In this document: positions 1 through 64,000 of the stretch, one piece after another
Numbering within the stretch: position 1 is the first letter of the stretch
Layout of the letters: each line of letters starts with the position of its first letter
Notes under the pieces: model-generated
Told to the model about the DNA's origin: nothing
The model's input: the letters and a program-made list of their open reading frames with translations, nothing else
Database searches by the model: none
Made by a program: the position numbers and the translations under genes
Assembly (NCBI GenBank): GCA_001643675.2
Contig: LSRY02000036.1
Location: forward strand, 868,001-932,000
DNA length: 64,000 nucleotides
Direction: 5' to 3'
Origin: Monocercomonoides exilis PA203
Lineage: Eukaryota; Protista; Preaxostyla

Positions 1-2
1 GT

Positions 3-3000
3 GTGCTGGATTGTTTGTTTATCAATTGCAGTGGCAATAATGCTAGTAATGGTGATGGTGGAGGACTGATGAATTGGAACCAAATTGATAAGATTGTGAC
101 AAAAAACTGTTTGTTTATCGGATGTCATTCAGATAAGGAAGGCGGAGGAATTTCTTTAATGGTAAGAAGCTTTTCAGGAAGTTTGATTTGTTTTTGTTTT
201 TTCCACAATAACAGTGCTCCGTTCGGGAGCGATGTACTCGTCAGTCAAAAAATAGATTATTCCCAACTGATTTGGTGTTTTTCAACAAAAACAGATGGGC
301 TGAGATATTATGATGGGGAAGATAAAAGTGAATGGTTGCCAAACAATGGGGGGAAATGCAGATTCGTCTCCTCCAAATTGACTCAATCCAAAGCGAAAGA
401 TACATATAGCTGCGGGTTGAATGAGAGTTATGCCTGTCTAACAATCAGCCATTGTCTTTCCCAATTGATCGTGGGGTTTGTGGAGGAAATGAAAGTGTTG
501 AGTGGAACAGTTGTGGAAGGCAAAGGAGTTGATATTGGAGAGAAAACGATCTGTTTGAGTGGAGTTTCTCCATCTGGCTCTGCCATTGAAACAAAGTTTG
601 AGGCAAATGGGCTGAGTCTATTTTGTGTTGGAGCAGGGGAGTTGGCTGTGAATGATTTGTTTGTGGTTCACAACACCTCGATTGAAAATAATAGAAGAAG
701 CAGATTATTTGAGATTCAGGGAAGAGGATTGATGGATGTGAAGAGAATGAACATTTCGATGGATGTTGCTCATTCAGAAGAGAGGAGCATTCAAAACTCA
801 CTTGTGAAAGTTGATGGTGGAGAGTTGAAAATGAAAGATGTGAAATGGTTGCAAACATTCAGTATCACAAGTGTGATATCACTTTCTCAAGGATCGTCAG
901 TTTCATTCTCTCTGGATAACTGCACATTTAGCAACATTGTGAGGACAACAGCCGGATCATCGTTGATAAGTGCCAGTGAAGGGCCATTTTCGATAACACT
1001 TGAAGGATGCACAATTGATGGCTGTGGAAGTGTTGATTCTGTTTTTGGAGGAGGGATGATGATTGAAGTGGGGAATGTTGGTTCATTGAGGATGAATGGA
1101 GGGTTTGTGAAGAACTGTTATGCCTCGACCACTCAAGGGAGAGGAGGAGGGATTGGACTGAAAGTGAAAGATACAAGTGCAGATTTTCTGATTTCATCAA
1201 CATTTGAAGGAAACAGGGCGAAATGGGGAAGTGATATTTTTGTTGACTCAATCGATCTGGGAACGACTGCAACAAGTGGGAAGATCACTTCATTAACTGC
1301 TTCGAATTCCACAATAAACAAAATTCGGGGATTCCACAATGGAGATGAAACGATTCCAATACCGCTGTGTGTGTATCTGATTTATTTGCCAGAAGAGATT
1401 GTTGCAAGCAATGTTGATGCATTTGATCATTCTTATTGTGGATATGCTGAGTTTCCCTGTCTGACTTTAAAACATTCGCTGACTAGGCAAGAAGAGGAAA
1501 AGAAGATTGTTGTTGATGGGATGATTGCAATGGAAGAGGAGCTGATATTTGACTCCTATAAACACTCAATCAGGGGGAATGATGAAAACAGCGGATGGAA
1601 GGTGATTGATGAATGTGATGGAAGTGGAGAAGGCATGATAACAGTCAATACTAATATGAATTTGAGAACATTGATTTTCTCCATTCCATCTGCTCTTCCA
1701 AATCATGAAATATTCTTCAGTTCCACCTCACAATCATTTTCGCTTGAAGATTGCTCACTGACATTTCAAGGCTCCCAGTCAGCGTTATCTTATGTATTTT
1801 TGTCAACAACAGCTGGTGAGGTGTCCGTTTCATCGTTGAATGTCTTGCACTTGACTATTGGGAACTTTCCGCTGATTAATCTTGATGAAAGCAATGCTGC
1901 TGGAACATTTACTTCCATGAATATTGAGGATATAAGCTCGACAGGAAATGGTGTTTTGTTTGGAGCGGTGAATGGAGCATCTTTTTCGATTAAAGATTCA
2001 ACACTTTCAGTGAAAGCATCTTCACAAACAGATTTGCAGTCAGGATCAATTCAAATGATTTCCACAAATTCAGCCAAGTTGCTGAAGTTCACGAATAATT
2101 CGATAAGTGGATTCAAAGGAATTGAAGGAAATGGAGGGGCAATTGAATGCACACTTGGGAGAGATTGCTCACTGGAAATAGTCGGAGGGATGATGAGAGA
2201 GTGCAAGGTTAATGGAGGAAACGGAGGAGGGTTGTGGGTTGAGATGAAAGAAGGATCATCATTCACTGTGGGAAACCTGACAGAGGCAGACTCAGCAAAA
2301 ACAACATCTTTAAATGATGAAAACGATTTCTTCGGGCTCACAAATTGCAGGGCGATGCAAACAGCAGGTGGAGAGTGTGGATATGGAGGAGGGATTTATC
2401 TTCATTTGGATGATGAAGCAAGCTCATTCATCTTGAAGGAGGTATTGTTTTCTGGATGTGATGCGAGAGAAGGGAAAGAAATCTTCATCAATGCAAATGA
2501 TCATTCGAGTGTGATGAGTAGAAGCTCAATTGGATTTGGAGTTGATTTGAATGATTTTGCAAAATTGGATGTGTTTGAGAGATCAACATTGAATGAAACA
2601 TTTGCCATTCCGCTGGTATTGTATTTGTGGAATAATTATTCAGGATGTGGATTTGTTGGAGGAGGATTGTTGAGCCATGATTTTTCGAAGTGTGGATTCG
2701 AAGAGTTTCCATGCTGCACAATCTCCAAGGCAGCATCAGTCCATTTTGAAGGGAAGAAAAAGGATGTTGCTCTTCTTGAGCCATTTGTCTTTGAGGAAGA
2801 ATTAGAGTTGACTTCTAATGAATGGAGCATCAAAGGAAAAGTGGAAAATGTGAAGTGTGATGTTTCTGATCAGAAGGAGGGAGCTCAAAGTGGATTTATT
2901 GCAAATGCAGTGCCTGTGTCTGTGACTGGCATTGTATTTTCTTTGAAGAGATCGCTGACCTTTCATGAAAGCGTGTTTGAGTGTTGTTTGGGGAAGCTCA

Positions 3001-6000
3001 CACTGAGCAAATGCGGGATGGAGGGAGGCGCAGAGGCTATTTCGACCGTGTTTGTGAAGGCTGTTGGAGGGATTGTGGAAGTGATTGGTTTTGGATGTGA
3101 AAGAGGTGCCAAGTGGGGTTCATCGTTATTCGTTGTTGAAGGGAATGCTGAAAGTGTGTCTTCGATGAATATGGCGAAAAGTGATTTTGGAGAAATCACG
3201 TTTGGGGATGGATGTGTTGTTGAGTGTCACAATGGAATTATCAATGAGATGTCAGGATGCTCGTTTTCATCTATTGCTCGCTCACAGGGAAGTGGAGGAT
3301 GTGTGAGTGTTTCGAACAATAAGGATGATGAAGATAGAAGAGATTTCAAAGTGGAAATAAATGACTGTTCATTCGAAGGATGTACTATTACTGGAGAGGA
3401 AGGAAATGAGATAGGAGGAGGTGCACTCTTTTGTGAGGCATCTTCAAAAACGAGTCTTGTGGTGAGTGGGTGCAAGTTTTATTGTTGCACAGCACCATAT
3501 GGAGAGGGAAGTGTTGGATATGGAGGAGGAATAATGTTGAACTTGTTGAGTGAAATGGGTGAGACAGATTTTGTGATATCCTCTCCAACTTTTTCATCCG
3601 ACAAGCCGAACAATGCGAGATTTGGAAAGGACTTGTTTGTTTCATCTCCATCGCTTATCAGCAGCATCAAGAACGAAACCCTGCCATTTGTGAAAGATAG
3701 ACTGGAAATGCTGACAGAAGACTCGCTGAGAGGGTATGATGGAGGAAACAAGGAATGTGCAATCCCACTGATCTATTTCTGGAAAGGGATTGGAACGAAT
3801 GTGGTTGTTGCAAGAGGAGGAAACAATGTGGTTGTGTGTGGGTTGTTGGAGTATCCATGTGGGTCTGTTGATTATGGGGTGAAGCGAGGGAGTGACTCAG
3901 GGATTGAATCGATTGTTGTTCAGGGGATTTGTGATGTGAGGAGTGAAATGAGTGTGAGTGGGATGAGGCTGGAAGGAACAGATGGAGAATCAGACAAAAT
4001 CCAATTTGTGAAAGAGATTGAAGGAAATGGGAATGTTGTTGTTGAGTGCAGAGGAGTTGTTCAGTTCAAAGAAGTGGGGATGATGATTCCAACTGTCTTT
4101 GATAATGGTGCGAGAACACTCATCCAGTCGGGCTTCGATGCAATCAAAACGAGTATTGTTGGATGTTCTTTTCACATGAAAGATGATGCTGAAGGTGAAT
4201 TGTCATTTGTGCTGATAAGTGCATCAAAAGGAATTGTTTCGATTGAAAAGACAAACATAGCTGGATTCTCAACGACTCATGAGATAATGAGCATATCAGC
4301 TGATTGTGTGATAACCATGGGCAATGTGACCTTTGAAGATATTTCATTGAGTGGGAAAAGTGCAATTGTGACGAGAGAAAGTGTGATTTCTGGGAGGGGG
4401 AATGATGATGCAGAAGAAGTGTGGAATATTCTGTTTGACAAATGCACATTTATGAATGTGAAGCACAGTGTGTCAAACAACCCTTCGTTGCTTTGTTGTG
4501 ATGCGCCAAATGAAGTGAGATTGAAAATGGATAACTCAACAATTGATGGCTGTGGATCAGCAAGTTCTCATGAAGGAGGAGGGGTGTTTTTCCTTCTTAA
4601 TGAGAAGGGGAGATTGGAGATGAATCACACAAATGTGACAGACTGTTTCTGTTCGAACATTGGGAGAGGTGGAGGACTGTTTTTGAAAACACAGAGTGTT
4701 GCAAAGAAGACTTTGCCATTTGTGCTGTCGAACATCACATTCCGAGGAAATGTTGCATCGAAGGGGAGAGATGTGTTTGTGAAGTGCACTGACCTTGACA
4801 CTCAGATTTCGGAGTGGCAGTTCCTGATCAACTTCGGAGAGCCATTTGTGAAGGAGCTGGCGATATGGGGATGCACAGCAGACAATTATGGTGATGAAGA
4901 GGATCTGCTGAGGAGGGTGTTTGTGTTCAGGAGCGAATTCATATTTGTATCTTCGATTTTGGGAAACAACAGCGACAGCAAGAACTGTGGGGAAATGAAG
5001 GGAGCATGTTCATCGCTGAATGTTGGGGTGAGCCACATCATCCCATCGGATTATTCGCAGCTGTATGTCTGGAATGAAACCAGATTAACTGGTTCGTGCT
5101 CAGCCGAGAAGGTGACGATCAAGTCGATGGAAGCGAACAGAAATGCTGAGATAAAAATCTGGGAGATTAATTTTGGAGGTGAAGGAGTTGTGACAACTTC
5201 GGAGTTTGCTCGATTGGAGAGAGTGAAATTTGTTTTTGAAGGAACGGGGAATATTGGCTGCTCGTGTTTGATACACCAATTGAATGGATCTCTTATTGTC
5301 GAATCTGTTTCATTCCTGTCAGAGAACAGATCAGAGGAGAATTCACAGATCCTTTTTGATTGTTCTCTTATTGTTGTTGAAGATGGGCTGTTTGAAGCAG
5401 AAAAGTGCAGTGTTGGACATTTGAAATTCTCAAAACCTGTATTCGAGATTTTGAGTTCAGAAAGAGCAACATTTGAAGATTTGTCAGTCAGTGATGTGGA
5501 ATGCAAGAGTTCAATGTTTGAATGTGGAAAGAGTGAAAACGTGGGAATTTCAAAATTGTCAGCCACAAATATCTCTTTGCAAGATAGAAGCCTCATCTCA
5601 TTCGAAGCAATCAACTCTTCACTTGTTTTTTCATTGATGCAATCATCATTCTCAAACATCATCAAAACAGCATCTGGATCCTGCATTATTTGCACAACTC
5701 AACCAATGACCGGCTTTGAGATGCTGAACTGCTCTTTTCGTGAATGCACATCAGAGTTGCAAAAAGGAAGCCAAGTGTCAGTGGCAAATGCAAACAAAAT
5801 ATTTCTTGACTCGTGTGTGTTTGTGGGAGATCTCGTTGGTTATTTCGAAAAGATGAATGTTGCAATGGATGAAATTTGCAGATGGAATGGGTCTGCAATT
5901 GATTTCTCGAGCAGTTCAGCTGTTATGAAAGACACAACAATCAGCAACTCCTCAAAGGGAGGGATGACTGTGAGAGGAGGATCTGTGACGATTGAGAAAG

Positions 6001-7848
6001 GAGAATTTTTGAACAATAATCCATTCATTGAAAATTATCCATCATTGAGAAGAAATATCATCTGCTCAGATTCTGCTTCGCTGACCATTTCGAGCTTGAA
6101 GGGAGGAGATGGGGTGATGCCCAATTCTTCGCTGTGGATTCTGGATGATGGATGCAGCCTGGAAGGGATGGCAGGAGAAAGAGCATCTTCATTCTTCATT
6201 CCGGTGTTGGAAGGGGCTTCGACCAGCGAAAATGGAGGTGGAACAGAAATTCAATTCAAGGGGGTGCTTCTTCTGCCATGTGATTTGTCATTCCGACTGA
6301 TTTTGTCAGCTGGAGATACAGACCTGATTGAGACATATCCATTTGAAGAAGATGGGTTTGTGAGTGAAGCGGAAGCAGTTGGGATGGTGCCTTCGAGAAA
6401 TCTTTCGTCGATCCCAGATGAGACGGAGGTGTCTGTGATGATTGTGTATGGAAAGCGGTTGTCTGCAACTGATGCATTTGTTCTGAAGAACAGAAGCGAA
6501 CCCAAGGCAAATGGGGATGAAAGGGTTGCTGAAGGAGGAAAAGAAGGGAAATCTTATTGGTTGTTAATTGTGATTGTCATGAGTATCATATTACTAATTG
6601 TCCTTATTGGATTTATTTTATTCATTGTTCGATGGAAGAAGGTTAAGAATGAAGCAGAAGATCTGAGAGAGATTGTGAACGATAACATCAGAAAGGATCC
6701 GAAGGCGTTTGAGATGGTGACGATGGAGATGTTGCCTGAGGAGCAGTGGAGGAGAGCAGAGAGGGAGGCAGAGAAGAAGAGCGATGAGAGAATCAAGAAG
6801 AGGGTGTATGTGAAAAGTTTGGGACATTCGGAGTCATCGGAGCATCTTCTGTCTGAGAGTGGATCGACTGAATACATTTTGGGCAGAGACTCAGACAAGA
6901 TTCCTCAATGGATGCTTGAGAAAGAAGAAGAAGAAGAGATTCGAAAGAGAACTCCATCACCATCCATTTCATCCACTTCAACCACTTCAACAACTGATTC
7001 AGATTCAACTTTTGTTCGTGGGGAGGATCTGTGTCCAACCACTTCATCAATGTCGAATCTGGTGGATGCAATGGCATGCTCATCACCACACGAGAAATTG
7101 ATTGTGGATCTGAGGGATTCGCTGTTCATGCTGCTTCATGGAAGGAATGAGAAGAAGGAGATGGCGATAGGCACTCTGAAGGAAAGAGAGCAGACAGCTG
7201 CCCAGGTCTTGTTCTGGGTGGCCAATCTTGCGCTTCACTCATTTTCCGAGATGGACAACCCTCTTCAGTCACTTGTCAATCTGAGCCCACACATTGTGCT
7301 ATTCTCTGAGCACATGGTCATCTGCATCGTGATGCACTCCGACTTCTCATCTGACGATGATTCGGATTCATCATCCATCTCCTCGTCAACTGTTGCGACA
7401 TCTGCCAGCAATGATGATGATGAGGAGGAGGAGGACTCTCTGCCCTCGTCTGCCTTTGAGGATGAGGATGACAACAAAAAGGAGTGTCTGAGGTGGAAGG
7501 CGCCAGAGCTGCAGATGAACAAGAAGATGGGGGCAACAGAGAAGTCGGTGGCATTCTCGATCGGGATGATGCTGTGGGAGTGCCTGACGCTCCAGATCCC
7601 GTTTGGGGAGTATGAGGCAGAGGCAGCTGGGCAGAAGATTGTGAATGGAGAAGTGCCGAATGTGGGGCTGGTGAAGGACACACCATATTTGGAGTTTTGG
7701 AGGCTGTGTGTCTCGTGGAATGAGGCAGACAGGCCTTCTCTGAGTGGGATGAAGCGAGAGCTGGTTGGGCACTTTCCAGCTGGGGCAGTGATGGTGACGC
7801 TGACAGATGCAATCTGCGATTCTTTGCGAGAAGACGAAGAGGAAGAAA

Positions 7849-7886
<38 letters not shown>

Positions 7887-7940
7887 ATGAGCGAATCGAT
7901 AAGCAAAGAAGAAGGGAGGAAAAGCCGAAAATACTTGTGA
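3..7940 (+). CDS. Giant modular surface receptor with Cys-rich beta-helix-like ectodomain, single TM and C-terminal pseudokinase (paralog A; 5' end outside window)
   Basis: 2645-aa open frame running from the window edge. Repeated GGG/GGA[I/L] and FxxN-like motifs, and five CGxxxxPC-type modules (CGLNESYAC, CGYAEFPC, CGFEEFPC, CGLLEYPC, CGEMKGAC). TM YWLLIVIVMSIILLIVLIGFILFIV at ~6555-6630. Kinase C-lobe motifs WKAPE, FSIGMMLWECLTLQIPF and RPS. The first 1285 nt align with 52940-54224 of paralog C. Confidence 0.9.
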
Positions 7941-8304
7941 TGATGGTCGTATTGGTTGGCATTCTTTTGAGAAGGGCTTTCTTTGCTTTATTTTTTGACT
8001 GTTATTCGTTGAATGAGAAGTGGAGAGCAGAATGTGAATTTTCCCAGTGAGTTCAGTCTGCTTTCCATTTTTCGACTTTCTTCGAATCAGAATCAAAATG
8101 TTTCAAAAACAATTTTTTATTTTTCTCATTTTGACTTTTGTTTTCAATTTTTGTGAAAGTGAGTGTGTGTTTTATGGTGCTTTTAGCATCACCATTTTTT
8201 CGGTTAATAACAACGCTAAGCAAATTCAAATCAAGTTAAATTGCAATGAGACAGTTTTTTCATGTTGATTGCGAACATCACACAAAAAATCAAACAATTT
8301 GTTT

Positions 8305-8308
<4 letters not shown>

Positions 8309-8357
<49 letters not shown>

Positions 8358-8405
8358 CACACACACACACACACGCACGCACACACACCAAAAAAAAAAA
8401 AAAAA
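8309..8405. repeat. Compound microsatellite (CAA)n-(CA)n-poly(A)
   Basis: Directly visible: ~16 CAA units, then CA/CG dinucleotides, then an A-tract. Confidence 0.95.
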
Positions 8406-8559
8406 TAAATAAATAAACTTAAAAAAAGAACAAAATCTTTTATCAATATGTTTTCGAAATTGAGCAATATTTATGATATGTTCAACATAATGTTAGATTT
8501 CTATATTTGAAATGATATGTGATTTTTCTTTTGATCATTTAAATATAATAAATAAATTG

Positions 8560-9037
8560 ATGAATGAAAAAGTTGATTTGCATTCTCAAAACACATCAAC
8601 AATGAGCTCAATTAATCCAAGAAATCCCCAAAACAAAACTTCTGACGAACAGCAAGAAAGGACAACTGAAGAAAAATCAGAAGAGTTTATATCATTTGTG
8701 AACAATTTATTTGCATTAAAGTGCTATTTAGCTTTATTATCAGAATTTTAAGACAAACGTTTTATTGCATTTGTGCTGTACTATCAGTTTTAATTGTAGC
8801 ATCTTCTCAAACAAAGTCTTGGAATATTCATGTTGTGATTTTCTTTCTGTTTGGAATTAATGCAATTGTTGGATATTTTTTGTTTGTGTTCTTCCCATTA
8901 TACTCATCTTTAAAATGTTTTTTCTTTTCCTCCTTTTCATAAAATTAAACAGCTTTTTGAGTCCGATAGCAAAGAAAGGTTCATTGGAGAAAGAGCTGAA
9001 TGATCAAGAAGAAGAAAGCAGAAAGAAAAAAAAGTAA
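8560..9037 (+). CDS. Small two-TM membrane protein with C-terminal KKKK (3 exons: 8560-8684, 8744-8881, 8953-9037)
   Basis: GT-AG introns 8685-8743 and 8882-8952 join in frame: MNEKV...EEILRQTFYCICAVLSVLIVASSQTKSWNIHVVIFFLFGINAIVGYFFFLSPIAKKGSLEKELNDQEEESRKKKK*. Confidence 0.7.
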
Positions 9038-9231
9038 TATGTTTTTTAAACAGCAATATTTATTTAAAAGGATGAAGCAATAAATTTAAGCAATAAAGAA
9101 ATATTTTTTTTCCATATTTTAAATTGAAATATTTTTAAAAATCGTTGAGCTGAAAAAAGTGTTGTGCGAAATGAGAAATAAGAAACAGGTGAAGCACTTG
9201 CCAACAAAGAGAGTTTTATTATATAAATCAA

Positions 9232-12200
9232 TCATTTGTGTCTGATTGGTGTTGGAACACTAAAATCCTTGTATTCCGAGCTGTTATCTTCTTCAATTTC
9301 TTCTGAGCTATCTTCAAAACGCGAATATACATCTGATGAACGTTTTCCAACAAGAATAACATCATCGCCCTGGGTTTTCATCGAATCATTTTCGTCATCT
9401 GACATATCCTGCTCGATATTATTCTCCTTGCTTTCATCTTCATTTTCCATTTCATCACTGCTTTCTTCAACAAAGCTGTCATCTAGAGCATCTTCGTCGT
9501 AGTATTCCTCTCTCCCAACCATCCGCCTGCGTGTCTCTTCTGGCTGTGCATCGCAATCCTCACACCGGATAAATTCGTAGCAGGATGGGCGACGCCACGT
9601 GTAAAGCTCGAGAGTGTGGTACTTGGAGAGCGGGACAAAGTGCTCCTTCACACAGCGCACACACCACGAGTACGGGCAGTGGGCGCACCAGAAGAGCAGT
9701 CCATCTGCATCTGCTGCAGAGCGGCCACATTCTTTGCACCGATGGTGGAGACACAGCGTCTCTGACGGGTCGAAAGAGATAGAATCCATCGCCTGGATCA
9801 TGCAGTCGGTGTGATAGGCACAAGGGCATCGCCTGCAGTTGATGCTGTTGACTTGGTTGAACAGAGGCGGAATAACTTTCTCTTTCTGCTCTTTCGCTTC
9901 GTTGCTTTCTGCTGATGATTCTGACTCTTGCGAAAGATAGTCGTTCAAGTCGTCAGATGAAGCAGAAGAATCATTCGACGCGCTTTCTGTCTCTTCGTCG
10001 GAATCTGATTTCCCTTCCCTTTTGACAGTTTCCTTCACTTTCTTTGCCTCTTTGTATGCTTTCAACATCTTGTCGTGTGCCTGTCTGCCTCTTTTCTTCA
10101 AGTACTTCCTTTTGTGATCGAACTCAATCGCATATGCCATCTCAGAGGGTGCTTCATGAACATATCTTGTTGCTCTGCGAGGGCGGAGATTGTGACTCAA
10201 CAAGCCAACTGATTCAGAAGAAGCTGAAGTGGAAGATGACAAAACAGGAGAAGACGAAGAAGCAAAAGAAGAAGAGAACTTTGAATATGGATTAAATTTA
10301 TTCACACTGCTATCTGATAGCTCAGATGCTGCAGCAGAAAAAGAAGAGAAACGAGAAGAATGTTTTGAAGACAATCGAGTAGACATGATGCTTTTGAAAG
10401 GATTCGGCAAAGGTGATGTGGGTGAAGAAGAAGAAGAAGTTGACTTTGATGAAGCTAAAGATGGAGATGCAGAAGTAACAGCAGAAGCAGAGGACGATGA
10501 TGGAGTGTAATTACGTGGTCTTTTCAAATACACCACAAGTTTCCGTTCTCGTGTGAATACTTGAGTGGATGAAGCATCAGCAGATGAGGGAGAAGCAGGC
10601 TGTGTGGATGAAGAATCATTTAGAGGGGAAGAAATATCTTTGACTGTATCTTTATTGTCTGAAGTGTTAGATGAAGCAGATGCAGAACTTGCTTCATTCA
10701 CATCAGCAGAGTTTAAAGGAAGAGGTGCTTCTTCAACCTGTGAAATGAGTTCTTTTTTAGAGGAGTCCTCTTCAGAATGCTGAACATGAGCAGAAGAGAC
10801 ATGATGAGATGGAGAAGATAGCAAATTCTGTGAGGAAGAACGTGAAGTGGAGTTCGAACGGAGATACACATTGGGAAGAGTGAATGTGAAGCTGCGCCCA
10901 TCTTTTGTGGGTGTGGTGGGAAGAAGAGGAGAAGATGCGTCAGTGGAAGGCAAACGGGGAGAAGAGAGAGACAGAGATGGCGATGAAGCAGAAGACGATG
11001 AAGAAATATGTTTTCTCGAAAGTAAAGAATTGCCAAAGATAGATTTCTTTGATGTGTTATGTCCATCAGCTTCTTTTTCTGACTGGTCTTGTGGCGAATC
11101 CAAATAATTCATCCAATTTTCTTTTTGTTTTTGAGGCGCATCAGTACCTTTTCTGCCTTTCAACACACGTGCATCAGTCACTTTCATGTCTCCATACTCA
11201 AACATATCATCTTCTTCATCATCATCATCATTATCACTTATAGAATCAGGAACATACAGCGATTCACCAGATATCGGTGTTGGCGTATCTTCAAACAGAA
11301 ACGAGTCTGATGCAGCATCTGTCAAAGAATTATTCACAGTCTTCTGAGTGTCCTGTGATGATGAAGAGGAGTCTTTTGTTTGTGGTTGAGTCTTTTTTGT
11401 TTGGTTTGCTTCTTCAATCTCAATTTTGTGAGATTCATCCTTCACATCCAACTCAACTCTCGTATTGTCATCCACAGTTGACTCTTCATTATCTGTTGTT
11501 TTATTAACCATGACTGCATTTTTCCTTCCATCTGTTTCTTTCACAGGTGCTTCTGCTTCATTTCCACTGACCTTCTCATCAAGCCATTCAATCTCATGCT
11601 CATCGAAGGTATACACGTCTTCTTCTTTACTCTGTTTTTCATTCTCATTCTTCTTCATCTTTTCCTCCTTCATCTTCTCCATATCTTCCTTCAGCTTCCT
11701 TTTAGCCTCTCTCTTCTGCTCCTCTTCCTTTTCCTTCTTTTTGATCAGCTCTTCTTCATATGGCGATATATCATTCACATACCTCCCGCAGAACACACAA
11801 TACTCCACATGGCGTATCTGATGTTTCTTCTTCATCTTCGACTCTCTGATCAGCCTCTCTCTCTCCTCCCTCTCTCTCATCCGCTGCTCCTCCATCACCG
11901 CCCACCGCGGGATATTCACCTTCCCCACGCCTGCCACCTGCTGCGTCACCACATTCGTCTTCCTCTGCCTCTTCTGCCTTCCATTCTGCCGCATCTCTGC
12001 CAGCCATTCCTCCACAATGGAGTTTGTTCCACTCCTCCTGTACGTCTTGCCGAGGAAGGTGTGAATGTCAAAATCAACTGTGCGCTTCTGCAGAAGTGTG
12101 CTCACTTTGTCTGTTTTGGAGGAGAGAGAAGAAGAGACAGAAGCAGAGGCAGAGGGAGAAGGTGAAGGAGAGGAAGGAGGGAAAGGAGATGAAGATTCAG

Positions 12201-14452
12201 AAGGTGTAGATGAAGAAGAAGGCGATGAGAGAGGAGTTGTGGAACAAGCAGGTGATGGTGTAGTTGACGCAAATGGAGTGTTGGAAGAAGAGGAAGGAAT
12301 AGGTGAGAATGCCAGTGAAGTGGATGAAATGGAAAAGGAAGAGGGAGAAGAAGGAGAAGGAGAAATATCGCCAGGTTGTCTGACAACAGGAGAGCCAGAA
12401 ATAGAAGAGAAGGAGACAGAGGCAGAAGGAGTGCATGAAGCCTCAGGCGAAGGTGAAGGAGAGGGAGAAGGAGAAGGAGAAAAAGCAGATTGTGGTGTGT
12501 TTGAATGTGTTGGTGTTTGTGTGTTGGATGAAGAAGACAGAGGGAAGAGGGTAGAGGATGAAGTGCTGGAGGAAGAGGCATATGGCTTGAGTATGACTGT
12601 TGATGAAGGTGATGAAGGAGTCGACTGTATTTCTCCATTGCTCAGAAGAGGGAGTGGCTGATAGACAACATTTTTTGATTCATTTTTAGATTCATCTGAT
12701 GTATCCAAAAGAGATAAATTGGCTTCTTCTTTCATTTCTTCCGTCTTTTTGGATGTTATTTCTGGCAGAGTGTCTTCTGTTTTGAGTGCTTTTGAGTCTA
12801 CAACACTTTCTTCATTCTTCATTTTCTGTGTTTCTGCAATTTCTTCTTTCATTCGCTCTTTTTCTTTAGTTCGTTCAATCTCTTTCTCTTTCTCTTTCTC
12901 TTTTTCCCTCTCCTTTCTTTCTTTCTCTTTTCTTTCTCTCTCTTTCTCTTTCTCCTTCTCCTTCTCAAACTCTCTCTGGATGATATTTGCAGCTGTCTTC
13001 CAGGCTGCCTCTACAACATGCTGAACCATCGAGTCTGTCACAGTTTCCCCATCTTTTGGCTTTTCTTCGTGTTTCGCTTTTTCGTTCTGATTTTCCTTCT
13101 TCTTTGAAACCTTTTCTTCATCTTCATTTTCTTCCTTCTCTTCCCTTTTGGGTTTTCTTCCTTTCTTCTTTCGCCCTCTTGTCTTCTTCATTTCAACCAC
13201 CTCTAAGTCTTCATCTTCCGCTTCTTTATTCTGCTTATCTTCTTCTTTCTCTTCTGTATCTGTCTCACTATCGCTGTCATCTGCACGTCCATTTTTGTCT
13301 TCTTTTTCATCTTTCTCTTTCTCCTCCTCCTCTTCCTTCTCTCCAAACCCACCTGCAGATGCCAGCTCTTCTATTCCAAACGTGACAATATCATTCAAAT
13401 CCATCGAGCTCAGCATCTTCAACACCGCCTCGTCGCACTCCTCGTCTCCTCCTTCATCTCCAATCGGAATCTCACTCCCGTCATCCCTCAGCACCAGCTG
13501 CCCCATAAGCGTCTTCCGCTCTGCCAGCTGCAGAACTCTCTCCTCACACGTTCCTTTGCTCACCAGGCGGAACACACGCACAGGGCGTGTCTGCCCAATT
13601 CTGTGTGCTCTGTCCTGTGCCTGTTTGTCCACTGTGGGGTTCCAGTCGGTGTCAAACAGCACAATCACATCAGCTGCCTGCAGGTTCAGCCCCAGACCGC
13701 CCGCGCGTGTGCTGATGAGGTAGATCCACTCGTCACTGTCTGTGCGGTTGAACTTGGTCATCTCATACACACGCCGTGCAAGAGACGTCTGGCCATCCAG
13801 GCGGAGGTAGGAGTAGTTGCTCTGAGTGCAGAACTCCTCCAGAATGTCGAGGGTGCGCGAGAACTGGGAGTAGATGAGGATCTTGTGTCGCATGGGGAGA
13901 GAAGAAGAAGAAGAAGAAGAAGAAGAAGAAGAAGAAGAAGAAGAAGAAGAAGAAGAGGAAGAGGAGGAGGAGGAGGGAGAAGAAGAAGAATTTGATGTTG
14001 TTGCTGCTATTGTTGAAGAAGATGATGAAGCAGAAGTCGAAGCAGAAGCAGATGATTGAGTTGATGTTGGAGCTTGCTGAACATTTGTCACAAAATCTCC
14101 TTTTTCCACTGAGTCTGCCACAGTCGCAAGCTCTTCTTTTATTTCTTCCAATACGCTACGATTGCTTTTATCATTAGTTTTATTTCTCTTCTTTTCTGGA
14201 CTTAAACTTAACTCTTCTTCTCCTTTTTCAATGGCAATAACATCATCATCAGAATTGCTTTCTTCATCCATTTCATTTTCCTTGCTGTTTTCATTTTCTT
14301 CTTCATTGTCAGTTGTGCTATCGAAGAAATTAGATCCCTCCATCTCTTCCCCCTCTTCACTCTCAGACTTCTCATTCTCCTTCGACAATTCTGCTTTTTG
14401 TGTCTTATTCTGCTTGATTTTGGATGAATCACTTGCAGCTGTGCTTTTGCTT

Positions 14453-14486
<34 letters not shown>

Positions 14487-16894
14487 CATCAATTTCCACT
14501 TCACTTTGTTTAACATCTGTTTCTTTATTTGTATTCTGTTTAACTGAATTCTTATTTATGCCAAACTCATCCTCAGTCGCATCTAATCTAATTTTCCTCT
14601 TCCTTCCTTTTTTCTTTTTGCCATTCGTTTTTGGCTGAGCTACTGAAACTACTTTTTCTTTGGGTTTGGCTGAAAAATACACCTTCTTTCTCTTTTTGTA
14701 TTTTCTCTTTTTCTTCTTTTCTCCTTTGCCAATTTTTGCAACAACTGCTTCTCCTTCATCAACCTTTCCATTTTCCTTCTCTTTCTCCTCTTTCTCCTTC
14801 TCCTTCTTTTCCCCTTTCTTTCCTTTTTTCCTTCCTCTCTTCCCTTTCGTTTCCTTTTCTTCCTTTCTTTTCTGTTCTTCCTCAATTCTCTGCTGCTCCT
14901 TCTCTCTTTCTTCCTCTTCCAGTCTTCTCTTCTTCCTCTCCTCTGTCATAATCCTCTTCTTCTCTGCAATTGCTTCGTCTATCTCTCTGTTCTCTTTCCT
15001 TATCATCTCCATTATCCCTTGCAGCACACGCAGCTTCCCCGATGCCTTCACCAGCGCATCCAACGACCAATCAATGAAATCTGTCATGTGTGCCTTCTTG
15101 GCAGAGGTAGGGTTTTTGCTGCCCATCATAAACAAATACGGATGGTTGCAACATTTCCGCAGCTGCATCAGCAGATTCGTCAGCGAGGCACGAAATTGAG
15201 GCTGCTGATACGAAGAATCCTGTCCATTCTCATTCTCTGGATCAGGACCATCTTCATCAATGACGGTGGCTGCCTTCTCTTTGCCAGCCATTTCGCTCTT
15301 TCCTCTTCTTTTGCGCTGTGGTCTGTTGACAATTGACTCAGAAAAGAGACCAGAGTGCATCTGAAGCAGACGCGAGTAGAAGAAGATCTGCATTCTGGAA
15401 AGAGGCACATACACCTTCACTTCTGCTTTTGGTGGCAGATGGAGCACGTTGTGCTTCAATCGACGCAGCATCACTTTTTTGAGGAGGTTATGTGCAGCAT
15501 TCATCACAGACACATCAACACCTGCTGCTTCAGAGAGAATACGGGCACTCGAAGGCGTTGCAGTTGGTGTCGGTGTGGATGAAGACGAAGAAACAATACC
15601 TTCAGAGGCCTTGCCATTCCCTTTGCTCTTGTCATCCTCTAATCCCTTGTCAAATATATGCGATGAGGCCAAGGCTTCTGGATAGAGGAAGTTAAGCAGT
15701 GCCCACAACTCATGCATGTTATTCTGCAGTGGAGTGCCAACCAACAGCAAACGTCTCATCGAACGCAGCCTGCGGATGGCCATTCCAATCAGAGTCTTTT
15801 CTGATTTAACTCGCTGACACTCATCAAGCACAATATATCCCCAGCTCTGGTGCACAAACCAGCCTTCACTTGAGATGATCATCTCATACGTTGTCACCAC
15901 CACCTCAACCGTCGGCTTCTTCAGAAAGCGCCGCATCATCTTCCCTCGCATGTGCTCGTTTCCGTGGAACATCAGCGCTGTCAGCGATGGAGTAAATCGC
16001 GCCAGCTCTCCTTCCCACGTGGGCAGCACAGACATTGGACACACAATCAGATGAGGCCCAGTGTCGTTGCGTTCGTGTTTGAGCGCAGCCAGAAACGAGC
16101 ACACTTGCACGGTCTTTCCCAATCCCATCTCATCACCCAAAATGCCCCCTGCTCCAGCATCGTGCTGCTGCAAGAGCCAGCGGACACCAACCACTTGGAA
16201 GTTGCGAAGAGTTCCATGGATGTACGATGGAGTGTCGCAATGCTCAATGGAATCTGGTGGAGGAGAGTACTCTCGCGAGGACGCAGGAAAATTCGTTGCC
16301 GATATGCCTTCTTTGTCTTGTGGAGGAGGAATAATTTTATTATAATTAATTGAACCTGAATGTTTCATTTCATCTTTTAATTTTTCTGTAATCTTAATAA
16401 CATCGATCTGATCATAACCTCCTTTTCTGCATAATTTTCGAATGAGAGGTCCGTTTAAGTTTCGATCTTGAAATCGTAAAAAGGGAGCAAATGCATCCCA
16501 GTTGATCGTATAAAATATCAATCTATTCCAGAAAAAGGGGCAAATATGTGCTTGATGAGATCTTTGATGGATTTGCGTTGTAGTACATTTTGGCAGAGCT
16601 GGTTTTACAATAATTTTTGAATTATCGATAAACTTAGGCTTTTCAAGCGATTTCTTTGAAGTTAAAACGCGCACTGGAGGAACAAAAAGATCAGAAGACT
16701 GTTTGCTTCTTGATCCAATGAATGAATCGAGCCTATTCCGTGGGATGCTGATGCTCAAACTTTCTGTTTTATTCTTAATAGATACAACTTTTCTTTCTGT
16801 TTCTTTTCCTTCAAGCAAATTATGAAGAGCACTTTAATTAAAAAAACAATTAGGCTTTACTTTGATAAGAAATATCACACCTATACACTGACAT
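9232..16894 (-). CDS. SNF2-family (ISWI/Lsh-like) chromatin-remodelling ATPase with C-terminal PHD/C5HCH-type zinc fingers
   Basis: Motifs GILGDEMGLGKT, VLDECQ, GTPLQNNMHELW, LRKCCNHPYLF, YSQF, RLDGQT, STRAGGLGLNLQAAD, DWNP and QAQDRAHRIGQ. C-terminal CRRCPCAYHTDC...CLHHRCKECG...CAHCPYSWCVRC. Proposed ATG at 16894, with a 49-bp phase-2 intron (16832-16880) joining MSVYS-ALHNLLEGK. Confidence 0.92.
13900..13990. repeat. (GAA/GAG)n trinucleotide repeat encoding poly-Ser in the SNF2 gene
   Basis: Directly visible; translates on the minus strand as a long Ser run just before HKILIYSQF. Confidence 0.95.
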
Positions 16895-17056
16895 TATTTG
16901 ATGCAATTTTTATTTTTTCAAGAAAACAACTCGTTTTCAAACTAAAGGCTTTTGTATTTAAGAAAATAATTGCAAAATATATTTATTTTAAAATTTTTGG
17001 ACTTTTTTCTTATATTGTGGTTACGATCTTTAAGTATTTCTTTTTCCTTTGTGCTC

Positions 17057-19002
17057 ATGGGCTGTTGGGGGACAATTAAAAGTATTTTAACTTAATTATA
17101 TTTATATTACTAATTTTTGTTCGTTAAATTTCGCTTTGTTATAAGATAAAATATTTGGAAAAGACCAACCACATCGAGTGGCAAGAATTGCAATTATAAT
17201 ATTCAGTATCATATATTTTATTGGGGCTGCTTTATTGCTGGCATTTGGAATTTATATATCAACGTCTGTTAAAGATTACAATTATCTTCCTCCTGTGATT
17301 GCATCATGTGGAGTTTTATTGCTTTGCGTGATTCCCTTTGGAATTTGTGGTGCATTGTGTGCAATTATTTGAATAAAATTTAAAATTTTCTATTATAATT
17401 TTTTGCAGCTTTGATCCAGAAAAGCCCGGAAAACGATTTATGTGTCTGAAACTGTACATGGCATTCACCTTATTCATGGGAACTCTCTTGATAGTAATTG
17501 GAATTTTCTTCTTCTTCTTTGCACCTTCGTTGTCAGGAAAAATTGTAATGAGATGGGATTTGTTCTGTCCCGAGATTCAAGTTGAAGGAAAAACCAATGA
17601 AGAAAGTCTAAAATCTTTCGTTGGTTTTCTTACAATTGGAGGAATTATTTCTTTAGCTGTTGGAGTTCTCATTCTTATTGTTTTGTTTATTATTCCATGC
17701 TTTTTCACGATGAGAGATTTTATAAAGGTATTCATTAATATTTTTATTAAAAGAAGTTTTAAATCAAATTGTGATATTCTTTTCAATAGCAATTTATATT
17801 TGCAGCTTCGCAAGTTGGAATCATATATGGAATAGCAATGATTGTCATTAGCGTATATTTATTGTACACATGTGTGCACACGATTTTATATTGACTTTAT
17901 TACGTTTATTCTAATTTATTTTCTTAAAAAAAAAATAACAATATTTAATTGAATAAATAAATACATCCGATCAGATATCATTAATCCAGGAAAAGAGCAC
18001 AGCTCAGGAGACACCACAGACAGGACCCTTCTTATTCTCTCAAAGTCTAAGCCTCTTCTGTACCTTATGATGATTGCCGGAGCAGTTCCTGTGTTCGTCG
18101 GGGTGTTTGGGCTGGTTGTGTCTTACTGCTATCGGTCGAAGAATCTGTCGAGTTTTGTTCTGATTGTCTTTGAGCTGGCAGAGCTAGTGGAGGTCGGGCT
18201 GATGGTCGGGGTGACTGTCATGTTTGTGTCGTCGTTCAAGGAGAATCTGCAGAGCGACAGGTCAGAATTCCTGGGGAAAGTGAAGGCATATGTCAACACT
18301 GCCACATTTGTCATCAACACATTCAACAACAACAAATGCGTTAAAATCTCAGAAAAAGTGAACGCTGACCCAGATGAAGGAGAGTCAGCACAGAAGAACA
18401 TCACATACGTTGTGGAAGGGCTGGCGGAGTGGGTGGCGACAGACGAGACGAAGCAGCAGCTGGACGAGATGATTGACGCGAGGATCAACACAGACTTTAT
18501 GATGATAGGCGTGGCAGCAGCGACGCCGGCTGTTTTGTCTGTGCTGCTGCTGGTGATGGTGTTTGTGTACATCATCCGCAACTGTGTGGTTGATGGCACA
18601 ATTGACGAGGAAGATGATGACGATGATGACGAAGACGATACAGATGAGTGCAGCACAGCCAGCCAAAGCACACGCAGCGGCAATTCGTCTCAACCGTCCT
18701 CGTTTGAGATGGCTGATCCTCCAAGTGAGTGCGACGAGAGCGAGTCAGACAACGACGACGATGCTGAGGCTACAGCGGCGGCCGCCAGGGAACTGGAAGA
18801 GAAGAAGCAGAAAGAGAAAGAGGAGAAGGAGAAGGAGGAGAAAGAGAAAGCGAAAGCGAAAGGAAAATCGAAAGAAATTGAAATGAAAACGACAAAAAAG
18901 AAGAAAAGTGCAAAACAAAGCGACAGCAGCGACGATTCGTCGTCAAGTGAGTCTAGTGACAGAAAAGCTAAACGGAAGAAGCATACCAAAAGACGTAAAT
19001 AA
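17057..19002 (+). CDS. Multi-exon tetraspanin-like protein with about 8 TM helices (tandem duplication) and an acidic/basic tail
   Basis: ATG 17057 (MGCWGTIK); intron 17082-17145 in phase; ORF pieces 17178-17372, 17440-17835 and 18067-19002. Two sets of four hydrophobic helices with tetraspanin-like TM2-TM3 signatures (PFGICG...KRFMCLKLYM; GVFGLVVSYCYRSKNLSSFV). Confidence 0.7.
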
Positions 19003-20417
19003 ATAAATAAATGAAAAAGCTTCAGAACATTCCCGTTCGCGAAGTCATGTTGCATCATTTCACTGCCCTTGCAGATGAACTTTAGCATGTCAGATGTTTC
19101 GATGGAAGTCGGTTGTAATGTTTTATGTTACGCTATTCCATCTGCTGAAAAGAGATTTTCCCTTTCTGCATTTCTGCTCTCTTCTATTCTGCTTCATCTT
19201 CAACATTCTGCTTATATTTCTTGTCGACTTTTTTGATTTTCATTTCCGTTTTTTTTTTTTTTTTTTTTTTTATGAATTTTTTTTTTTTTTTTTATGAATT
19301 TTTTTTTATGAATTTTTTAGATGAAACCATTCAATTTGACATTAGGATTGGAGTTTGTATTTTGCTTTTTTTGCTGCTCATGTTGAAATGCTTATTACAT
19401 TTATTAATTATTTTGTCGTGCAGTTGTCTCAGCTTAAACAAAATTTAATGTTTCTTCCTCTTTCACATCTTCTTTTCTTTTTGGCTGTATTTTTCTCATT
19501 TCTTCTTCAGTTATCTGCAAGGGCATCTTTTACTGCTAATTTCTAACTATTCATTTCACATCTGAGCTTTCGGCTGTTTGTCTTTCTGAAAAGCATTTGC
19601 ATCCACTGCCTAATGTTTTGTAGTAATTAGAACCAAACAGCTGCTTATTATTGTTACGCTTTTATTAACAGGATTAGATTTTGTTTGACTTTCTTTTCTT
19701 TTTTTGTTTGGTTTTATGGCCATTTAAATTATGTGTGAAAGCATATTTTTTTGTTTTCTTTCAGACTCGAAAGTTACACATATTATTTCTTTCTCTTTCT
19801 CATTCTTTGATTACATATAAGGTTCATATCACATTTCTTTCACATTAAAACAAAATTTTTGTGTTTCATTCTTATCATTATTTCTTTTTCGTTATTAGTT
19901 GTATTTCCTTTACAGTCTCAGCTGAATTATTTAAGATTCTTTCGTTTTGCGTGTTTAATCTCCATTTTTGAGATTAACATGCATATTCAGTATGAGACAC
20001 ATTATTAATATTGTTATTTTGCAACGCCGTTGCAAATATTCCATTTTATTTTATTTTTGTTTAACATTTTCGCTTTCAGCTAACAAGCAGATTTTTTTCT
20101 GTTTTCTGTTGACTTTCCTGTGATTCAGATACAGTTCTAACTTTGGAGGATTTGAAAGTTGACTTTGAATATAAAAATTGTGTGTAAAGATGAAGTGGAT
20201 TATAAACATTTGGAAAAAAAAAACTCTTATAAAAAAACATTGACTTTGGATTTATCTACATTAAGAGATATGACATAAACATGACTATCATAACACACAT
20301 TTCAAAAGATGCATAACAGCCAGAAATTTTGAAAATTAGAACGAAAAAAAGATTTGTAGTCAGACAAACAAACAAAAATATCTTGATAAAAAAAGCATGA
20401 ATATTCAACACTAATAC

Positions 20418-23400
20418 TTAATCCACATTTTTGTTGGACAGAGCAGCCACAGGATAAGGTGACTGGAGGCCAAAAGTAGAAGCATCGTAAGTGGAAGGCA
20501 GGAAAGGCATGAAATAGCCAGGGAGTGTGCCATCTGCAGCATGCGACAGGAACCTGATGGACTGAACGGCAGGGGCATTGGCATTTGCGTGGAGCGACTG
20601 CAGAAAAGGGATGATTGAGCGGAACAAGGCGAGTGTGTTTGGCTGAAGTGCAGTGAGGAGGTAGTATCCGCTTGTCATGTACTCCTCCTTCTCTGCAATG
20701 TCCACTCCCACCAGCTGCACAAGGCAGTCGATCAGCGACAGCACCACATTCAGAATGGTCAGCTCGAAGTCCACTTCCTCTTTGTTGAATGCGTCTCCCT
20801 TCCACGCCTCAGTGGGGAAGACAGGGATGCGCAGAATGGCTTTGTTCGGATGGATCTCAGAGGGATCAGAGCGAGTGATGTGCTGAGAAGAGTGTGAAGA
20901 GACTGAAGAAGAGGCAGAGGAAGAAGAAGAAGGAGAATAAGAAGAAGAAGATGAAGCAGAAGCAGACGAGGAAGAAGAGGATGAGGATGAGGAAGAATGT
21001 TGAATTGGTGTGACGATTGGAGGAGTAGAAAAGCGTTGTAAGAGAGGTGTTGTGGAAGAAGAACGAACAGGCGTTGAAGGAGGAGTCAGATTTGCTGGAG
21101 AAGTAGCAGATGATGACGATGAGGAGGAGGATGATGAAGACTCAGAGTCAGAAGATTGTTCATTCTGTTGCAATGATTTTTGATTCTCTGCATCTTTCTC
21201 TTTTTGAATGTCAGATTTCTGTGAATGTTTTCCGAAGCGTGAAAACAAAGAAGAGAAAAGCGAAGCAAAAAACGACTTCTTCGGTAGCTTCTGCTTTTCT
21301 TTGGTTGAATTTTCGTTCTCATTTTTGTCAGCTTCATCTTCTGATGAAACACGCAATCGTTTTCCTTCTTCCTTTTTGTCAGACTGATGAGAAGGAGATG
21401 CTTTCTTTCCGTCTTCCACTTGATCAGGTGTGCTAACAGGAGCATCTACTTTTGTCTCTTTCACGCTATTGCTATGAGCTTCAATATTTTCACCATCTGT
21501 TTTATCTTCCTTTTCATTCACTTCTGATATCTCTCGCGCTTTTTCATCGCTTTCAGTCTCTTTTTTCTTTATCTGTTTTTCTGGTTTTCCTCCAAACATA
21601 TCATCTTCAACTTGATCTGCACACAAATCGTGCATATACTTAGAAGACAAAATATCTTCATCTTCATTTTCGAGTGAGCTTTTGTATTCTGAAATGGTCG
21701 TCTCAGTTCGATCAAGCTCATCTCTTTCAACAATCGCTGTTCCATTTTCAGTCACCAAATTCTGCTTTTCTTTGCCGGCATTTCCATTCAACACATCTGA
21801 ATCATTGCTTTTCTGAGGACTGCTTTTCATTCTTCCTTCATTTGCTTTTGATGATAACTCAGGTGCATTTTGCTCGAATTCTTTATTTTCCTTTTCAAAT
21901 TCATAAGATAAAGACTCAGCCAGCTGTGTTTCATTTCTTTCATTCACTTTTCTTTCACTCCTCTTCTCGTCACTCACACTTATTGTGCCTTCGTCTTCGC
22001 GGTCAGTCTGAGAAAGAAATGGAGAACTCACAGGGCTTCCCGCGTCTCTTCTGAGATCTTCATCGTCTCCATCCATATCGTCATTGGAGTAGTCATCCAG
22101 ATTGACCACTTCTGCATTGCTGCTGTTTGATGACAGTGAATTGTGTGCTGATGGTGGAGAAAGCACCTTTGAATGAGATGGAGTGGAGAGAGAGCTAAGC
22201 ACAGCAAGTGGCTCTGGCTCCTTCGGAATGATAATCAGCGACGGAAGAGAAGACGAAGCATCTGACAAGCGAGACTGCAACGGTGTGTGCAGCGCTTCGT
22301 TGTCGAAAGCTTCCTTCTGTTCGGCGATTGAGCAATACCACATCAGAGTCGGCATCTGTGTGGCATATCCAGATGCATTGCCAGCGAGCGAAGGATGGCC
22401 CAACGCGAATGCTGGTGTGAGTGCTGATGGAGTGTGAGGAAGCGTTTTGGTGGCTGAAATGGGGTTCTTTGACGATGAAGGCGTGGACAGCAAAGGTGCC
22501 ACTGTAGAACGCATCGGAGAAACTGACTGAGAAGGAGGCAATGGAAATGAAATTTCTGAGGGAGATTGCCACGAAGCATTTACAGAAGGAGAAAGAATAG
22601 AAGTTGAAGTTGCAGATGAAAATGCAGATGAAGCTGAAGGTGAAGCGGAATCCGATGATGAATTTGCATTTCTTGCAGTTGATGGTGAAGTTCCAAATGA
22701 CATCTTTTTTGAACTTGGAGTTCCAATTTTCAAATGACGTGGTGCATCTGAATGTTGATACTGATTTTGCCAATATAACCCTGAAGATTTAACAAGCATT
22801 GGAGGTTGAAAGATGATATGAAGTAACTTTTCCAATAATGGCAATAACAGTTCAATTGATTGTGGAAATGAGATCTTGCTAAATAATGTAAACAATCTTG
22901 TTGATGTAGCGCATATAACAGGAGTGCACTCCGGATTATCGATTTCGCTTCCATCTTCAAATGAAATCAAAGGTGTTTTGAAATGAAAATAATTTGGCAG
23001 AGATATCTGCCCAATACACTCACAAATATCAAGAACACTCTTTTTTTGAAGTTTTGAGAAAAATTGCATTGGCCCGGTTTCGAGTATTGTTTCATAAGTA
23101 TCTCTAATGATATGAGTTTTTATTTTACTTCTTGCCACCCAATACTGTTGATTGCAATAATCAAATTTTACTAATGCAAGTTGAGCTCTTCCTTCCCATC
23201 CTTCCGGGAATTCCAAAGGCTGAGAGATACCTAGTAATTCGCCTCTTAAATTTGCTTGAAAAGGATTAATTGGGTTGACCTTTACAGTAATTCTTTGAGA
23301 ATTAGTTGGTTGTCTTCATTGAAAAAAATAAAAATTAACATTAAAACACAAAATAAAGATATTTTGTTAATAAGCATACGTTGATTCCTTCTTTTTCCTT

Positions 23401-23429
23401 TTTGTGGTACTCTTAGGCCTTGTGCTCAT
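20418..23429 (-). CDS. Hypothetical Ser-rich/acidic low-complexity protein (~980 aa)
   Basis: 932-aa ORF extended upstream in frame to an acceptor at ~23314. Exon 1 is 23429-23380 (MSTRPKSTTKRKKKES), with a GTATGC donor in matching phase. No recognisable domain. Confidence 0.75.
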
Positions 23430-23531
23430 TTTAACAATTGCTGACAAAAGCAAAAAATGTCACAATGTAATTATCAAAACTTTAATTATTTTTGCGATCA
23501 GGAAGTATTTTTATTTTTTCTTTTTTTATTA

Positions 23532-26500
23532 ATGATTTCAAAAAAAGATTTCACAACACTTGTAACACCTGAAACAGAAAATTTTCACTTGAAAGAAAAG
23601 CTGATTAGCCTTCAACAAGATCTTGGCCTTGTCACAACTCAATGTCGAGTTTTAAAACACGAATATGAGGTTTTTTGATTTTTTTAAGAAGATACTTAGA
23701 TTTATTAATAAATGCAGAAAGAAAAAGAAGAAGAAACAAGAAAAATGCGTGCTTTAGAACGCGAAAAACACACGCTATCTCAAGAAGTTGCTCCAACAAA
23801 TGATATTTCTCGCTATCTTCGAATATTGTGTGTAAATTTTTTATTAAAAAATCTATTTTAATTATTATAAATGTTTCAGATATATGGATATTAAGTCAAG
23901 ACCTGGAAAGCCCCCAACAGAACTTGAAATTCGTCAAGAAAGAGATGAATTGGAAAAACTACCAACTCATGTTTTATTAGAATCTCTTTGGTATTTAGCT
24001 TTTATAATTTGCTCTTTTTTATCTTTATTTAGCACCGAGATGAATATTTTAAAGAGTTTTAGAGACAACTACCAAGCTCTCCTTAAAAAGACTGCTAAAC
24101 CTGAAAAATCTCGTGATTCTCAATTAATTTCTTCACTGAGGGAAGAAATAACATCAATGGTATTGCTTATATATGTTACTCCAATAAATTATATTATCAT
24201 TCAACTTTTTTTTTGAAATTTTATAAATGTTCAAATTTTGTTAGCGTAATCTTTTAAATCGAACAACAAAAGAGCACACAGAAAGATTAAAAGTTGTGCA
24301 AGCAAGCGATGCGTCTTCGGGGCAATCTATTGAAACCCTTCAAGCAACAATGGAGGCACTTCGTTCGGATAATCAAAAACTTTCTGAACAACTTCAGATA
24401 ATTGTTTCAGAAGTGGATGAAGCAAAAGGAAATCTTGCTCAAGTCAAAAGAACCATTCAACACCAACAAGTTAAGATGCTGCGCATTGCTCAATTGGAGG
24501 TATCTGCTTTGAACAATTGCAATCGCTTTTATGTTGATGTTGATTGTTTCTAACTCTTTTTTGTTTCCGTTTGAAGTCAAAAATGCATGCACTTAAAACT
24601 CAGCACAATCAAGAAGTTGAAATGATTAAGAAACAAGAAGAAGATGAAGTTGAGGAACGAAAAATTGCTGATAGGCACAGCTTGCAGATTGAAGTATGAA
24701 GCAGATTATTGTACATTAAGCAATATTGTATTGCTGAAAACGTATCTTTCTTTGAACGAAATGCTTTTGATTCATTCTTTTCTTCATTTCATTAATTACA
24801 TATTCTTTTCAATTGTTCATTAATTGCAATTTACTATCTTTTCCCTTCAATTGCAGATGCGTCGACAAAGCCTTCAAGAAGAGGTCCGCAAAGCACAAAT
24901 GCAGTTGCGATCGTTTCACATCGATCTTCCTCGGCAGAAAGTGCGCGACAGTGCAGAAAAAGGGCAAAGGCTGGAAGGCGCTGTGAAGAACAGAAAAAAA
25001 CAGCTGGCAGCCATTATGAAGGAACTGGACAGAGCAAAAGAGGCAGCTGAGCTGCTGGCCACGAAAAACAAGGAGATGAAAGAGGAGTATGAGAAGCTAT
25101 ATATTGCGGCAAACGAAGAGAAGAGGAAGACGATGATAATAAACGGGAAATCTCTTCGTGCCAGCAGCTCGTCAGGAAAGCGAAGGGGCGTGGCAAAGCG
25201 CGGGCAGAATGCCAGTGGGCTGTTGGATGATGTGCTGGATGGGGAGATGAGCGAGCTGATGGATGGGACTTCGATGGATCTGCTAAAGATGCCTTTGAGT
25301 CTGATGACTGTGGAAGTGCCGCCGGAGGAAAGAGTGTATCAGAAGCTGATAGCAATCCAGGAGAGCCAGATAAAGTCACTCTCAAACGAGGTGAAAAGAC
25401 TGATGCAAGCCGAGCGGAGGACGAAAGTGATGTCCGAGGCAAGAAAGGAAGAGAGAGTGAAATTTGAAGAACAGCTAAAGCAATTGAAAGCAGAAATGGT
25501 ATGGATATTATTGGAGGTAAATTTGTGTTGATTCCAAAAAAAATTTCACTTTAATAATAATTTGAATATTTTTCGTTGTTTGTAAAAGAACTTCTTTGTT
25601 ACACATTTGCGCTTGCATTAATTTTGTGTTATCTAACATTCTTTCTGTATTTTTAAATTCACTTTGCGCTTTTAAATATGTATTTCAAATGAAGGTTGAA
25701 GTGAATGCTCCTCCAAAAACGACGAAAGGCAAAAGTTACCAAAAGAATCATTCTGTGAATGATGATGATATGTACCGTCAGAGAGCAATAGCAATGTCAA
25801 CCGCTGCCATTGAGCGTCTCATTTTGAGAAACATGGAATTGGAAGATGAGCTTAAAGACTACAGGGTGTGTGGCAAATGACAAAGAAATAAAGCATGACG
25901 AATGAGATGAACTTTATGAATTTCTTTTTATTTTTTTGAAACTTCTTTTTTCTCATTTTTTGTCTGTTAAAAAATTATTGATTCTTGCCAATATTAAAAA
26001 AAGACTATAAAAGCTGCCAATGATACAGTTGTTTCTGCTTATGAAAAACTTCTTCAGCAGACAGCTGCAAACAAGCAAACACCTTCATCATCAGCTATTT
26101 CTCCATCACAACAAGACCAATCATCACATCTTGCAGCATCAGTCGCCTCAGGTGCCATGATGTCTAAGCCCTCCACTTCAAATCCTCTTTCCCTATCCAC
26201 TTCATACACTCCATTTGTCCCGCGTCAAACGAAGCAGCAACCAAAACATCTGCTCCGCACATCACCTCTCCATTTCCTCAATCAGATGCGCCCAGCCACA
26301 TCTGCTTCAATGCGCCCTTCCTCTCCCATTGTCACTTCGTCCACTTTGTTTCAACTTCGGCCATCAACTGAATCACAGTCACGCTCATCATCATCCATAG
26401 CAACATCTTCTCAATTCCCCAGACGCTCCATTTCACCTGCTTCCATTTCATTGTCAACCACATCTTCACTTCGCAATTCATTTTCGTCTGATTCAAGACG

Positions 26501-26582
26501 CTCTTTTTCATCTATGCGTTCTTCATCTCAAGGAGGTTCTCAGCTTCGACGCTCATTTGCAGGCACTTCTTCACGCTTTTGA
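23532..26582 (+). CDS. Multi-exon coiled-coil protein with Ser-rich C-terminal tail
   Basis: Successive heptad-rich ORF pieces (23457-, 23884-, 24296-, 24824-, 25596-, 26157-) are separated by AT-rich GT..AG introns. Exon boundaries were not all resolved. Confidence 0.7.
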
Positions 26583-26889
26583 GAATTCGTTGCATTTCCT
26601 TTGTATTATTGTTGTATTTATAAGAGTAAAAACATTTGATTTATAATATAACTTTTTATGTTCATATTTACTCTTGCTCTCCTTCACATGAATTGAGAGA
26701 AGATTATACATTTTTTGTGTGTTATGAATACTTATATTTTCAGCTTTTTGTTCCAATTTTTGAATAAAAATAACAACCTTTTCTTTTCTCAATTCTTAAT
26801 TTTGAAGAACATTTTATTTTTTTATGTTTCTTCCGTCTCTTTTGAGCAAAAAATAAAACAAAGAAAGAATAAGAAGTGAAATTACTGTA

Positions 26890-29800
26890 TTATTCCTTTA
26901 ATGGCTTCGCCAAAACAAAAGGAATAGAGTCAAATATAAATTCGCCAATTAGAGAATGAGCTTTCTCAACTCTGCATTCATCAGATGAGATTGAAAACTG
27001 CTCAGCTTTCTCAAACCAGTTTGTAATTTCTACAAATTTCGCTTGTTTGTCGTTTCTACTTTTATTTTTCTCAAAGCAATGTGAATTGTTTTGCTTTGAT
27101 GAGGCTGAAGAGGAAAAAAGCAAGTGTTTCAGCAACATGGCAAAAGAAGTGTTATTCACAAGAACTGAAAATGTGTTGTTTGCAATGGCAGCAGAATAAC
27201 ACTTGCAATGGATAGGAATTCTAACGGGAAAAGTGCAATGTTGAAAAGGTAACGAAGAAATAACTTCAGCATGATCTGTGCTCTGTATAGAAGAACTACT
27301 CGAGAGCACAAGATTGTTGGCTTCGATGTCAGCAATGTGTGAATAATCAGGAAATACTGGTAGAAGTCTATTTGAATGAAAGGCACGCATCAAAAGACAA
27401 TTAGATGAAGGAGTTAATGAAAGAGAAGACAGAAGAGTATGAACTATCAAAGGTTTCTTTGTGGTTGTGGATGATGAAATTGCAAAATTATATAAGAAGT
27501 TGTGGCTGCTATCCATGATTGGTGGATAAACAGAAGACAATGATATTATCCGAGCAATTCTTTTCGTTTGATGTCTTTCTTTAATTCCGTTATTATCAAT
27601 GCAATCGCAAATGTGAATAAGACAAGGTCTGAATGAGTTGATTAGTGGATCCATTTGATTGAAGCAAAATTTTCCTGTATTTGTTGAATTTGTTATAATT
27701 CTTCCACTCATTGAGATTGCAGTATCCTTGTTTTTCTTTTGAATCATTTGTTCGTTTGGATCGATCTTATGAAAATGTCTCCTCTTTTCAAACAGAACAC
27801 GCATCCATTTGTCATCCTCGTTCGAAGATGACAGACCATTCTCATCTTCAATAACAACATCAACAGCCGCAACACAAAATTCATGTTGATGAAGTGGAGC
27901 TATTTTCGTATTGTAAGCAACGTCCAGCGAATAAATTGCAGCTTCAATGCTTTCAAGTTGAATGGAAGCACATTGAGAACAACCAAAAAATGCAAAAGTT
28001 TTTGCTGAAGAAAAACTGATTGCTGAATGAGAAATATGATCAAATGCTAATGATTCACTGAAAACAGTTGATTCTTTGTGAGTCGCTTTGCATTCAGCCG
28101 TCGAAAACATTTGAGATTGTGTGAATAATAAAGGTGAAGTCACCTTTTCATGATCATTCGATTCAACGCAGCGAGATTTTAAAGATTGAGAATGATTGGT
28201 ACTTGAGATGAAACAAGATGGCTTGCTTGCTGAACTTGAGTTAAACATGACTGCTGTATTTGTTTCAAGATTCTTCTCGTTTCTATTTGAATTCTGAAAA
28301 GATGATAATTTACCACTGGTAGACTTATTCATTAATGGCTGGCTAATTGATGACAACACCCCAAAATGCGGAGAACGAGTAATTGACGAACTGAATGATG
28401 AATTGAAGGATTCAAACAAAGCAGTGTTAAAAACCAAAGGTGCAGAAAGTGGAGCTTTTGTCAGAGAATTCAGAATGAAATTTTTGAGAATGGAATAAAA
28501 ATTTTCTGGGATAGCAGGTGAAAGGTACATTGGACAAGAAGTGGCAGAAAGTGATATTTCTGAAAAGAAAGAAAATTTTAACAGTTTTTGAGTTACTTTT
28601 TGAGATTCTGAACATCCTGAGTGTCTGGGCAACTGTAAACTTTCCAAAGATGATTCAGAAGCATCTAAGTGCTGATGCTTTTCATGTGAAATAAAGAATC
28701 CGAGAGGATGTGATGATCTAACAATCAGAGGAAACAATGAAATAGAAGAAACATAACGTTGAGCAGATGCGTCAAAATAGGAATTGACAAGTGGATGCAT
28801 TCCTTTGAGACACTTGATTTGCCCGAGAGAAGGAGAGGAAGGAAAAGAAGGAAGCGAAACAGAAGATCCAGACTTTGTAATATTAAGCAAAGAAGAAGGA
28901 TGATTGTCACTTGGCACTTCATTGCCAGAAAGTTCAATTGGCGAATTTTTGCCTTTTTCTTGCCCTGCTTCAAACGAAGTTGTTGATGAAGAAAGAACAG
29001 AATTCTGGTTAAAATGAGACAAAACAGAGCATCTGTCCTCTGAAACAGACAAAGAAGAAGGAAACAACAGAGAAAGGTTTATTTCGCTTTGCGTTTCAAT
29101 AGAATCAAAATGTTGAACGCATTTTCCTGTCAAACTATTCGATTTAATTCCACCAGTATCATTTGAATCCTTCTTCATATCAAAGTTATTCGACCCATTT
29201 TTATTTGAGCAGCAAAGTGAATTAGTCCGTTCAATGTTTTCTTGACTAAAAAAGTCATTGCAATTTGATGAATAATTCAATGAAGAAATGGATTTTTCAT
29301 CTTCAATCTCAGATACCCCACAAAGTGTTTGCACATTTGATCCTTCAGTTTTTGAAGAGTCAATTTCATATGCTTTGTCTGAATCATCAGACATCATAGA
29401 AGAAGAACTGAACGATGATTCTTCTGCAAAAGCTGACTTTGTATTCGTTGTACAAGATTCTCCAATCAAAGCAAAAGGCTGCTCTTTTCTCTCCAATTCA
29501 GATGAAAGCAAAGAAACAGAAGCATTTATTATCAACTGAAGTGACAGTGTTTGCCTCAGCAACTGAGAGAGACTCGAACGAGCAAACACTTCATGAATAT
29601 CACTTTCTTGTGCAAGTCGTAGAATGTGCGTGAACAGAAGAAATGCAACAGCTTCTGTCATTGAAGGTTTTTCATCTGCAAAAGTTGCATTTGTCGTTGG
29701 TAAGTCCGATGAGAATTTTATTGAATTGTCAGATGTTGTGCTTTCCGTAAATAATGGAGGAGAAATTGAATCTTCGATTGCCGAGGCAATTGCTGCATCT

Positions 29801-32800
29801 GAGGCAATAAATGAAGTTGAACAAATAGAATCCAACGCATCTTTGGAAGGAGCATTTAATGGCTGTATTGCTTGAATGGGATTGATGCTGAAAGAACGTT
29901 TAAGATCTTTTGCTCTTTTTGGGGTGGTAATTGAAGGTGTAACGTATCGATTAATAGAATTGATAAGATGTGAAATGGTGCGTTCCGCAGATCTTTCTTT
30001 TTCTTTTCGCGAACCATCGACTGCACTGCGAAGTTTGTATCCATCCACAACAGTTCCAGTGTCATCCACATTGAATGCTTCGTTGAATGAGAAAAACAAC
30101 CGATTCGCGGCTGAAATCGAAGCGAGATACGTTTGAAGAGACGGACGTGTAGAAGAAGCAGAAGAAGATAACAATGCAAAATGTTGAACAGGCGAAGTCT
30201 GGATAGGTTGAAGTGCACTGTCTTCTTCGTATTGATTGAAAATATTTACAGCTTCTTTCCATTCGTTGAATGCATATGTCTGAGAGAAAAATAGTCTGAT
30301 CAGTTTTTGAGAAAGATCAAACTTTGAAACTGAAGATTTCCTTTGAGTGTTTTGCCTATCGGCTGTGTAAGAAAAATTAGGCAATCTCAACGAAGAAAAT
30401 GTTGGAGACAGATGTTGATCTGTTGGTGTGGTTCCAGAAGACGAACAGTTTGAACATTCATTCATGCTGTCTGATACAGTTGACCACGTTTCTGGAAGAG
30501 GAGTTTGAGATTCAAACATGTGAAAAGCGGACGAAGCAGAAGTCGAAAGAGCATCAACAAGAGCTGTTCCGCTGCTTGGAGCAAAAATAGGCTGCGGAGT
30601 GTTTGTAACTAGAGGAGGAGTGAAAAGACGTATCGACTGATTTTGTGAGTGTGTTGAACCCGCCCAGGTTTGGGGACTTAAACTTTGAGACATTTGAATG
30701 CTCGGTGAATCGTGGAAAATTGATGCTGATTGAGATGAGGATATCATCGTCTGTTGCTCAAGGCTTTTGCATGGAAACGAAAACACATTGGATGATATTT
30801 GCTTTGAGGATAAAGTTTGATCTTCTTTTGGTTCCAATGAAGTTATGCGAGCGTTTGAGAGATAAGAGAAAGGTGGAAGTGAATGCGATTCCTGAAGGGC
30901 AGTTGAAGGAGTCTGCTTAACAAATGTTGGTGAATATGTTCCCCGAAGCACAGCTCCACTTAAACAGAATGGATTTTCAGCTGAAGGCTCAGATGGAAGA
31001 GGGTCACACGACGCAGCAGCGATTGATGATGCAATGTCGATCATCATTGGAGAAGGAGAAAGTGATTGAATTTCAGAAGAAGGGAATCCAGAGAATGATG
31101 GAAGAGACGGAGAATTGAACGAAGAAATCATCGATAATGATGGAGGAGAAGCAAAGGCAGTTGCTTGCTGTTTAGCTGCAGTCAGCCTAAAGATTCCATC
31201 AGGCACAGATTGAAATGGCATCAAAGAATTCTGGACAGGAATTGATGATGCTCCAATGGAACTATAATTCTTTGAAAGTGGCTCTGTTCCATTGGAGAAT
31301 CTGCTGCCCTTTGTTGAATCTGCTTCGATTCGTGCAGATGTATTCAAGCTTACCATTTGATTGGGTGAGCATTCAGGAAAAGATGCAACAAAATGCAGAG
31401 ATTGGCCAGACGATTCCAGTTGCATTGTTGGAGAAGTATTAAGTTTGAAACGTGTTGTATAACTTTCAGAAGAATCGGAAAAAAGTGGATGAAAAGGGTG
31501 CAACTCCAAATGTGAAGAAGAAGGAGAAAGTGATGTTGAAGAAGAAGCAGCTCTTCTTGGCTGGGGCTGTGCAAACAGCAAAGGCGAATGCCACAAAGGA
31601 TTTCCAGTGATTGTCTGATTCAAAGAAGGTGATGAAGAAGCAACTGACGGAAGAGCTGCAGAAGAACAGCGAGACGCAAAAGCTGTCTGTGAATGTCCAA
31701 AAAGCTCCAAGTTTGGCGAATGAATGATTATTGGTGTTTTCGGAAAAGAATCAAAAAGTGGCGTGGAAACAGGAGAAAACTGAGCGGCAGAAGAAATATC
31801 TGGGAGAATTTGAGGGGTTGAACTCAAAAGGTGCTGAATAGTTGGTAGGCAAAGGATTAGAGACTCTGGAAGAGGACAAGCAGTGCCCTCGTTGCTTTGT
31901 GTGCATATTGTTGATTGTTGAAGAGTCTGATGCGATAAAAGTAATTTTCCACTTTTTGGAGAAAGAGAAGTTGGATAGCACAACAACGAAGGAGAAGGGG
32001 AAGAAGAAGAAGAAGAAGTTGATGATCTTGCAGAGGTTTGGCAGTTTGGTTGATTTGTTATGGAAGGCGAAGTAAGTGAAGGAGATGGAAAGGAGGAAGT
32101 GTGAGGCAAGAATACAGGCATGACAGGTGATGATGATAATAAGGTTGTTGCTTGCGATGATGAAAAAGATGGAGCAGAGTATAAACTTTGAGGCAAACAT
32201 ATTTCGTTGAAGCATTCAGAAGGGTCAGACGGAAGCGATGAAATGATTGATGCAGTTTTTTTGATGGTTCTTTCTCTTTCCTCAGCCAACGAGCGGGCAA
32301 AGGACTGAATCCTTTTGTTAACTCCGCTTAATGAGTGATTCTGTTTTGGCGAATGGAACAAAACATCTTCAGAGAATTCGGTTTCTGATTGCTCCGATAA
32401 ATCAACTTTTTCAGCTGAAGGTTTCTCTTTTGCCTCACCTGAAATTATTGATTCATTTTCACAATTTCTGTCAGCGTTTGTTTTCTGCTGATCCAAATCT
32501 GGTTTGTTTTTTCGATTAGCTGATGGCCTCTCAATGCTCGAAACAAATTTAACATGAGAAGAGTTGGAATTGGCAATGTCTTTGTTGATACATTTCCTGT
32601 CAGAGAAAGGCATCAAAATGTCATTCTTCACACAAGGCTGTACTTTATTTGTTTTCTCAATCATTTCATCAAAATCTGAATTCGTGTCAAATTTAAACAA
32701 TCTGCTTGCAAATAAAAATCGCCTCTTGTCAAATGGAATTTCAGATTTTGAAAGTGAATGTCTTCGTTTGTTGCGATAATGATTGCGCCTCTGAACAGAC

Positions 32801-34449
32801 TTTTCACGATAGATTGTTTTGTAAGTTTCTCTTCGGAATAAATCCTGGCTTGAATGAGGAGGAAATACAGACTGTTCAGATGATTGCTTTGAAGGTGGTG
32901 ATAAAAATCTTCCATGAGCTGAGCAAATCAAACAAGGATGAAATGCTCTATTTCTGACTGACTTTCTTCTCCGCAATAACTTCGAATGAAATACAAACAG
33001 ATCAGAATTGTCGATAAAGTGTGAATGGATGTTGAATGATGGAAGCAGAAGACGAGCGGAAGAATCAGAGCAGTTTGAAGATTGAAGAGTACATTCAGCA
33101 AAAGACGGATTTCTGTCATCAGAAGCTTTTTTTACCAATTCTTTTGACTGTTCAATTTCCCTTGCGTTTGTCTTGTCAACGTCGAAATGAGGGACAAGCG
33201 AAAGAAGCGAGCCTTTTCGCTTTGATGTCATTCCTCTATCCTTTTTGTGCAGAAAAGGAGTTATTTTTTGATGGAACATATTCATAAATACTTGTTGCTT
33301 CCTGTTCGTTTGTGAATAAGACAAAAAATCAATCTTTGAAGAAGTTGGATGATAAAATAGATCTGCACCGCAAGAACACTTCATCAATGCTGCTGAACTC
33401 GATGATGTTGATAAAATCGAATCTGAACCTTGCTGACTTCCAAAATCAATCTCAACACTCTGAAGAGTTGAATTGCTTGCGTGTGTGATTGAGAATGTTG
33501 CTGCAATTAATTTTTGTGCATCTGCATGAACGTTGTCTCTCTTCCGCATTTTTTGAGTGATCATTGGTATTGATGAACCAGAAGATCCAGAAATATGACT
33601 GATAAACGTTGATAGTTGATTAAAGAGGATTGCAGGATCATTGGAAAATACAATCTTTCTCGCTCGATAAAAAGAGTTGCACGACGAATCTGAAATCTCT
33701 GACAACGACACAGAAACGTCATTATCAGATATTGTTTCTGTTGAGCAACTTGAATTTTCTGTGCAAGATTCATCAGATTCTTCTGCAGAATCTGAGTAAT
33801 CAAGATTTGAATTGACATCCTCTTCAGAAAGATTAGAAACAATATCATCAGATTTTATTTTGCTTTTGTGATGAGTGCCATTGCGATTTCTATCAATTTT
33901 TTGCTGAATCTTCCGATTTATGCGTCTTTCCTCAAGAAATTTGAAAAAAGTCTGCACCCAATTCGACCCATCGACACTGTACAATTCATTCGAAAAAGAA
34001 AGATCCTTTATCATTTGCATGAGAATAGAGGGAATAATTTTTGATCCAGCTGATTGGATTTCAGTTGTTTGTTTGCAACATTGGATTGCATCTCGCTCTG
34101 AAATTTTTTGATGAAATGTAATATTTCTTCTCTTCGAGCAAATAGCTAGATGTTGCTTCAAAGGATATTTTTTCGAGACGCTCAATGCTTTTGCAAAGCG
34201 TGCTCTCATTTCCCTCTCTGCAAATAGAAGAACTGGATTATTTTGCATTTGGAACATCAACTGCCGTTCTTCGGAAGCTCTTCCTAGCGAAGGAAATAAC
34301 CGTTTTTTGATTCGACGCATTGAACTTGAATGCTTCGTTGAAGATTCAGAATCAGAAACTTCTGATTGAGAATCATTAACTTTGCTATTATTGCCACTTC
34401 CACAAGGTTGATCTTTTTGAAACAACAACCCCTGAAGGGTATTTATCAT
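26890..34449 (-). CDS. Very large Ser-rich hypothetical protein (2519 aa)
   Basis: 7.5-kb uninterrupted ORF from ATG to TAA. No domain recognised by eye. Confidence 0.8.
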   Translation of the reverse strand: MINTLQGLLFQKDQPCGSGNNSKVNDSQSEVSDSESSTKHSSSMRRIKKRLFPSLGRASEERQLMFQMQNNPVLLFAEREMRARFAKALSVSKKYPLKQHLAICSKRRNITFHQKISERDAIQCCKQTTEIQSAGSKIIPSILMQMIKDLSFSNELYSVDGSNWVQTFFKFLEERRINRKIQQKIDRNRNGTHHKSKIKSDDIVSNLSEEDVNSNLDYSDSAEESDESCTENSSCSTETISDNDVSVSLSEISDSSCNSFYRARKIVFSNDPAILFNQLSTFISHISGSSGSSIPMITQKMRKRDNVHADAQKLIAATFSITHASNSTLQSVEIDFGSQQGSDSILSTSSSSAALMKCSCGADLFYHPTSSKIDFLSYSQTNRKQQVFMNMFHQKITPFLHKKDRGMTSKRKGSLLSLVPHFDVDKTNAREIEQSKELVKKASDDRNPSFAECTLQSSNCSDSSARLLLPSFNIHSHFIDNSDLFVFHSKLLRRRKSVRNRAFHPCLICSAHGRFLSPPSKQSSEQSVFPPHSSQDLFRRETYKTIYREKSVQRRNHYRNKRRHSLSKSEIPFDKRRFLFASRLFKFDTNSDFDEMIEKTNKVQPCVKNDILMPFSDRKCINKDIANSNSSHVKFVSSIERPSANRKNKPDLDQQKTNADRNCENESIISGEAKEKPSAEKVDLSEQSETEFSEDVLFHSPKQNHSLSGVNKRIQSFARSLAEERERTIKKTASIISSLPSDPSECFNEICLPQSLYSAPSFSSSQATTLLSSSPVMPVFLPHTSSFPSPSLTSPSITNQPNCQTSARSSTSSSSSSPSPSLLCYPTSLSPKSGKLLLSHQTLQQSTICTQSNEGTACPLPESLILCLPTIQHLLSSTPQILPDISSAAQFSPVSTPLFDSFPKTPIIIHSPNLELFGHSQTAFASRCSSAALPSVASSSPSLNQTITGNPLWHSPLLFAQPQPRRAASSSTSLSPSSSHLELHPFHPLFSDSSESYTTRFKLNTSPTMQLESSGQSLHFVASFPECSPNQMVSLNTSARIEADSTKGSRFSNGTEPLSKNYSSIGASSIPVQNSLMPFQSVPDGIFRLTAAKQQATAFASPPSLSMISSFNSPSLPSFSGFPSSEIQSLSPSPMMIDIASSIAAASCDPLPSEPSAENPFCLSGAVLRGTYSPTFVKQTPSTALQESHSLPPFSYLSNARITSLEPKEDQTLSSKQISSNVFSFPCKSLEQQTMISSSQSASIFHDSPSIQMSQSLSPQTWAGSTHSQNQSIRLFTPPLVTNTPQPIFAPSSGTALVDALSTSASSAFHMFESQTPLPETWSTVSDSMNECSNCSSSGTTPTDQHLSPTFSSLRLPNFSYTADRQNTQRKSSVSKFDLSQKLIRLFFSQTYAFNEWKEAVNIFNQYEEDSALQPIQTSPVQHFALLSSSASSTRPSLQTYLASISAANRLFFSFNEAFNVDDTGTVVDGYKLRSAVDGSRKEKERSAERTISHLINSINRYVTPSITTPKRAKDLKRSFSINPIQAIQPLNAPSKDALDSICSTSFIASDAAIASAIEDSISPPLFTESTTSDNSIKFSSDLPTTNATFADEKPSMTEAVAFLLFTHILRLAQESDIHEVFARSSLSQLLRQTLSLQLIINASVSLLSSELERKEQPFALIGESCTTNTKSAFAEESSFSSSSMMSDDSDKAYEIDSSKTEGSNVQTLCGVSEIEDEKSISSLNYSSNCNDFFSQENIERTNSLCCSNKNGSNNFDMKKDSNDTGGIKSNSLTGKCVQHFDSIETQSEINLSLLFPSSLSVSEDRCSVLSHFNQNSVLSSSTTSFEAGQEKGKNSPIELSGNEVPSDNHPSSLLNITKSGSSVSLPSFPSSPSLGQIKCLKGMHPLVNSYFDASAQRYVSSISLFPLIVRSSHPLGFFISHEKHQHLDASESSLESLQLPRHSGCSESQKVTQKLLKFSFFSEISLSATSCPMYLSPAIPENFYSILKNFILNSLTKAPLSAPLVFNTALFESFNSSFSSSITRSPHFGVLSSISQPLMNKSTSGKLSSFQNSNRNEKNLETNTAVMFNSSSASKPSCFISSTNHSQSLKSRCVESNDHEKVTSPLLFTQSQMFSTAECKATHKESTVFSESLAFDHISHSAISFSSAKTFAFFGCSQCASIQLESIEAAIYSLDVAYNTKIAPLHQHEFCVAAVDVVIEDENGLSSSNEDDKWMRVLFEKRRHFHKIDPNEQMIQKKNKDTAISMSGRIITNSTNTGKFCFNQMDPLINSFRPCLIHICDCIDNNGIKERHQTKRIARIISLSSVYPPIMDSSHNFLYNFAISSSTTTKKPLIVHTLLSSLSLTPSSNCLLMRAFHSNRLLPVFPDYSHIADIEANNLVLSSSSSIQSTDHAEVISSLPFQHCTFPVRIPIHCKCYSAAIANNTFSVLVNNTSFAMLLKHLLFSSSASSKQNNSHCFEKNKSRNDKQAKFVEITNWFEKAEQFSISSDECRVEKAHSLIGEFIFDSIPFVLAKPLKE

Positions 34450-34730
34450 ATAATTTTAAGATTGAAGTATCATCGCTGTAAACAATTGCGAAGGAGAACA
34501 AACGACATTTTTAATTCAATAATACACCCATTGTAAATTTTAATCACAATTTTCAGTTCTCAAAAGAAATTCAAAAATCAATTAAATTTGCGCTGAAATG
34601 CAATAAAATGCACGAAAACAAAAACAAAGAAATTTCAAAATAAAATGAAATGAAACATAACGCAGAAAATTTCAATAATTCCTAAAAATTTTAAAATAAA
34701 ACTCAAGAGATTGTAATTTAAAGAGTAACT

Positions 34731-36908
34731 TTACATAAGCTTATGCTTTCTAAGCTTTCTTTGGGCCTCTTCTTCTTTCTCTTCCTTTTTGTCGCGGAAA
34801 TAGTCTCTAAGCTTAAAGAGAGCATAAATGACAACAAGCAAAGCAATGATGGACACAATCACAATTATAACAATCACAAAAGTATCAAGCCGAGGAGGCT
34901 TGTATTTTGGAGGCTTCATGAATGGATAGTCGATGTATATCCATTTGTTCTTGATGGACACGATTCTCGCGATGTATCTGTTGCGTGCACTGGAATTGGA
35001 GTTGGGCAAGAAATTGATCTTGTCTGAGGTCAGATTGGCTGACAGCTCGAGATTCATCCTGTTGGTGATGATGAAGTCGCGAAGGGGCGGGTCGAATGCA
35101 TCAGAATTATCGGGATCGAGGCTGGACATGTCAATCTTGATCGGATAGGGGAATATGATATCTGACGAATTAGGCACAAATGAATAGTTCTGAAAAATAA
35201 AGACAATAATATAAAAAAATAGTTTATAGTAATAAGCAAAAAAAATATCATGAATTATGATAAATAAATGAAGAGATGAAAGAAAGAAAGAAAGCGATAA
35301 AATACGAAATGAAATTTTAAAACCAAATTTAATCAAGATAAAAAATAAAATAAAATAAAATAGAATCAAAAATTCAAAAATTCAAAGCAACAAAAAAATG
35401 AAACTTTCATAAAAGCAAACCAGTTGGACATCTGAATAAGTCTGTTTTGCCAAGAAGATTTTGTTGTTGCTCATTCGGTTGAAATTAATGAGTTGTGCCC
35501 GCAGGCTAATCTTTGTGTCGCTTGAAACCATAAAAATAATATCTCCGTCTTTGACAATTGTGGTCGATTCATTCAAGATGCTGCCTTCTGCCTTTCCATA
35601 ACCCTGAAATAGAAAAGAAATACATCACAACAGGCATCAATAATGTAATTGAATAGAAAGTGGTTGGATTGTATTGTTCAAAAATATCATATGTGATTAG
35701 AAAGAATAAAAGTCGAGAAATAACATCGAAACATAAATAAAAATGGAAAAAGCAAAATAGAATGTTAACTTTGATGTTCAAAGAAAAATTAAAAATTGAA
35801 TACTTTTGGTTCTTTTTCTGTTATGTCACCTTTAGTAAAAGCGCATCGAAGGCCATATTCCAATGTGATATCTTTTCCTCTCTCCCATTTGATGCAAAAT
35901 GAATTTGGATTCGCTTCCTGCTCCCTCGGTGAGCATTGTGATTTCGGGCTTGTGATTACCATATCGCACACAACATTACGCAATGTATCGCACAAAACTG
36001 CTTTTGTTTCGTTTGTTGGGGGTACAACATATCTGTATCTACCTGAATGGAACGCCCAAGGATAACATTTGCATTCGCGCGTTTCGCTTTCGGGCTACCA
36101 ATGGTGTAAACAGAAATAAATCATAAAATCAAAAAGTTAGAAAACTTTAAAATGCTTAACACACATCATCCCATTCCCCATAGAAACATTCCGAAAACTG
36201 GCACGCTGGACCAATGTACCCAGGTTCGCATTTGCAATAAGGAGTTCTGTCTGGGTCATCTCCAACTTCTCTTGTTCCGTGATAGCAAAGAAGATCACAC
36301 TCATCTCCAACGTATCCAACATCACAATAACAACGTCCTTCGTAGTATTGCCCATTAACGCACTTAATTCCACAGTCTGGTCCAACGTAATTGCGTAAGC
36401 AACGACATCCTGTTGTAGCAGTTGGATCATAATAACCGTGGTCGCAAGATACATCACAAAATGGACCTTTCCATTTCGATTCGCATGTACAAAAATCATT
36501 TTCTATCTTTCCATGATGGCATTCGTATTGACATTCTTCACCAAAATAAGGATTATCACAAATGCACTTCCCTTCTTTAAATGTTCCTCTTCCATTACAG
36601 TTTGAATCTTCAAGAATTCTTTTTGTTGCATAAGCAGGAACGTATGGAGTATCATCTCGAGAAATTCCAACTTTTTCTGTTTCAAAATGAGGCGTATTTG
36701 GAGAGCTAACAAGTTGAAACGATCGCATCATCATCTCCCACTGGCTTTTCATCTTTTGGCCAAGTTTCGTAAAAAATGTTAAAACAGGATTTCCTTCTTG
36801 TTCAATCGATTCTTTCCATAAATCACGAAATGGTAATCGTCGTTTGTAAGGCTCTAGCTGATCAACCTCACAAAGTGAAGAAGCGAACAAACACAAGTAA
36901 AAGATCAT
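34731..36908 (-). CDS. EGF-like repeat type-I membrane protein (about 4 exons)
   Basis: Signal peptide MIFYLCLFASSLC. Tandem CxCxxxYxGxxC repeats (CICDNPYFGEEC, CTCESKWKGPFC, CRCLRNYVGPDC, CYCDVGYVGDEC, CKCEPGYIGPAC). Spliced to later exons ending in TM FVIVIIVIVSIIALLVVIYALF and a basic tail. Confidence 0.85.
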
Positions 36909-37097
36909 TAAATATACCCTTTATAGAATAATTTTCTTTCGTTTTCATAATTTACAATCAGAAAGGCTTATCTTTTATAACAATGAAAAATTAAATTATA
37001 CAATCGTTTTTGTGTAATTTTCCTTTAAATATCAACAAAATATTCTTGAATATTTTCTATTTTTTTCTTTTATTTGTGTTTTTGTGTGTTTGAAATC

Positions 37098-40000
37098 GAA
37101 AAAATGGTGATGCTAAAAGCACCATAAAACATACATTCGCTTCCACAAAAAGTTGAAAACAAAAACCAAAATGAAAAAAGAAAATAACACATTTTTGAAA
37201 CATTTTGATTCTGATTTGAAGAAAGTCGAAAAATGGAAAGCAGTCTGAACTCACTGGGAAAATTCACATTCTGCTCTCCACTTCCCATTCAACGAATAAT
37301 AGTCAAAGAAGAAAGCAAAGAAAGCCCTTCTCAAAAGAATGCCAACCAATACGACCATCATCACAAGTATTTTCGACTTTTCCTCCCCTCTTCTTTGCTT
37401 ATCGCTTCGCTCATCCCATCTTCTTCCTCTTCCATCCCCTCTTCTTCCTCTTCCTCTTCGTCTTCGTCTCGCAAAGAATCGCAGATTGCATCTGTCAGCG
37501 TCACCATCACTGCCCCAGCTGGAAAGTGCCCAATCAGCTCTCGCTTCATCCCGCTCAGAGAAGGCCTGTCTGCCTCATTCCACGAGACACACAACCTCCA
37601 AAACTCCAAATATGGTGTGTCCTTCACCAGCCCCACATTCGGCACTTCTCCATTCACAATCTTCTGCCCAGCTGCCTCTGCCCCATACTCCCCGAACGGG
37701 ATCTGGAGTGTCAGGCACTCCCACAGCATCATCCCGATCGAGAATGCCACCGACTTCTCTGTTGCCCCCATCTTCTTGTTCATTTGCAGCTCAGGCGCCT
37801 TCCACCTCAGGCACTCCTTCTTGAAATTGTCATCCTCATCCTCAAAGGCAGACGAGGGCAGAGAGTCCTCCTCCTCCTCATCATCATCATTGCTGGCAGA
37901 TGTCGCAACAGTTGACGAGGAGATGGATGATGAATCCGAATCATCGTCAGATGAGAAGTCGGAGTGCATCACAATGCAGATGACCATGTGCTCAGAGAAT
38001 AGTACAATGTGTGGGCTCAGATTGACAAGTGACTGAAGAGGGTTGTCCATCTCGGAAAATGAGTGGAGGGCGAGATTGGCCACCCAGAACAAGACCTGGG
38101 CAGCTGTCTGCTCTCTTTCCTTCAGAGTGCCTATCGCCATCTCCTTCTTCTCATTCCTTCCATGAAGCAGCATGAACAGCGAATCCCTCAGATCCACAAT
38201 CAGCTTCTCATGTGGTGATGAACACGCCATTGCATCCACCAGATTCGACATCGATGAAGTGGTTGGGCACAGGTCCTCCCCTCGAACAAATGTGGATTCT
38301 GTATCTGAAGTGTCTGTGGTTGAAGTGGATGAAGTGGATGGAGATGGAGTTCTTTTTCTTGTTTCCTCATCTTCTTTTTCATCAACCTTCTCAAGCATCC
38401 ATTGAGGGATCTTGTCTGAGTCTCTGCCCAAAATGTATTCAGTCGATCCACTCTCTGACAGAAGATGCTCCGATGACTCCGAATGTCCCAAGCTTTTCGC
38501 ATACACCCTCTTCTTGATTCTCTCATCGCTCTTCTTCTCTGCCTCCCTCTCAGCTCTCCTCCACTGCTCCTCTGGCGACATCTCCATCGTCACCATCTCA
38601 AACGCCTTCGGATCCTTTCTGATGTTATCATTCACAATCTCTCTCAGATCTTCTGCTTCATTCTTAACCTTCTTCCATCGAATTACAAACAAAATAAAAC
38701 CGATGAGAACAATCAATAATATCACAACAAGCACAACAACAATCAACAACCAATACGATTTCCCTTCTTTTCCTCCTTCAGCAATCCTTTCATCCCCATT
38801 TGCCTTGGGTTCGCTTCTGTTCTTCAGAACAAATGCATCAGTTGCAGACAACCGCTTTCCATACACAATCATCACAGACACCTCCGTATCGTCTGGGATC
38901 GACGAAAGATTTCTCGAAGGCACCATCCCAACTGCTTCCGCTTCACTCACAAACCCATCTTCTGCAAAATGATATGTCTCAATCAGGTCTGTATCTCCAG
39001 CTGATAAAATCAGTCGGAATGACAAATCACATGGCAGAAGAAGCGCTCCCTTGAATTGAATTTCTGTTCCACCTCCATTTTCGCTGGCCGAAGCCCCTTC
39101 CAACACCGGAATGAAGAATGAAGATGCTCTTTCAGAAACAATCCCTTCAAAACTGCATCCATCATTCAAAATCCACATCGATATGTCTGGGAAAACTCCA
39201 TCTCCCCCTTTCAAGCTGGAAATTGACAGTGATCCTGAATCAGAGCAGATGATATTTCTTCTCAATGATGGATAATTTTCAATGAATGGATTATTGTTCA
39301 AAAACTCTCCTTTCTCAATTGCCACATTCCCGCTCGATATAGATAATCCACCTGAAGAAGCATTCAATATTGTCACATCCTTCATCATCAATGTTGTATT
39401 AGTTGAATGAACAAGTGATCCACTCCATTCACATATTTCTTCAAATGCATCATTTCTCTTCCTCTCGCTTTCACTTTCTTTTGAAAGAATTCCTTCAAAC
39501 CCACAAATGTGCATGGAAACATTCTTCGCATTGTTCATCTCCATCATGCTTCCTTTGTTTGACAGAGAATTACAGTCTGAACAAGAACAATTTGAAAGAA
39601 CAATTTGAGCAGATGACAAGGATGCAGAAAGAACAGAAGCTCCTTCTGAATTCCTAGAGCAGTTCTTGAATAAGGAGCTTCCAACAGAAATTGCCCCTGA
39701 AGTTGAACTGTCAATCGAAATGATGCAACCCTCAGACAATTTCACTCCATTCACAACTATTCCATTGAGTGCAACGCTTCCACAGTTGCCAATCTCAAAA
39801 ACATTTCTTGTTGATTCAATCTGTTCCAGCTTCATGTTTGTCAACGATATCTCTTCCCCACAAAACTGAAAGAATGGCTTCTTGAATGAAAGGAGCAATA
39901 TTAAGCAGTTGTCAACATGCAGAATCCCTTTTGCAATGCTCAGCAAGGTTGAATTGAGAACAACAGAAGGTTGATTGATATTTGACCCTCCAACAGAAGA

Positions 40001-42609
40001 GAAGTCAACAAATGAAAGAGAAAGCTGACCACTTGATTCATGAATGATTGAACTCCCCGAATATGAAAATAACTGACCAAAATTGAATTTCAATCTCTCA
40101 ATTCTAACATTCTCTGAGGTTGTGATAAGACTTTCCTCTTTGGTTATTGTTGAGTTCAGATACGCAAAAGCCGATGAAGGAGATTGCAGTGAGCGGATGC
40201 TCATATCTTGAACACTGCATTCCCCAACAACAACTGTTTCCTTTGAGATAAGCAGTTGAGAATATGATGAAGGAATGATGTGTTGAACTCCCACATTCAG
40301 CGACTCGCAAGGTGCATTGACCTCTCCACATTGTTTGCTATCTGCGTGATTGTCTGCAGTTATAGACACAAATATAGTCTCGCTCTGATATTTCACAACC
40401 CTCAGCAGAAGATCCTCTTCACCCACAAAAGAGTCTGTTGTGCAGCCCCACATTGCCAGCTCCTTCACAAATGGCAATCTGAAATCCAACAAGAATTGCT
40501 CATCAACAATTTGTGTTTCAATCGAATGGCATCTCACATACACATCTCTCCCTCTGAATGCAGAGTTGTCTCTGAATGTGATGTTCGACAGAACAAAATT
40601 CAGAGGCTGCTCAGCTGTCGAGGTGCATTCCAGAAACAGCCACCCGCCTCTTCCTGTGCTCGAGCAGAAGCACTCAGAAATCGTGCAAAATGAGCAGTCA
40701 AAGTTTCCTCCCTCATTCAACACAGAAAACATTCCTCCTCCCTTTTCACATTTCGATCCGCCGCATCTCTTCATTGTTGTGTTTCTAACAACCATTTTCA
40801 ATGGCTCTTCATCATTTTTGTTCCGAATGATGGGAATATCATCAGTTGTATTCTGAGTGACTTCTTCGAATGAACTCCATTCAATAACAACATCTTGCTC
40901 CACTTCATTTTTCTCTCTTCTTGAACTCTTTGAAATGCTCAATCCGCTTGCACCATCAAGCTCAACATTCTTCATCGTAAGATTTTTCATATTCAAAATT
41001 GTTGTTGGATGAACGGAAATAATATCTTGTGAAAAGCAAAGTGATTGAATTGCCACAATTTCCAACACAACTGTGCCTTCATCTGCCTCGATCAACCCAA
41101 AGTTAATCATTTCTTCTTCTTCTTCATTTTCTTCCTTTTTGCTGAATGAACAATCTTTCAGAGTCAATAGTCCTTCACTTGATCCAATATGCAACAAAAC
41201 ATTGACTCCACTTGCGAATGAAGGTGGAACAACAAAGCTTATCAGTTCGAAATTGGTAATACTTTGAATCTTCATTGCCGTTCCTTCTGTTCCTTCAAGC
41301 GAAGAGAGACATTCCAAAGAGCACATGACTGTATTATTTGATCTTGTTGAAAGCCCACTGACATCAACACTCTTCTGAAGAATCGCCTTTCCTATGACAC
41401 TGATAATCCTTTCATTTCCTTCAACCATTCGCTCCAAAGAATAATCGATTGACAGGCAAGGATAATCTGAGAATCCACACGCACCCATGTCTCTTCCTTC
41501 GCTCCCAACAAATAACTCTGAGCCAATTGCTCTCCAGAAATAGATCAGTGGAACAGCATTCTCTGTATCATTCCCATCAAAGCCGCTCATGGAATCCAAG
41601 GAAATATCATTCAGATTCTCAGATACAAACGGAAGGGATGCGTTTGTGATGCTCTTTGTCAAGTTTGGCGATTCAACAAAAGATCATTTCCATATTTGGC
41701 AGTGTTTGGATTATCATCATCAAAAGCAGGGGATGATATCACAAATGAAGAATCACCATCCACCAACTTCAATGCCATCCCTCCTCCAAACCCAGTCTTC
41801 GCTTCTCCAGCTGGTGCTGCACATCCCGTAAATGTGCTTGAAATAATATTCAATTGCGTGTTCCCTTTCATCTGTGCGAAAATAGCTCCTCCTTTGCCTC
41901 CATCAGACAGCACGCAACATCCATCAAAGCCACACTCTTCGATATTGATTTCTCCATTTGAATTTTCATTTTCATCATTGCTGTTATTGATGTTCACACA
42001 GCCTCCACATCCTGCTGTTCTTTCAATTTTTGTGAAATTGCTTTTCGTCATGTTCAGCCATTTGGTGTTCATTAACTCGGCATTTGTTCCGGTTCCAGAC
42101 AAAGAGATCAATGGATTTCCACTCAAAGTGATTGAAGAAGCAGAGAAGTTGTCGATCGTCAGGATTCCAGATTCAACAGATAAGAATAGCAATACCAATT
42201 CTGATGAAGGTGCTTGAAGAATCAAAGAACAATGAGACAAAGTCAGTTGTGAAGAAGACGAAATGAAAGTGGAATGTGATGAAAAAGAAGGAGGAAGAGA
42301 GAAGATAAGTGTTGATAATTCTGTTTCAATACTTGCTGTTATCATCGCTGAGTTTGATGTCGAACTTGCATCAGAGACTGTCCAGCCACTTTGATCATCA
42401 TTTCCTCTGATTTCATGCTTCTGTTCACCAAATGCCAATTCATCACCCATCATAATCATTCCATTCACAACAACTTTCTTTTCTCCTGTTAGCCGTGTGA
42501 GTGAATGTTTCATTGTCAAACAAGGGAATTTGACTATTCCACAGTGTGAATGATCACATGCCTCAGAATTGCTCACATATATTTCTGCTGGAATGGGAAG
42601 GAGATAAAT
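37098..42609 (-). repeat. Left arm of ~5.5-kb near-identical inverted repeat (partner 54310-59822)
   Basis: Reverse complement matches 54310-59822 nearly base for base. The antisense ORFs in the track are mirrored, with coordinates summing to ~96920. Confidence 0.95.
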
Positions 42610-45206
42610 ACACAAAGGAATGGCTGCACTTGTATTTCCATTGTCATATCCTTGCACTTTGTCAACAGAATCCAAAGAGGCAGTGACGCATGTGATTTTT
42701 TGTGACTTCGCGGTCACTTCCAGATTTGGGGAAATAACAAAGATATCACTTCCACATTTGGCCGTGTTCGTTACAAAGGAAGAAGAAATCAGGAATTCTG
42801 GATTTTCATTCAATAATCGAAGAAGAATTCCTCCCCCCAGTCCGTTGGATGAAGAACAAAAGCACTCATCAAAATTACCACCTTTCACTTTCACATCATT
42901 TCCATTTCCAACACACAACATCATCGATCCCCCATCAGCAGATGTTCTGCTTCCGCATCCTTCAAAAGTGCTCGAATTCAGATCAATAATTATATTATCC
43001 CTGGAAAACGATATTACAGATGCTCCGCTTGTAGTTTTTTCTATTCCACTGAAGGAACACACTGAGAGAGTCAATGAAATTTCATTTGTTGAAGAAAGCG
43101 AAAACAACGAAACAGCGGAGATAGTCTTTTCCCAGTTCACATTTTCCATCTGAAACATGCCATTCTGAATGTTTATCAGCTCTGCAGCAAATGCTGTATT
43201 TTCACTTTGTTCGCTTCCAGCAAATATGTTCAGATTGCTTATATGCATCTCTCCAGCTCCAGTGATCTCAAATAGCCTTGAGGCTCGATTATTTGCAAAT
43301 GCCGAGTCATGCACAAGTTCAAGGTCACTGATGGACAATTCACCTGTTGAGACTGAGAAAAGAGATAATCCAGTTGCCTCTAATTCTGTCTGCACTATCG
43401 TGCTCAAATCACTTTGACCATAAATCGTGATGGCAATGGAGCCACAATCCACACCTTTGGTTTCTGTGATCGTTCCTGCGAGAATCTCAACATCTTTCAC
43501 AAATTCAGGAATAAGTTGAGTGAGGCAATGGCTGACAGTGTTGCATGGATAGCTTTCGTTGATTCCACATGCATATGCATCTTTGGCATTTTGTTGTGCT
43601 TGCACTGAGGAGACAAATCTAACTCTTCCACCATCATTCCGAAGCCATTCACTTTTATCTCCATTTTCAGATACAGTTGTGCTAACTCTATTTATTGTAT
43701 TCCGAGTTGAATAACAACTCGAATCAATATTATTTTCTGAAGATCCCGAAAGATAAATATCATGGCCACTTCTTCTACATGTATTATTGTGGAAAAAACA
43801 ATAAAAAAATAATGTTCCTTTATTAATTGAATTTATTTGTTGACAAGCAGCACCTCCATCATTCTCCGAAGAACAGTTGCAGAAAAGACAACTGGAAATG
43901 ACAACTTTGTCTGTGCAATCCCAATGTTCTATTGCCCCTCCTCCAGAACTTCCCGAGTTAAGAGCACTGCAATTTAAAAATACACAATTTGAAATGCAGT
44001 GCTTTTGCACCTGAGTTTTTGTTGGACGGAGATCAATTGCGCCCCCATCGTTTCCAGATGAGCAATTCTCAAATGAGCAGCAATCAGCAAGAGATTGAGT
44101 TAACGCATTCTCAACCATTATTCCTCCACCGCCACAGTCCGTATTAATCGAAGCGCAAGAGCATTGAACAAATGATGTGAATTTCACAATGCATTCTGCT
44201 ATTTTCAATGCATATATTCCTCCGCCTCTTGTTGAAGAAGCATTGCAATTTGTAAAGGTTGAATTTTCCACCTTCAAAATTGCATTTTCGTTGTCATGCA
44301 CAAAAAGAGCACCTCCTTGTGGGGCTGTGCAGTCAGTCCATTCACACAATGAAAAGGATTGGCTATCAGTAAAATTCATCTGTCCTTTTTTTTCTAGATC
44401 ATTCATTTCTCTTTTCCCGATGTGTGTAGTTGTGTTTCTGCAGACAAATGAATTTGAAGAATAGGATCCGCTCGAGGCCCTTCCTTCAAAGGCATTCGCA
44501 CATGAATAAATGAGGCAATTCTCCATAGAACTCAGAAAACATGAATGTTCCACAAAATGATCGCTATTCGCATCATATTTCACAGACATGTTCCTGAAGG
44601 CACAATCATTGATCTGTTCACTTTTGCTCTTTCCTGATAACAGGAAATAGTCTGAGGATGATATAGTCAGATCCATCATGATCGAATTGCTCAAAATAGC
44701 AATATTTGAATCATCAGAAGAAAATACGAGACTGGAAGGGTTCAAATTCTTTTGAGGGATCAAAGTCAAATTCACAACATTGATTGACCCACTTTGTAAA
44801 TGAAAAGGAGATTCCGATTTTTGTTGGGAAATGCAGGAATCAATTGTGATAATTGATTTATCTGTAATAAACATGAAAGGTGAAGAAAAATGTTCAATTG
44901 CCAAATTTTTCAGTCCATTTGTGGAATTGGAAAATACAAAAAATAAATTAACAACTGTTGATATTCCTGACTGCAATCTTTTCACTTCTGAGACTGTATT
45001 CTGATCAAAAAAGAAATTGTTATCACCCTTGGATAGAAAATGTGAATCATTTGAATTGCCTTGATATTTATAAATACAGATAATGCAAATTTTTAATTAT
45101 TCAAAAAAATTCCTATATTTTTCAATGGGGAAATACCTGAGGTATTTTGTGCTGCAAATGCCTTCCCAAGAATCAAATATGCCAAAACGCACAAATGCAT
45201 TCTCAT
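37361..45206 (-). pseudogene. Giant modular receptor-pseudokinase paralog B, interrupted by a 1-bp frameshift at ~41680 (real lesion or sequencing error)
   Basis: Signal-peptide exon 45206-45137 (MRMHLCVLAYLILGKAFAAQNTS), then phase-1 intron 45060-45136, then ORFs 41659-44985 and 37361-41662. Coding strand reads GATCTTTTGTTG where C reads GATCTTTTTGTTG. Confidence 0.85.
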
Positions 45207-47449
45207 GCGGATTGATAATTAATTTTGATTTGTGAATTTAAATGTTTTTTGTTTGATCAAAGTGACCCTTAATAATAGTTAAAAAGCTATTTGAAAAAGA
45301 AAGAATCCTTCTTTCTGCAATCATTTTGAGAGCGTTTGGAAAGCATCCGAGATGCATTCAAAACAATCCAATTTCTTCTCTTCTGGCAAACTATAAATTG
45401 GTATTTGCTGATGCAGATGAAATTTTTTCTATTTAAAAATATTATAAAATATAATTAAATAAAAGGATAAAATTGAATAAAAGGAAAAAACCTTTTCAAA
45501 TAGAAATTGCTTTCAAATTAAAGCACAAAAAATAGATAATGCCATATCAACACAAATGACCTCAAAATCACCATTTGAATGCGTTGTTTCGGATTATTAA
45601 ATGAATCCTTTCCAATTTCTGTTAAATGATGAGTCTTTTTTCATCCACCTTCTCTTTATTCCACTTGTCTGCTGATCAATTGCTCTCCCTTCATAACTTT
45701 CCTCCAACTTTCACATCATTTAATTGATCAATTCCTCTTCTTCTCTTCAATTCCTCTCCTTAACATCTTCTTCTTCTGCTTCTTTGCTCCAAACATCCAA
45801 ATAAGCTCTTCAACTTTATTCTTCTTCAGCTCACTTTCTTGCTTCTCAATTTTTCTGTTTGAACCATTTTGTACTAACTGCCTATGCTTGTTATTCAAAA
45901 AATACTCATCTTCTATTTCAGCGAAAAGGCATTTTTAAGAAGCCATTTGTTTCAGCTGAGATGATATGTGATGTGAACCTTCTCTTTTCATATTCTTCAA
46001 AAAAAATAAAATTAAAATAAATTTTTTTCTGCAAACATTCAAAGCACAATTTGCCCTTCTTCTTCAACCAAGCATTCATTAAGAAGTATTAAAACCCTAT
46101 CCATCTGCCTTATCTCTCTTCACAACCACTTGCCCTTCGTTTCCGCCCAATATTGACTATATCTCCATCTCTTTTTTCTCTCTCCAATTTATCTCATTCT
46201 TTCAATTTCTTTTTCACCTTCTTCTTTTTCTAAACTCTCTTCCTTGTGCTCCAATATTGTTGCCTTTTCTTCCCAAGAAATTCCCATCAATTCAGAATCT
46301 CGCCAAAGCCATTGCTTTTCTGATAAATTCAACACATTTCAGAAAAAGATGGTTTATCTCAAAAATAACTAACTTCAAAATACCTAAAAAAGGATGGGAG
46401 ATGTGAAAGCGAATGATACAGAATTAATGAATAAATTATTCATACCTCATGGCAAATGCAGAATGGTTGATCTCCAAGCGCTGTTCCAAATATTTCTTTT
46501 CACAATTTAAAGTTATCAATGCATTTTTGACAAATCGGACAAAATAATAATGAAAATTGGTACATGTTTTTCGAAGAATATCTATCTGAATGGAATTCAA
46601 AGTAGATTTGGTAAACCATAAAAATTACTGAAATTGTTGGAACTTCGTTTGACAAGTCAAATAACACTCACAGACGATTAAAGATAATTTTTGCCAATAA
46701 AATTGTTGAATTTTCTATGTAATCCCAGTTGACGTACATGGCGTTTGTTATGTCTTGTTGAAGAAATCGGCATCTGCTCCATTATTTGCAACAACTTTGC
46801 TCATGCGGTGAAAATAACAAACTATTGTATTGCGCTTTGGATGCTTTGCCTTTCTTCTGAATTTTTTGTTCTGGATGTTGATCTGCACCAGCTTATTGAG
46901 GATTTGATGATGCTCCTTTTTTGTGAAAAAGAACAAATTTCGAATCATTCGCATCAATATGTCCATCGGAAAAAAAATGAAAGAGTCGACATTCTTTCTT
47001 TTTCGATGCTATTCTTTCAATAAGTTAAAATTTGGAATTTTCATTTATTAAATAAATTTCTTATGGGTACATAATGATTTAAATATTTATTTGGTTCAGT
47101 TTTTCAAAAAATGAGTTTTTGATAAACCAATTATTGTGAACATATTTGGAACAACGAAATTGAATCTTGTGATAAACAACTGTTTATTTGAATTTTTATA
47201 AAAGCTTATCAAAAACAAGTTTTCTTTTACTGAAATCAACATTTATCTCCGTTCTTAAAACTTTCATAACACATAAATTTCAAAAAAGAAAAATAGGAAG
47301 TTGACTTCAAAATAGTTATTAAACAAAATAAAAATATTAAATTGTCATTTTTTTCTGATAAATAGTTTTTGTTTAAAAATTATGAACATCAAAATTTCGA
47401 ATTTATTTTGAAATGAAAATTTTGTATTATTTTCAGATGAAAATGAATA

Positions 47450-49491
47450 TAGGGTGATTTATTAACTTGAACTTTTTTAAAAACCCGGACTTTTTTTTAA
47501 TAATAAGTTGATTTTTCACACTTTTTAAATTTTTAACATTGTTTTCAGTAAATAAGGAAAAATCAATGACTGAAATTGTTGATTAAATTACTATACCTAA
47601 TCTCTGATGGGGGAGACGATGGGAAGGCTAGCTCCTCCATCTCTGATTTGTGCCTCCCCAAAGGAGATTAGGCAATAGCAAGGGGTATCACTAAGTTAGA
47701 ATTTAAACGAAAATATTTTTTTTGATTTTTTTTCATTTAAAAAAAATTTTTTTTAAAAAATAAAAATATGATCATTACCAGAATTTTTTTGAAATGAGTG
47801 TTGTGAAAAACCAAAAGAGAACGTGGACAGTTAATTCTTCGAGAAAAAATGATGTCATTTGAATACCGAAGAATTGAAAATCGATTAGAACGCATGGCGC
47901 GGATAGTTGTTGATGGACATGTCAGAATCGTTGATGCAATAAATACCAAAGAATTCTCTCGTTCAGCAATTATTAGAGCAGTTTCATCAATTGAAAGTGG
48001 CAGAGCTGTTGGAAAACCTGGCAGGCTATAACTATTCAATGAAGAGGACAAAAACATTATTGTTGGAGTTATTAAAATCGAAAGTTTATCCTGAACACAT
48101 TTAAATGCAAAGAAACCAAGAGAATTTGTTTGTATTCATCTTAATATCTCTTCAGTTTTTAACAATAAATATTTTTCGGATGGAATCTGTCCTTTCCGAC
48201 AAAAAAACACATTCAGTACAATATAACAATGAAAATGCAAGTGTGTCCAAAGCATTTCCGTATCTATTTGCAAAAAGGAATTCAGAGCTCAAAGCGTCCA
48301 TGCCCAGAAATGTGGATATCCAACTTCTTTCAGTATCCAATCAACAAGCTCTTCTTCCTTTCTACGAGCTTCTGCAAAATCTTCACACATTCTCATCATT
48401 ATTCACCTTCTTTGATCTATAATACCGATGAATCTTCACTCCGCTTATCGGATTCCTTCAAAACTCTTGTGATTCACCCCACATGAGTTCCAGCTGGATT
48501 TCATGCAACACCCACAAACATTCCAAATGCCACTTTGGTTGTCGCAGCTGCTGCAGATGGATATTCTCTAAAAAGCGTTGTATTGTGGCCATGCCACAAA
48601 TTACCAAAGGAAATGCGAGTTCTTCTGAGCGCATTCATTGATGTTTGGGATAACAACGATGGATGGATGACGGAAAGCATATTTCAAATATACGCAGAAG
48701 AGGTTTTATTAACTGGAATCATCGAAAGAAGGAAAATATTAATGAGAACCAATGAGAGATGTCTTCTACTTTTGGATTCTCACTCTTCTCGGGCTCAACC
48801 TGACATATGGCAGAAATTTGCTGATAACAACATTGACGTAGTCACTTTTATTCCTCACAGTTCACACATCACACAACCTCTTGATCGTGGTGTGTTTGCT
48901 GTCTTCAAGAAATGCATCAACTCTCTGCACTCTGTTCCTCCGGATTCTTCCATTTCTCTTCGACGTGAGGCCATCTCCAACTTTCTTCCACAAGCTCTTC
49001 AGACAGCATTACTTCCTGCAACTGTTGTTTCTTCGTTCAAGAAAAGCGGCGTGCTTTCAAACGAGTGGCATTCAGTACTATCAACACTTCCAAAGGAAAC
49101 TTCGGTAACACTGAAAAAGAGAACACACAGGTTTGATTTTTTTGGAAAAATTATAACTGAACAAAAATTGCTTGAAGAATGGAAAAAAGAAAAGAAAATG
49201 AAAGAAGATAAGAAAAGAAAAGATAATAATGATGAAAAAGAAGAAGAAATTATTTTCGCAGCTGAAAAGCCCCAAAAAAGAAGATTAAATAAATCCCACA
49301 TTTTGAATGATGATATTTTGGATGATGAATCAAAGCAGAAAAATTCCAAAAAAATTATGAAGAGAGAACTTGTTGATTATATATATTATTAATCATTTCA
49401 ATTTTTGTTATCAAAATATGATTGCTTGAAAAAAAATTATTTCTATTTCGAACCAAAATCAAAAAAAAGTTCGGTTTTATAAATCACCCTA
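47450..49491 (+). mobile_element. pogo/Tc1-mariner superfamily DNA transposon (~2.04 kb), TIRs and TA target duplication
   Basis: Left end TA|TAGGGTGATTTATTAACTTGAACTTTTTT. Right end reverse complement TA|TAGGGTGATTTATAAAACCGAACTTTTTT. Encloses a DDE_1-type transposase. Confidence 0.88.
47849..49392 (+). pseudogene. Degenerate pogo/CENP-B-like DDE transposase (DD35D)
   Basis: N-terminal HTH-like SRSAIIRA...GKPGR. Catalytic motifs YNTDES, LLLLDSHSSR and HITQPLDRGVF, with 35 residues between the last two Asp. In-frame stops at ~48029, ~48092 and ~48484, a frameshift near 48390, and a probable intron with a mutated acceptor. Confidence 0.85.
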
Positions 49492-49658
49492 TATTAATTT
49501 TATCAAAATCACATTTCAACCATTAACAACTCACTCACAAAATTTCAATTTCATTGTCAAGCATTTGCTTCCATATTTGTGAAATTTGGTGGGTTAAAAT
49601 TAATATTTGACGAAAACATTCAATCGTTATTTTCACTCGAAAATCAAACAATGTGAAC

Positions 49659-49866
49659 TTTTCAAATAAAACAAAATTTTTTATATTTCGATCAAATTTC
49701 TGTTCCCACTTACGAAACTTTTCTTGAATGGAAATAATAACATGGTTAAGATTTTATTTTCATGACAGAGAAATTTGGCGAGTGGGAACAGAAATTTGAT
49801 CGAAATATTTAAATTTTATTTTATTTGAAAATTAAACAAAAGGAACTTTTCAAAAAAATTTAGACA
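49659..49866. mobile_element. Palindromic MITE-like element, family 1 (left outer arm truncated)
   Basis: Arms ATATTTCGATCAAATTTCTGTTCCCACT / AGTGGGAACAGAAATTTGATCGAAATAT. A second copy lies at 63216-63455. Confidence 0.75.
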
Positions 49867-49888
49867 AATTTTTGTTAAGCAATATATG

Positions 49889-50091
49889 GCTGATCCTTTT
49901 TGAAATCACACTTTCGTTCGAGTTTTGATCAAAAATTAAAACTCAATGGGATTTTTGTTAAAAATTTGTTTCTGCAATAACAACATCATGAACTATATGT
50001 ATTAATGCTTTTGTTCAACTTTTCAAAATCCCATTGAGATTAAATTTTTGATCAAAACTCGAACGAAAGTGTGATTTCAAAAAGGATAAGC
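49889..50091. mobile_element. Palindromic MITE-like element, family 2 (~69-bp arms)
   Basis: ATCCTTTTTGAAATCACACTTTCGTTCGAGTTTTGATCAAAAATT...CTCAATGGGATTTT is mirrored by AAAATCCCATTGAG...AATTTTTGATCAAAACTCGAACGAAAGTGTGATTTCAAAAAGGAT. Confidence 0.7.
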
Positions 50092-51813
50092 TATTTGAAA
50101 TAAATTAGAAATATAGAATTTTTCATTCAATAATTAAAAATGAAAAAAAAATATATATAAAATATGAAATACTAAACGCGACAAAGCAAAAAACGATGGT
50201 TTTTTCAAAAATTCATGATTTAATTTGCACAATGAAATAAGGTAATTTACTGATTATTGAAACTCCCTTATTAAAAAAAAGACCATAACATAATTTATTT
50301 GCCCTGCATTTTATATTTTTTATTTTTTTCCAGTCTTATTGTTTTGCTAAATTGTTCAAGTGCAACTATATAGCAAATTAATATTGTGTGCATGCTCTCC
50401 TTTGAATGTGAAAGAGTTATTTTTTGTCTCTACCAGATATTTTTTGTTAGCTGGAAATGGATGATTTTGAAGGCATGAAAGACAAAAAAGTGTTTATTCG
50501 ATTTGAATTTAATATTTCTATTTGTATTTTTAGCCAATACTCAATTTTTATCTGAAATATAAGCAGTTCTGTTTGAAAGAGTTTTTTGAACAAAAAACAT
50601 TTGTTGAGAAAGGCCAAAGCGCTTTGAAGATGAAATGGTTTCATCTTTTGACTCAAAAATCTTTTCAACGATGATTTGCAAAGATTTCCTTAATTCGCTT
50701 GGGGAAAGGGGAGACGATGATAAAAGATGCCTTTGACTTAAAAATAGAATGGAAAGCAAATTACTCATTAGCAACAATCGCTGTACAAACAAAATTGAAG
50801 GTATTTTATTATTTTCTTCATTGTTTCATGTATTCATCAATCCTTCGCCTTTGATGAAAAACTTTGAAATCATTGCCAGAAGAATCGAAAGATAAAAGTA
50901 TTTCAAGAAATGTGACGAAGAAATTGAGGCAATGCTATTGGACACTTCATTTTTCCCAGAAAGATTCATTGATGAGCAATGACTGTTTTGCGACAAAAGA
51001 AACGAAAGCTCGGAATGAGATGTTTTCCAGGATATTACAAAATAATTATAAACTAAGAATCATAAAGGAGGATTGGAAGAAAACACATAAAAATGAAAGA
51101 TTTGCGCAGCGATGAGGAGGAAGACCATTGATGATTCGGAAGTTATTTTTGGAAATATTGAATGCTTTGAAGATGAAGCTCGAAAAAAAAAGAAAAATGG
51201 GAAAAGTGAAGATAATTGCAACTAATTTGGCATAACAGTTCAGAAGAAATAATAAAGATTCAGAAATAACAAATGAAGAAATGATAGAAAAGAAAGAGAG
51301 AAAAGAGGAAAAAGATTCTTTAAAAGGAATTCAAAATGAAGTTTTCGAAACAAGGTCAGTTTTGAAGTGATGGAATTATTGATGATAATCAAATTCACTT
51401 CTCAAACGAATAAATACCTCTCTTTGAACATTCAAAGTTTGTGAAAATGTTGTTCATTTTTTATTCCAATTTTATTTTTTAAATATTTCAAATGAATATA
51501 TTTCCTTTTATAGCTATTCTTCTTTTCATTGATAGGAAATTCCTCCGTGAAGAATATATTGTTTGAAATGACCTCAAGAGGTTTCATTCTTCATTCAGAC
51601 AGAAAAAAAGAAAATCAAAATGATTCAAAAGTGGTGAAAAATAAAAAATCAATCTTTAACAGCAAAATGATTAAAGTATTTCAAGGCAAAGCAATATGGA
51701 TGATCATCGATTTTACAAATGAAAGAAAGACAGGAAGAGTCAATATTGATAAGAGTTCAAAATTATCTTTGAATTTAATAAAATATGGTTAATGATGAAC
51801 CATAATAATTCTC

Positions 51814-54800
51814 ATGATGGTATTTCTATTTGTTTTGGCTGAGTGTTTGTATTTGATATTTTGTGGCACAGATAGAAATGATGCCCAAAGGAATGGACAT
51901 CTCATTTATCACATTCATGCTCAGTCTGAAAGTCATGTTTTGGAGCAGGGAAGTGTTATTCGACTGTTCTGCGAAATGCATAACTCATCAGTCAAATTGA
52001 AGGAAATGACGTTGGAAAAGGCAGATGATGACGTGGTATTTGATACAAGAGCAAAATCATTCCTGCGCATTGATGACTGCTTGTTGATTAGAAAAAGAGG
52101 TTTCAATGGGTATTTTGTATTCAATGAAGGAACATGCGAAATGACAAACACCACTTTGAACATCGAAAAAAGAAATAACAATTGTGATATGATGATGAAG
52201 AGTCTTGTGAAGATGGAAGAAGAAGATTCATCGTTGCTTGTGAGAAACAGTGAGTGGAAGAACATTGTGTTTTGTGGGAACGGAAGCATTTTGAGAAATG
52301 GAGAAGGGTCATTTGAAGGAATCAAAAACTGTGCTTTTTCAAACATCACAATGAAATTCATGGAAACAGATGAAATGTCAATTGAGAAAGGGTCAATGAT
52401 GAAAATGAGCATTATGGAAGATTGCCGAGTTGAAAGATCGATGAATGTGCTGGAGGAAGGGATTGTGAGTGGAACAGAAGGATCCGTTGCATTTTCTTGC
52501 AACAACTGCACATTCGTTCACAACAAAAGGATCGATCAGAAAAAAAGAAATAATGAGCATCTGGATACAACCCAATCTCAGCATTTCACGAATGCTAAAT
52601 GGAATGAATGCTCAGCTCCATGTGGTGGAGCATTGTATGTGCATGAAAATTCGAGTGCAACGCTCACTGTGGAGAATTCGTCATTTGTGAAATGCAATGC
52701 AACTTCAACACAAGGCGGAGGAATTTATGCTTTAAACATAGCTGAATGTACTGTGAAGCATTCCGTGTTTGAAGAGTGTTATTGTGCTTCATCAACAGAC
52801 TACGGAGGGGCTGGTGCGGAGGTTGAAGAGTTGAATGTTCAAGTTCTTTTCGAAAATTGCATGTTTAGAAACTGTTTGTCGCAAAATGATGCAGGAGGCT
52901 TATTTATCGGAACATCAAAAGCATCAAAAACAAACGATTGTGTGCTGGATTGTTTGTTTATCAATTGCAGTGGCAATAATGCTAGCAATGGTGATGGCGG
53001 AGGACTGATGAATTGGAACCAAATTGATAAGATTGTGACAAAAAACTGTTTGTTTAACGGGTGTCATTCAGATAAGGAAGGCGGAGGAATTTCTTTAATG
53101 GTTAGAAGCTTTTCAGGAAGTTTGATTTGTTTTTGCTTTTTCCACAATAACAGTGCTCCGTTCGGGAGTGATGTACTTGTCAGCCAAAAAATAGATTATT
53201 CCCAACTGATTTGGTGTTTTTCAACAAAAACAGATGGGCTGAGATATTATGATGGGGAAGATAAAAGTGATTGGTTGCCAAACAATGGGGGGAAATGCAG
53301 ATTCGTCTCCTCCAAATTGACTCAATCCAAAGCGAAAGATACATATAGCTGCGGGTTGAATGAGAGTTATGCCTGTCTAACAATCAGCCATTGTCTTTCC
53401 CAATTGATCGTGGGGTTTGTGGAGGAAATGAAGGTGTTGAGTGGAACAGTTGTGGAAGGCAAAGGAGTTGACATTGGTGATAAAACGATCTCTTTGAGTG
53501 GAGTTTCTCCCTCTGGCTCTTCTGTTGAAACAAAGTTTGAGGGAAGTGGATTGAGCCTATTTTGTGTTGGAGCAGGGGAGTTGGCTGTGAATGATCTGTC
53601 AGTTGTTCACAACACCTCATTTGAAAACAACAGACAATGCAGATTATTTGAGATTCAAGGGGTTGGAGGGATCAATTTGGAGAGAATGGACATTTCGATG
53701 GATGCACATCATTCAGAAGAGAGGAGCATTCAAAACTCACTTGTGAAAGTTGATGGTGGAGAGTTGAAAATGAAAGATGTGAAATGGTCGCAAACGTACA
53801 GCACCGCAAGTGCGATATCTCTTTCTCAAGGATCGTCTGTTTCATTGTCTCTGGATAACTGCACATTTAGCAACATTGTGAGGACAACAGCCGGATCATC
53901 GTTGATAAGTTCAGGTGAAGGGTCGTTTTCGATTACTCTTGAAGGATGCATGATTGATGGCTGTGGAAGTGAAGCCTCTGATTTTGGAGGAGGGATGATG
54001 ATTGAAGTGGGGAATATTGGTTCATTGAGGATGAATGGAGGGTTTGTGAAGAACTGTTATGCCTCGACCACTCAAGGGAGAGGAGGAGGGATTGGGCTGA
54101 AAGTGAAAGATACAAATGCAGATTTTTTAATATCATCAACATTTGAAGGAAACAGGGCGAAATGGGGAAGTGATATTTTCGTTGACTCGATCGATCTGGG
54201 AACGACTGCAACAAGTGGGAAGATAGCGTGTATTACAGGTTCATTGGATTCTTTTGATAAGGTGAGAGGATACGACAAGATAAACACGAGTTTGGCCATC
54301 CCTTTATGCATTTATCTCCTTCCCATTCCAGCAGAAATATATGTGAGCAATTCTGAGGCATGTGATCATTCACACTGTGGAATAGTCAAATTCCCTTGTT
54401 TGACAATGAAACATTCACTCACACGGCTAACAGGAGAAAAGAAAGTTGTTGTGAATGGAATGATTATGATGGGTGATGAATTGGCATTTGGTGAACAGAA
54501 GCATGAAATCAGAGGAAATGATGATCAAAGTGGCTGGACAGTCTCTGATGCAAGTTCGACATCAAACTCAGCGATGATAACAACAAGTTTTGAAACAGAA
54601 TTATCAAAAATTATCTTCTCTCTTCCTCATTCTTTTTCATCACATTCCACTTTCATTTCGTCTTCTTCACAACTGACTTTGTCTCATTGTTCTTTGATTC
54701 TTCAAGCACCTTCATCAGAATTGGTATTGCTATTCTTATCTGTTGAATCTGGAATCCTGACGATCGACAACTTCTCTGCTTCTTCAATCACTTTGAGTGG

Positions 54801-57800
54801 AAATCCATTGATCTCTTTGTCTGGAACCGGAACAAATGCCGAGTTAATGAACACCAAATGGCTGAACATGACGAAAAGCAATTTCACAAAAATTGAAAGA
54901 ACAGCAGGATGTGGAGGCTGTGTGAACATCAATAACAGCAATGATGAAAATGAAAATTCAAATGGAGAAATCAATATCGAAGAGTGTGGCTTTGATGGAT
55001 GTTGCGTGCTGTCTGATGGAGGCAAAGGAGGAGCTATTTTCGCACAGATGAAAGGGAACACGCAATTGAATATTATTTCAAGCACATTTACGGGATGTGC
55101 AGCACCAGCTGGAGAAGCGAAGACTGGGTTTGGAGGAGGGATGGCATTGAAGTTGGTGGATGGTGATTCTTCATTTGTGATATCATCCCCTGCTTTTGAT
55201 GATGATAATCCAAACACTGCCAAATATGGAAATGATCTTTTTGTTGAATCGCCAAACTTGACAAAGAGCATCACAAACGCATCCCTTCCGTTTGTATCTG
55301 AGAATCTGAATGATATTTCCTTGGATTCCATGAGCGGCTTTGATGGGAATGATACAGAGAATGCTGTTCCACTGATCTATTTCTGGAGAGCAATTGGCTC
55401 AGAGTTATTTGTTGGGAGCGAAGGAAGAGACATGGGTGCGTGTGGATTCTCAGATTATCCTTGCCTGTCAATCGATTATTCTTTGGAGCGAATGGTTGAA
55501 GGAAATGAAAGGATTATCAGTGTCATAGGAAAGGCGATTCTTCAGAAGAGTGTTGATGTCAGTGGGCTTTCAACAAGATCAAATAATACAGTCATGTGCT
55601 CTTTGGAATGTCTCTCTTCGCTTGAAGGAACAGAAGGAACGGCAATGAAGATTCAAAGTATTACCAATTTCGAACTGATAAGCTTTGTTGTTCCACCTTC
55701 ATTCGCAAGTGGAGTCAATGTTTTGTTGCATATTGGATCAAGTGAAGGACTATTGACTCTGAAAGATTGTTCATTCAGCAAAAAGGAAGAAAATGAAGAA
55801 GAAGAAGAAATGATTAACTTTGGGTTGATCGAGGCAGATGAAGGCACAGTTGTGTTGGAAATTGTGGCAATTCAATCACTTTGCTTTTCACAAGATATTA
55901 TTTCCGTTCATCCAACAACAATTTTGAATATGAAAAATCTTACGATGAAGAATGTTGAGCTTGATGGTGCAAGCGGATTGAGCATTTCAAAGAGTTCAAG
56001 AAGAGAGAAAAATGAAGTGGAGCAAGATGTTGTTATTGAATGGAGTTCATTCGAAGAAGTCACTCAGAATACAACTGATGATATTCCCATCATTCGGAAC
56101 AAAAATGATGAAGAGCCATTGAAAATGGTTGTTAGAAACACAACAATGAAGAGATGCGGCGGATCGAAATGTGAAAAGGGAGGAGGAATGTTTTCTGTGT
56201 TGAATGAGGGAGGAAACTTTGACTGCTCATTTTGCACGATTTCTGAGTGCTTCTGCTCGAGCACAGGAAGAGGCGGGTGGCTGTTTCTGGAATGCACCTC
56301 GACAGCTGAGCAGCCTCTGAATTTTGTTCTGTCGAACATCACATTCAGAGACAACTCTGCATTCAGAGGGAGAGATGTGTATGTGAGATGCCATTCGATT
56401 GAAACACAAATTGTTGATGAGCAATTCTTGTTGGATTTCAGATTGCCATTTGTGAAGGAGCTGGCAATGTGGGGCTGCACAACAGACTCTTTTGTGGGTG
56501 AAGAGGATCTTCTGCTGAGGGTTGTGAAATATCAGAGCGAGACTATATTTGTGTCTATAACTGCAGACAATCACGCAGATAGCAAACAATGTGGAGAGGT
56601 CAATGCACCTTGCGAGTCGCTGAATGTGGGAGTTCAACACATCATTCCTTCATCATATTCTCAACTGCTTATCTCAAAGGAAACAGTTGTTGTTGGGGAA
56701 TGCAGTGTTCAAGATATGAGCATCCGCTCACTGCAATCTCCTTCATCGGCTTTTGCGTATCTGAACTCAACAATAACCAAAGAGGAAAGTCTTATCACAA
56801 CCTCAGAGAATGTTAGAATTGAGAGATTGAAATTCAATTTTGGTCAGTTATTTTCATATTCGGGGAGTTCAATCATTCATGAATCAAGTGGTCAGCTTTC
56901 TCTTTCATTTGTTGACTTCTCTTCTGTTGGAGGGTCAAATATCAATCAACCTTCTGTTGTTCTCAATTCAACCTTGCTGAGCATTGCAAAAGGGATTCTG
57001 CATGTTGACAACTGCTTAATATTGCTCCTTTCATTCAAGAAGCCATTCTTTCAGTTTTGTGGGGAAGAGATATCGTTGACAAACATGAAGCTGGAACAGA
57101 TTGAATCAACAAGAAATGTTTTTGAGATTGGCAACTGTGGAAGCGTTGCACTCAATGGAATAGTTGTGAATGGAGTGAAATTGTCTGAGGGTTGCATCAT
57201 TTCGATTGACAGTTCAACTTCAGGGGCAATTTCTGTTGGAAGCTCCTTATTCAAGAACTGCTCTAGGAATTCAGAAGGAGCTTCTGTTCTTTCTGCATCC
57301 TTGTCATCTGCTCAAATTGTTCTTTCAAATTGTTCTTGTTCAGACTGTAATTCTCTGTCAAACAAAGGAAGCATGATGGAGATGAACAATGCGAAGAATG
57401 TTTCCATGCACATTTGTGGGTTTGAAGGAATTCTTTCAAAAGAAAGTGAAAGCGAGAGGAAGAGAAATGATGCATTTGAAGAAATATGTGAATGGAGTGG
57501 ATCACTTGTTCATTCAACTAATACAACATTGATGATGAAGGATGTGACAATATTGAATGCTTCTTCAGGTGGATTATCTATATCGAGCGGGAATGTGGCA
57601 ATTGAGAAAGGAGAGTTTTTGAACAATAATCCATTCATTGAAAATTATCCATCATTGAGAAGAAATATCATCTGCTCTGATTCAGGATCACTGTCAATTT
57701 CCAGCTTGAAAGGGGGAGATGGAGTTTTCCCAGACATATCGATGTGGATTTTGAATGATGGATGCAGTTTTGAAGGGATTGTTTCTGAAAGAGCATCTTC

Positions 57801-59559
57801 ATTCTTCATTCCGGTGTTGGAAGGGGCTTCGGCCAGCGAAAATGGAGGTGGAACAGAAATTCAATTCAAGGGAGCGCTTCTTCTGCCATGTGATTTGTCA
57901 TTCCGACTGATTTTATCAGCTGGAGATACAGACCTGATTGAGACATATCATTTTGCAGAAGATGGGTTTGTGAGTGAAGCGGAAGCAGTTGGGATGGTGC
58001 CTTCGAGAAATCTTTCGTCGATCCCAGACGATACGGAGGTGTCTGTGATGATTGTGTATGGAAAGCGGTTGTCTGCAACTGATGCATTTGTTCTGAAGAA
58101 CAGAAGCGAACCCAAGGCAAATGGGGATGAAAGGATTGCTGAAGGAGGAAAAGAAGGGAAATCGTATTGGTTGTTGATTGTTGTTGTGCTTGTTGTGATA
58201 TTATTGATTGTTCTCATCGGTTTTATTTTGTTTGTAATTCGATGGAAGAAGGTTAAGAATGAAGCAGAAGATCTGAGAGAGATTGTGAATGATAACATCA
58301 GAAAGGATCCGAAGGCGTTTGAGATGGTGACGATGGAGATGTCGCCAGAGGAGCAGTGGAGGAGAGCTGAGAGGGAGGCAGAGAAGAAGAACGATGAGAG
58401 AATCAAGAAGAGGGTGTATGCGAAAAGCTTGGGACATTCGGAGTCATCGGAGCATCTTCTGTCAGAGAGTGGATCGACTGAATACATTTTGGGCAGAGAC
58501 TCAGACAAGATCCCTCAATGGATGCTTGAGAAGGTTGATGAAAAAGAAGATGAGGAAACAAGAAAAAGAACTCCATCTCCATCCACTTCATCCACTTCAA
58601 CCACAGACACTTCAGATACAGAATCCACATTTGTTCGAGGGGAGGACCTGTGCCCAACCACTTCATCGATGTCGAATCTGGTGGATGCAATGGCGTGTTC
58701 ATCTCCTCATGAGAAATTGATTGTGGATCTGAGGGATTCGCTGTTCATGCTGCTTCATGGAAGGAATGAGAAGAAGGAGATGGCGATAGGCACTCTGAAG
58801 GAAAGAGAGCAGACAGCTGCCCAGGTCTTGTTCTGGGTGGCCAATCTCGCCCTCCACTCATTTTCCGAGATGGACAACCCTCTTCAGTCACTTGTCAATC
58901 TGAGCCCACACATTGTACTATTCTCTGAGCACATGGTCATCTGCATTGTGATGCACTCCGACTTCTCATCTGACGATGATTCGGATTCATCATCCATCTC
59001 CTCGTCAACTGTTGCGACATCTGCCAGCAATGATGATGATGAGGAGGAGGAGGACTCTCTGCCCTCGTCTGCCTTTGAGGATGAGGATGACAATTTCAAG
59101 AAGGAGTGCCTGAGGTGGAAGGCGCCTGAGCTGCAAATGAACAAGAAGATGGGGGCAACAGAGAAGTCGGTGGCATTCTCGATCGGGATGATGCTGTGGG
59201 AGTGCCTGACACTCCAGATCCCGTTCGGGGAGTATGGGGCAGAGGCAGCTGGGCAGAAGATTGTGAATGGAGAAGTGCCGAATGTGGGGCTGGTGAAGGA
59301 CACACCATATTTGGAGTTTTGGAGGTTGTGTGTCTCGTGGAATGAGGCAGACAGGCCTTCTCTGAGCGGGATGAAGCGAGAGCTGATTGGGCACTTTCCA
59401 GCTGGGGCAGTGATGGTGACGCTGACAGATGCAATCTGCGATTCTTTGCGAGACGAAGACGAAGAGGAAGAGGAAGAAGAGGGGATGGAAGAGGAAGAAG
59501 ATGGGATGAGCGAAGCGATAAGCAAAGAAGAGGGGAGGAAAAGTCGAAAATACTTGTGA
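51814..59559 (+). CDS. Giant modular receptor-pseudokinase paralog C (complete, 2581 aa)
   Basis: Signal peptide MMVFLFVLAECLYLIFCG. GGALYV/GGGIYA/FxxN motifs and four CGxxxxPC modules. TM at ~58165-58240. WKAPE/FSIGMMLWE kinase remnant. Confidence 0.92.
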   Translation: MMVFLFVLAECLYLIFCGTDRNDAQRNGHLIYHIHAQSESHVLEQGSVIRLFCEMHNSSVKLKEMTLEKADDDVVFDTRAKSFLRIDDCLLIRKRGFNGYFVFNEGTCEMTNTTLNIEKRNNNCDMMMKSLVKMEEEDSSLLVRNSEWKNIVFCGNGSILRNGEGSFEGIKNCAFSNITMKFMETDEMSIEKGSMMKMSIMEDCRVERSMNVLEEGIVSGTEGSVAFSCNNCTFVHNKRIDQKKRNNEHLDTTQSQHFTNAKWNECSAPCGGALYVHENSSATLTVENSSFVKCNATSTQGGGIYALNIAECTVKHSVFEECYCASSTDYGGAGAEVEELNVQVLFENCMFRNCLSQNDAGGLFIGTSKASKTNDCVLDCLFINCSGNNASNGDGGGLMNWNQIDKIVTKNCLFNGCHSDKEGGGISLMVRSFSGSLICFCFFHNNSAPFGSDVLVSQKIDYSQLIWCFSTKTDGLRYYDGEDKSDWLPNNGGKCRFVSSKLTQSKAKDTYSCGLNESYACLTISHCLSQLIVGFVEEMKVLSGTVVEGKGVDIGDKTISLSGVSPSGSSVETKFEGSGLSLFCVGAGELAVNDLSVVHNTSFENNRQCRLFEIQGVGGINLERMDISMDAHHSEERSIQNSLVKVDGGELKMKDVKWSQTYSTASAISLSQGSSVSLSLDNCTFSNIVRTTAGSSLISSGEGSFSITLEGCMIDGCGSEASDFGGGMMIEVGNIGSLRMNGGFVKNCYASTTQGRGGGIGLKVKDTNADFLISSTFEGNRAKWGSDIFVDSIDLGTTATSGKIACITGSLDSFDKVRGYDKINTSLAIPLCIYLLPIPAEIYVSNSEACDHSHCGIVKFPCLTMKHSLTRLTGEKKVVVNGMIMMGDELAFGEQKHEIRGNDDQSGWTVSDASSTSNSAMITTSFETELSKIIFSLPHSFSSHSTFISSSSQLTLSHCSLILQAPSSELVLLFLSVESGILTIDNFSASSITLSGNPLISLSGTGTNAELMNTKWLNMTKSNFTKIERTAGCGGCVNINNSNDENENSNGEINIEECGFDGCCVLSDGGKGGAIFAQMKGNTQLNIISSTFTGCAAPAGEAKTGFGGGMALKLVDGDSSFVISSPAFDDDNPNTAKYGNDLFVESPNLTKSITNASLPFVSENLNDISLDSMSGFDGNDTENAVPLIYFWRAIGSELFVGSEGRDMGACGFSDYPCLSIDYSLERMVEGNERIISVIGKAILQKSVDVSGLSTRSNNTVMCSLECLSSLEGTEGTAMKIQSITNFELISFVVPPSFASGVNVLLHIGSSEGLLTLKDCSFSKKEENEEEEEMINFGLIEADEGTVVLEIVAIQSLCFSQDIISVHPTTILNMKNLTMKNVELDGASGLSISKSSRREKNEVEQDVVIEWSSFEEVTQNTTDDIPIIRNKNDEEPLKMVVRNTTMKRCGGSKCEKGGGMFSVLNEGGNFDCSFCTISECFCSSTGRGGWLFLECTSTAEQPLNFVLSNITFRDNSAFRGRDVYVRCHSIETQIVDEQFLLDFRLPFVKELAMWGCTTDSFVGEEDLLLRVVKYQSETIFVSITADNHADSKQCGEVNAPCESLNVGVQHIIPSSYSQLLISKETVVVGECSVQDMSIRSLQSPSSAFAYLNSTITKEESLITTSENVRIERLKFNFGQLFSYSGSSIIHESSGQLSLSFVDFSSVGGSNINQPSVVLNSTLLSIAKGILHVDNCLILLLSFKKPFFQFCGEEISLTNMKLEQIESTRNVFEIGNCGSVALNGIVVNGVKLSEGCIISIDSSTSGAISVGSSLFKNCSRNSEGASVLSASLSSAQIVLSNCSCSDCNSLSNKGSMMEMNNAKNVSMHICGFEGILSKESESERKRNDAFEEICEWSGSLVHSTNTTLMMKDVTILNASSGGLSISSGNVAIEKGEFLNNNPFIENYPSLRRNIICSDSGSLSISSLKGGDGVFPDISMWILNDGCSFEGIVSERASSFFIPVLEGASASENGGGTEIQFKGALLLPCDLSFRLILSAGDTDLIETYHFAEDGFVSEAEAVGMVPSRNLSSIPDDTEVSVMIVYGKRLSATDAFVLKNRSEPKANGDERIAEGGKEGKSYWLLIVVVLVVILLIVLIGFILFVIRWKKVKNEAEDLREIVNDNIRKDPKAFEMVTMEMSPEEQWRRAEREAEKKNDERIKKRVYAKSLGHSESSEHLLSESGSTEYILGRDSDKIPQWMLEKVDEKEDEETRKRTPSPSTSSTSTTDTSDTESTFVRGEDLCPTTSSMSNLVDAMACSSPHEKLIVDLRDSLFMLLHGRNEKKEMAIGTLKEREQTAAQVLFWVANLALHSFSEMDNPLQSLVNLSPHIVLFSEHMVICIVMHSDFSSDDDSDSSSISSSTVATSASNDDDEEEEDSLPSSAFEDEDDNFKKECLRWKAPELQMNKKMGATEKSVAFSIGMMLWECLTLQIPFGEYGAEAAGQKIVNGEVPNVGLVKDTPYLEFWRLCVSWNEADRPSLSGMKRELIGHFPAGAVMVTLTDAICDSLRDEDEEEEEEEGMEEEEDGMSEAISKEEGRKSRKYL

Positions 59560-59822
59560 TGATGGTCGTATTGGTTGGCATTCTTTTGAGAAGGGCTTTC
59601 TTTGCTTTCTTCTTTGACTATTATTCGTTGAATGGGAAGTGGAGAGCAGAATGTGAATTTTCCCAGTGAGTTCAGACTGCTTTCCATTTTTCGACTTTCT
59701 TCAAATCAGAATCAAAATGTTTCAAAAATGTGTTATTTTCTTTTTTCATTTTGGTTTTTGTTTTCAACTTTTTGTGGAAGCGAATGTATGTTTTATGGTG
59801 CTTTTAGCATCACCATTTTTTC
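54310..59822 (+). repeat. Right arm of ~5.5-kb near-identical inverted repeat (partner 37098-42609)
   Basis: Matches the left arm; includes ~260 bp of 3' non-coding sequence. Confidence 0.95.
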
Positions 59823-60037
59823 TGTCAATAACAACATCAGGATAATTCTCACGAGATGCATTGCAATGAAACAGTTTCTTTAATTTATTGTGAACATTTT
59901 AAAGAACATCAAACTGTTTCACGCATCAACTCATGAAATAAATGGAAAGAGATTTTTTTTTTGTCATTTGTCAGTAACTTTCACTGACGTTCAATGACAA
60001 ATTATGACAAAAATATTCCTCAATTGACATTTCGTGC

Positions 60038-60038
<1 letters not shown>

Positions 60039-60101
<63 letters not shown>
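60039..60101. repeat. Poly(A)47 followed by (TA)n
   Basis: Directly visible. Confidence 0.95.
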
Positions 60102-60103
<2 letters not shown>

Positions 60104-60189
60104 GAATCTGAACATATTTATTAAAAATAAAAAATTTTCAAAGGAATACGAATTGTTTCATGCAGATTTTTAAATTAATTATTATTGCA

Positions 60190-60565
60190 CAGTTTGTGCA
60201 TAACACACAATTTGTGCAAAAAACACCGGACAAGATCGATAACACAATAACCGCAAGAAGAAAAATTCTGATAATTTTCCTCAAAATATATCTCGTCAAA
60301 ACAAACTCACGTGACATACAAGGCTTTCATAACTTCCTCGTTTATGCTCAGAAAAGATATATATCGAAATATCGGAGAAATAGGATTTTGAGTTTCTCCG
60401 AGATTTTAATAATTATTTATTTCTGAGCACAAATAAAGCTGAAGTGAAGTCTTGTATGTCACGTGAGTTTGTTTTGATAAGATATATTTTGAGGAAAATT
60501 ATCAGAATTTTTCTTCTTGCGGTTATTGGGGTATCGATCTTGTCCAGTGTTTTTTGCACAAACTG
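60190..60565. mobile_element. Palindromic MITE-like element, family 3 (~145-bp arms, CAGT termini, Tc1/mariner-like)
   Basis: TTTGTGCAAAAAACACCGGACAAGATCGAT...CTCACGTGACATACAAG...GCTCAGAAAA is mirrored by TTTTCTGAGC...CTTGTATGTCACGTGAG...ATCGATCTTGTCCAGTGTTTTTTGCACAAACTG|TA. Confidence 0.8.
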
Positions 60566-63215
60566 TATAAGGAATTATGAAATCGTTTTGAATAACCATT
60601 TTTGACAAATCATAAATATCTTGTAAGTCATTTTGTCAATGTTCATATATTTTCTCTTGTCATGTTACAGTGGTATTGAAAAAAGAAAAGAAATAAAAGA
60701 GAAGAGAAGAAATGACTTTTATTTTAAAAAATTTTCAAAGTGGGAATAAATGCATTTGTAAAATTATCGAATTAATTAATTCCTATGTTATTTTGAGAAA
60801 ATATTTATCATTTGGGACAAAATATTTGACTTCATGCATTTTCATTGAAATATTATACACCAAAGATGAAATTCTTGTGATCAAAAAATGCAATTTGAAT
60901 GGGTTCGTTTTTTGACATTCGTGGAATGTTACAAAACTTTTTTATTATCATCGATTCGGTTTGTTTTAAGAAATGAAAATCTAATAAACAGTATGTTCAT
61001 AAACCCACTCATTTGCAAAAACACGCACACACTATTATTTTGAAATTTGAGAAAGACATATTAAGTTTAGAGCGAAACAAATATTAAAAGCTTCGTTCAT
61101 AAAAAGCTTGAAAGTCTGTATTTTCCCCCATTTGTATGTTAAAGATTGAATATTGTTGCGAAAGTTGAGGATAATTGAAGGAAAAAAAATTTGTTGTCAA
61201 CAGAATCCCAATAGAAACTCTCAATAACTTCTTTTTAATTGATAATTAAAATCAACAGTTTGTCTTCAATAATTCTTGAAATCAATTTGAAAAACAAAAA
61301 ACAGAATAACATTTTCTTTATAATTTGATATGAAACCTTTGGAAAAGAATTTTTAAGATTTTTTTCAATGAATGCCCAAGTGGTGATCATCAATTTGATT
61401 AACACCTTAAAAAAATCATTAAGTCAATATTATTTATGCATCAAATGAAATTTATTATTAATAAGAACATTATCACTATCTGTAAATTCGGATCTTTCAC
61501 TATTCATAATATTGAAAATTGTCAAATAATTTTTCGATAAAAGGGATTATGATCATTAAAAACAATAGTCAAATAAAGGAAAAGAGGGAGATCTTTTCTT
61601 ATTTTTCAATGTTTCATGATGAAGAAATCTGCTGGGATTGATTTAGGTTACAAATTTTATCAGACAAAAAGAAGAAATGTGAGAAGTGGGGATCAATTAT
61701 GTATTTTGCAAAGGATTCTGTTCAGGGCAGAATATTTTGGTGTTCAAATTTAAAATACAGAAATACGGTATTCATAGATATTCATATGAAAAATTCCAGA
61801 TTAGGAATTTCTCAAATATTGCTTCTGCTGCTCTTCATATTTGTTCGATAAAAAAATAAACACACTTGCATGTTGCTAAATGTCAATAAAGAGACAGTTT
61901 CAAATAAAAAGAAATAATCACTACAAGATTGAGTTTCAATCCTGGTCACAATTTTGAATATCTGGGAAAAGATGAACAGATCGTCGAAATAGATGAAATG
62001 CTGCTCAGACATAGAAAATATTAACGTGGAAGAAGAAAAAAGAATATTTGGCTTTTTGGCATAGAAGAAAGGAAAACTGGAAGTTGTCAAAGAAATTTCA
62101 TAATTATTAGTGTGAAGAAAAAAAAGGAACAATTATTACCATTAATAATGACAAACATAATTCCAGATTCTTCAATTTATTCAGACGTATGAAAGGCTTT
62201 CACTTTATTGAAATCATCAGGATTCGATCATCACATTGAATGAAATAAATACAGATTTAAAATAGAAAATGGCATATGAACAAATATTTCAATAAATGTT
62301 TGGAGTGAATTTCGAACATTTCTCCTTTTGGTAAAAATTCATATTTGATGCACTGACGAGACAATCGAAGATTTTTTTCAACAAAAATAAAATCCGTGGA
62401 ATTTTCTGAATTTGCGGAGGGCATGTTTTTTTATAAAGAAGTGGAAAATAAGAAAATGGGAACTCCGATCGAATTTTGTGACGAAGAATCCAAGGAATCA
62501 AAAGAATCTGACGGACGTGATGATTCTTCTTTAACAGAAACAGAAGAAATACCATCTGACAGACCATCTGATAGTGATCATATGGGGTAAAATATGAGAC
62601 TTCAAACTTTTTCATTGAAAAATTATGCACTTTTGATCAACTTTTTGTGTACAAAAATTTATTGAAAATGAGAACAACTTTTGAATTACGTGTGAGTTCA
62701 CAAAAAGGTTTGTTATTATATCAATGATGTTTGTTTTCAGATATGAAAATAAAAATTATTATGAAATCTGGTTAAATTTAATAATGTTATAAGGTAAACA
62801 ATTTTTTTATGCTTTGTGCATTAAAAGCTTGAAAGTCCATATTTTACACCATATAGATGAAAAAGACATGGAATACATCCCTCTAAAAGTTAATTTTTTC
62901 ACTCCTTTTTTAACACTTCAAAATTCATTATCACTTTTCAATAGCTCTATTCTTTTATATCAGACACTATTTGTTTTTATTATAAAAATGAAAATAAAAA
63001 AACCTTGAAATTATTGGGCATCTATCGCATTGACTTTTGTCGCCATAAGCTTCACTATTTTTTTCGAATTGTGAAAAGTTGGAAACTTCAAGCTTCATTA
63101 TAGAAAAATAATGTTATCCGTTGAATGAATTTTTTGCGATCAAAAAATATAAACGAAATGTGTTAATTTTTTGAAATGCATATGAAGTCACAAAACGTTT
63201 TGTAATAATATTATT

Positions 63216-63455
63216 GTCTAAATTTTTTTGAAAAGTTCCTTATGTTAAATTTTCAAATAAAGAAAAAATTTCATATTTCGATCAAATTTCTGTTCCCACT
63301 CACGAAAATACGCAAAAATGGAAATAATAACATTGTCAAGATTTTGTTTTCATGACAGCGAATGTTTGTGAGTGGAAACATAAATTTGATCGAAATATGA
63401 ATTTTTTATTTTATTTGAAAATTAAACAAAATGAACTTTTCAAAAAAATTTAGAC
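63216..63455. mobile_element. Palindromic MITE-like element, family 1 (full copy, ~90-bp arms)
   Basis: GTCTAAATTTTTTTGAAAAGTTC...ATATTTCGATCAAATTTCTGTTCCCACTCAC / GTGAGTGGAAACATAAATTTGATCGAAATAT...GAACTTTTCAAAAAAATTTAGAC. The internal spacer is also similar to the 49659 copy. Confidence 0.8.
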
Positions 63456-64000
63456 TAATAGATAACTGTTTTCTGAAATGAAAATCCAATTTATTTTGAA
63501 TTACAATAAATATTCAAAATAGTTATGAGTGGAATAATACATAATGCGTATCGTTCAAAAAAGCTTGATAGTCCACAATATCCACCATATGCGGACTGGA
63601 TAATTTTTCAAGATTTTTCAAAACACTTGACAGAAAAAACTATATTTTAATCACTTCACAAATCTTTCATTATTTGCGAAATGTGGAAAAAATCTGTCAT
63701 TTGGTTTACCAAAATAATAACAGACATTTAATATCGTTCAAAGGCAATGATTAATTTTGATCAATTAAACAACTTTTTTTTTGATTTTCATTTTTTTAAA
63801 TTTCAGTATTTTTTTCTTTTTTTGGTTTGTTTGTTTGAAAATGTTTCAAGATGACAAATAAATAGAAATATAAGACAAGCATACAAAATAACCAAAATTA
63901 AAAACTTTAAAAAGATGAGAATAAACAATGTAACAATTATTGCTTATTGTTGGAATAGATATTAATTTTTGTATTGTTGAAAAATTGAAAATTCACATCA

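What the first reader, a model, noticed from the sequence alone, without database searches (positions are those of the whole stretch)
51814..59559. Paralog C is a chimera of A-type and B-type ectodomain modules, joined at a module boundary: a module-shuffling receptor diversification system
Seen: C 52940-54224 aligns colinearly at high identity with A 1-1285. From 54310 to 59822 C is instead nearly identical to B, while A's next modules are only distantly related. B's N-terminal part is only distantly related to C's. The switch lies at the conserved 'GxD...IPLCxYL' motif that ends each module. All three genes converge again on a shared membrane-proximal/TM/cytoplasmic block (A from ~5990, IEKGEFLNNNPF). 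Inference: ectodomain modules are swapped between paralogs by recombination or gene conversion at conserved junctions onto a homogenised signalling tail. This is a variable-ectodomain/constant-tail repertoire, analogous to antigenic-variation or immune-like receptor families, in a protist.
Basis: partly seen in the sequence, partly recalled or inferred. Interest (0 to 1): 0.82.

Follow-up and report, generated by a model that had tools for sequence, protein, structure and literature searches.

The report
Mosaic giant receptor gene, gene conversion
Gene C of the gut protist Monocercomonoides exilis really is a patchwork of its neighbours A and B, but so are many other copies sampled from this roughly 1000-copy surface-receptor family. 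The pattern fits ordinary copying of DNA between nearby paralogs rather than a dedicated shuffling machine.

Summary
Gene C (51814-59559) is 97-100% identical to A over about 52790-53450 and 86-98% up to 54224. From 54310 to 59822 it differs from its inverted neighbour B by only 10 substitutions and one 1-bp indel (99.8%). An 85-bp transition zone lies just before the IPLCIYL motif that closes a beta-helix domain. Trees left and right of the junction are strongly incongruent (AU p about 2e-70 and 1e-89).

C is not special, though. It belongs to a family of about 1000 giant receptor-like genes in Monocercomonoides exilis. Each has tandem beta-helix modules outside, one membrane span, and a conserved tail holding only half a kinase.
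- Three neighbouring pairs, B/C included, show "different head, near-identical body".
- A itself carries a 480-bp C-type cassette.
- Junctions sit where alignable homology between divergent heads begins.
- Motif codons vary synonymously, dN/dS is below 1, and a shared premature stop is present in both arms of one pair.

The best reading is homology-limited gene conversion between nearby, mostly inverted, paralogs, not a dedicated system. The scan has already described this family and process on other pieces of this genome.

The parts
51814..59559 (+). Gene C. It is an intact 2581-aa ORF with a signal-peptide-like N-terminus, an N-terminal domain, tandem beta-helix modules, one TM segment and a cytoplasmic tail.
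   Evidence: ORF list; motifs and hydrophobic run; AF2 and Foldseek.
51814..52600 (+). C head segment that is closest to five contig-C9 paralogs (78-94%), while A is only 65-72%.
   Evidence: Whole-gene identity profile.
52790..53268 (+). Hypervariable N-domain cassette. C equals A at 97-100%, whereas A's own siblings L044 and L045 are only 50-80% here. The only other holder is a contig-C9 gene (92%).
   Evidence: dS is 0.9-2.2 in this block for every pair compared.
53260..53277 (+). DKSDWL motif at the boundary between the N-domain and module 1. It marks the right edge of the A/C cassette and is homologous to the outer end of the L038/L039 arms.
53269..54224 (+). Module 1 of C, of the A type. 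It is 86-100% identical to A, L044 and L045, against 70-93% to C9 copies.
   Evidence: left-hand tree.
54225..54309 (+). Transition zone that is neither A-like nor B-identical. It is closest to C9 copies (82-85%). Two alternative haplotypes switch at different points in different paralogs.
54298..54318 (+). IPLCIYL motif, the C-terminal cap of beta-helix module 1.
   Evidence: AF2 secondary structure at model residues 345-356; codon variants.
54310..59822 (+). Arm of the inverted repeat shared with B. It spans 5513 bp at 99.8% identity and includes 263 bp of 3' flank.
37098..42610 (-). The matching arm, in gene B.
37361..44985 (-). Gene B, read as two ORFs (1108 + 1433 aa) split by a 1-bp deletion relative to C. 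Its head belongs to the other deep clade and is closest to C32:519-529k (83%).
41677..41681 (-). B frameshift: a T4 run where C has T5 (C 55238). This may be a real lesion or a nanopore homopolymer error.
1..7940 (+). Gene A. It starts 1101 bp left of the window and encodes 3014 aa of the three-module type. Its siblings are L044 (22 kb upstream) and L045.
5984..8306 (+). A's membrane-proximal, TM and tail block plus 3' flank. It is 91-92% identical to B and C.
58162..58242 (+). Predicted transmembrane segment of C, followed by RWKKVK (positive-inside).
   Evidence: Hydrophobic run at aa 2119; read from the sequence.
59092..59385 (+). Kinase C-lobe remnant, the only Pfam match in C: PF07714 profile positions 162-258 of 258.
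   Evidence: PDB phmmer to TAK1, TNNI3K and ILK from the APE motif onward.

Best explanation
C is a genuine mosaic member of the largest gene family of Monocercomonoides exilis. The family encodes type-I membrane proteins with an N-terminal head domain, two or three (or more) tandem right-handed parallel beta-helix modules, one TM segment, and a highly conserved cytoplasmic tail in which only the C-terminal half of a TKL-type kinase is recognisable.

The mosaic arose by homology-dependent ectopic gene conversion or recombination between nearby paralogs. Three layers can be seen:
1. A contig-C9-like backbone, visible in the 5' 800 bp and in the 85-bp zone 54225-54309.
2. An older exchange with the A lineage. 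A-type sequence lies in C over 53269-54224, and a C-type 480-bp cassette was copied into A.
3. A very recent intrachromosomal conversion between the inverted neighbours B and C. It made 5.5 kb identical apart from 0.2% differences, and probably ran from B into C.

The tract stops at the module boundary because upstream of about 54114 the two genes carry heads of two deep clades (about 50% identity). Heteroduplex cannot extend there, so the conserved module cap is the first or last stretch of usable homology.

What is shown: the mosaic structure, the incongruent trees, repetition of the pattern at other loci, the fold of the modules, and the degenerate tail. What is inferred: the conversion mechanism, its direction, and receptor function.
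For: Identity structure and breakpoints:
- Sliding identity and base-by-base differences.
- Triplet test: 603/53 A-type versus B-type informative sites left of 54240-54244 and 3/776 right of it.

Phylogeny:
- The left segment (53300-54200) has two deep clades, with C beside A, L044, L045 and the C9 copies, and B in the other clade.
- The right segment (54320-55400) mixes these clades and pairs B with C.
- AU tests reject a (B,C) clade on the left (p = 2e-70) and reject the left-hand clade I on the right (p = 1e-89).

The same pattern elsewhere:
- L038/L039 on C32 form a convergent inverted pair: 8006 bp at 99.96% in the strict match, with arms running on to 697511 and 698165, a 653-bp unique spacer, and the outer end exactly at DKSEWL.
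- L009/L010 on C9 share 3250 bp at 99.5% and 1890 bp at 99.8%, with a diverged 0.76-kb patch between them and the same in-frame stop in both.
- L034 and L045 share a 1589-bp tail tract at 99.7%.

Homology and signals:
- Most paralogs genome-wide become alignable to C only from 54114-54150 onward.
- There is no DNA-level signal: the motif codons vary synonymously.
- dS for a single gene pair ranges from 0.03 to 2.2 along the gene, which indicates segments of different age.

Family and fold:
- The organism and family were identified from a protein search in which all listed hits (the best 120 of 173) are MONOS_ proteins.
- The genome papers report 101 contigs and 82.3 Mb, and name 'tyrosine kinases' as the largest family (PMC8767320, PMC6759080).
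- AF2 gives pLDDT 86.8, and the top Foldseek matches are PL6 alginate lyases, pectin methylesterases and tailspikes.
- The 39-aa tail motif gave 997 first-look candidates, and all 150 scored were 100% identical.
Against:
- The assembly is nanopore-based and was polished with short reads ten times. In 99%-identical repeats this could inflate identity, and it could leave the B frameshift uncorrected.
- The direction of the B/C event is only weakly indicated. B+C sit beside clade-II-head genes in the right-hand tree with SH-aLRT 94 on a short branch, and the tail is regionally homogenised anyway.
- Conversion cannot be strictly distinguished from a recent inverted duplication of the body followed by replacement.
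- The clustering of block boundaries counts non-independent pairs, and part of it reflects the edges of conservation islands.
Confidence: 0.8

Rival explanations
1. This is a dedicated diversification system. Variable head or module cassettes would be deliberately swapped at conserved junction motifs onto a constant signalling tail, in the manner of antigenic variation or an immune-like receptor repertoire.
For: - Block boundaries are discrete and recur: both edges of the hypervariable cassette, the IPLCIYL junction, and the start of the constant block at 57594.
- All head-by-body combinations exist.
- A length-conserved hypervariable cassette with very deep divergence can move as a unit, as in the A/C patch.
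- The copy number is very large, about 1000.
- Earlier scan notes report arrays of head-only fragments elsewhere in the genome. I did not test this.
Against: - The motifs are conserved as protein, not as DNA.
- Junction positions differ between events: 54253-54310, 54445-54495, and DKSEWL. In each case the junction follows the edge of homology for that particular pair.
- dN/dS is 0.2-0.5 in the ectodomain, with no window above 1.
- The L009/L010 arms share the same in-frame stop, and about a quarter of scored copies lie in short open frames.
- There is no evidence of an expression site, of exclusive expression, or of a specialised recombinase.
Confidence: 0.1
2. This is an assembly or polishing artefact. 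The C head would have been wrongly joined to a copy of B's body, or two arms that really differ by a few percent were homogenised by repeated short-read polishing.
For: - The assembly comes from Canu on nanopore reads (read N50 8.9 kb), followed by Nanopolish and ten rounds of Pilon.
- The B frameshift lies in a T4/T5 homopolymer.
- The exact C protein is not in the protein collection.
- No reads could be examined.
Against: - Both arms lie hundreds of kb inside a 1.07-Mb contig, and both have unique flanks on each side.
- The arms still differ at 10 substitutions, in two clusters.
- C's left part is unique in the genome, being only 86-98% identical to A, and it is joined through an 85-bp zone that matches neither A nor B.
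- The reading frame and domain architecture are intact and match five C9 genes.
- The same head-differs, body-identical pattern recurs at two other loci. One has a 653-bp non-palindromic spacer, and another has an internal diverged patch.
- The 5.5-kb repeat is shorter than the read N50.
Confidence: 0.07
3. This is a recent inverted segmental duplication rather than conversion. The 3' 5.5 kb of B would have been duplicated and inserted in frame behind a pre-existing C head, replacing or creating the body of C.
For: Near-identity extends into the 3' flank and ends sharply at both ends. Convergent or divergent inverted pairs are very common in the family: 12 of 12 pairs lying closer than 12 kb are (+,-).
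Against: - C's 5' part and the 85-bp zone belong to a lineage (the C9 type) whose members all already have a colinear body. A body was therefore present to be overwritten.
- An exact in-frame insertion at a homologous position is itself a homologous event.
- Patchy tracts in L009/L010 and short shared-polymorphism patches in the tail fit repeated conversion.
Confidence: 0.1

Closest known systems
Plasmodium falciparum var (PfEMP1) genes: mitotic ectopic recombination producing chimeric genes (Claessens et al. 2014, PMC4270465)
   Same: Both are large families of modular surface proteins. In both, recombination between paralogs of low overall identity gives in-frame chimeras that keep the domain architecture.
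   Different: For var genes, events were observed directly in clone trees, and the genes have a known role in immune evasion with exclusive expression. Here only the historical footprints are seen. The host relationship is commensal, the ectodomain is made of beta-helix modules, the family is about 15 times larger, and many exchanges are between inverted neighbours in cis.
Arm-to-arm gene conversion in large palindromes of mammalian sex chromosomes (e.g. human Y palindrome P6, PMC3723533)
   Same: Both have inverted repeats of several kb with a unique spacer, kept above 99.8% identical. Both show multi-kb tracts and occasional short patches.
   Different: Here the arms are the bodies of two protein-coding paralogs, and their outer ends lie inside the genes. 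Each arm therefore keeps a different N-terminal head. The process has not been demonstrated experimentally in this organism.
Published 'protein tyrosine kinase / TKL' expansion of M. exilis (332 genes; PMC6759080, PMC8767320)
   Same: This is the same gene family. Hits are MONOS_ proteins carrying PF07714, and the papers note that the family overlaps with 'unclassified repeats'.
   Different: In the passages I searched, the papers count the genes as kinases and do not describe the beta-helix ectodomain, the half-kinase tail, the roughly 1000 genomic copies, or the mosaic and palindromic organisation.
Right-handed parallel beta-helix proteins (PL6 alginate lyases, pectin methylesterase, phage tailspikes, autotransporter adhesins such as Ag43)
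   Same: The predicted fold of the ectodomain modules matches. PL6 lyases also have two tandem beta-helix domains.
   Different: There is no sequence-family membership: no Pfam hit even at E up to 1. Sequence identity to the matched PDB chains is only 7-12%, so nothing points to a shared catalytic site. The context is a eukaryotic type-I membrane protein.
Receptor pseudokinases and transmembrane-kinase expansions of other protists (e.g. Entamoeba TMKs; recalled from my own knowledge, not tested here)
   Same: Both are large families pairing a variable extracellular domain with a single TM segment and a kinase-like tail. Some members lack catalytic residues.
   Different: The ectodomain fold differs. 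Here every sampled member lacks a recognisable N-lobe.

Membership tests
M. exilis giant beta-helix receptor / half-kinase family (annotated as TKL kinases) | Conserved cytoplasmic tail, including the 39-aa DLCPTTSSMSNLVDAM... block | tested here: met
   C's block is 100% identical to all 150 scored loci out of 997 candidates. Tails are 65-95% identical to 46 family members.
M. exilis giant beta-helix receptor / half-kinase family (annotated as TKL kinases) | Ectodomain of tandem modules, each closing with an IPLxxY[LFW]-type motif | tested here: met
   Motifs lie at aa 829 and 1185 in C, and at equivalent places in 15 paralogs. All listed hits (the best 120 of 173) to aa 430-1200 are MONOS_ proteins.
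Right-handed parallel beta-helix fold | Stacked three-stranded coils, with structural similarity to solved beta-helix proteins | tested here: met
   The AF2 model of aa 480-1200 has pLDDT 86.8 and is all-beta in short regular strands. Foldseek against PDB gives PL6 alginate lyases at E 1e-5 with probability 1.0, and pectin methylesterase at TM 0.44-0.48 by target.
Catalytically active protein kinase (TKL group) | Complete kinase domain with an N-lobe (Gly-rich loop, VAIK lysine) | tested here: not met
   Pfam matches only profile positions about 157-258 of 258, in C and in 6 of 6 other members. PDB matches begin at the APE motif.
Catalytically active protein kinase (TKL group) | HRD catalytic aspartate and a DFG motif | tested here: inconclusive
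   By eye, the 47-tail alignment shows a conserved NLSPH where HRDLKxxN would be and HSD where DFG would be. This register is my own reading. The AF2 model of the tail was too poor to check it (pLDDT 41.7).
Programmed antigenic-variation system (VSG / var type) | Large repertoire of variants with mosaic formation by segmental conversion | tested here: met
   About 1000 copies, with pervasive mosaicism.
Programmed antigenic-variation system (VSG / var type) | Diversifying selection on the exposed part | tested here: not met
   Windowed dN/dS is 0.17-0.76 in the ectodomain, with no window above 1. The windows are coarse (150 codons) and the sequences are mosaic.
Programmed antigenic-variation system (VSG / var type) | Exclusive expression, an expression site, or a dedicated recombination signal | not testable with these tools
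   No reads or transcripts were available. No DNA-level conservation was found at the junction motifs.
Palindrome with arm-to-arm gene conversion | Inverted arms above 99% identical around a unique spacer | tested here: met
   B/C are 99.8% identical over 5513 bp, with 11.7 kb between the arms. L038/L039 are 99.96% identical over 8 kb, with a 653-bp spacer.
Palindrome with arm-to-arm gene conversion | Identity maintained by ongoing conversion rather than by one recent duplication | tested here: inconclusive
   Three observations suggest repeated events: patchy tracts and a shared stop in L009/L010, four-gamete patterns within 14 bp of the tail, and heads of different deep clades on the two arms. 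No population or time-series data are available.

The most novel reading that the evidence does not exclude
The roughly 1000-copy family, perhaps a tenth of the genome, is a combinatorial receptor-diversification apparatus of a commensal protist. In this reading, hypervariable head cassettes and whole beta-helix modules are exchanged preferentially at structurally neutral inter-module caps, and the inverted-pair organisation has been selected because it promotes such exchange while a constant pseudokinase tail is preserved.
Probability: 0.1. Interest if true: 0.85.

Novelty: new member of a known kind. Interest (0 to 1): 0.5.

Why it matters
M. exilis is the model eukaryote without mitochondria. 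Its largest gene family has been reported only as 'tyrosine kinases' and as a source of 'unclassified repeats'.

These genes turn out to be giant beta-helix surface proteins with a half-kinase tail. They may number about 1000, and they evolve by intense local gene conversion, often between inverted neighbours. That changes how the genome's repeat content, its kinome count and its surface biology should be read. It also warns that gene models and assemblies in these regions need long-read validation.

The mechanism itself, homology-limited ectopic conversion, is well known from other surface-protein families and from sex-chromosome palindromes. The value lies in a clean, large natural example rather than in a new principle.

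Tried and rejected
- Independent records of C: the exact-sequence look-ups were blank. This may only mean that the public gene model differs or that own-genome records are withheld.
- Pfam on the ectodomain: four pieces gave no family even at E up to 1, and the whole protein gave none at E up to 0.01.
- AF2 of the cytoplasmic tail: pLDDT 41.7, so it was not used for fold search.
- AU test of (C + A-type genes) on the right-hand segment: uninformative (p = 0.49), because the very long A-type branch can attach almost anywhere. I discarded it.
- Histogram of identity change-points: kept only as a description. Pairs are not independent, and the 55500 peak is the edge of a conservation island rather than an exchange.
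- The conservation profile of the junction loci is biased, because those loci were selected by similarity to 54000-54600.
- Donor search for the C-specific 5-substitution cluster at 54583-54629: no match better than B itself.
- I rejected the idea of a fold-back artefact for L038/L039 after finding a 653-bp non-palindromic spacer.
Full report
WHAT THE WINDOW IS. The window is G000:C32:868001-932000 of an 82.3-Mb, 101-contig genome. Size and contig number match the nanopore assembly of Monocercomonoides exilis PA203 (PMC8767320). A protein search with the ectodomain of gene C returned 173 hits, and all 120 listed are M. exilis MONOS_ proteins.

The window holds three giant paralogs among unrelated genes:
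- A, on the + strand. It starts 1101 bp left of the window and ends at 7940 (3014 aa).
- B, on the - strand, 37361-44985. It reads as two ORFs.
- C, on the + strand, 51814-59559 (2581 aa, intact).

CHECK OF THE OBSERVATION. A-C identity is 0.85-0.99 up to about 54200 and then collapses. B-C identity is about 0.5 before that point.

From 54310 to 59822 B and C differ by 10 substitutions and one 1-bp indel in 5513 bp. This stretch includes 263 bp past the stop codon. A joins both again at A 5984 = C 57594, at 91-92% identity.

A triplet test places the switch at 54240-54244. There are 603 A-type versus 53 B-type informative sites on the left, and 3 versus 776 on the right.

Four refinements apply:
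- The join passes through an 85-bp zone (54225-54309) that matches neither A nor B exactly. It is closest to contig-C9 copies.
- The A-like part has a 97-100% core (52790-53450) and an 86-98% remainder.
- C's first 800 bp resembles five contig-C9 genes rather than A.
- B's frameshift is a T4 run where C has T5. In a nanopore assembly this may be an error.

WHAT THE PROTEINS ARE. Pfam recognises nothing in the ectodomain. In the tail it recognises only positions 162-258 of the 258-position PF07714 kinase profile. Six other family members give the same half-match. PDB sequence matches (TAK1, TNNI3K, ILK) start at the APE motif.

An alignment of 47 tails is 65-95% identical to C. By my reading it shows a conserved NLSPH where the HRD catalytic loop would be, HSD where DFG would be, and no glycine loop. 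The structure model of the tail was too poor to confirm this.

An AF2 model of C aa 480-1200, built on 68 paralogs, has pLDDT 86.8 and shows two tandem all-beta solenoids. Foldseek matches PL6 alginate lyases (two beta-helix domains), pectin methylesterases and tailspikes.

The IPLCIYL motif lies in the C-terminal cap of the first solenoid, so the A/B switch in C falls between two folded domains. The hydrophobic run at aa 2119 followed by RWKKVK gives a type-I topology, which I read from the sequence.

Two architectures exist: two-module (about 2550 aa) and three-module (about 3010 aa). C lacks 1.3 kb relative to L040, between C 54840 and 54863.

SIZE OF THE FAMILY. A 39-aa tail block gave 997 first-look candidates. 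All 150 that were scored were 100% identical, mostly in open frames of 2500-4200 aa, and 37 lay in frames shorter than 2000 aa. The genome papers list 332 'tyrosine kinases' as the largest family and note its overlap with 'unclassified repeats'. In the passages my keyword look-ups returned from those papers, and in a separate library search, I found no description of the ectodomain, of mosaicism or of palindromes.

C IS ONE MOSAIC AMONG MANY. Five contig-C9 genes are colinear with C over its whole length at about 80%, so the 'A-type head on B-type body' layout is an established architecture. B's head is closest to a gene at C32:519-529k (83%), and that gene's body is also B/C-like.

Trees built on the 35 retained junction loci are incongruent (three of the 38 aligned rows were dropped as duplicates or misaligned). 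Left of the junction there are two deep clades: C with A, L044, L045 and ten C9 copies, and B with 20 others. Right of it all two-module genes form one shallow group in which the two head clades are interleaved, and B pairs with C. AU tests reject (B,C) on the left (p = 2e-70) and reject the left-hand clade on the right (p = 1e-89).

Other recent tracts:
- L038/L039, a convergent inverted pair on C32, share 8006 bp at 99.96% in the strict match. Their arms end at a 653-bp unique spacer on the inside and exactly at the DKSEWL motif (N-domain/module-1 boundary) on the outside.
- L009/L010 on C9, inverted and of different head clades, share 3250 bp at 99.5% and 1890 bp at 99.8% around a 0.76-kb patch of 89-94%. 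Both carry the same in-frame stop.
- L034 and L045 share 1589 bp of tail at 99.7%.
- A carries a 480-bp patch (C 52790-53268) that is 97-100% C-type. A's siblings L044 and L045 are only 50-80% identical there. The patch ends at DKSDWL.

In the tail, four variant sites within 14 bp occur in all combinations among paralogs. Among the 150 scored tail loci, all 12 pairs lying closer than 12 kb are (+,-), that is, convergent.

WHY THE JUNCTIONS SIT AT MODULE ENDS. Most paralogs genome-wide become alignable to C at the DNA level only from 54114-54150 onward. Upstream, the two head clades are about 50% identical.

In each near-identical pair the tract runs up to the point where that particular pair loses homology:
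- B/C: 54253-54310.
- L009/L010: 54445-54495.
- L038/L039: DKSEWL, because only the hypervariable block upstream of it differs.

The motifs are conserved as protein, not as DNA. For example, ATC/ATT occur 16/15 times and TGC/TGT 25/10 times. This fits homology-limited conversion and does not call for a recombination signal.

Identity change-points among 13 full-length genes cluster at both edges of the hypervariable cassette, at the IPLCIYL junction, at the start of the constant block and near the 3' end. None fall in long stretches between these points. This count is descriptive, and part of it reflects the edges of conservation islands.

SELECTION. Windowed dN/dS is 0.17-0.76 in the ectodomain and 0.04-0.15 in the tail. 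For a single gene pair, dS ranges from 0.03 to 2.2 along the gene, and the block at aa 300-450 is always the deepest.

The tail's family-wide conservation therefore comes from purifying selection, since dS is 0.6-0.7 between C and C9 copies. Within contig C32 the tails are additionally homogenised, at 85-99% nucleotide identity.

HISTORY OF C (inferred). C has a C9-like backbone, seen in the 5' 800 bp and in the 85-bp zone. It then exchanged sequence with the A lineage: A-type sequence lies over 53269-54224 in C, and a C-type cassette was copied into A. Finally, a very recent conversion with B occurred. The 0.18% divergence of the B/C tract compares with dS of 0.3-0.5 between typical paralogs. 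The direction B to C is suggested by the neighbours of B+C in the right-hand tree (SH-aLRT 94) and by C's native remnants, but it is not settled.

ARTEFACT? I could not examine reads. Several points argue against a chimera:
- Both arms have unique flanks deep inside a 1.07-Mb contig.
- Arm-specific variants persist.
- The C head is unique in the genome, and the transition zone matches no other copy.
- The frame and architecture are intact.
- The pattern recurs at two other loci that differ in detail.
- The repeat is shorter than the read N50 of 8.9 kb.
Repeated short-read polishing could still have trimmed a few real differences.

COMPARISON AND VERDICT. The pattern resembles two known cases. 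One is var-gene mitotic recombination, which gives in-frame chimeras that preserve architecture between paralogs about 63% identical (PMC4270465). The other is arm-to-arm conversion in sex-chromosome palindromes (PMC3723533). It is a new, large example in a family not described this way in the papers I searched, not a new kind of mechanism.

Earlier notes of this scan describe the same family and process on other pieces of this genome, including head-only fragment arrays that I did not test. They agree with what I found independently here.

Noticed in passing
window 54583-54629: Five substitutions cluster within 47 bp as the only differences between the B and C arms in this part of the tract. 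All five change the amino acid, and all are unique to C, since B carries the family-common bases. Four of the five are G/C to A/T changes. No donor copy was found in the genome (the best other match is 91-92%). This could be a mutation cluster, a patch from an unscored donor, or a polishing error.
   Followed up: partly
L047 2952-2954 and L048 (reverse strand) 2981-2983 (contig C9, about 305.0 kb and 317.0 kb): Both members of the near-identical inverted pair L010/L009 carry the same in-frame stop codon at the homologous position, and L009 has an extra frameshift. The arms therefore share a null mutation, through conversion or through duplication.
   Followed up: partly
genome-wide: The 39-aa tail block has 997 first-look candidates, and all 150 scored were 100% identical. 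That is roughly three times the 332 'tyrosine kinases' published. At about 8 kb per gene it could be near a tenth of the genome. About a quarter of scored copies lie in open frames under 2000 aa.
   Followed up: partly
genome-wide: All 12 pairs of scored tail loci that lie less than 12 kb apart are in (+,-) orientation, that is, convergent and tail-to-tail. No tandem pair was seen at that distance.
   Followed up: no
window 59092-59385 and family tails (A3): The published 'tyrosine kinase' label rests on the C-lobe only. No sampled member (7 of 7) matches the first 155 or so positions of the Pfam kinase profiles.
   Followed up: partly
window 49651-49869 versus 63242-63459 (+) and 63421-63214 (inverted): A short 210-220-bp repeat, 79-86% identical, occurs in AT-rich intergenic DNA. 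One copy lies between B and C and two overlapping copies in opposite orientations lie downstream of C. It may be a small mobile or palindromic element.
   Followed up: no
window 9232-16818 (-): A 2528-aa ORF has SNF2-type helicase motifs (DEMGLGKT and others, read by eye) and very long Ser-, Glu- and Lys-rich low-complexity inserts. It is an unrelated gene lying between A and B.
   Followed up: no
L044 (C32:835838-845837) versus A: A and its upstream neighbour L044, 22 kb away in the same orientation, are 95-100% identical over most of their length. The exceptions are the first 1 kb or so and the 480-bp C-type patch in A. This is another recent exchange between neighbours.
   Followed up: partly
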